Below, piece after piece: positions 1 through 64,000 of a DNA stretch of 64,000 bases. The notes beneath the pieces were generated by a model. That model was not told the DNA's origin. It saw only the letters and a program-made list of their open reading frames with translations, and did no database searches. Source of the stretch: Hydrolagus colliei. Taxonomy: Eukaryota. The position numbers were made by a program, and so were the translations under genes. The stretch's first letter is position 1. Each line of letters starts with the position of its first letter. The stretch spans positions 83,576,001 through 83,640,000 of the forward strand of contig CM068745.1 in NCBI GenBank assembly GCA_035084275.1, read 5' to 3'.

Positions 1-33
1 GATGAGACATTTTATAGAGACATTCCCTACCAG
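1..33 (+). CDS. Putative penultimate coding exon (3' part) of an unidentified upstream gene
   Basis: Open frame DETFYRDIPYQ ends at a strong donor, CAG|GTGAGC. It joins in phase 0 to 749-838. No protein family recognised. Confidence 0.4.
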
Positions 34-748
34 GTGAGCATGTTTGGCTAATTCGTTGCCCCCCCCTCCCTCTTTCTAACTAGAGGAAAGTGTTCGATCA
101 TCTGAGCCATATAAAGTGCATCAAAACTAACCCAACCCATCAAATCAAAAATCTTTTGCAAATCTCTTGTTATCAGTTTGTTTAGGAAGCTGGTACTTCT
201 CTGTCAGACCTGCCCACGCCGGGCGTTTAGAATTTACCTGGACACGCGGAGGTACATGTTTCACTGATCGCTTGAAGTCAGAAGTCAGTTTTCTTTGCGT
301 CTGAATTTGCCATTATATAAATATAATCTAAAAGACTGTGAGAATTAAGTGTCATGTGCATGATTGTGTGTGTGTGGTGGTGGGGGGGGGGAGGTGTATA
401 CCATCTCTCCGAACGTCCTGTATTCCTACAAACGTTCATGATTCTCTAAAGAGCTATTTTCCCTGTCCATTTCCCCCCACAGCCCACACCAATGCAATTC
501 ACCTGCTTATGTGAGTGACAATTGGCCTGTTTACATTACAGGGGCCACAAGAGCAAGGCATCTATTGAATATCCAACTCCCATCTAGTGGCTTGGTTGAT
601 AACTGATAAAAAAAAAAGCATTGCTTTTTGACAAAAGAAGTGTTTTGAGCCCAGCTCCCTCCCCCACCCCTTTAGCTCAGATTAGGATTTGAATCTTTCT
701 GACACGTATCCAGATTTATCTCAAATTGGGTTTTTGGCTTGATTTCAG

Positions 749-838
749 GTTGTGGGTGGGACATTCATGACAAAAGTCCGATATGGATTCTCTTCCCCCC
801 ACCTCACCCCTCAGGTAGAGACTAAACCTCAGTGTTGA
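749..838 (+). CDS. Putative terminal coding exon of the same unidentified gene
   Basis: Acceptor TTTTTGGCTTGATTTCAG|G, then VVGGTFMTKVRYGFSSPHLTPQVETKPQC*. AT-rich UTR-like sequence follows, with AATAAA at 1308-1313. Confidence 0.4.
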   Translation, partial: VVGGTFMTKVRYGFSSPHLTPQVETKPQC

Positions 839-1887
839 ATTCAGTCCCCTTTGTCACCCTGCACACTCTTGTCGTCTCACTTCCGTTGCCAAAGTAATCT
901 GTAGAAATCCTGTAACAAATTTCCCATGATTTCAACCAGGGAAATGTTTCTATCATTGAGATATAATTGTTAAATTTAGCCGGATTACGCAGAGGGACAG
1001 TGAGAATACTGCAGCCATTTGCTTCCCAAAAAAAGGGATTCTGCTATAATGAGGAACCCACACTTCCTCGTATTTAATTATCATATCCTGTTTCACCCTC
1101 ATTATTTACAATCGTCTGGAGAGGAGAATGTGTATAAAGTGGCTGTGTAGTTTACCTTCATTCCTTTCTGTCCGGGAGCACTTTTAAAATATATATATAT
1201 ATGTATTTTTTTACAAGTGTTCAATTATTACATTGCTGGCTGGAGATTTTATTTCTGAAGACATCACACTGTGAAATTATGTGTTATTACCTTTCTGGAG
1301 ATTATACAATAAAAGTAATCCACTGGTGCTTTTTAATACTGTACATGTGAGGTCATCCTGCAATTCTGTGTTGTTAATAATAATAAGAAAGTGAAATAAT
1401 CATTGCTGTAAAGAGAATTCAAAGGTGGTGGGAAGTATAGAAGTGATCTCAGATGAGTGGGTTATACAGGCACAATCAGTATTGAGCTAAATGATAACAC
1501 AGACGTGGAATGAACAAAGCAGCAGATAATATGACAGTATGTTAAAACATTGAAACGGTTTGAATCAATATTTGAGCCAACAGGTCAAACATTCTTTAGT
1601 ACCGGAGTTTGGATTTCAAATGGAGCCTGTATTACGTAGAGGCAAAATTCATCGCAAGATTGGTCTGAAGAAATGTGCTTGAAAAAAATTATATTGGTTA
1701 AATCGAAACAATGTAAACAGAAACGTCGTAAATCGTGGGGTTTGGGGGGGGGTGCGATACCTGTACTGTATTTGTTGTCGGCCTGATTCAGTTGGTGGCG
1801 CTTTCACCAGTGAGCCTCCATGACAATCACCTCCATGAAACCCACCACGTGCTCATTGGACCCCATCCCCACCCCCCTCCACCGCAC

Positions 1888-3217
1888 CCACTCATTTCTG
1901 ACACCATTAACCTTTCCCTCTCCTCAGGAACCGTCCCTACCTCCCTTAAAACAGCCACCATCACCCCTATCCTGAAGAAACCTTGATGATTGCGTCGCAA
2001 CCATCAAGGTTTTTCCTCCCACCTCAACCTTCAAGGCACAGTCCTTGACTGGTTCCACTCTTATTTGACCCATCGTTTACATTTTGTTTCTTCCAATGGC
2101 TTTTCATCAAACCCCTGCACAGTTTCTCACGGCATCCCTCAGGGCTCTGTCCTCGGTTCCCTTCTTTTCACCCTTTACACGCTCCCCCTGGGCGACGTCA
2201 TCCGCAAACATGGGGTAAATTTCCACATGTATGCGGATGACACCCTGTTGTACCTTTTCCGCCTCATCCCTCAACCCCCAGACCATCGATGTTCTGACAG
2301 CATGTCTGTCCGACATCGAGTCGTGGACGAGGGACAACTTCCTCCAATTGAACGTGAGTAAGACCGAGGCCCTCCTGATTGGCTCAAGCCAGCGCCTCCG
2401 CACATCGGGCGCTGCCAGCCTCAACATCCAATGCTGCACTCTCCACCTCACAAAGCCAGTCAGGAACCTCGGCATCATGTTCGATCAAAAACTCTCCTTC
2501 CTCCCCCACATCCGTGCCTTGACCGGGACCGCCTATTTCCATCTGCGCAACATTGCCAGGCTCTGTAATTATCTTACCCCCCGCGCTGCCGAAACACTCG
2601 TGCACGCTTACATCACCTCACGGCTGGACTACGGAAATTCTCTCCTCGTCGGCCTCCCCAGTTCCTCCATTCACAGGCTGCAGGCCATCCAAAACTCTGC
2701 AGCCCGTGTACTATCCCGCACCCACCTCCGTGACCACATAACCCCCACCCTCGCCCGTCTCCACTGGCTCCCCATCCTCCAGAGGATCGAATTTAAGATC
2801 CTCGTCCTCACCTACAAGGCCTTACACGGCCTTGCCCCATCCTACCTAACCGATCTACTCTCCTCCTACATGCCCACCTGGACCCTCCGTTCAACAGGAC
2901 TTGGCCTGCTCCAAGCCCCCCGCCCGAACCGCCCCACCATCGGAGGCCGGGCCTTCAGTTTCTCCGCTCCCACCCTATTGAATGCCATCCCTCAATCCCT
3001 CCGTTTCGTCTCTTCCCTTTCCTCTTTCAAGGCCGATTTGAAGACTTTCCTCTTCGATCGTGCCTTTTGTTCCACCCCGAACTCTTTTACCTCCCCTTCG
3101 TGTTTCACCCCTTCCCAAACACTCCCCTCCCAGCTCGGGTCACACGCCTCTTGTTTAGCGCCTTGGGACGTCCTCCCGACGTGAAAGGCGCTATATAAAT
3201 GTAAATTGTTGTTGTTG
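1888..3217 (+). mobile_element. L2-clade LINE, 5'-truncated and frameshifted ORF2 (RT plus C-terminus) with 3' tail
   Basis: Motifs [19 protein letters not shown] and LHWLPILQRIEFKIL. Ends in GCGCTATATAAATGTAAA(TTG)n. Confidence 0.92.
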
Positions 3218-4029
3218 AGCCCCGGGGTTGTGGTTTCCCATTGACATGCCCCACGTCAGGATTTGAAACTCACACTGTGTAACACTCCAATGCAGTGCTG
3301 GGGTGTGTGGCAGTGTTGAGAGGTGGTGTCCTTTGGGTGAAGATGTTGTTGACACCTCACCCCTGCCTGTTCAGGTAAACCTAGAGGATCCTATGGCACT
3401 ATAATAATAATAATAATACAGTAGAATAATAATCCTTGCATTTGATACAGTACTTTTCACGTCTTATCGACGTCTCAAAGCGCTTCACAGAATATACTGT
3501 AAAGTGTAAACCGTATGGTTGGGGGCGAAACTCTTCGAACAACCAAAGAAAATTCATGTCCTTCTCCCACAGAAAGGGTCCTAACCTCGCCTGAAAGCAA
3601 TATCTGCCAGCTACTAAAACGCATAAGTTTATTCTGAGTCTTAACACACACACACAGATTATCTAGTACATGTGAACAAAAAGATTGTATTCAAGTGGCT
3701 TATTTGATGAAGTTATCTGAGCGTCTTTGCCTCTTTTGAACTGTCGGGGGGTGGGGGGGGCAAATGGGTACTAGGATCTCCCTGCCAGCCACCCTTACCT
3801 TTTATATTCACCAATAAACAAACAAAATGACACTAGTGAGGCGCCATTCATGGGTCGGTGACGTTTTAAATGTTAAGTTGTAAATGTTAAGGATTTCTTT
3901 CTTTTAAATAAAAAAATACATTTCCAGGGAAAGCAAATGAAACCCAGGTCAGGGGCCAGACGCAAGTTTTTGTCAGGTTTCTGTCACTGGGGGAAAAAAA
4001 CCTTCAGCAAGACCTACCAAGTCTGGTGA

Positions 4030-4370
4030 GTGAGTCACATACATGGACACAGTCAGAGACAGACGCACACAGACAGAGACACGGACAGTGACAGACACAC
4101 AGAGACAGACATAGACACACACAGACAGACATAGACATACACAGACAGACATAGACACACACGGACAGAGACACACATAGACCGAGACACAAAAAAACAC
4201 ACAATGATAGACGCACATAGACTTACACAGACACTCACACACACAGACACATACAGAGAGACACTCGTAGACAGACAAGAGACAGACACACACAAAAAAA
4301 CAGACAAACAGACACACACAGACAAACACTTACACAGACGCTCACAGACAGACATTCACACACAGACACT
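4030..4370. repeat. Compound (CA/GA/GACA)n microsatellite
   Basis: Directly visible; it explains the VCVC-rich ORFs in the track. Confidence 0.9.
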
Positions 4371-4544
4371 AGTGGGTGGGAGGGTAGAGAAAGCTGTTAT
4401 TTGGTTTTCTCGAGTTGACTTGTATTTGAATGAAACTCCCCCCCCCCCCCCAGCCCTTGGTATTCGTGGCACTGTTTCCTCCTTGTTTTAAACAGACCAC
4501 ACACAGTAACCCAAAGCCAAGTTCCTCCTCTTCCCCTAAGCCTG

Positions 4545-4575
4545 TGACTCAGTCAGTGACTGAGTCAGTGAGTCA
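4545..4575 (+). promoter_or_regulatory. Cluster of three AP-1 consensus sites upstream of stefin copy 1
   Basis: TGACTCA 4545-4551, TGAGTCA 4561-4567, TGAGTCA 4569-4575. Function untested. Confidence 0.4.
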
Positions 4576-4659
4576 GGTACAGCAACCGTCACAAGACACA
4601 TTGACACACAGCAATTACTGAGTGTTACATTGTAGACCATCAGAGGATCTGCACTGATT

Positions 4660-4904
4660 TACACACTCTCACTCACTATCTCACTCGCTCACTAACACAC
4701 GCGTGCACACACACTCACACACACTCACTAACTCACGCACACTCTCACACTAACTCACTCACTAACACACACTCACTAACTCACTCACTAACTCACGCAC
4801 TCACTAACTCACTCACACACTCACTAACTCACGCACACTCACTCACACACTCACTAACTCTCACTCACTCATTCTCTCACACACACACACTCTCACTCAC
4901 TCAC
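4660..4904. repeat. (CACT/CA)n simple repeat immediately 5' of stefin copy 1
   Basis: Directly visible; a shorter mirrored version lies at about 13355-13510. Confidence 0.9.
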
Positions 4905-4930
4905 ATATAAATCAGACAAGTTCTGACATT

Positions 4931-5014
4931 ATGGCTGGTCAATTCCCCATGTGTGGTGGCATCAACCCCCAAGCCAACCCTGCCACACCAGAGATTCAGA
5001 AGCTTGCTGATGAT
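4931..5014 (+). CDS. Stefin (type 1 cystatin, cystatin A/B-like) copy 1, exon 1
   Basis: MAGQFPMCGGINPQANPATPEIQKLADD|GTGAGT. Has the conserved N-terminal Gly and a phase-0 intron as in CSTA/CSTB. A versus B orthology cannot be decided here. Confidence 0.93.
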
Positions 5015-5259
5015 GTGAGTATTTCTGTGAATGTGCCTCTCTCTCTCTCACTCTCTCTCTCTCCTCCTCCCGCCTTCACTCCCCTTCCTTCACCAAGCCA
5101 CCCCTGTTGTCACTACAGTCTGGTGACTTCCTGGTGTAGAATCCTCCCTGGAAATGAAATGTCTGTGCGGATGATGAAGCTGCTGCTTTTGCCGTTAAAT
5201 GTGATTTTGTTGTTGTTTTACTACAACAACTTGTGTATGTTTATCAAGCGCTCTTCATA

Positions 5260-5632
5260 ATAACAATACTAATAACCACAAGGCTTGCGTTTGACACTGC
5301 GCTTCTCACCTGTGTGACTGTATATTTTGTGGGTGAAACGCGGCAGCCAATTGCGCACAGCGGCGTCCCACAGACAGTCGTGGATTGAGTGACCAAATTA
5401 GTATTGGTTTTTTGTGAGGGATCCTTATCAGGCGTGTGGAGCAAGGAAACTCTCCCAAGGTTTCACTCTGACCGGCCGGGATTCAAACCCAGGACTCTCA
5501 CTGACATTGTAAACATCTGTGACCAGGGATCTCTTTGCCTCCTTGTCCTTGGCGCCATCCAAGTGTCATTGTGTTGTTGTTGTTGTTGTTGCAAGGCGAA
5601 TGCTCCAACCACTGAGCTACAGGACTACATAT
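5260..5632 (-). mobile_element. tRNA-derived Deu-core SINE in stefin intron 1, with a short L2-derived insert (about 5500-5590)
   Basis: Core CTGTGCGCAATTGGCTGCCGCGTTTC on the minus strand plus a tRNA-like head. Mirrored at about 12625-12995 (+). Confidence 0.75.
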
Positions 5633-6194
5633 CGGAATTGCTTTCAGGAACAAAATTACATTTGTATCATAATAATAATTTATACCCTTAATAATGTAAG
5701 AAAAACCAAAGCCCCCTCTCCTGACTTCTGTTGTTACAGATATCCCCCTGATTTACGAAGTTTCTCTTTACATGTTTTCGATTTAACGAACGTAATTTTT
5801 TTAACGTTTTGTTTCCTTTTCCCGACAAACATTTTTTGCACATGCACGGTACACAGTATAGTGTATTTTGCAGTAAAATCGCAGTCGTAAACTGTATCCA
5901 AGCGTCTGAAACCTTGCCTTTGTGGGCTGTTTTGTGTGTTATTTTGGTGGGTTGTTTTGTGTGTTAATTTGGTGGGTTGAAGGTCTGAAAATTTTGTCAA
6001 AAGAAGGCGTCTCGTGTTATATAATGGGACTGCGTAGGAAACCGCGTTTCTGTTTACGACATTTCGGTTTGTGTCACGATTTTCAGGAACGCAATCCCGT
6101 CGAAGATTGGGAGGTTCCTGTATTTCAGATTTCAAGCCTCTAGTGTTTTGCCATTGCCCTTAATAATGTCGTTGTTTTAATTCTTGTTCTTCAG

Positions 6195-6296
6195 CTGCGG
6201 AAAGCTATTGAAGAGAAGGCTGGAAAGCAGTTTACTGTGTTTGTGGCCACACATTACAAGACACAAGTTGTCGCTGGAACCAACTATTTTATAAAG
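6195..6296 (+). CDS. Stefin copy 1, exon 2
   Basis: TTCAG|LRKAIEEKAGKQFTVFVATHYKTQVVAGTNYFIK|GTAAAT. 102 nt with the QVVAG cystatin motif. Confidence 0.96.
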
Positions 6297-6859
6297 GTAA
6301 ATATTGTCCCTTTGGCAGGAAACAGTTACATTTTTACTATCAGAATAATCCTTGCATTTGACAGATGCCTCAAAGCGCTTCACAGGATACACTGTACAGT
6401 GAATTGACTATGTATTCTGCGGTGAAATGTGGCAGCCAATTACACATAACGTTGTCCCACAAACGCTTGTGGATTTGAGTGATTTCCTTTGTTTAAAAGG
6501 GATTTTTACCCTGGAAAAGCAATCCACCAATCGACGGTAACAACCGTGTTCCTACTTACTGCTGGGGAAACAGGAGTGCGGAGTGAGGAACCTTCACTAA
6601 AGTTTAGCACTGAGCAATAAACAAACCCAGCTTCTCTTGCTCACGAGACAAGCTTTTCCTCTGGTGTTGGGATTGTGAGCAGGAATGCAGAGTGACTGGA
6701 CACTCCCGTGGGGTTAGGGTAATGCTGGATTTTGATATTGAATCCTACTCGATGGCTGAATACGCAGTAAGAGACACTAGATTCCTCTTCCACATGTGTT
6801 CCACAGCCTGATTCCTTTTTTTCTCTCTCCATGTGATGTTTTTTCTTCTTCTTCTTCAG

Positions 6860-6988
6860 ATCCATGTTGGCGATGACGAATACCTGCATGTGAGAGTGTT
6901 CAAACCTTTAGATTTTACTAACGCATCCCCAGAAGCCCATAGCATACAGATGCAGAAGACGGCCGAGGACAAAATAACTTACTTTTAA
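6860..6988 (+). CDS. Stefin copy 1, exon 3
   Basis: Polypyrimidine tract and CAG|IHVGDDEYLHVRVFKPLDFTNASPEAHSIQMQKTAEDKITYF*. Typical stefin YF* end. Confidence 0.95.
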   Translation: MHVGDDEYLHVRVFKPLDFTNASPEAHSIQMQKTAEDKITYF

Positions 6989-7235
6989 AGCTGTTTGTTA
7001 TGCCGGTGCCTCTATATATCTGCGTAATTTTGTTGTTGTTGTTGCTTCTGCTGGGGTGTGAGCTGTTGCTGGTGTAGATGTAACTAAAACAAATTGTGGG
7101 ATACTGCTGTGTGCACCGTTGGCTGCTGTGTTTCACCCGCGTAATAACAGTCAATGTGCTTTAATCATATTCTGAAGTGCTCTGAGGTGCCTCAAAGACT
7201 TGACAAGACGCTATTTCAAAATGCAAGTACCGTTA

Positions 7236-7756
7236 CAGTCGACCCTGGCCGAACGTGACTTTCTCTCGAGTGCGGATTCGCCCATACACGCGAAGAAATA
7301 AATGCGGCACTTTTTTTGCGCGACGCGAGTAAAATTTGCGTATAGATTCCTCAGCCTCGGAGTAACCTGATGGCATTGCGTGGTAAACAGAAGAGACAGA
7401 GAGAGAGACAGAGAGAGAGAGGAGAGAGAAAGTCTCCTAACACTTCCAGGACCAAAGATAAAATAATTTAGCCAAGATGTGTTCAGTGTAAGGTGCTGTG
7501 TTAATGTCTCCAGTGAGTCAGTGAGAGCGGGGAGAGTGACGCGTGGGGAGAGCGGGGCCAGCCGGCTGTAGCCCACTTCAGTACGTACCTTGCGTTGGTC
7601 GGGTGTCGATGTGCCGGGAGGCTTGAGGAAGGCTAGTCTGTGGATGGGTTCCCCGAACCCCTTTATTCCCATCACTTATTAAACTTACCCAACGTGATTT
7701 TACCGGGTGCGCTGTTTCCCAGGAATGTAACCCCCGTGTTCGCCGAGGGTCTATTC
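7236..7756 (+). mobile_element. Tc1/mariner Tigger-like MITE in the 3' UTR of stefin copy 1
   Basis: TA on both sides (7234-7235 and 7757-7758). Imperfect TIRs CAGTCGACCCTGGCCGAAC / GTTCGCCGAGGGTCTATTC. The paralogous site in copy 2 has a single TA. Confidence 0.8.
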
Positions 7757-7797
7757 TATCTCTCGCTAAAGAGAAAACTATGCAATAACATGACGGC

Positions 7798-7803
7798 AAT
7801 AAA
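7798..7803 (+). terminator. Polyadenylation signal of stefin copy 1
   Basis: AATAAA, conserved with the homologous signal in copy 2 (10322-10327, -). Confidence 0.65.
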
Positions 7804-7912
7804 AAGATTGAGCTTGATTCTTGGGTTTTTTTTAGGGTGGGGAGGAAATGTCTAAATGTAACTTTCCTATGCAAACTGTCGTTTGTCAACAAAACAATCA
7901 CTCTACTCCTGC

Positions 7913-8160
7913 AGAGTCCTGCAGCTCAGTGGTTAGAGCACTCGCCTCGCATGTGGGTTCAATTCCAGGCAGGGGGAAACCTCGGGCAAGTTTCCTGACT
8001 CCACACGCCTAATAATAATCCATCAACAAAAATAAAATCGGTCATTTCAATCCACGGCTGTTTGTGGGGGACGCTGCTGTGCGCAATTGGCTGCCGCGTT
8101 TCCCCCACAAAATATACAGTCAATTCACTTTACAGTCTGTTCTGTGAGACGTCTAGAAGA
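7913..8160 (+). mobile_element. tRNA-derived Deu-core SINE
   Basis: A box CAGCTCAGTGG, B box GGTTCAATTCC, and the core motif. Confidence 0.8.
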
Positions 8161-8264
8161 TCTTCATTTTCAGCTAAAGATCTTTCTTTTCGACCGCTCC
8201 TTCAGTCACCTTTTTCTCCCTCCCCTGACTCGGGGGAGCGTGGAGTGAGTGAGTGAGTGGGTGA

Positions 8265-9389
8265 GTGAGTGAGTGAGGGCGCAATATAAATCCAAGTTGT
8301 TGTTGTTAATATAATATAAGTTGACTGACAATAGCAACAGAATAACGTGAAGGGAATCCTGGGAGAAGGGCCATGATTGGCCTGACTGGGTGGGTTAGCA
8401 GTTAGTGATGTACTGCTGACTGTGAAAGAACAGGCTGGTGTGAGCTGGCTGGGATAAGGTATGGACAACACCTACATACAGATAATTAACCACCATATGG
8501 GAGAGTCCTTCTCAAGGTGTGGGAAGGGAAGGGAGGCGAGCACAGGAAAATGAGGACAGTCCATGAGGGCAGCAGGAGAATGGGCCGAGTGCCACAAGCC
8601 AATGATGTGGAGACCGTTGGAAGAGGATGAGGTGAGGAAAGGCACAAGCAAAGGCACTAGACGATAACTAACTCGGTGATGTAAGGAGGAGCTCAAGGGT
8701 TACAGGAGGCAGTTCAAACAAAGTGTTAGCCAGGGAAGTGAGGCAAGGAAGGGAGAGACAGGACACTGACTACACCCCAATTAGGAGAAATCTGGATATC
8801 AATCCTGATGCTGATAGAACGGTGCAGAGATAGGAAGGTTTCAGGGAAAAGGGTACAACTCCAGAACGAGCCGGAGAGACAGAGACCAAGCCAACAGGAA
8901 AACAGGCAGCAGCAGGAAAGCCAACCAAGGATCAGAAGAGAAGAGGACAGGTCTGGCTGTTTAGGGGGTGGGGGGGTCGTGTGATCAGCCCACACCGAGA
9001 GTCAGACTATCAACAACTTGTGCTGTTGTGTGATTAGCCAGTACTGTAGCTTGGGAAGCAGCCCTGAAGGGTGAAGTCCAGAGTGAGAGAGAGAGCGAGA
9101 GAGAGAGAGAGAGAGACCGACCTATGGAAGTTCAGTAAACAGCAATCAGGACAGACCACAGAGGCAAAGAAACACACCACCAGAGGGAAACCATACCTTG
9201 AGCTGGTGCTGCTTAACAGACGTCCAGAGCCTGGTAATGTATTGACACACTCACACACCCACTCACTGCGGGGGTGAGAGCCGAGTAGATAAGTTACTAA
9301 TCCTTAAGAGCATCATCCTGTTTATCTTGATGCCTTGTGTCTGTGTGTGCCATACCATGTTAATTGGTATTGTAACTGTTGGCACCTAG
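8265..9389 (+). repeat. Local inverted duplication, arm A (partner about 17678-18778)
   Basis: Near-identical reverse complement; four matching ORF translations appear on opposite strands in the track. Confidence 0.92.
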
Positions 9390-10004
9390 ACGGCGTCTCA
9401 GAGCGCTTCACAGTATCAGATCCCGGGGCCGAGCCAGGGGGAGGGGGTGGGGGGGGGAGGGGGTGGGGGGAAAGGTGACCAGAAGCGCGGTCGAAAAGAA
9501 AAGTCTTGAGGTAGTGTGGTAGCATTTGCACCGTCTCTCTGGAATTCTGAATATACTGTAGATGGAGCCAAACATAACTATACTGGTCGCAAAGTGTCCC
9601 AGCTCGTGTGACTGATTTCTGATCAAGTTCCCCTTATTAGGCAATCCTGTGTCATGGTGGACAGCACCCATCCCTCGGCACCGTTCGAAAAGAGAAGGAT
9701 AAAGTTCTTCATTGATTTCATCCTAAGAACATGATCACAATCCTTGCATTTGACATTTGTGCCTCATCATGTCGTCGCGCAAAGAGCAAAGAGCAAAGCG
9801 TTCCTGTATATTTGGGGATATGATTATATTGTATTATTTTGGGGGGGGGATTATTGCCTTGTGCAAACAGGCTGCAGTGGGCTAAAAGTACACAGTTACT
9901 ACACTTTGCAATAGTGCCTATCAAGCAGTTTGACACGCTTTACTGCTGTGTTAAAGAGCGACAGCAAATGTAAGGATGATCAATGTATTATCGTGAATGA
10001 ATGG

Positions 10005-10195
10005 GATTGATTTGATTCAATAACAGCTTTTAAAAGAGACTGAGATCTTTATTTAGGGAGAGCAGATCTGTTAGGTTATGGGGAGAGAGAGAGCTGGGCA
10101 GTGGGACTGAATCGCTCTTTTCAAAGAGCCACCACGGACTAGATGGGCCGAATGGCCTCCTTTTGTGCCGTAAATCTCTTTGATTCTATGATTGG
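10005..10195 (+). mobile_element. CR1-type LINE 3' end
   Basis: GATGGGCCGAATGGCCTCCT...GATTCTATGATT tail. A similar copy lies at about 19340-19515. Confidence 0.7.
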
Positions 10196-10321
10196 GCCTG
10201 GTTTATGTGGAGTCCAGCAGCTCAGTGGTTAGAGCTCTAGCCGAGCAAACAAGGTTTCCTTTAGACATTTAGACATTTCCTACCCACCCTAAAACAAATA
10301 CAAAGAATCAAGCTCAATCTT

Positions 10322-10327
10322 TTTATT
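10322..10327 (-). terminator. Polyadenylation signal of stefin copy 2
   Basis: TTTATT on the plus strand, about 240 nt past the stop codon, in sequence homologous to the copy 1 3' end. Confidence 0.65.
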
Positions 10328-10567
10328 GCAGTCATGTTGTTGCATAGTTTTCTCATTAGCGAGAGATAATGGTACTTGCATTTGAAATAGTTTTGTATGG
10401 TAAACAGTGATAGAATATTAGAAGCATATTTTTTGGGGGGAGGGAGGGGGCGGAGGAGGGGGGGGGATTACAGTCAGATACAATATTTTTTAGTTACATC
10501 TAATGCCACCAACATTCCAGTCCCCAGCAGAAGCAGATACATGAAGGCGTCAGCATCACTGAGAGCT

Positions 10568-10696
10568 TTAAAAGTAGACTATTTCACCCGTGGCTGTGTG
10601 ATGCAGCTGAATGGCGGTTAATGACACCAGCGGAGAGTCACAAGGAATGGGTTGGAACATTCTTGCATGTAGGTAGTCATCATTGCCAACTTTGAT
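10568..10696 (-). CDS. Stefin copy 2, exon 3
   Basis: Minus strand TTTTTTACTTCTTCAG|IKVGNDDYLHARMFQPIPCDSPLVSLTAIQLHHTATGEIVYF*. Same 129-nt length as copy 1. Confidence 0.94.
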   Translation of the reverse strand: MKVGNDDYLHARMFQPIPCDSPLVSLTAIQLHHTATGEIVYF

Positions 10697-11504
10697 CTGA
10701 AGAAGTAAAAAAATCACATGAAAAATACAGGAATTAGCCTATTGAGCACACACACATATGTGTGTTTTTTATTGTGCACTTCAACTGCAAACCTTTATCA
10801 GAGGAGTAATAATAAATAATAATAATAATCTTTACATTTATATAGCGCTTTCCACGTCTCATCGACGTCTCAAATACATACAAGCATGACAAGGAATTTC
10901 ATGACCAAAATGTATATCAATATTATGTATGTAAAGCTATCTTAGTCTTGCCTTTCCAAATTCAATTGATCTGATGAAAACTTGCTTGAAAAGCTGTGAG
11001 AATTTTTGTGGAAGAGGAATCTAGTGTCTCTTACTGCGTATTCAGCCATCGAGTAGGAATCAATATCAAAATCCAGCATTACCCTAACCCCACGGGAGTG
11101 TCCAGTCACTCTGCATTCCTGCTCACAATCCCAACACCAGAGGAAAAGCTTGTCTCGTGAGCAAGAGAAGCTGGGTTTGTTTATTGCTCAGTGCTAAACT
11201 TTAGTGAAGGTTCCTCACTCCGCACTCCTGTTTCCCCAGCAGTAAGTAGGAACACGGTTGTTACCGTCGATTGGCGGATTGCTTTTCCAGGGTAAAAATC
11301 CCTTTTAAACAAAGGAAATCACTCAAATCCACAAGCGTTTGTGGGACAACGTTATGTGTAATTGGCTGCCACATTTCACCGCAGAATACATAGTCAATTC
11401 ACTGTACAGTGTATCCTGTGAAGCGCTTTGAGGCATCTGTCAAATGCAAGGATTATTCTGATAGTAAAAATGTAACTGTTTCCTGCCAAAGGGACAATAT
11501 TTAC

Positions 11505-11606
11505 CTTTATAAAATAGTTGGTTCCAGCGACAACTTGTGTCTTGTAATGTGTGGCCACAAACACAGTAAACTGCTTTCCAGCCTTCTCTTCAATAGCTTT
11601 CCGCAG
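11505..11606 (-). CDS. Stefin copy 2, exon 2
   Basis: Reverse complement of 6195-6296 with QVVAG and intact splice sites. Confidence 0.95.
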
Positions 11607-12039
11607 CTGAAGAACAAGAATTAAAACAACGACATTATTAAGGGCAATGGCAAAACACTAGAGGCTTGAAATCTGAAATACAGGAACCTCCCAATCTTCG
11701 ACGGGATTGCGTTCCTGAAAATCGTGACACAAATCGAAATGTCGTAAACAGAAACGCGGTTTCCCACGCGGTCCCATTATATAACACGAGACGCCTTCTT
11801 TTGACAAAATTTTCAGACCTTCAACCCACCAAAATAACACACAAAACAACCCACCAAAATAACACACAAAACAGCCCACAAAGGCAAGGTTTAGTATCTA
11901 AAGTGATGACTTTGCGGGGTCCGTTACCCTAGTGGTATTGATGCTGCTCATTTCACTGACTGAGATTGTAGAAACCCGGCAGAGGTGGTAAATCGCTCGA
12001 ACATTGCACGGTGTCGCTTCAAAAGAAACTGGCTTTTAA

Positions 12040-12322
12040 AACGCTACAAAAAAAAGCTTTTAACCCTAAAAAAGAGAAACTTTTAACGCTTAAAAAAAAA
12101 GCGACAGCCCGACCAATTTGTACCAAGAGCGTATTTACAGTTTTAGCTCAACTGAGCGTCAATCGCAATATCGCCCTCTAGTGGTTGGACGACCAATTTG
12201 TATAAAGAGTGCACATAACCAGAGTCCACAAAACAGACGGAGATAACGGTATCGCCCCCTAGTGGTGGGAGGACCTGGGAGACTAATTTGGGTCCCAGCA
12301 AAAAAAAGGTTGGGAACCACTT
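12040..12322 (+). mobile_element. hAT-Charlie-like MITE remnant in stefin copy 2 intron 1
   Basis: Terminus GGGTCCCAGCAAAAAAAAGGTTGGGAACCACT; internal similarity to the 29973-30269 element. Confidence 0.6.
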
Positions 12323-13247
12323 CCCTGGCGATATGCTACTGGATAGTTCAGACGCTTGGATACAGTTTACGACTGCGATTTTACTGCAAAATACACTATA
12401 CTGTGTACCGTGCATGTGCAAAAAATGTTTGTCGGGAAAAGGAAACAAAACGTTAAAAAAATTACGTTCGTTAAATCGAAAACATGTAAAGAGAACCTTT
12501 GTAAATCAGGGGGATATCTGTAACAACAGAAGTCAGGAGAGGGGGCTTTGGTTTTTCTTACATTATTAAGGGTATAAATTATTATTATGATACAAATGTA
12601 ATTTTGTTCCTGAAAGCAATTCCCGATATGTATTCCTGTAGCTCAGTGGTTGGAGCATTCGCCTTGCAACAACAACAACAACAACACAATGACACTTGGA
12701 TGGCGCCAAGGACAAGGAGGCAAAGAGATCCCTGGTCACAGATGTTTACAATGTCAGTGAGAGTCCTGGGTTTGAATCCCGGCCGGTCAGAGTGAAACCT
12801 TGGGAGAGTTTCCTTGCTCCACACGCCTGATAAGGATCCCTCACAAAAAACCAATACTAATTTGGTCACTCAATCCACGACTGTCTGTGGGACGCCGCTG
12901 TGCGCAATTGGCTGCCGCGTTTCACCCACAAAATATACAGTCACACAGGTGAGAAGCGCAGTGTCAAACGCAAGCCTTGTGGTTATTATTATTGTTATTA
13001 TGAAGAGCGCTTGATAAACATACACAAGTTGTTGTAGTAAAACAACAACAAAATCACATTTAACGGCAAAAGTGGCAGCTTCATCATCCGCACAGACATT
13101 TCATTTCCAGGGAGGATTCTACACCAGGAAGTCACCAGACTGTAGTGACAACAGGGGTGGCTTGGTGAAGGAAGGGGAGTGAAGGCGGGAGGAGGAGAGA
13201 GAGAGAGTGAGAGAGAGAGAGAGAGGCACATTCACAGAAATACTCAC

Positions 13248-13331
13248 ATCATCAGCAAGCTTCTGAATCTCTGGTGTGGCAGGGTTGGCTTGGGGGTTGA
13301 TGCCACCACATATGGGGAATTGACCAGCCAT
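13248..13331 (-). CDS. Stefin copy 2, exon 1
   Basis: MAGQFPICGGINPQANPATPEIQKLADD|GTGAGT. Differs from copy 1 by M7I. Confidence 0.92.
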
Positions 13332-13651
13332 AATGTCAGAACTTGTCTGATTTATATGTGAGTGAGTGAGAGTGTGTGTGAGAGAATGAGAGTGAGTGAG
13401 AGTTAGTGAGTGAGTGTGAGTGAGTATGATTGAGTGGATGAGTGAGAGGGTGCGTGAGTGAGAGTGTGAGTGAGAGTTAGGGTGAGAGTGAGTGAGTGAG
13501 TGAGTGAATCTGTGCAGATGCTCTGATGGTCCACAATGTCACACTCAACAAATGCTGTGCCCCAATGTGCTACTTCTCTGTCTCTTGCACTATTTATCCT
13601 CCTCATTCACTGACTCACTCACCACGCCTCGCGAAAGGGGAGGAACGTGGT

Positions 13652-14140
13652 ATTGGGTTGTTGGGTAACCTTCGTCGATCGCGGGGGTTACTTTCCTGGA
13701 GAACTACACACTCAGTAAAATCGCGTTGGGTAAGCTTAAAAGGTAATGAGAAAAGCAGGGTTTAGTGGAATCCAGCCACAGGCTACACACCTCCTGCCTC
13801 CAGGCACCTCCACACCCGACCAATTCAAGGTACGCACTGAGGCGTGCTACAGCCGGCTGGCCCACTCCCCGCCTCTCACTGACTCACTGGAGACAATAAA
13901 ACAGCCAGAAAGCAATAAAAAATGAAGCATTAAAACCGCAGCTTGGCTAAATTATTTTACCTTTGCTCCTGGGAATGTTAGGAGACTCGCTCTCTCTCTC
14001 GCTGTCTCTTCTGTTTACCACGCAATGCCATCAGGATGCTCCAAGGCCAAACAGTCATCAGACTTTCCCAAGTGCGCATGCGTGTGGGCGCAAAAAAATG
14101 ACACTTTTATTTCATTGCGTATGCTTGAAGTCGCAATCAA
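13652..14140 (-). mobile_element. Second, diverged copy of the Tigger-like MITE
   Basis: Reverse-complement similarity to 7270-7750. One end abuts the L2 at 14147. Confidence 0.7.
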
Positions 14141-14146
14141 TAAAGT

Positions 14147-15257
14147 TGCATTCCACAGGGTGGGAGCGGAGAAACTGAAGGCCCGGCCTCCGATGGTGGG
14201 GCGGTTCGGGCGGGGGGCTTGGAGCAGGACAAGTCCTGCTGAACGGAGGGTCCGGGTGGGCGTGTAGGGGGAGAGTAGATCGGTTAAATAGGGCGGGGCA
14301 AGGCCGTGTAAGGCCTTGTAGGTGAGGACGAGGATCTTGAACTCGATCCTCTGGAGGATGGGGAGCCAGTGGAGACGGGCGAGGGTGGGGGTTATGTGGT
14401 CGCGGAGGCGGGTGTGGGATAGTACACGGGCTGCAGAGTTTTGGATGACCTGCAGTCTGTGAATGGAGTAACTGGGGAGGCCGACGAGGAGAGAGTTTCC
14501 GTAGTCCAGCCGTGAGGTGATGTATGCGTGCACAAGTGTTTCGGCAGCGCGGGGGGTAAGATAGTTGCGGAGCCTGGCAATGTTGCGCAGGTGGAAATAA
14601 GCGGTGCCGGTCAAGGCCCGGATGTGGGGGAGGAAGGAGAGTTTATGGTCGAACATGATGCCGAGGTTCCTGACTGGCTTTGTGAGGTGGAGAGTACAGC
14701 CTTGGATGTTGAGGCTGGCAGCGCCCGATGTGCGGAGGCGCTGGCTTGAGCCAATCAGGAGGGCCTCGGTCTTACTCACGTTCAATTGGAGGAAGTTGTC
14801 CCTCGTCCAGGACTCAATGTCGGACAGACATGCTGTCAGAACATCGATGGTCTGGGGGTTGAGGGATGAGGCAGAAAGGTACAGCTGGGTGTCGTCCGCA
14901 TACATGTGGAAATTTACCCCATGTTTGCGGATGACATCGCCCAGAGGGAGCGTGTAAATGGTGAAAAGGAGGGGGCCGAGGACAGAGCCCTGGGGGACGC
15001 CGTGAGAAACTGTGCGGGGGTTTGAGGAGAAACCGTTAGAAGATACAAAATGTAAACGGTGGGTCAGGTAGGAATGGAACCAGTCAAGGACTGTGCCTTG
15101 AAGGTTGAGGTGGGAGGAAAGACGTTGGAGGAGGATGGTGTGATCGACTGTGTCGAACGCAGCAGACAGGTCAAGGAGGACGAGGAGGCAGAGGGAGCCC
15201 TGGTCGCAGGCAGTTAGGTTATCATTTGTAACCTTGACCAGGGCAGTTTCTGTGCTG
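14147..15257 (-). mobile_element. L2-clade LINE ORF2 fragment
   Basis: STETALVKVTND, LLDLSAAFDTVDH, GVPQGSVLGP, YADDTQLY. Same family as 1888-3217. Confidence 0.92.
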
Positions 15258-15855
15258 TTGTCGTGGAATAACTCACAAAGAGATCAGGTTATTCATGTAA
15301 AGCACAAACAGTCATTTAATATACTAACGGCCGAAAGGAGAAATACCCTCACAGGTCAGACACCCGAGTTGGTACTTCTAAAGAACTAACAGAAATACAA
15401 CAGTTTATATCTTATTCGTTTGTACACCGCGTGACAGTAGTATAAGTTCCGTTAACCAATTACAGCAATCCACCTAATCAATAAAAGTGAATGTGGGAAG
15501 AGAGTTGAACTCTATTTACACTAGTCATGGGGTGCAAAAAGGGCAGCATCTATTAAAACAAAACTAGACAACCACAAGTTGCTAATTGATAGATTACAAT
15601 TTTCAAAGTAAGAAGTAAATCGTCTTTAATGATCAGGCATATACTGAAGCAATTGATCACCTAAAGAATAACAAGCAGGGAATGTCTAATTTACTCAAGC
15701 ACAAGCCTTTCTCCCTTCTTGGTCTGGACTATGTCATACAACTGACGTTTGCTGATACCCTATTGACCTCTGGAATTTCTAAGGGAGACTAAGAAACAGC
15801 TAACAATGTCCAGGGGAAGCTAAGAAACAGCTAACATGGTTGCCGATGTTTAACA

Positions 15856-16020
15856 TGGTTTCCACACTGTGAGCAGGGCAGAAACCTGATTGGAGGGGTT
15901 CAAGGAGTGAGTTGAGAGGAAAGAGCATGTAGGAGGGTTTTGGCCGCCTGTGGGTAGAGGCAGTGGTTGAGTTGTGCAACATTTCGGAGGCAGTGGAAGG
16001 CTTATCTGGTAATCCACCCA
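15856..16020 (-). mobile_element. Older L2 fragment
   Basis: LLEPLQSGFCPAHSVET (QSGFRxxHSTET motif). Confidence 0.65.
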
Positions 16021-17677
16021 CCTGATAATAATTCCAAGAAAAAAACAATAAAATACTGTATTAGAGAGAGAGAAAGAAAGGCAAAGGGAGATGGGATAGA
16101 TGATTAATTCAATGTTTGTTGTCTCACTTTCCAAGGAGACCACGATGGCGTTACGCAAGGATTAATTCTACAGTCAATTCACTTTACAGTGTATTCTGTG
16201 AAGTACAGGTCCTTTGAAAAAGAGCATCTAGAAGACGTGATAAGCGCCGTATCAAATGCAAGGATTATTATTTTGCTGGAAGTAACAGAACCAGTGATCT
16301 TTATCTGCATTGTTCGCTGGCTTCTCTTTGTCAGCGCAGTTTCAGAACAATTCATATTGTTGCTTTACAAGGAGCCCAATTCCAGCACACACAACTAACT
16401 TACCCCTGAGACCCCCCTCTTCCTTCGTTCCTTCAGCGATTGTTTTTATATCGTCTCAGTTATCACACAACTCTGGCCCATTTGTCCCCCGACAGTTCAA
16501 AAGAGGCAAAGATACTCAGACTACTTCATAAAAATAAGCCACTAGAGTACAATCTTTTTGTTCACGTGTACTGGATAAATACTAGATAACGTACGTGTTG
16601 TTAGAAGATAAACTTGAGCCATGAATTGCAGATGGAAGGAATGGGCTGCCCTGTCCCAGAGTTTGTGACCCTGTGTGAGGTTGGGAAAACGGTATTGTAC
16701 ACACTGATAATGCACAACTGTTTATTGTCAGGAATTAAAGAAAACAATGGGGTGACTAAGGTATGTCACCAACTTCAACTACTGTAATAGGTACTGACTG
16801 GGGATTTGAGATGTCCACAGATGGCTGGGACTAAAGGTCAAGGAGTAAAAAATAAATACTGCAGACTACGCGATCTCTGCAAGTTATAGCAGTTATTCCC
16901 CTTCCTTCACCAACCCAACCCACTCTTTTCGAAGAGACACTTCGGACACTTTGCGACCAGTATAATTATGTTTGGCTCCATCTATAGTATATTCAGAATT
17001 CCAGAGAGACGGTGGAAATGCTACCAAACTTCTTTTCGACCGCGCTTCTGGTCACCTACATAAATCCAAGTTGTTGTTGTTGTTGTTGTTGATACCGCCC
17101 CCCTCGCCCCCCTCGCCCCCAGCTCCCCTATGTCCTTGCATTCTCAGTGAAAGACAAGGTTAACTCAAACCTATCATTAAATCCATCACATTTTAGGGCT
17201 GTGACATTTTTTGCTGACTGGCAGATCCAGTGGCTAGCAGCCAAACCATTGCCTATTGTTGTGCAAATGAATTCACAGAAATGGGATAGTCTTTGGCTTG
17301 CTACTTTGGGAAAGTAACGTAGGAAAGACTTTGGCATATTGGGTTTTTTCCATCTTGAGAAATGTTTGGTTTACTTGCAACTAAACTGCTCAAGTACTTC
17401 TTTCCTCCTTCCTGCCCAATGTACCTCCACTCGTTAGGCTAACATCACAACTTAAAGAGTCAATTAACTTTACTGTATATTCCGTGAAACATCTCAAAGA
17501 CGTGATAAGATGCTGTACCAAATACACACAGGATTATTATGATATTATTATAGTACACGTCAGAAACACAGCTGACAATTCTTGTGGATACAGAAGCAGT
17601 CGGTCGGCAGATATCTTGCGTCAGATTTGGAACTATCTTTATTGACAGTAATATAAAAGGTAGATACTGTACAAACA

Positions 17678-18778
17678 ACTAGGTGCCAACAGTTACAATA
17701 CCAATTAACATGGTATGGCACACACAGACACAAGGCATCAAGATAAACAGGATGATGCTCTTAAGGATTAGTAACTTATCTACTCGGCTCTCACCCCCGC
17801 AGTGTGTGGGTGTGTGAGTGTGTCAATACATTACCAGGCTCTGGACGTCTGTTAAGCAGCACCAGCTCAAGGTATGGTTTCCCTCTGGTGGTGTGTTTCT
17901 TTGCCTCTGTGGTCTGTCCTGATTGCTGTTTACTGAACTTCCATAGGTCGGTCTCTCTCTCTCTGGACTTCACCCTTCAGGGCTGCTACCCAAGCTACAG
18001 TACTGGCTAATCACACAACAGCACAAGTTGTTGATTGTCTGACTCTCGGTGTGGGCTGATCACACGACCCCCCCACCCCCCAAACAGCCAGACCTGTCCT
18101 CTTCTCTTCTGATCCTTGGTTGGCTTTCCTGCTGCTGCCTGATTTCCTGTTGGCTTGGTCTCTGTCTCTCCGGCTCGTTCTGGAGTTGTACCCTTTTGCC
18201 TGAAACCTTCCTATCTCTGCACCGTTCTATCAGCATCAGGATTGATATCCAGATTTCTCCTAATTGGGGTGTAGTCAGTGTCCTGTCTCTCCCTTCCTTG
18301 CCTCACTTCCCTGGCTAACACTTTGTTTGAACTGCCTCCTGTAACCCTTGAGCTCCTCCTTACATCACCGAGTTAGTTATCGTCTAGTGCCTTTGCTTGT
18401 GCCTTTCCTCACCTCATCCTCTTCCAACGGTCTCCACATCATTGGCTTGTGGCACTCGGCCCATTCTCCTGCTGCCCTCATGGACTGTCCTCATTTTCCT
18501 GTGCTCGCCTCCCTTCCCTTCCCACACCTTGAGAAGGACTCTCCCATATGGTGGTTAATTATCTGTGTGTAGGTGTTGTCCATACCTTATCCCAGCCAGC
18601 TCACACCAGCCTGTTCTTTCACAGTCAGCAGTACATCACTAACTGCTAACCCACCCAGTCAGGCCAATCATGGCCCTTCTCCCAGGATTCCCTTCACGTT
18701 ATTCTGTTGCTATTGTCAGTCAACTTATATTATATTAACAACAACAACTTGGATTTATATTGCGCCCTCACTCACTCC
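17678..18778 (-). repeat. Local inverted duplication, arm B (partner 8265-9389)
   Basis: Reverse complement of arm A; differences are mostly microsatellite length and scattered substitutions. Confidence 0.92.
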
Positions 18779-19628
18779 ACGCCGGACGGCGTCTCAGAGC
18801 GCTTCCCAATAACAGATCCCTGGGTTGAGCCAGGGGGAGGGGGAGAAAGGTGACCGAAGGCGCGGTCGAAAAGAAGGAAAGATAAGAAATACTCCCATTT
18901 TTCCACCTTCCTCAACCCCTAACTCCTCATGCCCCGATCTCCGCAGTTCTACCCCCACATTCACCCCTAGAGATCTACCCTTCCCACTCTTTAACATGCA
19001 CCCCTTATTCCCGTACCCAGATCCTGACGCCCCCCTCACCCCCATCTCCCCCACAGGTTTGGATTCTCAGTGAAAGGCAAGGTCACCTTGAAGCTATCAT
19101 TTGATCTATCACATTTTGGAGCTGTGACATTTTTGCTGACTGGCAGATGCAGTCTTACAACTGGCTTGCAATGGAAAAGTCTTTAGCACATTACATATCT
19201 TTTTCTGTCTTGCGAAATATTTTCTTTCCTGGCAACCAAACTGTGCATGTGCATGTTTGCTCCTCTCTGTTTGTTAGGCTAATACCACCACATATACAGT
19301 CACTTTGCAGTATATTCCGTGAAAAGGCTCAAAGGTGGTGGAGGCTGATTCGATAACAACTTTTAAAAGAGAGGTAGACATCTATTTGGGGGAGGACAGG
19401 TTTGCGAGGTTATGGGATGCTGGGGAGTGGGATTGAATTGTTCTTTTTAAAGAGCCAGCACAGACTCGATGCGCCGAATGGCCTCCTTTTGTGCCGTAAG
19501 ATTCTATGATTCTGTGTGATAAGATGTGCAATATCAAATGCAAGGATCAGAAAATACTGCCACTCCCTTCAAGAAACCCCATTACTCATATTTCCGTGTG
19601 TGGCTGCCGTGTTTTACCCACATATATA

Positions 19629-20130
19629 CAGGTAGACCTCGCTTAACGTTGCTTCGACCAGCGTTGTTTGGTTATTACGTTGCTGATGCATCGGGGAACA
19701 TATATCCATTTAACGTCGCGAAGTTCGCTATTATGTCGTTTGCCAGCGGGTGGAAATGAACTACTTTGGGTAGCGTAGGGGTATACAGTCACTGAACATC
19801 CAGTATTCTTATGCAGTGTCCATCCTCAGTCGTAACGTCACCATTTTTACGTTTGTGCGCAGGTGTGATGGTAGTTATTTTTAATTGTGATTTATTTGTG
19901 CAATCTTCTATAAACAGGAGTCAGAAACTCCCAGGAGGTGACAGTTGTGAGTCTGGTAGTAAACAAGAAAAACAGGAAAACTATTACTTTCTAAATGAAA
20001 TGACATATTTTAACAGGTTTTAATGCCGTTAGTGTTATGCTATTTAATTTTTTTAAAAATGTTTAACATTTATGAATGTACATATATTTCAGCTTGTGAG
20101 TTTTTAAAAGAAACTTTTGACGAAAAATGC
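19629..20130 (+). mobile_element. Tigger-like DNA transposon remnant
   Basis: TA followed by the terminus CAGGTAGACCTCGCTTAACG, with subterminal AACG/CGTT repeats. The other end was not found. Confidence 0.55.
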
Positions 20131-20254
20131 CCTATAATGCACTATAATAAAATAGTAATAATCACAAAGTCTTCGAGACGCTTCACAGAATATACTGTAA
20201 AGTGAATTGACTGCATTTGTTGTGGTATTAGCCTGACAGGTGATAGTTGGAGCA

Positions 20255-20540
20255 CTCGCCTTACAAGCGAGAGAGCTGGTTTCGATTCCCGGCAGATCAG
20301 GGCGAAACCCTGGGCAAATTTCCTTACTCCGCATGGCTCACAGTAATCCATCCATAAAAATTAAAAATTGTAGTCATTTCAATTCACGGCTGTTTGTGGG
20401 GACGCTGCTGTGCGCAATTGGCTGCCGTGTTTCACCCACAAATTGTACAGTCAATTCACCTCACAGTATATTCTGTGAAGCACTTTGAGACATCTGGAAG
20501 ACGTGAAAAGTGTTATATCAAATGCAAGGAATATTATTAT
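20255..20540 (+). mobile_element. tRNA-derived Deu-core SINE
   Basis: B box GTTTCGATTCC, core motif, ATCAAATGCAAGGA(ATT)n tail. Confidence 0.82.
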
Positions 20541-23514
20541 TAAAGAAAGCAAAAATACTTTCAAAGACGGAAAGCACCAATGCCAAAAGTAACATGCCCA
20601 AAACATGCCATGACTTGTGAATTCATTTGCACAATACACAATGGTTTGGCTGCTAGCCACTTCTAACACTGGTTCTGCCAGTCAGCAAAAATGTCACTGC
20701 CCTAAAATGTGATGGATTTACAGCTAATGATAGCTAATGATAGCTTAAAAATTTCTTTCGCTGAGAATGCAAAGACATGGGGGAGCTGGGGGGTGGATGG
20801 CTTCTCCAATTAAAAAAAAGTTACAATTTCCACCCACACACCGGTTTTCTGAAAGCACTGTAGATGGAGCCAAACATGATTATACTTATCGGAGGGTGTC
20901 GTAACCTGTGTGACGGGATTTTCTTTTTAAAGGCTTTCTTATCAAGTCATCAGCCTGTTCAGGTGGACATTAATGATCCCACGGCACCATTCACAAAGAA
21001 AGGGGATTTCCTCCCGCTATACCCTGGCCAACAATCCCCCAGATAAAATCCTTCATTCGTTTCATGATAATAATAAAAGAATAATAATGATCCTTCCATT
21101 TGATATTGCCTCATCACGTCTTCCAGACCTCTCAAAGCGTTTCACAGGATATACAGTAAAGTTGAGTGACTGTGTGTTTTGTGGGCAAAGTAGTGTCTCA
21201 GCGGGCTGTTTGTGGGACATGTGTATGCGCAAGTTGGCTGCTGCGTTCATTAACAAACACACACAATCAGGTATTTCACTTGTGTGCAGGGCTTCGCATC
21301 TCTATGAGGTGCTAAATTACATGTGCGTATTATTATAATTCTCAGATATCCTTCTCTGTAGGGTCCTGATTAACAGAGTTCACACTCATCACCATTGGCA
21401 CTCAGAACAAACCCTTTTTATCTAACTTATTTCTTTGTGCTGAGCTCCATTTGGTATACAGCAGCCCTCTCAGTCCTTTCAGCCGCTTTCTCTGAAACAG
21501 TGACTGTTGTTTGTGCCTTGGAAACGAGGGACATCAGCTCTCCATGTTGCCCAACCACAACTTGCATTTATACCGCACCCTTCACATAGGCTGTGAATTC
21601 ACAAAAGGCTATGAATTGCAAAGCCAGGCATTTGGAGTTGCGGCAAAGATCAGTCATTACCTAATACGATGTCAGAACAGGTTTGAGGGGCTCAATCGCC
21701 TTCTCCTGTTCCTGTGTTCTTATGAGTGCTGCACAATGGCAGGGTGGGACTTTGACTGAGCAAAGGCCTTGTGATTTTTCTCTGAACCAGTGACTGTTCC
21801 TTACCTCTCTTTCCCCGCCTTCAGTTCCACCAGCTAGCCCCGAGGGAGGTTAGAATTTGTCTCACCTGCTCGCTGTATTCCTGAGGTTTACAATAATAAT
21901 TTGGATGGCACTGATGTCTCAGCCAAGTGTAGCTGAGTGTTTTTAACCAAAGTCAGGCAATGTTGCTGACGGGATTGGCAGGGATCAACCAAACTGATTT
22001 GTGCCTTGGCCTGGCTTAGTCGGTTGGTCTCCTGTTTCCAAGCCAGTAGGTTGAGGGTTCAAGTCGCCCGTCAGGACTCGAACTCACACAGTCTCACGAG
22101 GCAAAAATGATGTGGCCGTCACCATAGCAATTGTGCACGATAGCAGTCTTCCTCCTTTCCCGTCTCAATGAGGGGAACACTGCTCAACTGTGTGATTTGG
22201 GAAGCAGCAAGAAAAATTGTGAGTTGGGAATGTGTTAAAAAAAAATACCAAGGGCCCTTGGGGAAGAAGTAATGTACTGTGTATGTGTTAGTACTTGGGT
22301 ATAATGGCTCAAACCAGTTGCATGCTGTTTGTGCTGCTTTTCTATGTTAATAACTGTGTAATGGGTTTAGCAGTGCCCAGAGGACATTTATGAGCAAATT
22401 AATGCAGTTACTGGTGAATGCAAAAAAAAACACACGAGGTAACATGTCGAACTAATCTTTCTGTATATATATATAGATATATTGTATAGTAGCCATTGAG
22501 AGCAGATCAGTTCTGAAAATCGTGCCATTGATCTAGCCGTTGGTCTAATCTGCATGAATCCTGGCTGATTCTGGATGATTTTGCTATTTGAGTTACCATT
22601 CACAGTTGCAGAAGACCTGTTTCGAATGGCTAAAATGGATCCCTCGCTGTGATTCCTTCTGTTAAAACATAGACCGAACCTGACTCAATTTGGGAAAAGA
22701 TGATTTGCCATTTCAGTCGGCATTCCCGTCCATCATCCAACTCCCTCGGCTCCTACTCCCAGCTGGTGTCCAGCTAGGTGACTATTTGAGGGACTTTCCC
22801 ATCTTGAAAGGCAATGTATAAATGTAAATTGCATTGTGTTGTAAGTGCTTCAGTAATGCAGATAATTGCTGAAAACTCAGATACGAAGTACTGTATGCAG
22901 TTCAGCGGATAACATGAAGAGAATTAGCAATCACAAATCTTTTGCTTCAACTGTTTTTGTTAGAAACATTCATCTTCATAATCCATCCTTTGTAGCTTTT
23001 CTGGGGGGTAATAATCTCTTAAAAACAATAATAATTCAAATTTGGCCACTCAATCCACGATTCTTTGTGGGACAACTGTGTGCAATTGGCTGCCACGTTG
23101 AGTTGACTCAATGACATGATAAGCGCCTATCATGAAATGGAAGAATTATTATATTATCTTGGGCACACTTGACATTTTTATCATCCCCATGAAATTCCAT
23201 TGTTAATGTTCCAATCACCAGATCCATTATCTCCCTGTTATTTGCGTTAACCCAGAGCTTGCAGATGAATTTTTCTCACTTTTCCATTCCCATCCAGTTA
23301 GTGGTCATTATTCCATCCCTACCACGATTGATAAGACCTTAAAAACAGTGTGGTGGCCTTCCCTTCTTGACGTTATCACTCGGTTATGTTAATCCTGTCT
23401 ACCTTGTTTGCAAACTAATCCTTCTTTGCGTACTAATTAAGCTTATTTGCAATCTGCCCCTCCTCCGGATGGTTCCTGGACTCGTATTCAGCTTGACTTC
23501 ATTGGACTCCTCCC

Positions 23515-25110
23515 TGCGAGTGGGCCCTGGTTACAAATACATATTAGTTATTATTGATTGCTTCACAAGATGGGTGGAAGCTTTCCCCTGCAAGAACTGT
23601 ATTGCCATCATGGCCACTTGAGTTCTACTCTGTGACTTGATGTCAAGGTAGGGACTTCCTATTGAAGTGGACTGATCAAGGATCTCATTTTACAGGCAAA
23701 TGTTTACTGCATTGCAACAAAACAACAAATTTACATTTGAATAGCGCCTTTCATGTCAAGAGGACGTCCCAAGGTCCTGGGACACAAAATAATAGCACAA
23801 AAATTACATGTAACGCATCATCCACAATCTTGTGGAATAGTGGAGAGAAGTAATCGAACATTAGAAACATTGTTAAAGAAAGTGTGTTCAGAAAACCCGA
23901 CAGAATGGTCAACTATAAGAGATATATTAATTGGGCAAAACAGCTATTAATGACTAAGTTAAGACACTTTAGAGAGAAAATAGCTGGAATATGATTGGGG
24001 ACATTTGTGGAGAATGCAGGTAAAGATCCAGTGAAAACTAAAATGCTTACCAAACGCGACTTTACTGATCGGGGAGCTGGAGGAGCTACCATGGGAGCTA
24101 CATTTAATCGATTGGATATTGAAAATCAGTATTATGATCAGGCCATATTCACAAAACTACTCAAGCAAATTCTTTTGTCCAAAAATCAATTACAAGGTGA
24201 AGAGATTACAGAAATGCTTCATATTTTAAAATCATCAGGCGATGTAGTAAATGCTACTGTATTGGTCAAAGATAATGTGAATGAGATTCTTAAAAGATAG
24301 AATCGGGACTGATTCAAATATTTCCCACGCCGTGATTTGTTTCTATGCATATGTCACACTGGGAGAATTTAGTTGGATAACAGATGACGTGATTTTTCTA
24401 CTTTATCTTTACCATCCTGGGTAACTGAAGAACAAGTATGTGACCAGATGCCCCATACTAATAATTTGTGCCTCATTCGTCATTTTACCAAAGCATATTT
24501 GATCGAATTGCCATGTAACTCCTCTCTCCTCCATTCCAGTTCTGTCAAAAAATGCCAAACATGGTTTTCTGTTCCGCCAAGTCAATTATTCAAGGTTAAT
24601 TCAATTGGAATTCTCCAATCTAATCACCTGTTACAATATCAACAAAATATCCTCATTATTTAGCTAAGGGGGGAATGGTAGGGAAGCTTTTGATCAGTCC
24701 TCTTGTCAGAGGTTTAACAATGCATGGTTAGGTTAGGTGAGGGTAATGTAACACAAAGTCTTAATACTAACTCTCCTCACAGTGTTTAATGGAACTCACA
24801 TCTCAGTGGACTGGAACCCGTATGGCATATCGTGGTAGAGGTGAATATTGTTTCACCACCTCCGAATCCCAGTTCACTCATGGGGGACATCCTTGCCCCC
24901 CTTTACCCAATTGAGTGCTTGCTTCTCGTAATGTCATTATGAGTGACCCACACACTCTGTCATTATGAGTGACCAATACACTCTTGGCACAGACACAATT
25001 TGACTGTCCAGAATGTTCAGGGCGATGAACAGAATCAACCTCCACCTGTCTTTAAGCATCTGATGTATATGCATCAGGAAAATGAAGCTAATAAAGGTCC
25101 CCTTGCCATC
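23515..25110 (+). mobile_element. Decayed endogenous retrovirus: integrase, env-like segment, PPT and probable 3' LTR
   Basis: YKYILVIIDCFTRWVEAFPC, TDQGSHFTG and HHPQSCGIVERSNRTL (the D, D and E motifs, spread over frames). PPT AAGGGGGGAA at 24666-24675, then TG. AATAAA at about 25090. Confidence 0.78.
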
Positions 25111-28100
25111 TCTCCCCCCTTACCCTCTTTCCCCCCTTTCTCCCCTGATCCCACTTCCATGACTGTTTGTGGGACACTTCTGTGCGCAATTTGGCTGCTG
25201 CGTTTCGCCCACAAATATACAGTCAATTCTACTCTCCTTCATTCTGCCCCGACCCCTCCCCCCCTGCTCTTGTCCCTACCTGACTGAACAGCACCTTGGG
25301 ACATCCTCTTGACTTGAAAGGCACTATATAAATGTAAGTTTTGATTGATTGATTGATTGATTGATTTGTTGATCACTTAGGTGATCACCAGTGGTGGGAG
25401 CGTGCATACAATGCGGGAGAATCACCATGGGTAAGTTTGTTATCTTATGCTTTTGTGATTTCTCAAAGCCATCATTTTATTTGCAATGATTATGTCTGTA
25501 TGTTATCTGTGCTCCTTATTAAGGGCTACCCAGTTGCAATCGAACCACTTGCTATCTAGCTTTGTCAGCCGTAGATAAGTGAGAGATCAAAAATCTTATT
25601 TTCTCACTCTCAAGGTGGGCACTGTAAGAATATGGTGGAAGTTAACTGTTTGATGCCCAGGGTATGTATGAGAACTGGGACAATCTTAATTGATTTTATG
25701 GAATGTGAGAGAGTGAAAATCAGCTTCAGAATTAACGTTGAATTTAAGATTTTTTCTACAGTGATTTAGAATCTTGATAAATACTAACATACTAGTTTCA
25801 AAGTTGAATCACGGAATTTGGGGGCCAAAGATGTAACAACAATAATAGTAAGAATAATCCTTGCATTTGATGTAGTACCTTATCACATATTTGAGACATC
25901 TCAAAGCTCTTCACAGAATATACTGTAAAGTGAATTGACTGTATAGTCTGTGGGCGAAGCACGTCAACCAATTGCGCACAGCAGCGTCCCCACAAACAAG
26001 CATGGATTGAGTGACCGATTGTACGGGATTATTACCCACAGAAAAATGGCCACCAATCGACCAACCACCTGGTTCCTACTGTTAGGTAAACAGTTGAGTA
26101 AGAAAACTTGCCAAAATTGTGCCCTGCTGGGAATCGAACCCAGGTCCTCTCACTTTCCATTGGTGCTTGTGTAACCATGTTCTCTGGTGAAAGATCTGAG
26201 TAGGAGGGGGAGTGCTGCTTGATTCCTGTTGGGTCTAATGGCAGAACCATGCATTTCATTTCAATCCAGCCTAAATTGCTTAAAGGCTGCAGGGATTGGA
26301 CAGTGTTAGCTTGCGTTAAAGTTTCCAGTTTTGGTAATGAAGGATAAAAAAAACTCTGTTCAGTCTTAACAAGAACTCCTTCACCATGTCACTCATTTGG
26401 ACCAGGGAATCATTTGAATAGGTCATCTTGGGTTTCTCACATGTTTTGCAGCAACGTTAAAACCTTTTTTGTTCCTCTCAAACACAAGATCCAACGACTT
26501 CACTAACACGAGGACAATGGGATCAATCATCAACCAAGGTTATTTAACCTTACTTAGAATTTAGCGTGCATTGCGTTAATACGCCGCAGACTAAATTACA
26601 ATGAATTAACCCCAAGGAAAAAACAGTTAGCTGAACTTCCCCCCACCATTTGCAAACCTAATACTGCTGGTTGCCTTGATACAGCTGCGTTAATGAAATA
26701 TATCCGGCTAAACGAGAATGTTATTGAAATATTTCTTTAAGGATGCCTTCAGCTAAGGAAAACTTTCTGCAAGTTTGACGTCTGCTTACTATTGTCATTT
26801 GCATGAAGATTTGACTGCATTTCGTTGCAAAGGTAAGTCATTTGTTTCAATTCGCCCCTTTGCAGTTCTGCTCAGTTTCTTTACCTTCTTTTCCAATGGA
26901 CTAGAATGTAAGCAGCTGGTAATCTGTATGCAATAAAGAGTGGGAATTTACCTTTCTCATTAGAAAATCGATAAACAAACCAAAATTCAAACCTTATTTA
27001 AGCAGAGAAACACACCTTCGCTTGCTACAGTTTGTAATAGTAGCATTTAGCTGAGGAATTATGACACACGATGCATGAATAGCAAGATGGCGAGAAAGTG
27101 TTTACTGTAAAGGAGACCAAGAGAAATGATTGGTCTATTTCTCAAATACTGTTTGCAACAGGTACATTTAGCTGTTAATTAAAATAGATCAGTGTGATGG
27201 GTGAAGTAACCTAAGTAAAAAGGATGGGTTCTTATCAGATTTTTAAAAATTCCATGTACTGTATACAACTCTTTTTGCAACGCAAAGGCAAGGTAAAGGC
27301 ATCTAGGGATTGAGTTTCAGAGATTAAGTTAGATTAGTTGACTAACATATACCACCTGCACGCTTATTTAGGTCATGTGGATGGGGTAATGACATATTAA
27401 AGTAAAGGCTTAATTGTTTGAATCTTGTTTTGTGGTCTTAAAAAAGCAGCAAATGCTTTCAATCGTCAGTCAGTCCACTTCAGCTAAATGTATAAAGTTG
27501 GCTTTTCTCACGTTGAATGCCAGAGTGGAATAATACTTCTACTGCACAGTGAAAGGAGAAGCTAACTCGCTGGCACTCTTCAACATTTAGTGCGCGGACA
27601 TAATCCCCATCCTAAAAAGGAGTGACTGTTTATTATGTACATTGGCATTGCGTATTTTTTTTCTGACTGGTGAAACTCACCAAACAAAAATTCATAGAGG
27701 GTTCTTTCAGTTTTCCAAGAGACTACGTTTGATGGTGAATTGAAGTTACAAACACCGGTACCATTGTAATTACCCCATAGTTGGGAGTAGTTTGGGCTGT
27801 GATTCCAATAATGTACACAGTCCATTCAAAGCAAAATTATTCCATAAAATTGGTTGAAACTAATTAAGAACTACTGCTATTTTCATTTACGGAAATGACA
27901 AACTTGTTCCATGTCATTATGAGTGAGGCACAGAAAAGTCGAAGTCTAAAAATGTTGGATACTGGCTATGGGTAAAACTGGGTTGGGACCTCGTTGCTGA
28001 AAATGCCGCATTTTGTATTCTGTCTGAAAAAGTTGTAAATTATACCTACAGATATTCTCCAACAGAAAAAGATGAAAATGTTAATGCTTTCAGAGAAAAA

Positions 28101-29069
28101 AAGAGTTTATATCAAATCATTAGAGTTATAGAGTTTTACAATCTCATGAAGACCAACAAAGTCATTCTCACAAGACTTTGGTTCTATTGAGAATCAAGTT
28201 CCTTTGACTTACAAGTTGTATATCTGTGTGGACTAGAAATATAATAGAATAGAAAAATAGCCTTAGTTAGAACAAGAAAATCTACAAGAACAGAATCTGT
28301 CATAAGAACAGGTAATAATGAAGCTGCTCTATATATGTTTGTGTGTATGTTGCGTATTATTTTGGGAATAGAAAAAAAACAACTTTCTTGCAGGCACTTC
28401 CATCAATCAACGCACCTTTGTACAGTATTTCTTCACACCATTGCTTTCACCACTTCAGGCCTGAGCAGTCACTGGAAATGTAAGGGGTGCTGGACATTCC
28501 TATGTTCCTATTCTGTTCGTCGGAATTACATCAAAACTCGTGACCCGCAAACAGATCTTCATTTTCCCACACAATTAGAACACGATTAATTTGGGTTACT
28601 AACTGTTCCTGATTTTTATTTTAATTCAAGCTTAGAACAACAGAGGTCTATCAAATGTAAGGATTGTCCATTGTTGTTATAAATGACATTGAAGGTCCTA
28701 TTGAGACACCACGGACTTCACCTAACGACTGGAACATTTCAGATTTCGGTTGTAATTTCGTACTCTGTACAGGTCCAAAGGCAGGGGCAGAGTTTGGCCA
28801 AAGAATCCCTGAACAAGCAGCCGGGAGTTGCTGTTGGATTGCAGGAATGTCTGTACCCAGGATCACCTCAAAGATCCTGACCATCATCTGCCCATGTCAC
28901 TAGCCATGTCTGTCATCCCCTCACTGCTCCAGGAGCATCTGGTGGCAGATGCCATCAGCAAAATCTGGCTGCTTGATAGTGACGGGTGTGTGTTAAATGT
29001 TCCTCATTTATCAGCTTGAAAACAGGTCACCTGCAAACGCCAGCAAGTCTGTAGCCACTAGCCACCCCT

Positions 29070-29680
29070 CCTAACCGACGTCATCAACCTCTCTAAAACC
29101 ACCGGCACTGACCCCACTCCTCTAAAAACTGCTATCATCACCCACATCTTAACAAAAACCTTCTCCCGACCCTTAGTTACCTTCTCCCGACCCTTAGTTA
29201 CTTATTCTCTCCAGCTATCACCCCATCTCCAGCTCGCATTCCTCTCCGAGGCCCTGGAATGAGTCCTTGCTTCCCAGTTTTGCTTCTTCCTCTCCCGCCA
29301 CTCCTTCTTCGAACCCCTTCAATCTGGCTTCCCTGCTGCCCACAGCACCGAGACAGCCCTGGTCAAAGTCTCTAATGACATTCTAAACATCCGTGACCAG
29401 GGCTCTCTCTGCCTCCTTGTCCTCCTCGACCTCTCCGCCGCCTTCGACAGCGTCGACCATTCCATCCTCCTACACCGCCTCTCCTCCCTCCTCAATCTCC
29501 GCGGACCTGCCCTCGCCCGGTTCGACTCCTACCTTTCTCACCGTCTCCACTTTGTCTCCACCAACGGCTTTTCTTCCAGCCCCCGCACGATCACCTGTGG
29601 TGTTCCCCCCCACAGGGCTCGGTCCTTGGTACCTTACTTTTTCAACATCTACAATGGCTCCCACTTGGTGACATCATCTG
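29070..29680 (+). mobile_element. Degenerate L2 ORF2 fragment
   Basis: LKTAIIT, QSGF..AHSTETALVKV and LLVLLDLSAAFD motifs. Confidence 0.85.
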
Positions 29681-29972
29681 ACAAGAAATTTTAAAGGGAA
29701 TCCTGGGGAATACACAGCCACTGAGAATATACTGCAGCAAAAACAAATCCAACTCTTCAGGAGACTGTGAAAAGCATGGCTTTCGGGTGACGAGGCTCAA
29801 TACTACTGATTCATTGCAGTAGAATAAATGGCAATGTACCAACATCACAGATTGTTATTCAGTACTCGTTTTAGTTACCGGTAACCTTGTCTGATTTTGC
29901 ATGGCTCTCAGGAGACTATTATGGGAGTAAAGCATGTGTCAACTGTGGACTTTGAACTCATATAATCTAAAC

Positions 29973-30269
29973 CAGTGGTGCCCAACCCAAATCAGGGTCG
30001 CGGGGGCCCTCAGTAGGGTCGCGAAGGGTATTCCGAATTTTCTTTTTCTCTTCTTTAATGCTGAAAATGCTATTTTTAATGCTGAAAAGTGCCCGAGGCC
30101 ACACCGCCGACCAATTTGTATGAATTACCGTACTAGCGAGTTATGCTGAGTCCACAAAAGAGACGAGAGATATCGTCTTGGCTGAGCTTCGCGCAGTCGC
30201 CTCCTAGGTGTCGGGAGGACCTGTTGGTGACCAATTTAGGGTCGCAGCAAAAAAGTTTGGGAACCACTG
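29973..30269 (+). mobile_element. hAT-Charlie-like MITE
   Basis: TIRs CAGTGGTGCCCAACC / GTTTGGGAACCACTG. 8-bp flanks ATCTAAAC / CTCTAAGC (6/8 match, NTCTAGAN-like). Confidence 0.8.
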
Positions 30270-30496
30270 CTCTAAGCTGAAGCTCTAGGAAAGTGCAAGG
30301 GGTATGATGCATTTTCAGTGCTGCCACTGGTTTCTCTGAATCAAACATATCTAAGTTCCTGAATGTCATACTCTCTCATTCCCTGCAATTTCCTGGCAAA
30401 GTATACAGTCAATTTACTTTATGGCAATATTCTATGAAGCACTTTGAGGTGTCTTGAGGATGTGATAAGGCGCTATATCAAATGCAAGGATTATTA

Positions 30497-30817
30497 TTGT
30501 TATGGCTAAGGAAATCCAGCAAAATTCAATATAAGACATTTCATTGCTGCCATCCCATTTCAGCAGACTAGCTTAAATTACACTATGGCCTTTAGGTTGC
30601 TTTAACTCTTCCCCGCACATAAGAAGCACCACATTGAATCCTATCAATTAAAACTTAAAAGTCTACTTCGCTATAACAACAACAACAACAAGAAAATGAC
30701 ATTAAGAGAGCGCCTTTTACGCTGGTAAGACGTCTAAGTTTCACAAACTAAAATGTGCAGTTTAATAAATGTAAATGTCTTATATTGAATTTTGCTGGAT
30801 TTCCTTAGCCATAACAA
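30497..30817. repeat. Perfect 45-bp inverted repeat with 231-bp spacer
   Basis: 30497-30541 is the exact reverse complement of 30773-30817. Confidence 0.92.
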
Positions 30818-31821
30818 AGTGTAAACCGCACTTTTTTTTAAGCGAAATCTATTTGTGGCTATTTTACAAATACGCTTGGCTCAGTGTAATAAATGTGACG
30901 GAGAACATTCAGCTTTAAGTGTGGCTTCTATTTCCTCTTTTTATACATTTGTATTCCTGAAACTACCACAGCGGTTTCACTGCCACTAGAACCACATTCC
31001 ATTTTATTTGAGGAATATTTAACTGCCGCAACTATGTATTTATTCAAATTTGGTGGTGGTGGGGAGGGGTCGCTGTTGGTTTGGTTGGGGTTTAAAATAT
31101 TAAACAAAATTTTTTTGAGCAAGAGTCACAGCAGGAATATATGTTTCAGACACTTTGAAGAATTGGGAATGATGCTGTTCAAAGTACTGTAAATTACTGT
31201 CCTATCTGGAGTGATCTTACAAACTGGGAAAATCCCAATTTAGATTCATATTAATAATAATAATAACCACTGCAAAGGAATGTAGAACCTTTCACGGGGG
31301 TGGGGGGTGGGTGGAACTTTGGTGCTTCACAGGATTTATTCCAGGAAAACTTGCCTAAGGTTTCACTCTTCCTGGAAATCGAACCCGAGTCCACTTGCTT
31401 GCGAGGCGAGCGTTCTAACCGATATACGACAGGAATCCACTTGAAGACCCACTTGAATAGGAATGTGATTGCAACAACATCATCAGCAGGGTTAAAACTA
31501 ACCGGTCTCACCAGCTCGTGTTGTTGGATAAACAATCCAGGGCTCGATAAACTCTGCTGCAGACTGATAAGCAAAGCCGACATCGGAGTTATCAAAAAAT
31601 GACATCGCTGTGACAGATAGGCAGCCGCCAGCTAGATATTCCCAGCAACTTCTCTTTTCGTTTCATATTTTACAGCATTCCACTTTGGCTGTGTGTGCGT
31701 GTGCGTGTGTGCGCTTAGTAGGCAATGTCACAGAGCCGGGATTGTGCTTGTGGAATGCTTTAGAGAAGGAAGTTTCTCTAAGGGTGTCCTTGGCTCACAA
31801 TCCCACAGATGAAATCGGTCA

Positions 31822-31960
31822 CAAAACACAAAATACTACAGATGCTGGGAATCTGAAACAAAAACAGAAGTTGCTGGGGAAACTCAGCAGGTCAGGCAGC
31901 ATCCATGGAGAGAGGAAAAAGAGTCAACGTTTCGGGTCTACAACCCTTCGTCAGAACTGG
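31822..31960 (-). mobile_element. Short Penelope-type terminal repeat (about 140 bp)
   Basis: AAATACTACAGATGCTGGGAATCTGAAACAAAAACAG... family, with copies at about 43491-43613, 55805-55947 and a stub at 40265-40295. Carries a hammerhead motif. Confidence 0.7.
31921..31960 (-). ncRNA. Minimal type I hammerhead ribozyme motif
   Basis: Minus strand reads AGUU-CUGACGA-A-GGGUU-GUA-GACCC-GAAA-CG-UU-GACU. Confidence 0.68.
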
Positions 31961-32346
31961 GGCTTGATGATCAAATCGGTCATTCACTTCCATGGCTCTC
32001 AGTGGGGGTGGTGGGGGGGAAATTGGCTGCCCAGGTTGCTGTACTCGTTCACGATAAAGTTACCACACTTTACAGTATATCACTTGAAGCAGTTTGAGAC
32101 ATTATGAATGCGCCAGTGGTAAGGTGCTGCTATATATCAATGCAAGGATTGTTATCGCATAGAATTACATGGAATGTTTCAGCAAGGACACGGGCCATTT
32201 GGCCTAACTAGTCTATGCCAGTGTTGAAGGCACAAACCGATCTCGCCGGGTCTCCCCAGATTAACCATTCGAAAGAGTCAGAAGCTCATTCAGAATCACT
32301 GCCACCCACCTTACCGACCCGGATCAAATTCCGTGAGATTGGAAAC

Positions 32347-33118
32347 TAGGGTCCGTCGATATGGAAATTTTCCGATTTAGATATATCAATGGGCTCATAT
32401 CGAGACATACCGAAATATCGATATTTTGGGTTTTTTTGTACTGCGCATGCGCGCGCGGTGCGCGCATTCGGGGTGAGCGCACGTTCCAGGTGCGCGCGCA
32501 TTCGGGGCCTATCTCCTCAGGAGGTAAATATCTTTCTCTCTCTGTGTCTCTCACTCTCTCCATCTCTGTGTTTTTCTGTCTGTGTCTCTCTCACATCCCT
32601 CCCATCTCTATCTATCTGTATATTATCACATCCACCCCGTCTCTCCCCCCACCCCCACCCCCCTCCACCCCCCCCCAGCCATCTCTCTCTCCCCCCCCCA
32701 CCGCCGTCCCTCTCCACCCCCACCAGCCATCTCTCTCTCCCCCCCACCACCCGCCTGCCATCTCTCTCTCCCCACCCCCCCCTCCACCCCCCCGCCATCT
32801 CTCTCTCCCCCCTCCCCCCACAGCCATCTCTCTTCCCCCCCCCCCCCCCCCCCCAGCCGTCTCTTCCCCCCCCCACCCCTTGCATACCTGTATATTGTAT
32901 TCGAGGACTATGAATACAATATGGCGGCTTTGCACCTCAGTCTGTGCATTGTGTATAGAGATGAGCATTCTGGGTCTTGTAGTTCAGTGCGCGCGCATTC
33001 CAATTTTTTCCCTCGATTGATTTTTCGATATATCGATATTTTTAAATGCCTATATCGGCGTATCGATATGAAAATTATATCGGGTTTTAGCGATATATCG
33101 ATATATTGCCGGACCCTA
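32347..33118. mobile_element. Young non-autonomous hAT element
   Basis: Perfect 8-bp TSD TTGGAAAC (32339-32346 and 33119-33126). TIR TAGGGTCCGTCGATAT / ATATTGCCGGACCCTA (14/16). Subterminal ATCGAT/GATAT repeats and an internal C-rich minisatellite. Confidence 0.93.
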
Positions 33119-33274
33119 TTGGAAACATCACATTTTTCATCGCTGGAGCTGCAGATGATAAGGAAAGCCAGGAACGGAAAACAGCATCACTCAAATATGT
33201 GTTCTGTATTAAGATCCAGCAGGTAAGCCCACCTTCCAGATGCCACAAAGCGCTTCACAGAACATACTGTAAAT

Positions 33275-33600
33275 AACAATATAATAATCCTTGCATTTCA
33301 TATAGCAGCTTTCACATCTTATCGATGTCTCAAAGAGCTTCACAGAATATACTGTAAAGTGAATTGATTGTATATTTATGGGCGAAACGCAACAGCCAAT
33401 TGCGCACAGCAGCGTCCCCCACACAAACATTCGTGGATTGAAATGACCAATTTTTTTTATTTTTTTGGGGGGGGACAGATTATTATTAGGCGAGTGTGCG
33501 GAGCAAGGAAACTTGTCCAGGTTTCGCCCTGAGCTGGCTGGATTCGAACACAGGTGTCATGCTTGTTAGGCGAATGCTCTAACCACTGAGCTGCAGGAGT
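33275..33600 (-). mobile_element. tRNA-derived Deu-core SINE, near full length
   Basis: Head, core and (TTA)n tail on the minus strand. Confidence 0.85.
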
Positions 33601-34181
33601 TCCTTTCTTGAGGGAAGGAATCTCTCTGGGTAAAGTGATTTGATCACATATTTGATGGACTTCTGATCCATGCGACAATGCATTTTCAGATACGCTACGT
33701 CCTTGACCACAAGATGTGTGTGTCCTCATATCTCACACATATGTCGTACGACTTGGGCACATGAGGCTTTGATTTACCGTAAAGCAATGCCAAAAAATAT
33801 TCTTAAACAGATGTGTTGCTACTCGATTGACTCTTAAATCATTCATTCAAATAACTACAGTACTATCTTACAGCTGGACGGAATCACTAAAATAGACGTA
33901 CCAGTGAATACTTCCCCCCCCCCCCCCCACTTGTCACAAAGTTGACTTTCTCACGGACCCGACCCTTTAAAAACAGAGTTCTTCTGTCAGTTTTCTTCTT
34001 TGAGTCTGTTCCAGTCCCTTCCTTGCCTTTTCCGATAAAAGACAGATCACTAGACTTTCTCATATATATATTTGGCACAAAACCTGGTTTGTTGTAGCCG
34101 AGGCACACATGAACTGTTTTCCAAGGTTGAATTTCCAAACTGACATAAATGGTCTAAAGCCCGGTGTTTTCTAATTATAAT

Positions 34182-34495
34182 AATAATAATAATCCTTGCA
34201 TTTGGTATAGCGCTTTTCATGTCTTCTAGACGTCTCAAAGCGCTTCACAGAATATACTGTAAAGTGAATTGACTGTATGTTTGTGGGCGAAACGCGGCAG
34301 CCAATTGCACACAGCAGCGTCCCCCACAAACAGTATGGATTGAAATGACCAATTTATTATTGTATATTTTTTGAGGGATTATTATTAGGCTTGTGGAGTA
34401 AGGAAACTTGCCCATGGTTTCACACCTACCTGGAATTGAACCTGGGTCTCTCGCTTCCAAGACTTGTGCTCTAACCACTGAGCTACAGGACTCCC
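34182..34495 (-). mobile_element. tRNA-derived Deu-core SINE, near full length
   Basis: Head TAGCTCAGTGG...GGTTCAATTCC, core and tail on the minus strand. Confidence 0.87.
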
Positions 34496-36801
34496 AAGCT
34501 ACACAGCCTTATCACAGTGTTCATTCAATTCAAAGAGCTTCACATATACAGTACCGTACCGAAAAACGGAATTGGTTGATTATTTTGAAGGAAAAAAAAC
34601 TATTATCACGCAAAACGAGTACCATAATAACGTAAGTGACTGAACATCCCCACAGGCCTCAAATACACAAAGCCTCAACAGTTTAGAGTTGTTAACAATC
34701 TGACGTAAACAAGCGCTCACACAGCCAGGAATGAGGAAAACACAGGATTGCGGAATACAGTGCCCATCTGTAACACATTTGTGAGCAGACTTCAGCCGAG
34801 CATTACGTAAGCCACTCAACTGCTGGAGCTTTTTTGACATCGGGCTCCACTGTTGAATAAGTTTTGTATCCGGTGGTTTCCTTGAGGTTATTTCAGAGAT
34901 CAAATCCTTAGCTCTCACTGTGGGCTGCTAAATAGCCCTGCAGAGTTTTACATCACAGAAGGAGGTGAGTTGGCCCATCGGGTTCATTTGTCCGGCAATA
35001 AAAGTGAAGCTGACGCAAAGCTCGCTAACCAATCAAAAGAATGTGATGTTACCGGGTCAGAAAGAGATGCGTTTTGAAGTATAAACCAGATGGAAAAAAA
35101 TCATTGGTTCTGTGGACGCAGCCAGCACTGTATGTGAGTACGGGGAGTGTTACCGTCGGGACGCCGCTGTGCGCAATTGGCTGCCGCATTTCGCCCACAA
35201 ATATACAGTCAATTCACTTTCAGGTATATACTGCGAAGCGCTTTGAGATGAATAGAAGACGTGAAAATGCGCTATGTCAAATGCAAGGATCATTATTGCT
35301 ATTATTATCACCGCAGAGCAGTTGAAGTATATATAGGTAACTCCGCACCATTTTAGTTGCTGTGTGATTCAGTGTAGAGCATGGATGACTTAAGCACAAC
35401 TTGTTAGGATTTAACCAGTGCGCATGATATGTTATTGACCATATTTGTCTAAAACTCAGTCCAACAAAAAAAAATACCGTAAAGTATCATTTTATGGACT
35501 GAACACTGTATGTGTAAGGTACCACAGGAAACAATTTCGCCTTTTGGAGTCCACTAAAGAGGATTTAGCACCTCTGAAACCTTCCGCCATCGCACAGCTG
35601 GAATAGGAACGCAAATCCAACCGTGGAGACCCTCTATAGCAAACCATCACTGGGTTATTTCAGTCTGTGTTCTACCCTTTCTTCACCTTTTGATCCTTGG
35701 CAAAGGAACGTTGGAAATATCTGACTCAGGCTGGTAATCCGCCTCCTTCCATCAACGGGAAACACTGTACTGCGGCTTGCGGGCCCCCTTCATTTCAATC
35801 TTGAGTGTGGTTTGGAAACACAGACCTACCTCGGAGCTTCAAATTCCAGTCCAGGCTGTGTCTTTCCTGTATCTTTGCTGAACCATCTGGATATGTGCTG
35901 GTGAGCAATGGTCTGTAAATTTTAATTCTTCTCTCTCTCTGCCCACGCTGTGTCGTCACAATTGCAGCAGTGTCTTGACTGATAGCAAGATGGTGTGACG
36001 TGGTGGTGGGGTTTGGGCGGGGGGGTTGGGGGGTTGGGGGGTTGGGGGGTGGGGGGGCAGGAGGTCGAGGAGGCGGGATGGGACAGGACGGAACAAGACG
36101 GGATGAGGTGGTGTGCAGAGTGTGAGGGGTGGAGAGGGTTCTCCTTCGGACACAGTACTTAATTAGATCTGATCTCGTTCGGTTTTAGTGGAATCTCGTT
36201 GGAAATCAAAACCACAGAAGTAAGTTGTTCTTCACAAACTCTATTGCCTTTTTCCCTATTTTAAAAAATCTGTTTTAGTTTATTCGACTGTGCTCTGATC
36301 TCCTGATCCTGATGTTGTGGTTTACAGTAATTTTTCATGTTTGGATTGCACGCATTCTATTGCTTTACCAGGTTGGAGGTCCATGTTGTCCACATTGGAG
36401 CTCCTTTTCACCTCCAGCGCTGAGTCTCAATACAGTTTGGAACTCCACCCTAGAGTCCCTCCCTTCACCTCACCCCCTCCCTTTTAAAGCTCACCTTTAA
36501 GACCTTTCATTTCCACTGAACTTTTGATCAACTTTCCCTCCCCTCCCCCCCCCCCCACCACACGCATACATACATTTTTTCTCAGCTCATCCCATCCTCA
36601 GCTTGGGCTCACTGTTCGTCGTGAATGCGCTGCGATGTGAAAAGTGTTAGACGGACTGACGGAAATTCCTTGTCGTACTTGTCCCCAGAAAACCTCTTGC
36701 CTAATTTGGGTGCCTCGTTAGGATTATAATAAACAATAAATTTATCCCTCGTAGCAATATACGGATGGTCAGTCTCATTGTCTTACTACAGTAATAACCT
36801 T

Positions 36802-37180
36802 AATAATAATAATAATCCTTGCATTTGATGTAGCGCTTTTCATGTCTTCTAGACTGTGTCTCAAAGCGCTTCACAGAATATACTGTAAAGTGGATTGACT
36901 GTATTTTTGTGGGCGAAACGCAGCAGCCGATTGTGCACAGCAGCGTCCCCCACACAAACAGTCGTGGGTTAAAATGTACACTTTTATTATTGGGAGTTCT
37001 TTTTTTGAGGAACTATTATTAGGCGTGTGTGTGTGTGTGTGTGTGGTGTGTGTGTGTGGTGTGTGTGTGTGTATATAGTAAGGAAACTTGCCCAAAGTTT
37101 CGCCCTGACCTGACTGGATTCGAACACAGGTCTCAGACTTGAAAGGCAAGCGCTCTAACCACCGATCTGCAGGAGCTCCT
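36802..37180 (-). mobile_element. tRNA-derived Deu-core SINE with internal (GT)n
   Basis: Same family motifs. Confidence 0.85.
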
Positions 37181-39844
37181 TGTACTGAGATTAGCAACTG
37201 CACCATAGAGATGAAGTGAAAGCTATCGTGACGTTACTTAGGTGTACCCTGGCTCAGTTGTTTGGACTCTCTCCTCTGACTCAGAAGGTTAGGGGCTGAA
37301 CCCCTATGGAAGAGACTTTGAAATCCTATTCTACGCTGACCTTTCCCGGCAGTGCTGTGGGTGAGCTGTATTGCTGGACTGTGCCACCCTTTACACCTGA
37401 TGTTAAACCGAGGCCAAATCAGTTTGACGTTATGCTCGGCCAGCAATCCCACGCAAATATAATGATCACTCATGTCATGGCTGTTTATGGGGCATTGGTG
37501 TGCGTGAACGGGATGTAATTGTATTATTATTTGATCGTAATACAGTTGAGTATTTGATAATCTAAGGACCAGCGTAATACTTGGCTCAGAGCTTAGTTGT
37601 AATTTAAGCAGTTCAATGATTTATTGGATGTAATCGTTGAACGGATTGGGAATTGATTCCGCATCCATCAGTCAGAGGTTATCTTTGTAAAGCGTAAAAC
37701 ACGTTGACTTCTGAACTGCAGGAAATTATTCCGTTGTTTTTTAAACAAAGTTACATCGCTGTGTCTGACAAGCTAATTTGGGAATTACTGAGGTAGGTAG
37801 CTTCAGCGAGAACATGACTGTGATCGCATTTAGCAGAAGTCCAGGACTGGAATAAAAACCCATTTCTAATAATAGCAAGAGGAGGTCAGACTTACTTTGA
37901 AATCCATCCATCTCTCTTTGCCCAATAAAAAGCCCAGGTTTAAAAACATGTTGAATTAACACGTCCATAAAGCAGAGCCCGAGTCAGAGGCAGGCGCCGG
38001 AGCTCACTCTGCCATGAAGGCCAATAGAAGCGAGGTGAGATTCCTGTTTCCACACCATACGGCCAAATATTTTCTCTCGATGATCACACGTAAACACTGA
38101 TTGTCGGTGTGGAGGGAGGAAATGTTTTGAAATACACATTGCAAAGGGCTACTGTTATTTAGTGCATACAAGCGGCTGGAATGGCCCGGTCTCCTGTGGG
38201 GTATTTTGCCAGCAACAAGACTGTGACAGCGGAGTCTCATATTTGGTAAAGGAATCAATTGGGAATCTTAGTCCAAAATCAGCCCGTTCCTGGCACTGGG
38301 CTGCGATCCGTTAAACTGCAAAAACAACAGTGTATCTCGATGAGAGATGGGGGTCTCTAAATTTCACTGCTGTTTAAACCGAATTGGCTGTTCGCAGCTA
38401 GGAGTTGTCCACAACGATAACCCTTGCATTTATTGTAGGGCTTAAAACATTGAAAGATCTTAAAGCGCTTTGCTGCCAGGTAACTATTGTCAAATACAGT
38501 GACTGTTTTTATCGGCAAAATATCGTTCGTCACAGTTCTAAGTCCTACCTAATATCTCATTCATTTGCAGAACTACTAGTTGCATAGGTTAACAATCACT
38601 GATTATCTGGTGAGGGTGTGTGAGACAGAGAGGGAGAGGTACGCACCAAAATAATAAAAATAAGAACATCTCAAAGCCCTTCAGAGAATTTACTGCACAA
38701 ATTGACTGTACATTTGTGGGCGAAACATGGCAGCCAATTGCGCACAGCAGTGTTCCCACAAACAGTGGTGGATTCAAATGACCAATTTAAACAAACAAGA
38801 CAGATAGACAGACAGATAGATAGACTAGAATGTATTGATTGCTGCTATGAAGTGATGCCTCGGCAGTTCTGAGTGAGGCCAGTAGATGCCGTGTTACCAG
38901 CAGAGAGCTGGAACTCGAGAGTTACAGACAACACACAGTGAAAGGGAGGGGTTAGCCCTGAATCCTAACAGTCCACAGTCAGACATGGTCCCTGCTTGAT
39001 GATCATGGACTGATGGCATGTGTGTAGACACACAGAGCGAGAGAGAGGGGGGAGGGGGGAAAGAGAGCGAGAGAGAGAGAGAGAGATCAAGCCCAAAGCT
39101 CAAACTTTACACCGACCCAACCCAACCAGCTTTGAAGATGAAGGTGCAGGAAAGATGCATTTGATGACCTGAAAAGCGAAAGCCTCAGGGTAAGGTGCAG
39201 GAGCCACTGTTATACTGGGGTCTGTAAAGTATCAGTTTGCAGTTAGATGCAGCTACCTGTGTGCGCGTGTGTGTGTTTAATATGGTAACTGGTGTTTACC
39301 TGACCATGATATGAAGCAGGAATACCACCAGCTGCTTTATTTTCTTAAAAAATAAATCTGTGAATTAGTTGCGACGATTTACTTGTTATTACGCTCCAAT
39401 TGCCTTGAACTTTAATGTTGTTTGATGCCCAGAGCAATGGGTTACTGGCTGCAGACGAGGAAGTCCTTCTCTCTCTCTCTTTCTCCCCCTCGCTCTCCCA
39501 GCAGTGACTTACAAAGCACAAAACTGATGAAAACCCAATCTTTTTTGAGGCTCTAGCCCTCGGTTATCGTTCAGGACAGAGTTTACTGCAGGTTGATGCA
39601 GGACTGACTTTTTCCCAGGTCAGAAGCATCCTGATCCCATGTCTAGAAGATCACAGATGTTGTTCCATGGAATTCCCTACGGATTTTCCCATATCTGCTG
39701 TCTGCCAAGTGTCTCCACGCTGTGAGATTGGACTTCTGTGAAATTTCGTGAGATAAATTGAAGCTTTTTCCTCCCAGCAATTTCCACGTGGGAGCCAGTT
39801 CATGCTGAAAGTGAGTGTACAGGATCCTATACTTACAACAGTAA

Positions 39845-40138
39845 CCCTTGCATTTGATATGGTTCTTTTCACGTCTTCTAGACGTCTCAAAGCGCTTCGA
39901 GGAATATACTGTAGAGATAGTTGACTGTATATTTGTAGGCGAAACGCGGCAGCTCATTGCGCACAACAGTCTCCCCACAAACAAGCGAGGCTTGAAATGG
40001 CCAATTTATTATTGTTTTTTTTCGAGGGATTATTAACAGGCGTGTGAAGTAAGGAAACTTGCCCAAGGAAACTTCCCCTGCCTGGAATCGAACCCAGGTC
40101 TCTCTCTTGCAAGGCGAGTGCTCTAACCACTGAGCTCT
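39845..40138 (-). mobile_element. tRNA-derived Deu-core SINE
   Basis: Same family motifs. Confidence 0.85.
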
Positions 40139-40661
40139 GAGACGCTGTTCAGCGTGGAGGGCGCTATATAAATCCAAGTTGTTGTTGTTGTTGAGCTATG
40201 GGATTCTTTGTCTAGAGTGTTCAGTTGGGTATCTGAACAGAACACATTTTAATATGATTAAGTCAAATACTACATATGCTGGAAACCTGAAACAAAGGTA
40301 CAGTATTAAGGTGACTTTAATTAAAGACGCCTTAATCCTTTTGTTTCAGATTAATTAACGGTGCCTTTAATAAATCTTAATAGATAAGATTAGAATTTGT
40401 TAGTGGCACTCTATTAGTTGATGAATATATTTTCCTTAACTCCATACTTTTCATGCAGTATAAATCATAATTTAGTAACAGAGGGAATGAGCATCAATGG
40501 AGAGAGAGAAGAAATAAATCTCTCTTGGTTACTCATTTCATGGCAATTTGTGGAATATAGCTGCTGTATTCGCCTAGAAAAGCAAAGTCACTACAACTCT
40601 ACATTGTATCCTGTGAAGCGCTTTGAGACATCTTCCCTCAAATGAAAGGTATTATACCAGA

Positions 40662-40965
40662 TAATAATCCTTGCGTTTGATATAGTGTTTTTCATGTCTT
40701 CTAGCCGTTTCAAAGCGCTTCACTGAATCGACTATTTAGTGAACTAACCGTACATTTATGGGCGAAACATGGCAGCCAATTGCACACAGCAGTGTCCCAC
40801 AAACAGTCGTGGATTGAAGTGACCAATTGATTACTTTTTTTTTCTTGAGGGATTATTATCAGGCGTGTGGAGTAAGGAAACTTGCCCAAGGTTTGGCCCT
40901 GGCGGGAACCAAGCCCAAGTCTCTCGCTTGCGAGGACAGTGCCCTAACTATTGAGCTCGAAGACT
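40662..40965 (-). mobile_element. tRNA-derived Deu-core SINE
   Basis: Same family motifs. Confidence 0.83.
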
Positions 40966-41844
40966 CCACATCTACTGGCACAGTGCTTACCTATTGTACC
41001 CAACGGGTTTCCACCTATTGTCACAAGTACGTTGCTTCTGGCTTGGCTCTGGTCTGCTTTGGAGGCTTTGCCAGATTTTAAGCCGAGAAAGAATAGCGGG
41101 AGAAACACGAGTGGAATGACAGGCACTGGGAAATTAATTAGTCAAAACTTGGCTTCACAGAAAGAGCAGGATGGGAGGCCAAGCGAAGTTCCGGCAAATA
41201 TTTGTACAAGCAATTGACTGAAGGAAACAGTTGGTATTTCAATATAAAATGCCAAGCTGTCATTTGACACATACTTTCAAGTTTCTACAAAATTGCATTG
41301 CTCTCCTTTGGAAATGACAGTATTTTCATCGGAGCTAAAGCTTAATTGCAGCACAAAAATGAGTTATTCCAAACAGTATGTAAATACTGCGATTATCTTC
41401 CAAACACGGTTTAATTAGAAACTACAATACGAAAACTCCAACACTAATTTAACGTGCAAAGAATATGGAAACAGTGGTTAGGTTAAATAGCAATTTCCCT
41501 TTCTTAGAAGTCAATACTTTTGAGATTATTTTGTTTAAAAAAAAAGAAACAGATGTATGAATTTACCTTTTAATATTGTGTGAGTTCAACTAAGCTGTTC
41601 AAATCAGCATTCAAAGGAAAATATTATTTGTTCTCTCTCCAATCTTCCTTCCGTTGTTCTCTTCACAGCATTGATGTTTGAACACCTGCTTCCTATCTAT
41701 TGGTAGCTCAGCCAGTGTCCTAACCTTCACGTACAGACCTCGACAGTGAGTTTCAGCTGTAAATATTCAACTAACGCATTCAGGTGGTGATATGGTAGAA
41801 GTGTTTAAGGCAAAGAATTAATTAATACGCGAGAATTAATCGTG

Positions 41845-42195
41845 AAAACCGTTAGAACACTTGACTCACAAAAGAGAGACCTGGGTTAGATTCGGGCAAA
41901 AAGTTGTCCAAGTTTCCTTGCTCCCCACACCTCTGTTTACCTGGCAGTAAGTAGGAACCCAGTTGTCAGTCGATTGGCAGATCGCTTTTCTGGGGGGTAA
42001 TAATTCCTTCAAAACAAATCAATAAATTGATCGCTAACCCATGACTGTTTGTCAGACCCTGCAGTGCGTATTTGGCTGCCGCGTCTCGCCCACAGATATC
42101 GAGTCAATTACACTTTATACTGAATTCTGTGAAGCGCTTTGAGACATTGTGAAGATGCGATAAGGGCCTAAATCAAATGCAAGAATGATTATTAT
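41845..42195 (+). mobile_element. tRNA-derived Deu-core SINE, longer subtype
   Basis: Has the extra AGTAAGTAGGAAC...GATTGGCAGATCGCTTTT segment also seen at about 11200-11460 and 50360-50727. Confidence 0.78.
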
Positions 42196-43199
42196 AAAGT
42201 AGAGTTGATCTGGGAACTTTAAAAAGCTGGCATGATATAGCACCGTACTTTGTTCCCTCCACAGCCCAGATATCAGTCACTGAAAGGGATGTTTACTAAA
42301 TTCTGAGTGACCAGTTCTCCACACATGTTCCTATTTATCTTTGCTCTTTTGCTTGTTGCAAATTCCCCATAGCAGCCAGACTATGTTCTCTGGCACAGAA
42401 TTTATTTTGCAAAGGAAGAATTTGTAAATCCCAATGGACTGATTGGTAGAATTTTTGTTTGAGATTCTGGCACTGAAGGTTTACAAAGTGAATGGTGAAT
42501 GAGTCTAAGGAGTTAAAATTTTCCTGGCCATGGAGAGAGCAAAGTCCTTTGCAGTCATACTTTTAACCGTTTCGCCTACAAATTAAAGTCAATTCACTTT
42601 ACGCTATCTTCTGTGAAGCGCTTTGAGACGGCTAGAAGACATGATAAGGCTCTATATCAAATGTGAGGATGTTTAGATTATTCCTTGTCCATAATGATAA
42701 TAAATAATAATCTTTGGTCGTGATAGTAGCTACTTATCAGATCTTCAGGCACCTCAAACCGCTTCATAGAATATACTGCAAAGTGACTATATTTTTGTAG
42801 GTGAAACGCGACAGCCAATTGCGCGCAGCAGTGTCCCAAAAACAGTCGTGGATTGAGAGACCAAATTATTTCATTTCATAAAGTCTCTATATTTTTGAAG
42901 GGAAAAGCAATCCGCAAATCAACTATGATAAACCCCACAAATGACTTAACGTTTCCATGCTCGCATCCACTGTAGCAGCTCCTGCCCAAACATTTACGAG
43001 CTGCTAGAAATAACCACATTTGACCTCTGGCAGAACTATATTTACCATCCTTGGTATTCAGGTTGGCACACTCCACTGAGCCCAGCGTAATTCCAAGAAT
43101 AGCTTTACTAATTACTTCAAATGGTAATGCTTTGTATTCTGAAATGATTACATGTGAGATAATGTGTGCCTGGGAGCAGTGTTACTGGCCGCTAACATA

Positions 43200-43692
43200 A
43201 TAATAATGATAATAATACTCATCATCCTTACATTTGATAATCGCACCTTATCAGGTCTTCTAGACGCCGCAAAGCGCTTCACAGAACATATTGTAAAGTG
43301 AATTGACTATGATTTGCGGGTGAAACTCGGCAGCCAATTGTGCACAGCAGCGTCCCCACAAACAGTCATGGATTGAAATGACCAAGTCATTACTACGATT
43401 TTTTGAAGGAATTATTAGTCCCGGAAATGCAATCCACCAACTGACTAAACTGACTAGCGACTGGCTTCCCACTTACTGCTAAGTTATGGACAAAACACAA
43501 AATACGACAGATGCTGGAAATCTGAAACAAAAACAGAAGTTGCTGGGAAAGCTCAGCAGGTCAGGCAGCATCCATGGAGAGAGGAAAGTGAGTGAACGTT
43601 TCATCAGAACTGGACATTATGGAAACTTTCCCAAAGTTTTGCCCCGCTGTGAATCGAACCCAGGTCCTGCTCTGACCGCTGAGCTACAGGGC
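43200..43692 (-). mobile_element. Deu-core SINE interrupted by a Penelope-type repeat (about 43491-43613)
   Basis: SINE body at 43200-43480 and head at 43620-43692 flank the inserted repeat. Confidence 0.75.
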
Positions 43693-44549
43693 TGCGCTGG
43701 TGGGGGGTTCAAATCACATCATTGTCTGTCAACCTGTTTTGCAAAGTGCTGTTTGGGAGATTTAAGTCCCAACAATAATATTGTATTTGACTGAACCATG
43801 AAGCCAAGGCTTGACTGCTGTGTCAATACAATCAGTGGGATCCAGTGTAAGGGCTTCCTTTCACTTGTAACTGTTGTGTTAACCTTTTCCCATGTGAATT
43901 TGCATTATGTGAACACAATGACAATGTAACTGACCCAAGGAAATACAATGGGGGTGAGATGGTGGGGGGGTGGTGGTGGGGGGGGCAAAGGAAATTCTAA
44001 CTCAGTCTAAGTTTATTCTATTTATGTAGCATTTTGGGGAGTACAGAATTTGGCCATTTGTAATTTTGAAGCCAGTTTTTTCTGCAGTTTTTAAATACAT
44101 TTGATAGAAAATTGCCTTCAAAACAAAATCTGTGTTCAAGGATTTGTGAAATTCCGAACTCTCTGATCATGCTAGGGTCATGCTAAGACAATAAGAGTAA
44201 ATCTAGACCCAGCTCGAATTTCTACCCCAAATTCTTCGATTTGCCTTATTCTAGTGGTGAATTTGGGGGCACAGACAAGATTAGTGCTTAGTTTTGGTGA
44301 TGCCTCATGATGTAGTGCTCTAGCAACACTCTTGTGAGGACTCCTGTATAAATCATGGCCATTGGTTTGGGTTAGCAGAGGGTCAAACTGTGAAACCATC
44401 ACCCAGTAGAAAGATAAAATGATGTAAACCCCTTGAGGATGGAAGTACGTCAGAGATGGCGGTGGGTGGGTGGGGTGGGGGGGTTGTTAACTTAAAGTGG
44501 CTTCTACTGCATTAGTAGATTAGAAATGTCTCCTCTGGAATTCTAAAGG

Positions 44550-45050
44550 AATTAAGAACATAACAATCCGCGAGACGAACGAAGCCTGAGGTCCTTATCC
44601 CACTCTCTCTCACTGGGGACGGAAGCCACCCCCCCGTCAGCTCCTGTTAATCCTGCAGGCCAAAGCCCTAACGCTTAGGGTGGACAGTCCATCCGGTTCA
44701 CTTTCCTCCATCCTGTCATGACGTGATCCCAACTAATATATTGTATCCCAGGATATTATTTCCTAACAGAAATCTGTCTTCACTTGTTCTTGAAAGAATC
44801 AGCGCTCTGCTTCCACTGTGTCCACAGGGAGCCTGTCCGATGCGTGTGTTTGTTTGTAACCCGCACACTGAAGTAGTGTTTCCGCAAATTCGTTCTGAAT
44901 TTAGTTGTCAATCGCAGGCCGTGTCCTGTGGTTCTACTGTGCAGCACAAAATAATACATCCGATCAGAGCCTACAATATACATTTGATACATTTATCAAA
45001 CAGAATAGGTTCTTCGCCTCGTGTTGCGTATCTCAGTAGCAGAGTGCTCG
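44550..45050 (-). mobile_element. Degenerate CR1-type LINE 3' fragment
   Basis: TTGHGLRL...FRTNLRKHYFSVRVTN motif. Confidence 0.75.
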
Positions 45051-47391
45051 TGTGGCATAAAAGTGGCTTGACTTTTTTCTTTGTTTCATTCTTCCACGCA
45101 CCCACTTGTGCATTTTTTTTGAAGCAATCACCCCCATTACCTTGACTAAATGAGCCATAAGGCTCTCTGCGTCACACCATCTCCCGGGTGATTACTTGTA
45201 TTTCCCTATAAATTGTGTTTGAGAGCTTGTTAGAGCGTGACCACCCCTCCCCCACCACCCAATGTTTTCATGTCCCATGGCAGCCATAGAAAGATCACCT
45301 TCAGGTTTGAGCTGAGACAGTAGCTGCATTTCAGAAATTCACAATCCTCACACATCGTTGACTGGGGCCAAAGCACAAATATAATGGTGTTGGAACAAGA
45401 AAAATATATTGTAATACAGGTACATGTAATTAAATCACTCTCTCGTGCTGGTGCTTTCCCAATCCCAATGAGTTTTGCCTTTGGTAACTGTCCACATCTC
45501 CTCACCTTGGTAACTTTCCACATCTCCTCACTTTGTGTCACTTGAGAATTTGTGCAACGTAACTTCACGATAGCAATAGGACAAGAAAGGCATCTGCAGA
45601 ATTTTCTTCAAATCGTCACGGAATATGTTCGGTGTTTATCGAACATTCATTCCAAACAATAACTTGGGTCTGAAAGGCTGAAAGTGTGAACCTTATTGAA
45701 CTTCGAAGGATAACTAGCCAGGTTCAGATGAAGAAGATTATTCAGCCCATTTGAATATGGAATATTCGCTCTATGCTCTTCCCATTCGGGCATCAAACTT
45801 TGTTTTGCATGCATCCAGTGCTCTGACCGACCCATTCCAGCTCCGATTATCCTTTGCATAAAGAAGTAAAATTTCCCCTTGAGTCACTAAATCTATGAAA
45901 CAGAGATTTGAAGTGAAAGGCAGAGGCTATTCTGCCCATCATTTCTCTATCGTTGCTTCGTGCTGGTTTTCAAATCACCTTTTGTATTAATCCCATTGTC
46001 CAGCTCTTTCTTTTGTGCTTTCTTGCTCCACGGCCTTGAAGTAACTGAAAGTACAGTATTCTTCGTGAGTTTACTTATCAACAACAAAAACTTTGACTTG
46101 CATTCACATATCACCCCTCATCCAGGGTAGCAGCCCATTTAACTCTAACACTGTATCCCATTTAACATGCCTTTCTGAAAGACGTGATGTCAAATGCAAG
46201 GATTATAATTGTTTTATTTGATAAACCTATCGCTAAACTGTGGAAATTACATAAGATTATTTATTTATTTTTAAAACTGGTGAGACCGGAAAGATTTTCT
46301 TTCCTCAAAACATTGCGCTTGTGAAGGTGGAAGCTGGTTTGAGGCAACGTTATGTTGATTATTGCCAGATGATAGTTGGCTGAATTTCAAAGTGGGAGGA
46401 GGAGGGTGGCTGAGTGGGTTTAACAAGATACTCACAACATATCCGGGAAGGAGTTACGTACTAATAGCGACCGCTAGTGTATCATCACACCAACCCCTAG
46501 GAACTCTGGAAGTAGATTGCCTCAGAGTGATTTCCTTCAGGTCAACAACAACAGAATTACATTGATAGAGCGCCTTTCAGGTTGGGAGGACGTCCCAAGG
46601 CGCTGAAAGGTCAGTAAATACTCTTACAACAGTTTCCCTAGGGAAAGCCTATTGTGTTACAAATTAATATCTCAGGATATGGTACAGAGTTTGGGACTGG
46701 CAATATGCATGCGACTGCCAGGGTCATTATAAAATACTGTAATCCTTGTATTTGATATAGAACCATCTCGCGTCATTGAGAGTGATTCACAGAATATACC
46801 GCCAAGTGAACTGACTGTGTATTTTGTGGGCGAATTGATGGTGGACAGCGAAGTGGATCGACCTTGGTTGGCTTTCACCGAGCAAATTCTTATGTTCTTA
46901 CAGCTTCAAAATATAGACTCCAGTTTGTCTTTGTTTACCGACAGGATCACATTATTAACTATCATCCACAACATTACCATGCTGTCACGTTAGCACTCTG
47001 GTCAATTCAGCGAAAATAGCACTCTCACCTCAGAGTCAGAAGTTTGTGAGTTCAAAGATCCCAAGTTGGGGCCATGACAAATCCGCTTCACCCTCTTACA
47101 CGCCTCCCCTCAGACAGTCTTTGAGTGATGTCAGCAGTGATCGTGGAGAAATTCATAGTCTTGACCGCTCCATGTTTCCACTGAAGGAGTTTGTGCGTAG
47201 AGGTGAATGGTTTCAATTGGGGGCGGGAGGGAGGGAGGTAGGTAGGGAGGGATGGGGGCGGGAGGTTGGGGGTAAATAGAGAGGGAGGAGAGAGCTGAGT
47301 ACAGTTTTTTTTTAAGTATTTTTTTTTACATTTTCAAACTTGCAAGTTTACTATACATACAGAATTCATGCCTTTTTGTTTTCCCTCAAAG

Positions 47392-47651
47392 GTACCTGTC
47401 AACATGGAACCAGGATGAACGGTGTTTGCGTCACCTTTTGGTCCGTGCTGTCAACTCGTTCTGAGATGGAAGACTTCAAGGGAAAATCGTTTTTCATCTC
47501 GCAAAGGTTCGACAACAGAGTCAGCCCCCATCATTACAGAGACAAGCAAAAATCCTCAGACCTTCGTCTCTAAGAGAACTCGTTGTTGGAAGTTGAACGC
47601 TTTGATTGGCAGAAGGCATCGGGGGCCGAGGTGGGGACAGAGGGCTGTACA
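47392..47651 (+). other. CASR: Predicted 5' UTR part of the first coding exon of CASR
   Basis: Acceptor CCTTTTTGTTTTCCCTCAAAG|G lies 260 nt upstream of the ATG. Mammalian exon 2 carries a UTR of similar length. Confidence 0.6.
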
Positions 47652-47848
47652 ATGGGGCGACACCACTGTGTACTCTTAATCCTCGGATTTACTCTTCTTC
47701 AATCTTACTGTGTCTCGGAATACGGTCCCAACCAAAGGGCACAGAAAAAGGGAGACATTATACTCGGAGGTCTCTTCCCGATACATTTTGGAGTAACTGC
47801 CAAGGATCAAGACTTAACATCTAGACCAGAAATGACAAAGTGCTTTAG
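47652..47848 (+). CDS. CASR: Calcium-sensing receptor, coding exon 1 (mammalian exon 2)
   Basis: Signal peptide plus [25 protein letters not shown]; AG|GTAGG, phase 2. Confidence 0.97.
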
Positions 47849-50359
47849 GTAGGACTTTTAATTCACCACAGTCGTTCTCCGTGTGAAATGTTTGCATGCA
47901 TTGGGAATATTGTGTTTCGGTTTGATGGATTCTCCCAACCTTCAAAAAGAATTGAAGTGCCTTAAGGAGTGGTCAGGGAGGATGGTTAAAGCCACAACAG
48001 TAGATACATTAAAAAAAACTCGAACACTGTGATGGTAGGATGGCTATCCTGGAGGAATGAAATCAGATGGGCTGGAAAGGTCCTCTTCATTGAACCAGTA
48101 CTGTATTGTCAAAAGCCAAATAGGATGCTGTTTTTATTCACAAGTGGCAGCAGGGTAATATAATAATATAATAATAATCCTTGCATTTGATATAGCGCCT
48201 TTATCACATTGTTGGGATGTTTCAAAACGCTTCACGGAATATATCGTAAAGGTAAATTGAATGTATATTTTGAGGGTATCCTGCTCAGGGATACCCTCAA
48301 AAGATCACAGGCATAAAAGCAATTGGTGGGTTGAGTAGCGAGAGAATGAACATTGGCAAAGAAGCAGAGAGGCTTTAGGAGTTGTGTATAGGATACAACT
48401 CACAGCATTATATTACATGGTTCTTGTGGAGAAAATGGGGGCAAATGGACCATTTCTGTGCTGTGATAATAATAAGCCTCGTCACTTCTTCGAGACAGCT
48501 GCACACAGCTGTATCCCACAGATAGCCGTAACATATCATAATAATATGATAATAATAACAGTAAACCTTGCAGTTGAGCTAGCTCTTTGTCACGTCATCG
48601 AGACATCTCAAAATGTTCCACGGAATCTAATCGTAAATTGGATTGATTGTGTAATTTGTGGGCAGCCAATATAATTGTAACAGCTGCAATGGCATTGACT
48701 GGCCAGCACAGCTTTACCTCCAGCTTTTGCTTGTTTTTTTCCAAATCAGCAATATTAAGCCAGAAATCTTAATATTTCCACATGGATATCTGTCTGTCTG
48801 TCAGTCTGTCTGTATATATATATATATATATACACTTAAAAAGACATCCGTAAGAAAACAGTAATGCAAGTTTCTTGCACTTGCGGTCACAGACTTGCTG
48901 TGTGACATCTCCGTTCAGCATTTGCCACAACTGACCCGCCAGCTAAGCCAGGCTGCACGATGCAATGAACGGACATCACTTTATCGTGCTGTGGAGTGCT
49001 AGCCGCATCAATGATTAATTTGGTTTCCTCCACTCTTTGCCCTTGTGTGTCACTGTGAACTGCTCGCTGTTGCTTGGGTATGCTTGGTGTACGCGACTAA
49101 GTACTTCTCTGGTAAAAGGAGCTGCAGTTCTGAAGACTGTAGGGTAGAGTAAGGCACAGGCAACTAAACCTGCAGCAATTTGAGGCTGCTCTGGTGTGGC
49201 AATTTCTGTGGTTTGGTTGCTCTTAAAGGTGACACCGATTGTGGGAATGAAGGGCTTTCTTTCACACCTGAAGACCTTTCCTCTTCGGCTTTGCCTTCAG
49301 CCAGCGCATTGTTGTTGCCATATCTTCAACATAGAACATGTGTGATACTGTTTACACACACATAACTGTCTCTCCGTATCATTCATTGTGGATGATGGAT
49401 GTTATCTCAGAATATCTGTGCTGGGTTCCTCTGTACAACCCAAATCACTGTTTAATGATCTCGTAATGGAACAAAATGACTGTTAGAATAATTAAAAATG
49501 ATTCCCCCCTCCCTTGTGCTGGCCAACAATCCTCCAGTTTAAAAATGAGTCATTCACTTCACGTGTGATCAAACAGAAGTCTTCCTGAGCCTATAGTTTC
49601 CTAAATAGGGGGCAAAGTCTTCTGTTTGATTTACTGAGCTGAGACTGGGTCACATCGTGATTTATTGATTATGTGATTTGAATTATGTCACAGTGTAATC
49701 GAGGGACAGTGACAGAGGAGGCAATGCTGTTATGGTGATTCACAGACCATGTTGCATTGTTGATTACTGAGCTAGAAATCTTACATTATATATTTTTAAA
49801 TCTCTTGTATTTGATACAGCACTTTAATGAAACGTTAACTTTTTTTTTAAATGTGGAAGTTGAAGCGCAGGAAAGATGAGATTGGGTCACATTGTGATTT
49901 ATCAAATGCAAGAGGCTTTTAAATATATAATTCAGTATTCACTTTTTTTTAACAAGAAATAGCAAACACCAGTGTTGTGTCAGGGCCAGTGTAACTTTAT
50001 ATTGAATACACTGAACACTGCATCGTTTTTTTAAAATAAAAACTTAAAAGGACATTTTATAAAAATGGTCTGATGAATGTTTAGTTTTCTTACAGAATGT
50101 GTTGAAAACACAGATGGGAGTAATAAATTACCCAGATAATAAGTTAATACTCTACTAATGCCGGGCAGTACTGTCATTCCTTGCCATCAATCTGGTACAA
50201 GATCTTAAATGTCATAAGGCTAACAGGATGGAGAATTCTTGAGTGACTTTTCTTTAAAACATAATAATTAGCCTTGTTTTCCTCTGACTGTTGGTTTTAA
50301 GAGATTGCAGGGACACAGTCATTGTGCTGTTGATCCCAGTCATGTATCTGTTGTGGAAT

Positions 50360-51160
<801 letters not shown>

Positions 51161-51384
51161 TGAGCTATATAGGCTAGTTTTGTAAGTATTGTGGGAATAG
51201 GTAGAAAGAGTCAACTTGGGGATGTCTATTTGTGTGTGTGTGTGTGTGTACCAATAGATGTTTGTCTGGGTGTTTGCATGAATGTGCGTGTTTGGATGGG
51301 CACATAGATGAAGACAAATCCAGTTGGGGGAGCTTTGCATTGTTCTGAGGTGCCAATCTTCAGATGAGACATTCAACTGACAAG

Positions 51385-51655
51385 AACAACAAAATGAAAC
51401 TTGTATAGCGACTTTCACGTCAGAAGGACTTCCCAAGGCGCTGGACGGTCAGTGTTTTGGGACATGGGGGACGCGGGGAGGGGAGGGGAGGGGAGGGAAG
51501 TGAGGGATTAGGAGTTTGCCGATGGGTCCATCGAAGAGGAGAGTCTTGAGGTGAGACTTGAAGGAGGCCAGGGAAGAGGGCGAGCGAGGTGGAGGGACTG
51601 TGGGATGGAGTTCCAGAGGTTGGGGGCAGAATGGCTAAAGGCTCGCCGTCGTAGG
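51385..51655 (-). mobile_element. L2 3' end fragment
   Basis: Tail CAACAA...TATAGCGAC...CCCAAGGCGCT and TGGAGTTCCAGAG (WNS motif) on the minus strand. Confidence 0.65.
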
Positions 51656-51999
51656 ACTATCCATTTAGACAGGATAGCCTCCCACCTGCCTGTTCAAGCG
51701 GATGCTAAAAATCCCACAACACGATTCAAAAGGAGGACTATTCTCCTTGTGTCCTGGACCAACGATAGATATTCCAGCTCAAACCATGAAGACTTGACGG
51801 AAAGATTTTTCCAATGGGTTTGGTAATTGCTTACGGTTGCAGTAATTTGCCAACAACTTCACCCCCACTACGCACATCCCATTCCCCCCCCTCCACCCCC
51901 GCCATGAATTTGGCAAAAATTCAGTTTGCGGTTCTTTCAGAGGCTTCAGCTCTTTAGAGGAAGGACCTTGGTTTAACAATGTGTCATTTCTATTCGAAG

Positions 52000-52881
52000 G
52001 TCAGCTACGCTTCTTCGAGCCGGCTGCTGAGCAACAAGAATCAGTACAAGTCTTTCCTTCGTACGATCCCCAACGATGAACAGCAGGCCACCGCCATGGC
52101 CGACATCATCCAGCATTTCCAATGGAACTGGGTGGGAACCCTCGCAGCCGACGATGACTACGGCCGCCCGGGGATCGAGAAGTTTCGAGAGGAGGCGGAA
52201 GAGAGAGACATCTGCATAGACTTCAGCGAGCTGATCTCTCAGTACTACACACAAGAGGAGCTGCAGCACGTGGCGGAGGTCATCCAGAATTCCACGGCCA
52301 AGGTCATCGTGGTGTTCTCAAGCGGCCCCGACTTGGAGCCCATTATACAGGAGATTGTGCGCAGAAACATCACCGGGAGGATCTGGCTGGCCAGCGAGGC
52401 CTGGGCCAGCTCCTCGCTGATAGCCAAGCCCGAGTACTTCCACGTGGTGGGAGGGACCATTGGATTTGCCCTGAGAGCGGGACATATCCCGGGATTCTAC
52501 CATTTTCTGAAGCGGGTGCATCCCAGCAGGTCCTCGGACAACGGGTTTGTGAAGGAGTTCTGGGAAGAGACGTTCAAATGTTACCTGACTGAAAAGTCTC
52601 TGACCCAACTCAAGCAGTCCAAAACACCCGGCCTCGAGGGCATCGCCGTGGTGGGCAATATCACCAGTTCAAAGCTTCTGCCTCCGTGCACGGGGGATGA
52701 GGATATCATGAGTGTCGAGACTCCTTACCTGGATTATACTCACCACCGTATCTCATACAACGTCTACATGGCAGTGTATTCCATCGCACATGCCCTGCAA
52801 GACATCTACACCTGCACACCTGGGAAGGGCATCTTTGAAAATGGATCATGTGCTGACATAAAGAAAGTCGAGGCTTGGCAG
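52000..52881 (+). CDS. CASR: CASR coding exon 3 (mammalian exon 4)
   Basis: 882 nt; [13 protein letters not shown]...ADDDYGRPG...WLASEAWAS...KKVEAWQ|GTAATT. Confidence 0.98.
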
Positions 52882-53282
52882 GTAATTCATTGCAAGCGTC
52901 TTTGTATGTCCAAGCAACCAGGAAACGAACCCTTATTCCCCAGAGCTGCGTAGCATCATACTTTGTTAGTTAAATGGCCCATTGAGCTTTTACCTCTGGT
53001 AGGAGGGTTGGCCCTGTCCATCATAAACTGATGGTATGGAAATCTTGTGGTTGTAATCGCGAAACAATCTCATCCTTTTCCCAGTGGATCATTGAACAAC
53101 AACAAACGACGTTTATAGAACGCCTTTCACATCGGGAGGACGTCCCAAGTTGCTGGCTGAACAGTCAGGTCGGGACCCAAACAAGGGAGAGCGGTAGGGT
53201 AGGTGGGGAGTGGCGGGAGAGAGTTAGGAGGGGAGAGAGGGAGTTGGGAGGACAGCAGAAGGCATGGTTTAAGAGGAGGGTC

Positions 53283-53529
53283 NNNNNNNNNNNNNNNNNN
53301 NNNNNNNNNNNNNNNNNNNNNNNNNNNNNNNNNNNNNNNNNNNNNNNNNNNNNNNNNNNNNNNNNNNNNNNNNNNNNNNNNNNNNNNNNNNNNNNNNNNN
53401 NNNNNNNNNNNNNNNNNNNNNNNNNNNNNNNNNNNNNNNNNNNNNNNNNNNNNNNNNNNNNNNNNNNNNNNNNNNNNNNNNNNNNNNNNNNNNNNNNNNN
53501 NNNNNNNNNNNNNNNNNNNNNNNNNNNNN
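53283..53529. other. Assembly gap (247 N) within a CASR intron, next to an L2 3' end
   Basis: Run of N. No CASR coding exon is missing from the model. Confidence 0.99.
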
Positions 53530-55114
53530 TGATATATATTTCAGGGCAGAAGGGAGTAATTTGCCTCAGCCGTGCTAGTGTGTGCTGTGCTAGTTTCTCA
53601 CCAACTCTCTTTCCCGAGGGAGTTGCCGAGTCTTAGTTCATCTCCTTGCCCTATCCCCATGTGATTTGAACTCTCTCTTCCGCAATTGTTTTATCTAATT
53701 TATTTTTAACGGAGGCGACTGCCTGAGTTCCAATAGCCGCAGTAGATATCTACCCATAATCTGGCAGACATGGGATTTGCCATGTACAGTACTTTCTTAA
53801 AGTCAAGTTAACAAATAACCCCTATGTTAACTTCATCCTCCATTTCACTGATAGCAAGATTTCCATTAAATCAGTCATGCCTGACTTATGTTTCATCAGC
53901 TCGTGTAAGCTGGGAATGTTAGTGTTGGCTTTCAAATGTCCTTCAATTACTTATTTTACAGTAGACTGTGCAGTGAAAATTCACAACATTTCATAACCCA
54001 CTCTTTGTGATAGGAATGCATTACAAAACGCAGTAAATTTCTTACCATCCCCTAGTTATATCGCTGACATTAACTGACCCGTCAATCAGCGCTGTCTCTG
54101 GACTGCTACTGAGGTAAATGGCAGATCGATCTATCGAGGCAGATTTTCATTAACAAATATATATATCTACAGGCGAGTGACTTTATGTAGTTGGTTGGTT
54201 TTCTTTGTTTCCATTCAAGTACATCTCCCTGTGGGGGAATGTGTGGGGCAAGACCCAATGGAGCCCTAAAGAAAGGGAAAGGTCAGTGTCGGAAACATCC
54301 GAGAGTTCAGACTGGAGATATTTAAAGGGCTCGTGTCAAGTCGCACCTGAAGTACTGAACTGTGTGTCTTTCTGGGTTGTCATTGAGACATTATTGGGCC
54401 ATTCAATCCATTGGTGGGAGGAGTGGAACTCGCAGTTTGGTTTTTGGCACTTTGTAAGCGTGGTGATGGGTTTCCGCATGTGTCAGACACCTCCCCCCCC
54501 CCCCCCCCCCACCCCCCCACCACTGACATCCAACAAAGGACCACTGAGGCACAGTGGAGAGATAGCAATCAGATGATTCCCCAGTATTGGATGCTAAATT
54601 ATATACCAACTCAGCGAGGCAAGCGGTCACAGCTGCAGGGTTTGAAGAGAAGATAAATAAATGCTTGCTTTGTCTGAGATGGTACCACATCATCCACATT
54701 GGAAAGCTGATCTCTTTTGAGAACATTGATCAGTCGAAGCACAAGAAAAATCAACAATTTCCATTTACAGGCAGGATGACCCTGTAATAATGTGTCTCTC
54801 CTCCATTGAATACATGTTTCCAGCGCCTCGGGATGCCCTCCTAACATGACAGGCTCTCTACAAGTGTCATTGTGTTGTTGTTGTTGCTGTTGATGTATAC
54901 CACAGATTTCCTGTGAGTTACCATTTTTGGCTTCTATCGTGCACTGGCTGACTTTTCTATGCCTGGTCACAGCATACAGAGAAAGGCAACTGGTCAGATG
55001 CAAAAAATGATCTTATGTGTACTTCTAGCACAATCTTCTAACCTGTTGGAGACATGCACAAGTGGCTTCTGTGTGGGAAGCCGGAGCATTCAATGGCAAC
55101 CTGACAGCCCAGAA

Positions 55115-55600
55115 GTGAACATAAGAACATATGAATTAGGAGCAGGAGTAGGCCATTCTGCCCTTCGAGCCTGCTCCGCCATTCACTAAGATCATGGCTG
55201 ATCTTCTCACCTAACTCTGATTACCTGCCCTATCCCCATATCCCCTAATCCCTCTATTTTTCAAAAATGTATCAGTCTCAGCCTTGAAAACGTTCAAGGG
55301 CTGAGCATCTACAGCCTTCTGGGGGAGTGAATTCCATAAATTCACTACCCTCTGAGTGAAGAAATGTTTCCTCAACTCTGTTCTAAAAGGCTGACCCTTA
55401 ATTTTAAGACTGTGACCCCTGGTTATAGATTCTCCTACCAGGGGAAACAGTCCCTCAGTGTCTACTTTATCCAGCCCTTTCAGAATTTTATATGTTTCAA
55501 TAAGATCCCCCACTAATTCTTCTGTACTCTAGAGAATACAGCCCTAGTTTATTCAACCTATCCTCATAGGTCTGTCCCCTCATCCCAGGAACTAACCTAG
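55115..55600 (-). mobile_element. CR1-type LINE 3' end, well preserved
   Basis: GDLIETYKILKG...TRGHSLK...FFTQRVVNLWNSLP, followed by an (TTCTTATG)-type tail. Confidence 0.9.
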
Positions 55601-55804
55601 TGAAGTGGGTTCATTGGCCATTTATTTCTGTTGTTAGCGGAGAGTTCAATTTCATGTACTCAAGGTGCTGTGGAGGTGGGGAGGGGGAGAAGGGGCTGGT
55701 GGGTGGGAGTGATCTGCTTGTATGTAGAATCTTTCACATCCCAAAGAAAATCCTTAAAGAAAAGGGAAATAATTTAACCTGAAGCAAATGCCTTTATATA
55801 GGCC

Positions 55805-55947
55805 AAACACAAAATACTGCAGATGCTGGCAATCTAAAACAAAAACAGAGAGAGAGAGCTGGGAAAACACAGCAGGTCAGGCAGCAACTATGGAGAAAGG
55901 AAAAAGTGAGCCAAGGTTTCGGGTCCACGACCCTTCGTCAGAACTGG
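55805..55947 (-). mobile_element. Penelope-type terminal repeat with degenerate hammerhead motif
   Basis: Minus strand reads CUGACGA-A-GGGUC-GUG-GACCC-GAAA-CC-UU. Confidence 0.68.
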
Positions 55948-56052
55948 ACCTTTACGTAGGTAATTGGTCTCGTGAGGGAGATAAAAAAATGTGAGGGGGA
56001 TTAAAAAATGCATGATTTATTACAGTGAGTTGCTTGCTCCTCTCTGCTTTAG

Positions 56053-56283
56053 GTCCTGAAACACCTCAAGCACTTGAAGTTTACAAACAGCATGGGCGAG
56101 CATGTCGATTTCGACGACCAGGGCGATCTCAAAGGAAATTACACCATCATCAACTGGCAGCTGTCTTCCGAAGATCAAGATGTCGTCTTTCAAGAGGTTG
56201 GGAACTACAATGCCTACGCTAAACCAGGGGAGAGACTCTACATCAATGAAAGCAAGGTGCTGTGGAGCGGATTCTCCAAAGTG
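56053..56283 (+). CDS. CASR: CASR coding exon 4 (mammalian exon 5)
   Basis: 231 nt; [16 protein letters not shown]...GNYTIINWQ...LWSGFSKV|GTATGA. Confidence 0.98.
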
Positions 56284-57139
56284 GTATGAGATTGACTTCT
56301 GTTCCATTCACGTTCATTCGCAATCAGTGTATCATTTACGGATTTTTGAAAGTTTTGCCCTTCACAATGCATGTTTAGAAGTAGCTTTATGATAAGGAAG
56401 GGGGTGGGGGGGGGAGTCTGAGCTGCATGGGAAACAGGAGTTGGGGGCAGATCGTAGGAGCGATGGTCAAAGAAATAGATCTTTAGAAGGGTTTGGAAAG
56501 CAAAGGAGGAACTTTGGAAGCGTTACCGACAGAGATGGCAAAGTGGCTGAAAGCTCGTCCACTGAGGTTCAGACAGAGGTGAGTTGAGTGGTACGAAACA
56601 ATATTCGAGATGAGGAAGCGCAGGTGGGAGACAGGGCAGCGTTGGGTTGAAGACGGTTAAGGCTTATTTAAGTCTTGAGATCTAATGGTTTATTAGGTCG
56701 CAACAATGGCCCTGGATTAAGTCGCTACACATGTAAACATCTGGAAAACAAAAGTCTTCCTGGTAACAATTCCACCAGTCCAGGTGTGAGAATAAGTTGC
56801 TGGGAAAGCTCACTTGGTGGAAAGCAAGCCATTTAAGATTCAGTTTCATGGTAGTGACATTTCCCCCACACTATTTTTTGTCTGTGAATAAATCTCTCAT
56901 CCGCACACGAACGGTGGAGCACAGATATTAATTCATACATGCAACAGTCTCCTGATTTGTCTACCTAACACAATGTTATGTCTGTGAGTCAGCCTGGCTA
57001 GGTGACAAATAATAATAATAATCCTTGCATTGATATAGCAGCTTTTCACATCTTATCGACGTCTCAAAGCGCTTCACAGAATACACTGTAAAGTGAAGTG
57101 ACTATATTCGTGGGCGAAACATTTTTGTGGGACAACACT

Positions 57140-57450
57140 TTTGCCAAGAAGTTGTGGGTTCAAGCCCCACGTCGGGACTGGGAATCAGAGAGTCCAAGCT
57201 AACACACCGATGCACTGCTGGGGGGTGGGGGTGGGGGTTGCACACTAAACACTAAAGATCCCATGGCACTATTCGAAAAGTGAAGGGAGTTTCTCCCAGT
57301 GTCCTAGTTAAAAAATCTTCCAAATAAAATTGTTCCCTCACTATTGCTGCGCGTAAACTGGCTGCAACGTTTTGCCCAGGGAATTCACAGTCAATGTACT
57401 TTACAGTATATCCAGTGAAGCACTTTGCGACGTTTCGATGTTATGCTGAG
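57140..57450 (+). mobile_element. Older Deu-family SINE (AmnSINE1/SacSINE-like)
   Basis: GGTTCAAGCCCCAC head and AAAGATCCCATGGCACTATTCGAAAAG segment. Related pieces at about 3245-3400, 20950-21060 and 37250-37520. Confidence 0.55.
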
Positions 57451-58436
57451 GTGCATAACCTTAACAATCCCACTAGTCCAGGTGTGAGAATAAGTTGCTG
57501 GAAAGCTCACTTGGTGGAAAGCAAACCATTTAAGATTCAGTTTCAATTCAAAAAAGATTCGAATGCAAGGCTTATTATTTTTTGATTTTGTTTGAAAGCC
57601 CAATTTTCTCTATTTTTTTCCTCTCTTTTGAGGATACAGAGGTTTGCTCGGGTACCGTTTCACAGGACCCAGCCACCCACCAGTACATTACCAGAGTAAC
57701 CAGTTATCAAGTGGGAGCCTAGGAGGCTACTCAACCATGGGAATTATCACAACGGAACCTAATGCTGGTCTCAGACAACAGCAACACATACAAGCAACAC
57801 ATACATTTATTTCCCAGTGAGGGGGTCAATGGATAGCAATTAGGAGAGAAAATATTGGCTGAGTTTTGTCTTGGAAACCCCAAACCCTTAAACACTAAGG
57901 CATTATTGTCTCTCATCAGCAGCTCACACAGCGCACAACTTCCACCAGACCACGAGGGAGGTTTGTTAATCTTTTTTTTTACCAACTGGGAAGTACGATA
58001 GAATAACAATCATGTTTCCCCCCCCCCACCCACACACCAATGATTCAATTATTACATCTTCTGTCCGTTGGATCCAGATCCCTGCAGACCATCAATGTTC
58101 TGGGTTCAATCCCTAGCCTGTGCTGAGTTCGCTGGTTGTAGTAGCAATAGAAACGGAAGATGCCATAATTAGTCTCAGTGCCTTCGTTCCAGCGGACCGC
58201 GTACAATTACTGAGAAAATGTCAAGGCCAGTGTACTTGTATTTTGTGTTAGTGTTAGTGTAAGGACAGCAGTTACATTTGCCACGGTAACAACAAGGTGG
58301 AGATGGCCATTGCGAATGCCATTTGCGATTAGGTTTCTTTGGCTGGTGAATATCGTTATAGTTCGTGTGCGTGACGAGATCGGTCCCCGGCATCCAGTTC
58401 TTTAACAGACATAACTGATTCAATTTATGCTCCTAG

Positions 58437-58560
58437 GTGCCTTTCTCTAACTGCACACACGATTGCGTTCCTGGCACCAGGAAGGGAATCATTGAGGGGG
58501 AACCCACCTGTTGCTTTGAATGCGTACCGTGCGCTGAAGGAGAATACAGTGATGAAAATG
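58437..58560 (+). CDS. CASR: CASR coding exon 5 (mammalian exon 6), cysteine-rich domain
   Basis: 124 nt; [41 protein letters not shown]; G|GTAAG. Not in the supplied ORF track. Confidence 0.97.
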
Positions 58561-59249
58561 GTAAGAAGCGATTGAAAATCACCTTGTGTTGTGCCTGTAA
58601 TTGAGAACGCTGCTCAAACCATACAGAGCACAGGAGTCAGCGCCTTGTTGACTGCTCATCATGTTTCTATCAGGTGAAACCCCATACCCTACCACCAATA
58701 ATGGGAGTATTCAAGAATCCACTTTGCTAATTTACTTCTCTGTATCAAATTTCAGAATAATCAGTAAGAGTGTGAAAGTAAATCTCCTTTTAATATTGTA
58801 ATCCCAGTTCCTATCTGTGTGGGAAACAGCCCGGCACCATCCTGTCTATTTCAGATGTTTCTTCCGATGAAGAAACGTGTGGGCTCCACACTTCTCTGTA
58901 ACGGCTGACAGTAATTCTTTCCGATCAGCGTTTCCATGTGTTTTCAGCTCAATTCACTCGTTATATTGTCTCGAATGATTTCTGCTCTCGGGTGTTAAAC
59001 ATTGAAATATAAAATAACATATTAACTCAGCCATTGGCAAATGGAAGCTGCAATCAGAGGTACTTTGAGACTTAAACCTTTCGTGACCGTTTTACTTGGA
59101 AGTTAGATAGCTTTCTAATAGATAGTTCATACCAGTTGTCCATCTCAATATATAAACCTTGATCACTACTGATGCTGTTATTATTAGATTATTTTGGAAA
59201 GCTTATTGGATCCCAAGAGAAAAATATATTGTTTCCTTTCTCCTTTCAG

Positions 59250-60604
59250 ACGCAAGTGCATGCACCAAGTGTCGCAATGATTTCTGGTCCAATGAGAACC
59301 ACACCTACTGCATAGCCAAGGAGATCGAATACCTGTCCTGGACTGAACCCTTTGGAATTGCTCTGACAATATTTGCCGTGCTTGGAACCGTGATGACCTT
59401 CTTTGTGTTGGGGGTATTCATCAAGTTCCGAAACACACCCATCGTGAAGGCTACCAACAGAGAGCTCTCTTACCTCCTCCTCTTCTCCCTCATCTGCTGC
59501 TTCTCCAGCTCGCTGATCTTCATCGGGGAGCCCAAGGACTGGACCTGCAGGTTGCGCCAGCCTGCCTTTGGAATCAGCTTCGTCTTGTGCATTTCTTGCA
59601 TCCTGGTGAAGACCAACCGTGTGTTGCTAGTCTTTGAGGCCAAGATCCCGACCAGTCTCCATCGGAAGTGGGTGGGCCTCAACTTGCAATTCCTGCTGGT
59701 GTTTCTCTGCACGCTGGTTCAAATTGTTACCTGCGTCATCTGGCTGTACACAGCACCACCTTCAAGCTACAGGAATCATGAACTGGAGGATGAAATCATT
59801 TTTATTACGTGCGACGAGGGTTCCCTAATGGCTCTCGGTTTTCTCATCGGCTACACCTGCCTCCTGGCTGCCATTTGCTTCTTTTTCGCCTTTAAGTCTC
59901 GCAAACTCCCCGAGAACTTCAACGAGGCCAAATTCATCACCTTCAGCATGTTGATATTTTTCATTGTCTGGATCTCGTTCATTCCGGCTTACGTCAGCAC
60001 GTACGGGAAGTTTGTGTCGGCCGTGGAAGTCATTGCCATACTGGCGTCGAGCTTTGGGTTGCTGGGATGCATCTATTTCAACAAATGCTACATCATCTTG
60101 TTCAAGCCCTCGAGGAACACCATCGAAGAGGTGAGGTGCAGCACCGCGGCCCACGCTTTCAAAGTGGCGGCCAGGGCCACTTTGCGGCGTACCACGATGT
60201 CTCGTAAGAGGTCCGACAGCGTCGGCGGCTCGACCGAGTCCTCGCCGTCCTCTTCAGTCAGCAGCAAAATCGCCCACGACGAACCGATAGCCGTGGAAAT
60301 GCAGACATGCAGCAAACAGAAGGTCAGCTTCGGCAGCGGCACCGTCACCCTGTCCCTGAGTTTCGAGGAAACGGGGAGGTACGCATCGGTCAACAGGAAC
60401 ACCCGGAGGAGGAACTCGATGGAAGGCAAGAAGAGCGACGAGATTGTCATCAAGCACCACGCTCTCATCCCTCGTCAAACCCGCGAGACCGGAATCGACG
60501 CCTGCTGCAAGATGAAGGGGAACAACGGGTCGGAGAATCTTGAGTCGCTGGACGGTAGCAAAGAATATTCGGAATTACTGAAGAAATGTCCTCCAAACGT
60601 TTAA
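59250..60604 (+). CDS. CASR: CASR coding exon 6 (mammalian exon 7), 7TM domain and C-tail
   Basis: TTTCAG|AC; class C GPCR motifs ([33 protein letters not shown]); stop TAA at 60602-60604. Spliced CDS is 3096 nt. Confidence 0.98.
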
Positions 60605-60842
60605 CAAATTCCGTAAAATGTGGTCAGTGGGCATCAATTCAGATGATGGCCAACGATGTCTTAACAGTGGTGGACCATCCGACCTCAAGTTTCTTTGGCT
60701 TTATTTGTGGAAAAAGCACAAATTCATAGGTTTTCCCAGGCACACCGTATTAATATTATTAATATCCCCCCCATAAAAAAAATATTAACCTCATTGTACA
60801 GCAAAATGAAACTCGTACACGCATCGCTAAATTCACTAGAAC

Positions 60843-60848
60843 AATAAA
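60843..60848 (+). terminator. Candidate proximal CASR polyadenylation signal
   Basis: AATAAA about 240 nt after the stop codon. Confidence 0.4.
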
Positions 60849-63022
60849 GTCTCTGGATTCCCAAAGTGTAAACTGTGTGCAAGGATGGACTGTTGTGTGG
60901 CGGAAGGTCTCTTTGTGAATATTCTATGGAAACGTGGAACTTGTTCCCAGAAAACAAGAACTCTCGAGCCGCAGAACAGAAGCAAAAAAAGCCTCATTGA
61001 TACACAATGCAACACCTTTATTTCCACAACAGCATCCAATTACCAGAGTTGGAATGTCCCATATACTGTACTTGAAATGTCACCCAAGTTCTGGTTGTAC
61101 AAACCTTTGTCTGTTTGGAAGCTTTCTATATTTAGTCTGTATGAAGTGTATTGCAAACAAAATACAAGTAAAGAAAGAATGACGGACTGTCTGACACGGT
61201 GACAGCAAAATAAGATTCTTCGATGCCCTTGAGGAACATTGACAATGTGACAACAAAAAAAAAAAACTTGGCTTGCCTATCGCACTGACAATGCCTGTAA
61301 ACACCGTAGTTAATGTTACGCACTCACACGATGATGTGCAATGCTAATCGTATCACGACACAATAGCAGGTATTAGGGGTCAGCAGTCAGCAGTGTTAAA
61401 AGAGTGAAGTTCAAGCCATGAAGTGCAAACGTGGCTGGCGCCAGTTTTGAAACTATCGCTGATAGCAACATTATCATATTGCTTTACGACGGTCAGGTTC
61501 ACAGTGCCATTTGAGTGTTACACCGCAACTGTTGCAACTGCGGTGAGATACAGCCATGGATGTAATCCGCTATCGTGCATTTCCAGTGTGTTCAGCAATA
61601 TTAAAGCCGTAGTGCCTACACCTAATCATGTTCCAGCCCCGGTATAAATCCAATGTTCTTTCTAACTCATTGGCACCAAGGCAACAACACAAAATAACAC
61701 GGTGCTCTAGAGGTTTTGTTTTAATAATAGTATCATAAGAGCAAGTAATATTAAGCCTTCTGACAGATGGATTTGAAAGGTAAATAATGAACGGCACAAC
61801 GAAGGGCAACGTAAGTGTACAACATTCTCGAGATGGTGGGGCAAAGATAACAGGATGAGAGTGGAGGGGAATTGTGTAGATGTGAAAGTAAGAGCGCAGA
61901 TGGTGTGGTATTGGTGAGGCAGTACTGAGGAATCAGCGTGGGATCTCTTGTCAGCAATAACAGGACTGCAAAGAGCGAAGGCTACAAAATTGGTGAGAAA
62001 ATAGAAAAATTGATCGAGACAATGGTAATACTGCGCAAAAAAAAAGATAATTCAGTGCAGACAAATAGTGACAATGGCGGTGTATCAACTCAACATTAGA
62101 GAGAAAACAATGGTAGTGGAGCCATGTGAAATTGGTGGGACAGACGTAACAGAGCGATGTGAAGCTGGTCAGACAGCGGTGGTGGAAAAATGTAGCATCG
62201 GTAAAAGAGAGGAAATGGTGCATAGGACAACTAATGAGTCAGAAGTAATTGGATGGTAACAAATGATGATTGAATTGTTTGACGTTGCTAAACAGTAGTA
62301 ATAGAACTCTGTGACCTTAGTGGGGCAGTGGTATTAGATCAGTGTGATATTAGCCAGAGACTCGTAGAAGAGCAGTGTGAGCATTATGTGAAAGACTAAT
62401 CTTGTAATGGAGTTCAATGGAGACTCGATGGGTTGGCATTGGTGAGAGAGTAGACATGTAAAGGTAATCTAGAGGAGATGGGACTGTGATAACACTGGCT
62501 GACAGACAGCAGGAGCACAAATATTAATAGAATGAAAATTAGTTCATCATTTATCAGTTTAACATTTATATTCCAAACAAAGTCTCTTCAAAAAATGTGT
62601 GTGTGTGTTTTTTTTTAATGAATCTTCATTCTCAGGTTTAAGAAGATGTATCAAATAACTTTTTCTGATCTGAATATTGCATAAATGTGAACAGCGATAA
62701 TGAGAACAAAAGGAAAACAAGATCTCAGTGGCTGATTGAACTGTTTTTAATATAAATTTTGAAATAGCTGATCAGGTTCTCAAATTGTCATGTTAGCCTG
62801 AAACATGAAGTTGTAACAAAAGGCTAGCGGATGAATACCTTCAGACGATGACACTGTTTTTCTAGCTGTAATATTTGAAACTAAGACATCACTGTGGATT
62901 GCATGGGCTGTACCAAGAGTATAAAGGCTTTTATAACAAAAAAAATTATTGAGATCATCTTTTTAAAAATCGCAAATTGTATTTTCAAAGATCAAATGTG
63001 TAAAGCTGGTAATTTTATCTGA

Positions 63023-63028
63023 AATAAA
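63023..63028 (+). terminator. Candidate distal CASR polyadenylation signal
   Basis: AATAAA closing an AT-rich, repeat-poor stretch; repeats resume about 130 nt later. Confidence 0.45.
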
Positions 63029-63151
63029 AAAAAATCTGGCTAAAATGGCTGTTTGTAAGTCAACATATCTTGTGGTACTAATACTTTCTTGTACAATTTT
63101 GCATCCATACATCAAATATCAAATATTGTGATATTTGATGTATGGCTTTAG

Positions 63152-63455
63152 GGCTCCTGTAGTTCAGTGGTTCGAGCACTCGCCTCACAAGCGAGAGATC
63201 TGGGTTTGATTCCTGCAAGGGCAAAACCGTGGGCAGGTTTCCTTACTCCACACGCCTGATAACAATCCCTCAAAAAAAAAATCTGATCACTCAATTAATG
63301 ATTGTTTGTAGGACGCTGCTGTGCGCAATTGGCTGCCGAGTTTCGCCCACAAATGTACAGTCAATTCACTTTACAGCATATTCTGCAATGCTTTCGAGAA
63401 GCCTAGAAGTCGTGAAAAGCGCTATATCAAATGTAAGGATTATTATTATTATTAT
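63152..63455 (+). mobile_element. tRNA-derived Deu-core SINE, full length
   Basis: A box TAGTTCAGTGG, B box GGTTTGATTCC, core and (ATT)n tail. Confidence 0.88.
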
Positions 63456-63574
63456 ACGAGTGGTGATTCTGGTGTAAAGTCTGTGATAAAGTACAAGCAA
63501 GCATCACATTCATCTACTTCCCAATTATCAGGCGCTCTGCGATGCTACCCTGCCTGCTGAGCACTATACAAACG

Positions 63575-64000
63575 CAACAATAACTTTTACATGTATATAG
63601 AGCCCGGAAGGCGGTGACTGACCACAAGCCAAGGGCAGAGTGAGGGAGGAGGTTACTGTAAGCACCATCAAAAAGGAAGTTCTTTAGGCAGGATTTGAAG
63701 GTAGAGAGTGGGAAAGGCGAAGGGAATGAGGGAGATAGTTCCAGAGTTTGGGGGCCATAGTAGCTGAAGGCACAGCCACTGATGGTGGAGAGGAGGGCAC
63801 AAGGGACAAGTAGGAAGACGGAGATAGCTGAGGATCAAGGGGCAGCTGGTGGTGGAATTGGGGGTAAGCAGATCAGATAGGTAGGGAGGTGCGAGGAAAT
63901 TTAAGTGATTTGAAAACGGATGAGAAGATCTTGAAGTTGATCCGTTCGGTGACTGGGAGCCAGTGGACCCTAGCGAGGGCTGGTGTGATGAGGGAACGGA
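63575..64000 (-). mobile_element. L2 3' fragment, running off the window
   Basis: The minus strand encodes HWLPVTERINFKIF and LWNYLP...FKSCLK. Confidence 0.8.

Follow-up and report, generated by a model that had tools for sequence, protein, structure and literature searches.

How can two adjacent genes stay almost identical over their first two exons and yet encode products that differ at most positions of the third? The question is raised by two intact stefin (type 1 cystatin) genes that lie tail-to-tail in the 64-kb stretch of DNA analyzed here (the window), with gene models based on splice sites and translation:

Exons 4931-5014, 6195-6296, 6860-6988, + strand: stefin copy 1
Exons 13331-13248, 11606-11505, 10696-10568, − strand: stefin copy 2

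All introns of both copies are GT-AG introns in phase 0, and each copy has a stop-free frame of 104 residues, counting from the first ATG. A first-pass annotation had reported that 61 of 62 amino acids are identical between the copies over exons 1 and 2 and only 17 of 42 over exon 3, and we obtained the same counts (83/84 and 102/102 nt identical in exons 1 and 2; 75/129 nt in exon 3). The sole protein difference in exons 1-2 is at residue 7, Met in copy 1 and Ile in copy 2. The resulting gap in identity between exons 1-2 and exon 3, 0.58, compares with a largest value of 0.43 in 6328 pairs from a panel of 113 database stefins clustered at 90%. No third stefin exon set was found within the window by tblastn.

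Exon 2 matches the Pfam Cystatin family PF00031 (30.9 bits; cut-off 22.2), and exons 1 and 3, each alone, have no Pfam match; the exon-3 profile does match stefins in PDB, and the best PDB matches of the pair are cystatin B and A. The genes have the QxVxG-type first loop expected of a stefin (QVVAG), Gly9 falls at an alignment position occupied by Gly in 113/113 database stefins, and the core residues Gly9, Gln52, Val54, Gly56, His72, Arg74, Gln92 and Phe104 are retained in the pair. No signal peptide is apparent by eye in either product. From sequence, both proteins are predicted to inhibit papain-family cysteine proteases. A calcium-sensing receptor gene lies ~37 kb from the pair; human CSTA adjoins CASR. 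No close orthologue emerged from protein searches: the exon-3 profile gave none among 46 candidates, exon 2 with its flanks matched 6 proteins, all distant, none was close among the 17 examined of 108 matches in a search of representatives, and no protein named as cartilaginous fish was among 120 listed of the 1761 matches to a mixed profile.

The near-identical tract and the older homology around it

The near-identity of the inverted arms that the annotation had described holds for substitutions, with 13 in 1908 aligned columns between 4886-6793 and the other arm (0.68%; 99.3% alike), but the arms also show three length differences, indels of 4, 1 and 456 bp, and the longest had gone unmentioned. 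The features of the tract and its surroundings are:

4882..6794, + strand: homogenized tract, left arm (13 substitutions in 1908 columns)
11007..13380, − strand: homogenized tract, right arm (13 substitutions in 1908 columns)
4668..4904: (CTCA)n microsatellite containing the left arm's 5′ boundary
13358..13507: corresponding microsatellite containing the right arm's 5′ boundary
11893..12348, − strand: 456 bp block in intron 1 of copy 2 only, from the alignment of the copies
10751..11006, − strand: 256 bp block in intron 2 of copy 2 only, abutting the tract's 3′ boundary
6795..11006: spacer between the arms (4.2 kb), with both exons 3 inside
4505..4662 (compare 13503-13662), + strand: old paralogous upstream flank, 78% alike
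7757..7862 (compare 10262-10369), + strand: distal 3′ segment with AATAAA, 91% alike

The tract, ~1.9 kb, takes in a TATA-like box, exons 1 and 2, intron 1 and most of intron 2. The arms cease to be perfectly identical at 6794/11007, which is 65 bp upstream of copy-1 exon 3, just where the annotation had placed the break; toward the 5′ end, the run of identical sequence begins within the (CTCA)n array, at 4882/13380. Five of the 13 arm differences are CpG transitions (enriched, P = 0.0006), and the 5′ and 3′ parts of the tract hold 11 and 2 of the differences, respectively (P = 0.15). The 256 bp block includes 70 bp derived from a dispersed repeat and, from its position at the 3′ boundary, is a candidate barrier to conversion. 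The 456 bp block has no target-site duplication and its ends are unlike those of a related repeat at about 30.1-30.3 kb; copy 1 has therefore probably lost this stretch by deletion. A 241 bp piece of this block has a depth of 112 in sequencing run X1, a figure inflated by repeat words, so that in X1 the block may lie in one arm or in both.

Outside the tract the copies remain homologous yet clearly diverged, as had been claimed for the outer flanks. Identity is 120/154 in the 5′ flank, 50/59 at the end of intron 2 and 68/86 in the proximal 3′ UTR, three flanks (78-85% alike) that stand ~0.24 substitutions per site apart. The distal 3′ segment (96/106 identical) has diverged less than the rest of the flanks (P = 0.011) and could be either a constrained element or an older conversion patch. 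The identity of the copies thus falls into strata of 99.3% (the tract), 91% and 78-85%, and a near-identical tract, introns included, is nested in older paralogous homology, the pattern of partial concerted evolution. Two other repeated segments, inverted reverse-transcriptase fragments (2005-2985 and 14148-15127, 94%) and a 1.2 kb element (8181-9389 and 17679-18878, 94%), were evaluated as possible members of the duplication; neither is collinear with the homology between the genes, and both were therefore set aside.

The second binding loop in exon 3

Divergence within exon 3 is concentrated in codons 16-28 (13 codons), in which 30 of 39 nt differ, compared to 24 of 90 elsewhere in the exon (scan-corrected permutation P = 0.0005), and 1 of 13 amino acids is identical between the copies. 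Exon 3 outside these codons has no significant excess of divergence compared to the flanks (P = 0.24). In stefin B, this hypervariable segment corresponds to the second hairpin loop and the start of the following strand:

6905..6943, + strand: hypervariable segment of copy-1 exon 3 (residues 78-90, equivalent to stefin B 72-84)
10613..10651, − strand: corresponding hypervariable segment of copy-2 exon 3

The second loop can be aligned to stefin B 72-84 without any gap, with Leu-Asp in copy 1 and Ile-Pro in copy 2 at the Leu-Pro motif; Leu is present in 113/113 and Pro in 112/113 database stefins, a panel that leans toward consensus because it consists of the top profile matches. A relative in run X9 differs from copy-1 exon 3 at nine positions among those listed (40 of 369), all nine nonsynonymous and none synonymous. 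Six of the nine listed differences fall within the hypervariable segment (clustering by codon, P = 0.08), and two are at positions equivalent to stefin B Lys78 and Ser83, which are predicted cathepsin L1 contacts (PMC5072729). The 9:0 pattern has a probability of 0.12 under neutrality and P = 0.25 relative to the 3′ flank of the same contig, and ranges from P = 0.008 to 0.25 according to the neutral reference. At the level of these sequences, the second loop evolves fast, both between the copies and between relatives.

Sequencing-run contigs and the rival histories

We compared the window with contigs of runs X1, X2, X6 and X9 (X3-X5, X7, X8 and X10-X12 were left out). X1 and X2 are runs of the organism in which most of the 64-kb stretch is present; X6 and X9 lie ~2% and ~3% away. 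Contigs of X1 and X2 link 415 and 298 bp of the tract, respectively, to copy-1 exon 3. Run contigs collapse the two arms, and contig depth is not equal to copy number, but the tract has roughly double depth in both runs (121 in X1 compared to 45-50 in single-copy pieces; 45.2 and 40.8 in X2 compared to 19-25). The copy-1 junction is also bridged in X6 (4 differences in 142 bp), by one contig (depth 6.9) that extends 45 bp into the tract, and the copy-2 junction is bridged in X9 (11 differences in 284 bp). Among the listed pieces of X1 and X2 the copy-2 junction is unbridged, and only fits to leftover depth cover it; no contig of the four runs spans a whole arm.

These contigs also place the paralogues closer to each other (0.68%) than to the orthologues in X6 (2.2%) and X9 (3.1%), with one junction in each. 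The arm divergence of 13/1908 compares with 21/953 in X6 (3 of 8 listed pieces, P = 0.0007) and 30/954 in X9 (4 of 8 listed pieces, P = 1.5e-6). Since each 3′ junction is found in a run whose distance from the window exceeds that between the arms (0.7%), the boundary appears to be older than the latest homogenization, which points to repeated gene conversion. Within the tract only, X6 differs at 5/271 positions, compared to 13/1908 for the arms (P = 0.06), and one tract piece of X9 differs by just 1/132. The exon-2 piece of X6 has no excess depth (5.9, compared to 6.2-8.9 in single-copy pieces). X6 may represent a divergent population, and its two copy-1-type exon-3 contigs could reflect allelic variation or an additional copy. 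The window itself differs from X1/X2 at 12/3510 positions over 7 listed pieces, about half the arm divergence (P = 0.09). At one CpG, the window arms have TG and CA and X2 has CG; thus, arm differences segregate among individuals.

The annotation had inferred an old inverted duplication with arm-to-arm conversion, and had named two findings that would overturn it, an assembly or polishing artefact and a single recent partial duplication; both were checked in part, and the inference gains support from the outcome. An artefact seems to us very improbable: although no listed piece spans the stretch and the copy-2 junction is unbridged in X1/X2, the X1/X2 contigs that cross the copy-1 junction, the doubled depth, the X9 bridge and the enriched CpG transitions all argue against it. 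Somewhat less remote, but still unlikely, is a single overwrite, in which the 5′ part of one gene was supplanted once by that of the other, through a long conversion or a partial duplication, with no recurrence. Such an event is consistent with one sharp-ended tract of low and fairly even divergence, with the unerased 456 bp indel, whose persistence within the tract also counts against recurrent conversion, and with an arm divergence only about twice that between the window and X1/X2. It does not readily account for the presence of both junctions in runs more divergent than arm from arm, nor for the 91% patch in the 3′ flank, which suggests an earlier exchange, and 1.9 kb is long for one tract, as mammalian conversion tracts are described as seldom exceeding 1 kb (PMC3961182).

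A different kind of objection concerns function and is compatible with a history of conversion: exon 3 might have diverged by relaxed constraint, or by the decay of one copy, without selection for new targets. We hold this to be a real but minority possibility. It draws on NG86 estimates for exon 3 (dN 0.57, dS 0.93, on only 29 synonymous sites), on the Leu-Pro motif, broken in each copy, and on the start codon, because the TATA-like box (4906) is a mere 25 nt upstream of the first ATG, and copy 2, with ATA at the Met7 position, would be null if transcripts began 3′ of that box and Met7 were the start. The first ATG, however, has A at −3 and G at +4; neither copy has stops or frameshifts, core residues are retained, and the divergence is concentrated in one surface segment. 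A fish stefin of 104 aa with Gly10-Gly11 has also been reported (PMC9203827), which we count against relaxed constraint.

A reading of the locus and its known parallels

We therefore consider it probable, taking the explanation as a whole, that an old inverted duplication has undergone repeated conversion between its arms that spared exon 3, likely under selection for targets. The duplication gave the two tail-to-tail genes, as the diverged flanks show. More than one round of non-allelic gene conversion, between arms 4.2 kb apart, would then have homogenized promoter-proximal DNA, exons 1-2 and the greater part of the two introns, halting 5′ at the microsatellite and 3′ beside the 256 bp indel, which may thereby shield exon 3. 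Both proteins have a common N-terminal glycine segment and QVVAG loop and differ in the second binding loop, for which selection for different cysteine-protease targets is the likeliest reason. The annotation's idea of a constant-plus-variable inhibitor pair, putative in function, gains support from these sequences. It is a good deal less likely that the arms also cross over, so that the 4.2 kb spacer flips recurrently and the exons 3 swap upstream regions as a germline-invertible specificity cassette; if so, a constant inhibitor body would carry two positively selected second loops with their expression context toggled, possibly aimed at parasite proteases.

The closest parallel is SIGLEC11/SIGLEC16 of primates, likewise inverted neighbors, in which ~2 kb of upstream DNA and first exons are 97-99% alike per species (99.3% in human), with a tetranucleotide repeat at the 5′ edge and a more diverged 3′ part. 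The Siglec genes, however, are head-to-head and 9 kb apart, whereas the stefins are tail-to-tail with the divergent exons between the arms; the Siglecs have a common ligand-binding domain and differ in signaling, whereas in the stefins the binding wedge itself is split; and the Siglec case rests on multi-species trees (PMC5701461). RHD/RHCE exon 7, described with Innan's selection-versus-conversion model, is similar in that some exons are homogenized and fixed differences cluster in a putatively selected exon (PMC3966226), but the divergent part of the stefins is the whole last exon and its flank, behind the 256 bp indel, and a physical barrier may thus explain the boundary without selection. 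In serpin-type reactive centers, too, the target-binding segment is the most variable part among inhibitor paralogues and conversion is involved; serpins differ in fold and protease class, and there conversion creates the loop variation (PMC3966226), whereas the variable loop of the stefins lies outside the converted tract. GSTT2/GSTT2B are inverted duplicates kept 99.4% alike by conversion, but the genes compared there are similar along their whole length and conversion propagates silencing changes, with no protected variable exon noted in the portion of that account used here (PMC3375281). Vertebrate stefins (cystatin A/B) share with this pair the three exons, the N-terminal glycine and the QVVAG loop, and one account of them, in the portion used, lists stefin expansion for rodents only (PMC2784779). 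Unlike those stefins, this pair has an altered second-loop Leu-Pro in both copies. No report of a gene-conversion pattern in stefins was found in the literature searched, mostly papers available without subscription and excluding supplements.

The stefin pair provides a clear further case of a process already known, whose pattern is familiar from SIGLEC11/16, RHD/RHCE and inhibitor reactive centers, and it reveals no new mechanism or new kind of system. Because a boundary indel of 256 bp and a hypervariable binding loop are both present, it allows a compact test, set up by nature, of what lets a divergent exon escape conversion, selection or a physical barrier. The pair likewise lends itself directly to experiments on stefin specificity: the two proteins have two of their three binding elements in common and differ only in the second loop and C-terminus. 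At this locus, gene trees of stefins and assemblies built from short reads can be expected to mislead.

With respect to upstream DNA, AP-1-like sites are not enriched across the window (16 compared to 12.8 expected); three lie upstream of copy 1 and one at the corresponding place in copy 2.

Structure and age of the stefin pair

Self-comparison and alignment revealed two stefin (type 1 cystatin) genes of three exons each, arranged tail-to-tail:

4931-6988, + strand, stefin copy 1 (self-comparison, alignment)
13331-10568, - strand, stefin copy 2 (self-comparison, alignment)

Introns are GT-AG in both copies, and each open frame comprises 104 residues. Exon 2 matched Pfam Cystatin above the cut-off, exons 1 and 3 searched singly against Pfam gave no match, and the PDB matches of exon 2 and of an exon-3 profile were stefins. 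We think it likely that this is a real, old inverted pair under partial concerted evolution, with a fast-evolving second binding loop outside the converted tract.

The first-pass annotation had described near-identical inverted arms, and indeed only 13 of 1908 aligned columns differ over 4886-6793; it had, however, overlooked the largest of three indels (4, 1 and 456 bp). Its residue counts (61/62 identical in exons 1-2, 17/42 in exon 3) were reproduced by alignment. Arm identity starts at 4882/13380, within a (CTCA)n array, and ends at 6794/11007. The outer flanks, which it had called homologous but diverged, are so: we found 120/154 identical positions upstream, 50/59 over the final part of intron 2 and 68/86 in the proximal 3' UTR (gap columns left out, which inflates these identities), with 96/106 in a distal 3' segment. 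Outside the tract the copies differ by about 0.24 substitutions per site. The duplication itself is old, the near-identical tract recent. The distal 3' segment is closer than the remaining flanks (P = 0.011), and may reflect either an earlier exchange or constraint on this element.

In copy 2 the tract is followed directly by 256 bp that lack a copy-1 counterpart and hold a 70 bp repeat fragment; homology between the copies picks up again at ~6795/10750; the position of this indel is uncertain by some 15 bp because about ten bases beyond the junction match loosely. A non-homologous block this large could plausibly stop strand exchange. The 5' end of the tract lies within a length-variable microsatellite, and the 5' similarity edge of SIGLEC11/16, whose architecture is closely like that of the stefin pair, is likewise placed at a microsatellite (PMC5701461). 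Copy 1 probably lost the 456 bp later on, and the resulting indel within the tract could turn into a new conversion barrier. The protected, divergent stefin exon 3 is comparable to RHD/RHCE exon 7, and inverted duplicates homogenised by conversion are described for GSTT2 (PMC3375281). The literature searched, which covered few subscription papers, contained no account of stefin genes converting one another; PMC2784779 lists stefin expansion for rodents only.

Evidence for homogenisation, and its probable recurrence

We compared four public sequencing runs, all as short-read contigs, over 6750-13357: X1 and X2, of these the closest to the window, X6 (~2% away) and X9 (~3% away). The comparison rests on 40 of 369 difference rows and the 32 pieces listed, with 344324 further pieces beyond these; the share of search-stretch words present was 0.77 in X1 and 0.71 in X2. 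An assembly or polishing artefact, by which the first-pass annotation thought its reading might fail, is unlikely to account for the near-identity of the arms, given junction contigs, tract depth and CpG-rich arm differences. One contig each joins the tract to copy-1 exon 3 in X1 (415 bp of tract) and X2 (298 bp). Tract depth was 121 in X1, compared to 45-50 in single-copy pieces, and 45.2 and 40.8 in X2, compared to 19-25; since contig depth is not copy number, by the tool's own caution, this lends modest support to two real arms. No contig bridging the copy-2 junction was seen among the X1 and X2 pieces listed, and the leftover depth fits coverage of that junction. CpG transitions make up 5 of the 13 arm differences (P = 0.0006), and at one CpG site X2 has CG, matching neither of the two window arms, which show TG and CA; X2 therefore carries another haplotype.

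The same junctions occur further away. One X6 contig (run depth 4-9) spans the copy-1 junction, reaching 45 bp into the tract and differing from the window at 4 of 142 bp. In X9, a second organism, the copy-2 junction is spanned by a contig that includes 124 bp of tract and differs at 11 of 284 bp. Distances to the window, taken from the pieces listed with gaps not counted, exceed arm divergence for both X6 (21/953 in 3 of 8 pieces, P = 0.0007) and X9 (30/954 in 4 of 8, P = 1.5e-6). For X6 we left out two dispersed-element pieces, two copy-1 exon-3 pieces and one with copy-2 exon 3, the pieces used still containing exon 2 together with 32 bp from exon 3; for X9, two pieces in the element and two with exon 3. 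The X6 spacer piece by itself, from between the arms, differs at 12/540 (P = 0.005). Had an ancestor carried both arms and these junctions, unconverted arms would be expected to differ from each other no less than orthologues do. The arms are three to five times closer than the orthologues in X6 and X9, which, if the ancestral arms had the same junctions, would mean at least one homogenisation later than the one that set the boundaries. Against repeated homogenisation, X6 differs at only 5/271 within the tract (P = 0.06), one X9 tract piece differs at 1/132, and the X6 exon-2 piece lacks double depth. It also counts against it that X6 could come from a diverged population within one species. 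Over 6862-6994 (copy-1 exon 3), X6 yielded two distinct contigs, which depart from the window sequence at 9 and 6 positions and are either two alleles or an extra copy.

Because the genes lie tail-to-tail, crossing over from one arm to the other would exchange the two exons 3 between their upstream regions; human inversions at inverted repeats often recur (PMC3961182), although those are larger than the stefin arrangement.

Divergence of exon 3

Differences between the copies concentrate in codons 16-28 of exon 3 (30/39 nt, compared to 10/45 in codons 1-15 and 14/45 in the remainder; scan-corrected P = 0.0005), beyond which divergence is about equal to that of the flanks (P = 0.24). These codons align with stefin B residues 72-84; a docking study lists Ser72, Leu73, His75, Lys78 and Ser83 of stefin B as predicted contacts with cathepsin L1 (PMC5072729), and quotes a 20-30% share of the binding energy for the second loop in bovine cystatin B. 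Variable binding loops are already described in protease inhibitors (PMC3966226). The Leu-Pro tip is near-invariant across 113 database stefins (retained, by length and identity range, from the 120 listed), and is Leu-Asp in copy 1 and Ile-Pro in copy 2. All 9 differences listed between X9 and copy-1 exon 3 are nonsynonymous, 6 of these 9 falling in codons 16-28 (P = 0.025 counted per base, 0.08 per codon); all 3 listed for X6 are nonsynonymous and are among the same nine. A possible excess of exon-3 change over the neutral rate has P values from 0.008 to 0.25, depending on the neutral reference. Relaxed constraint is a real rival to selection as the source of this divergence.

Start codon and neighbouring elements

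The sole protein difference in exons 1-2 is the absence of Met7 from copy 2. The first ATG is preceded, at 25 nt, by a TATA-like box, short by usual spacing; transcripts starting 3' of this ATG would leave the copy-2 haplotype without a start. We think that the first ATG is probably used, because its context is strong and a fish stefin has a similar N-terminal extension (PMC9203827). Upstream of copy 1, a 31 bp stretch (4545-4575) holds three AP-1-like heptamers, and copy 2 has one at the corresponding place (13611-13617); across the whole window such heptamers are not enriched.

Other features of the window are as follows:

50663-60604, + strand, calcium-sensing receptor gene exons (E = 3e-157 to human CaSR chains)
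8181-9389 and 17679-18878, 1.2 kb element, two inverted copies, 94% alike
2005-2985 and 14148-15127, LINE-like fragments of reverse transcriptase, 94% identity
~7236-7757 and 5735-6122, two elements whose ends are loosely inverted

The receptor gene lies ~37 kb from the pair and contains a 247 bp run of N (53283-53529), the assembly being gapped nearby. Its presence marks the window as vertebrate DNA. Human CSTA adjoins CASR, in agreement with this neighbourhood, and the window sequence seems to resemble cartilaginous fish. Contig depth of the 1.2 kb element (123 in X1, 44 in X2) points weakly to no more than two or three close copies in the genome; its spacer copy has loosely inverted ends (8174-8226 and 9458-9510). 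One LINE-like fragment lies upstream of each stefin copy, in equal orientation relative to the gene; these are probably separate insertions, because their positions do not line up with the homology between the genes. A 29 bp near-perfect hairpin (1981-2009) at the edge of the first fragment, where the match to the second starts, may be a template-switch scar. The ~7236-7757 element splits the copy-1 3' flank, the two sides being contiguous in copy 2, and has a relative at 13668-14047 (72% alike).
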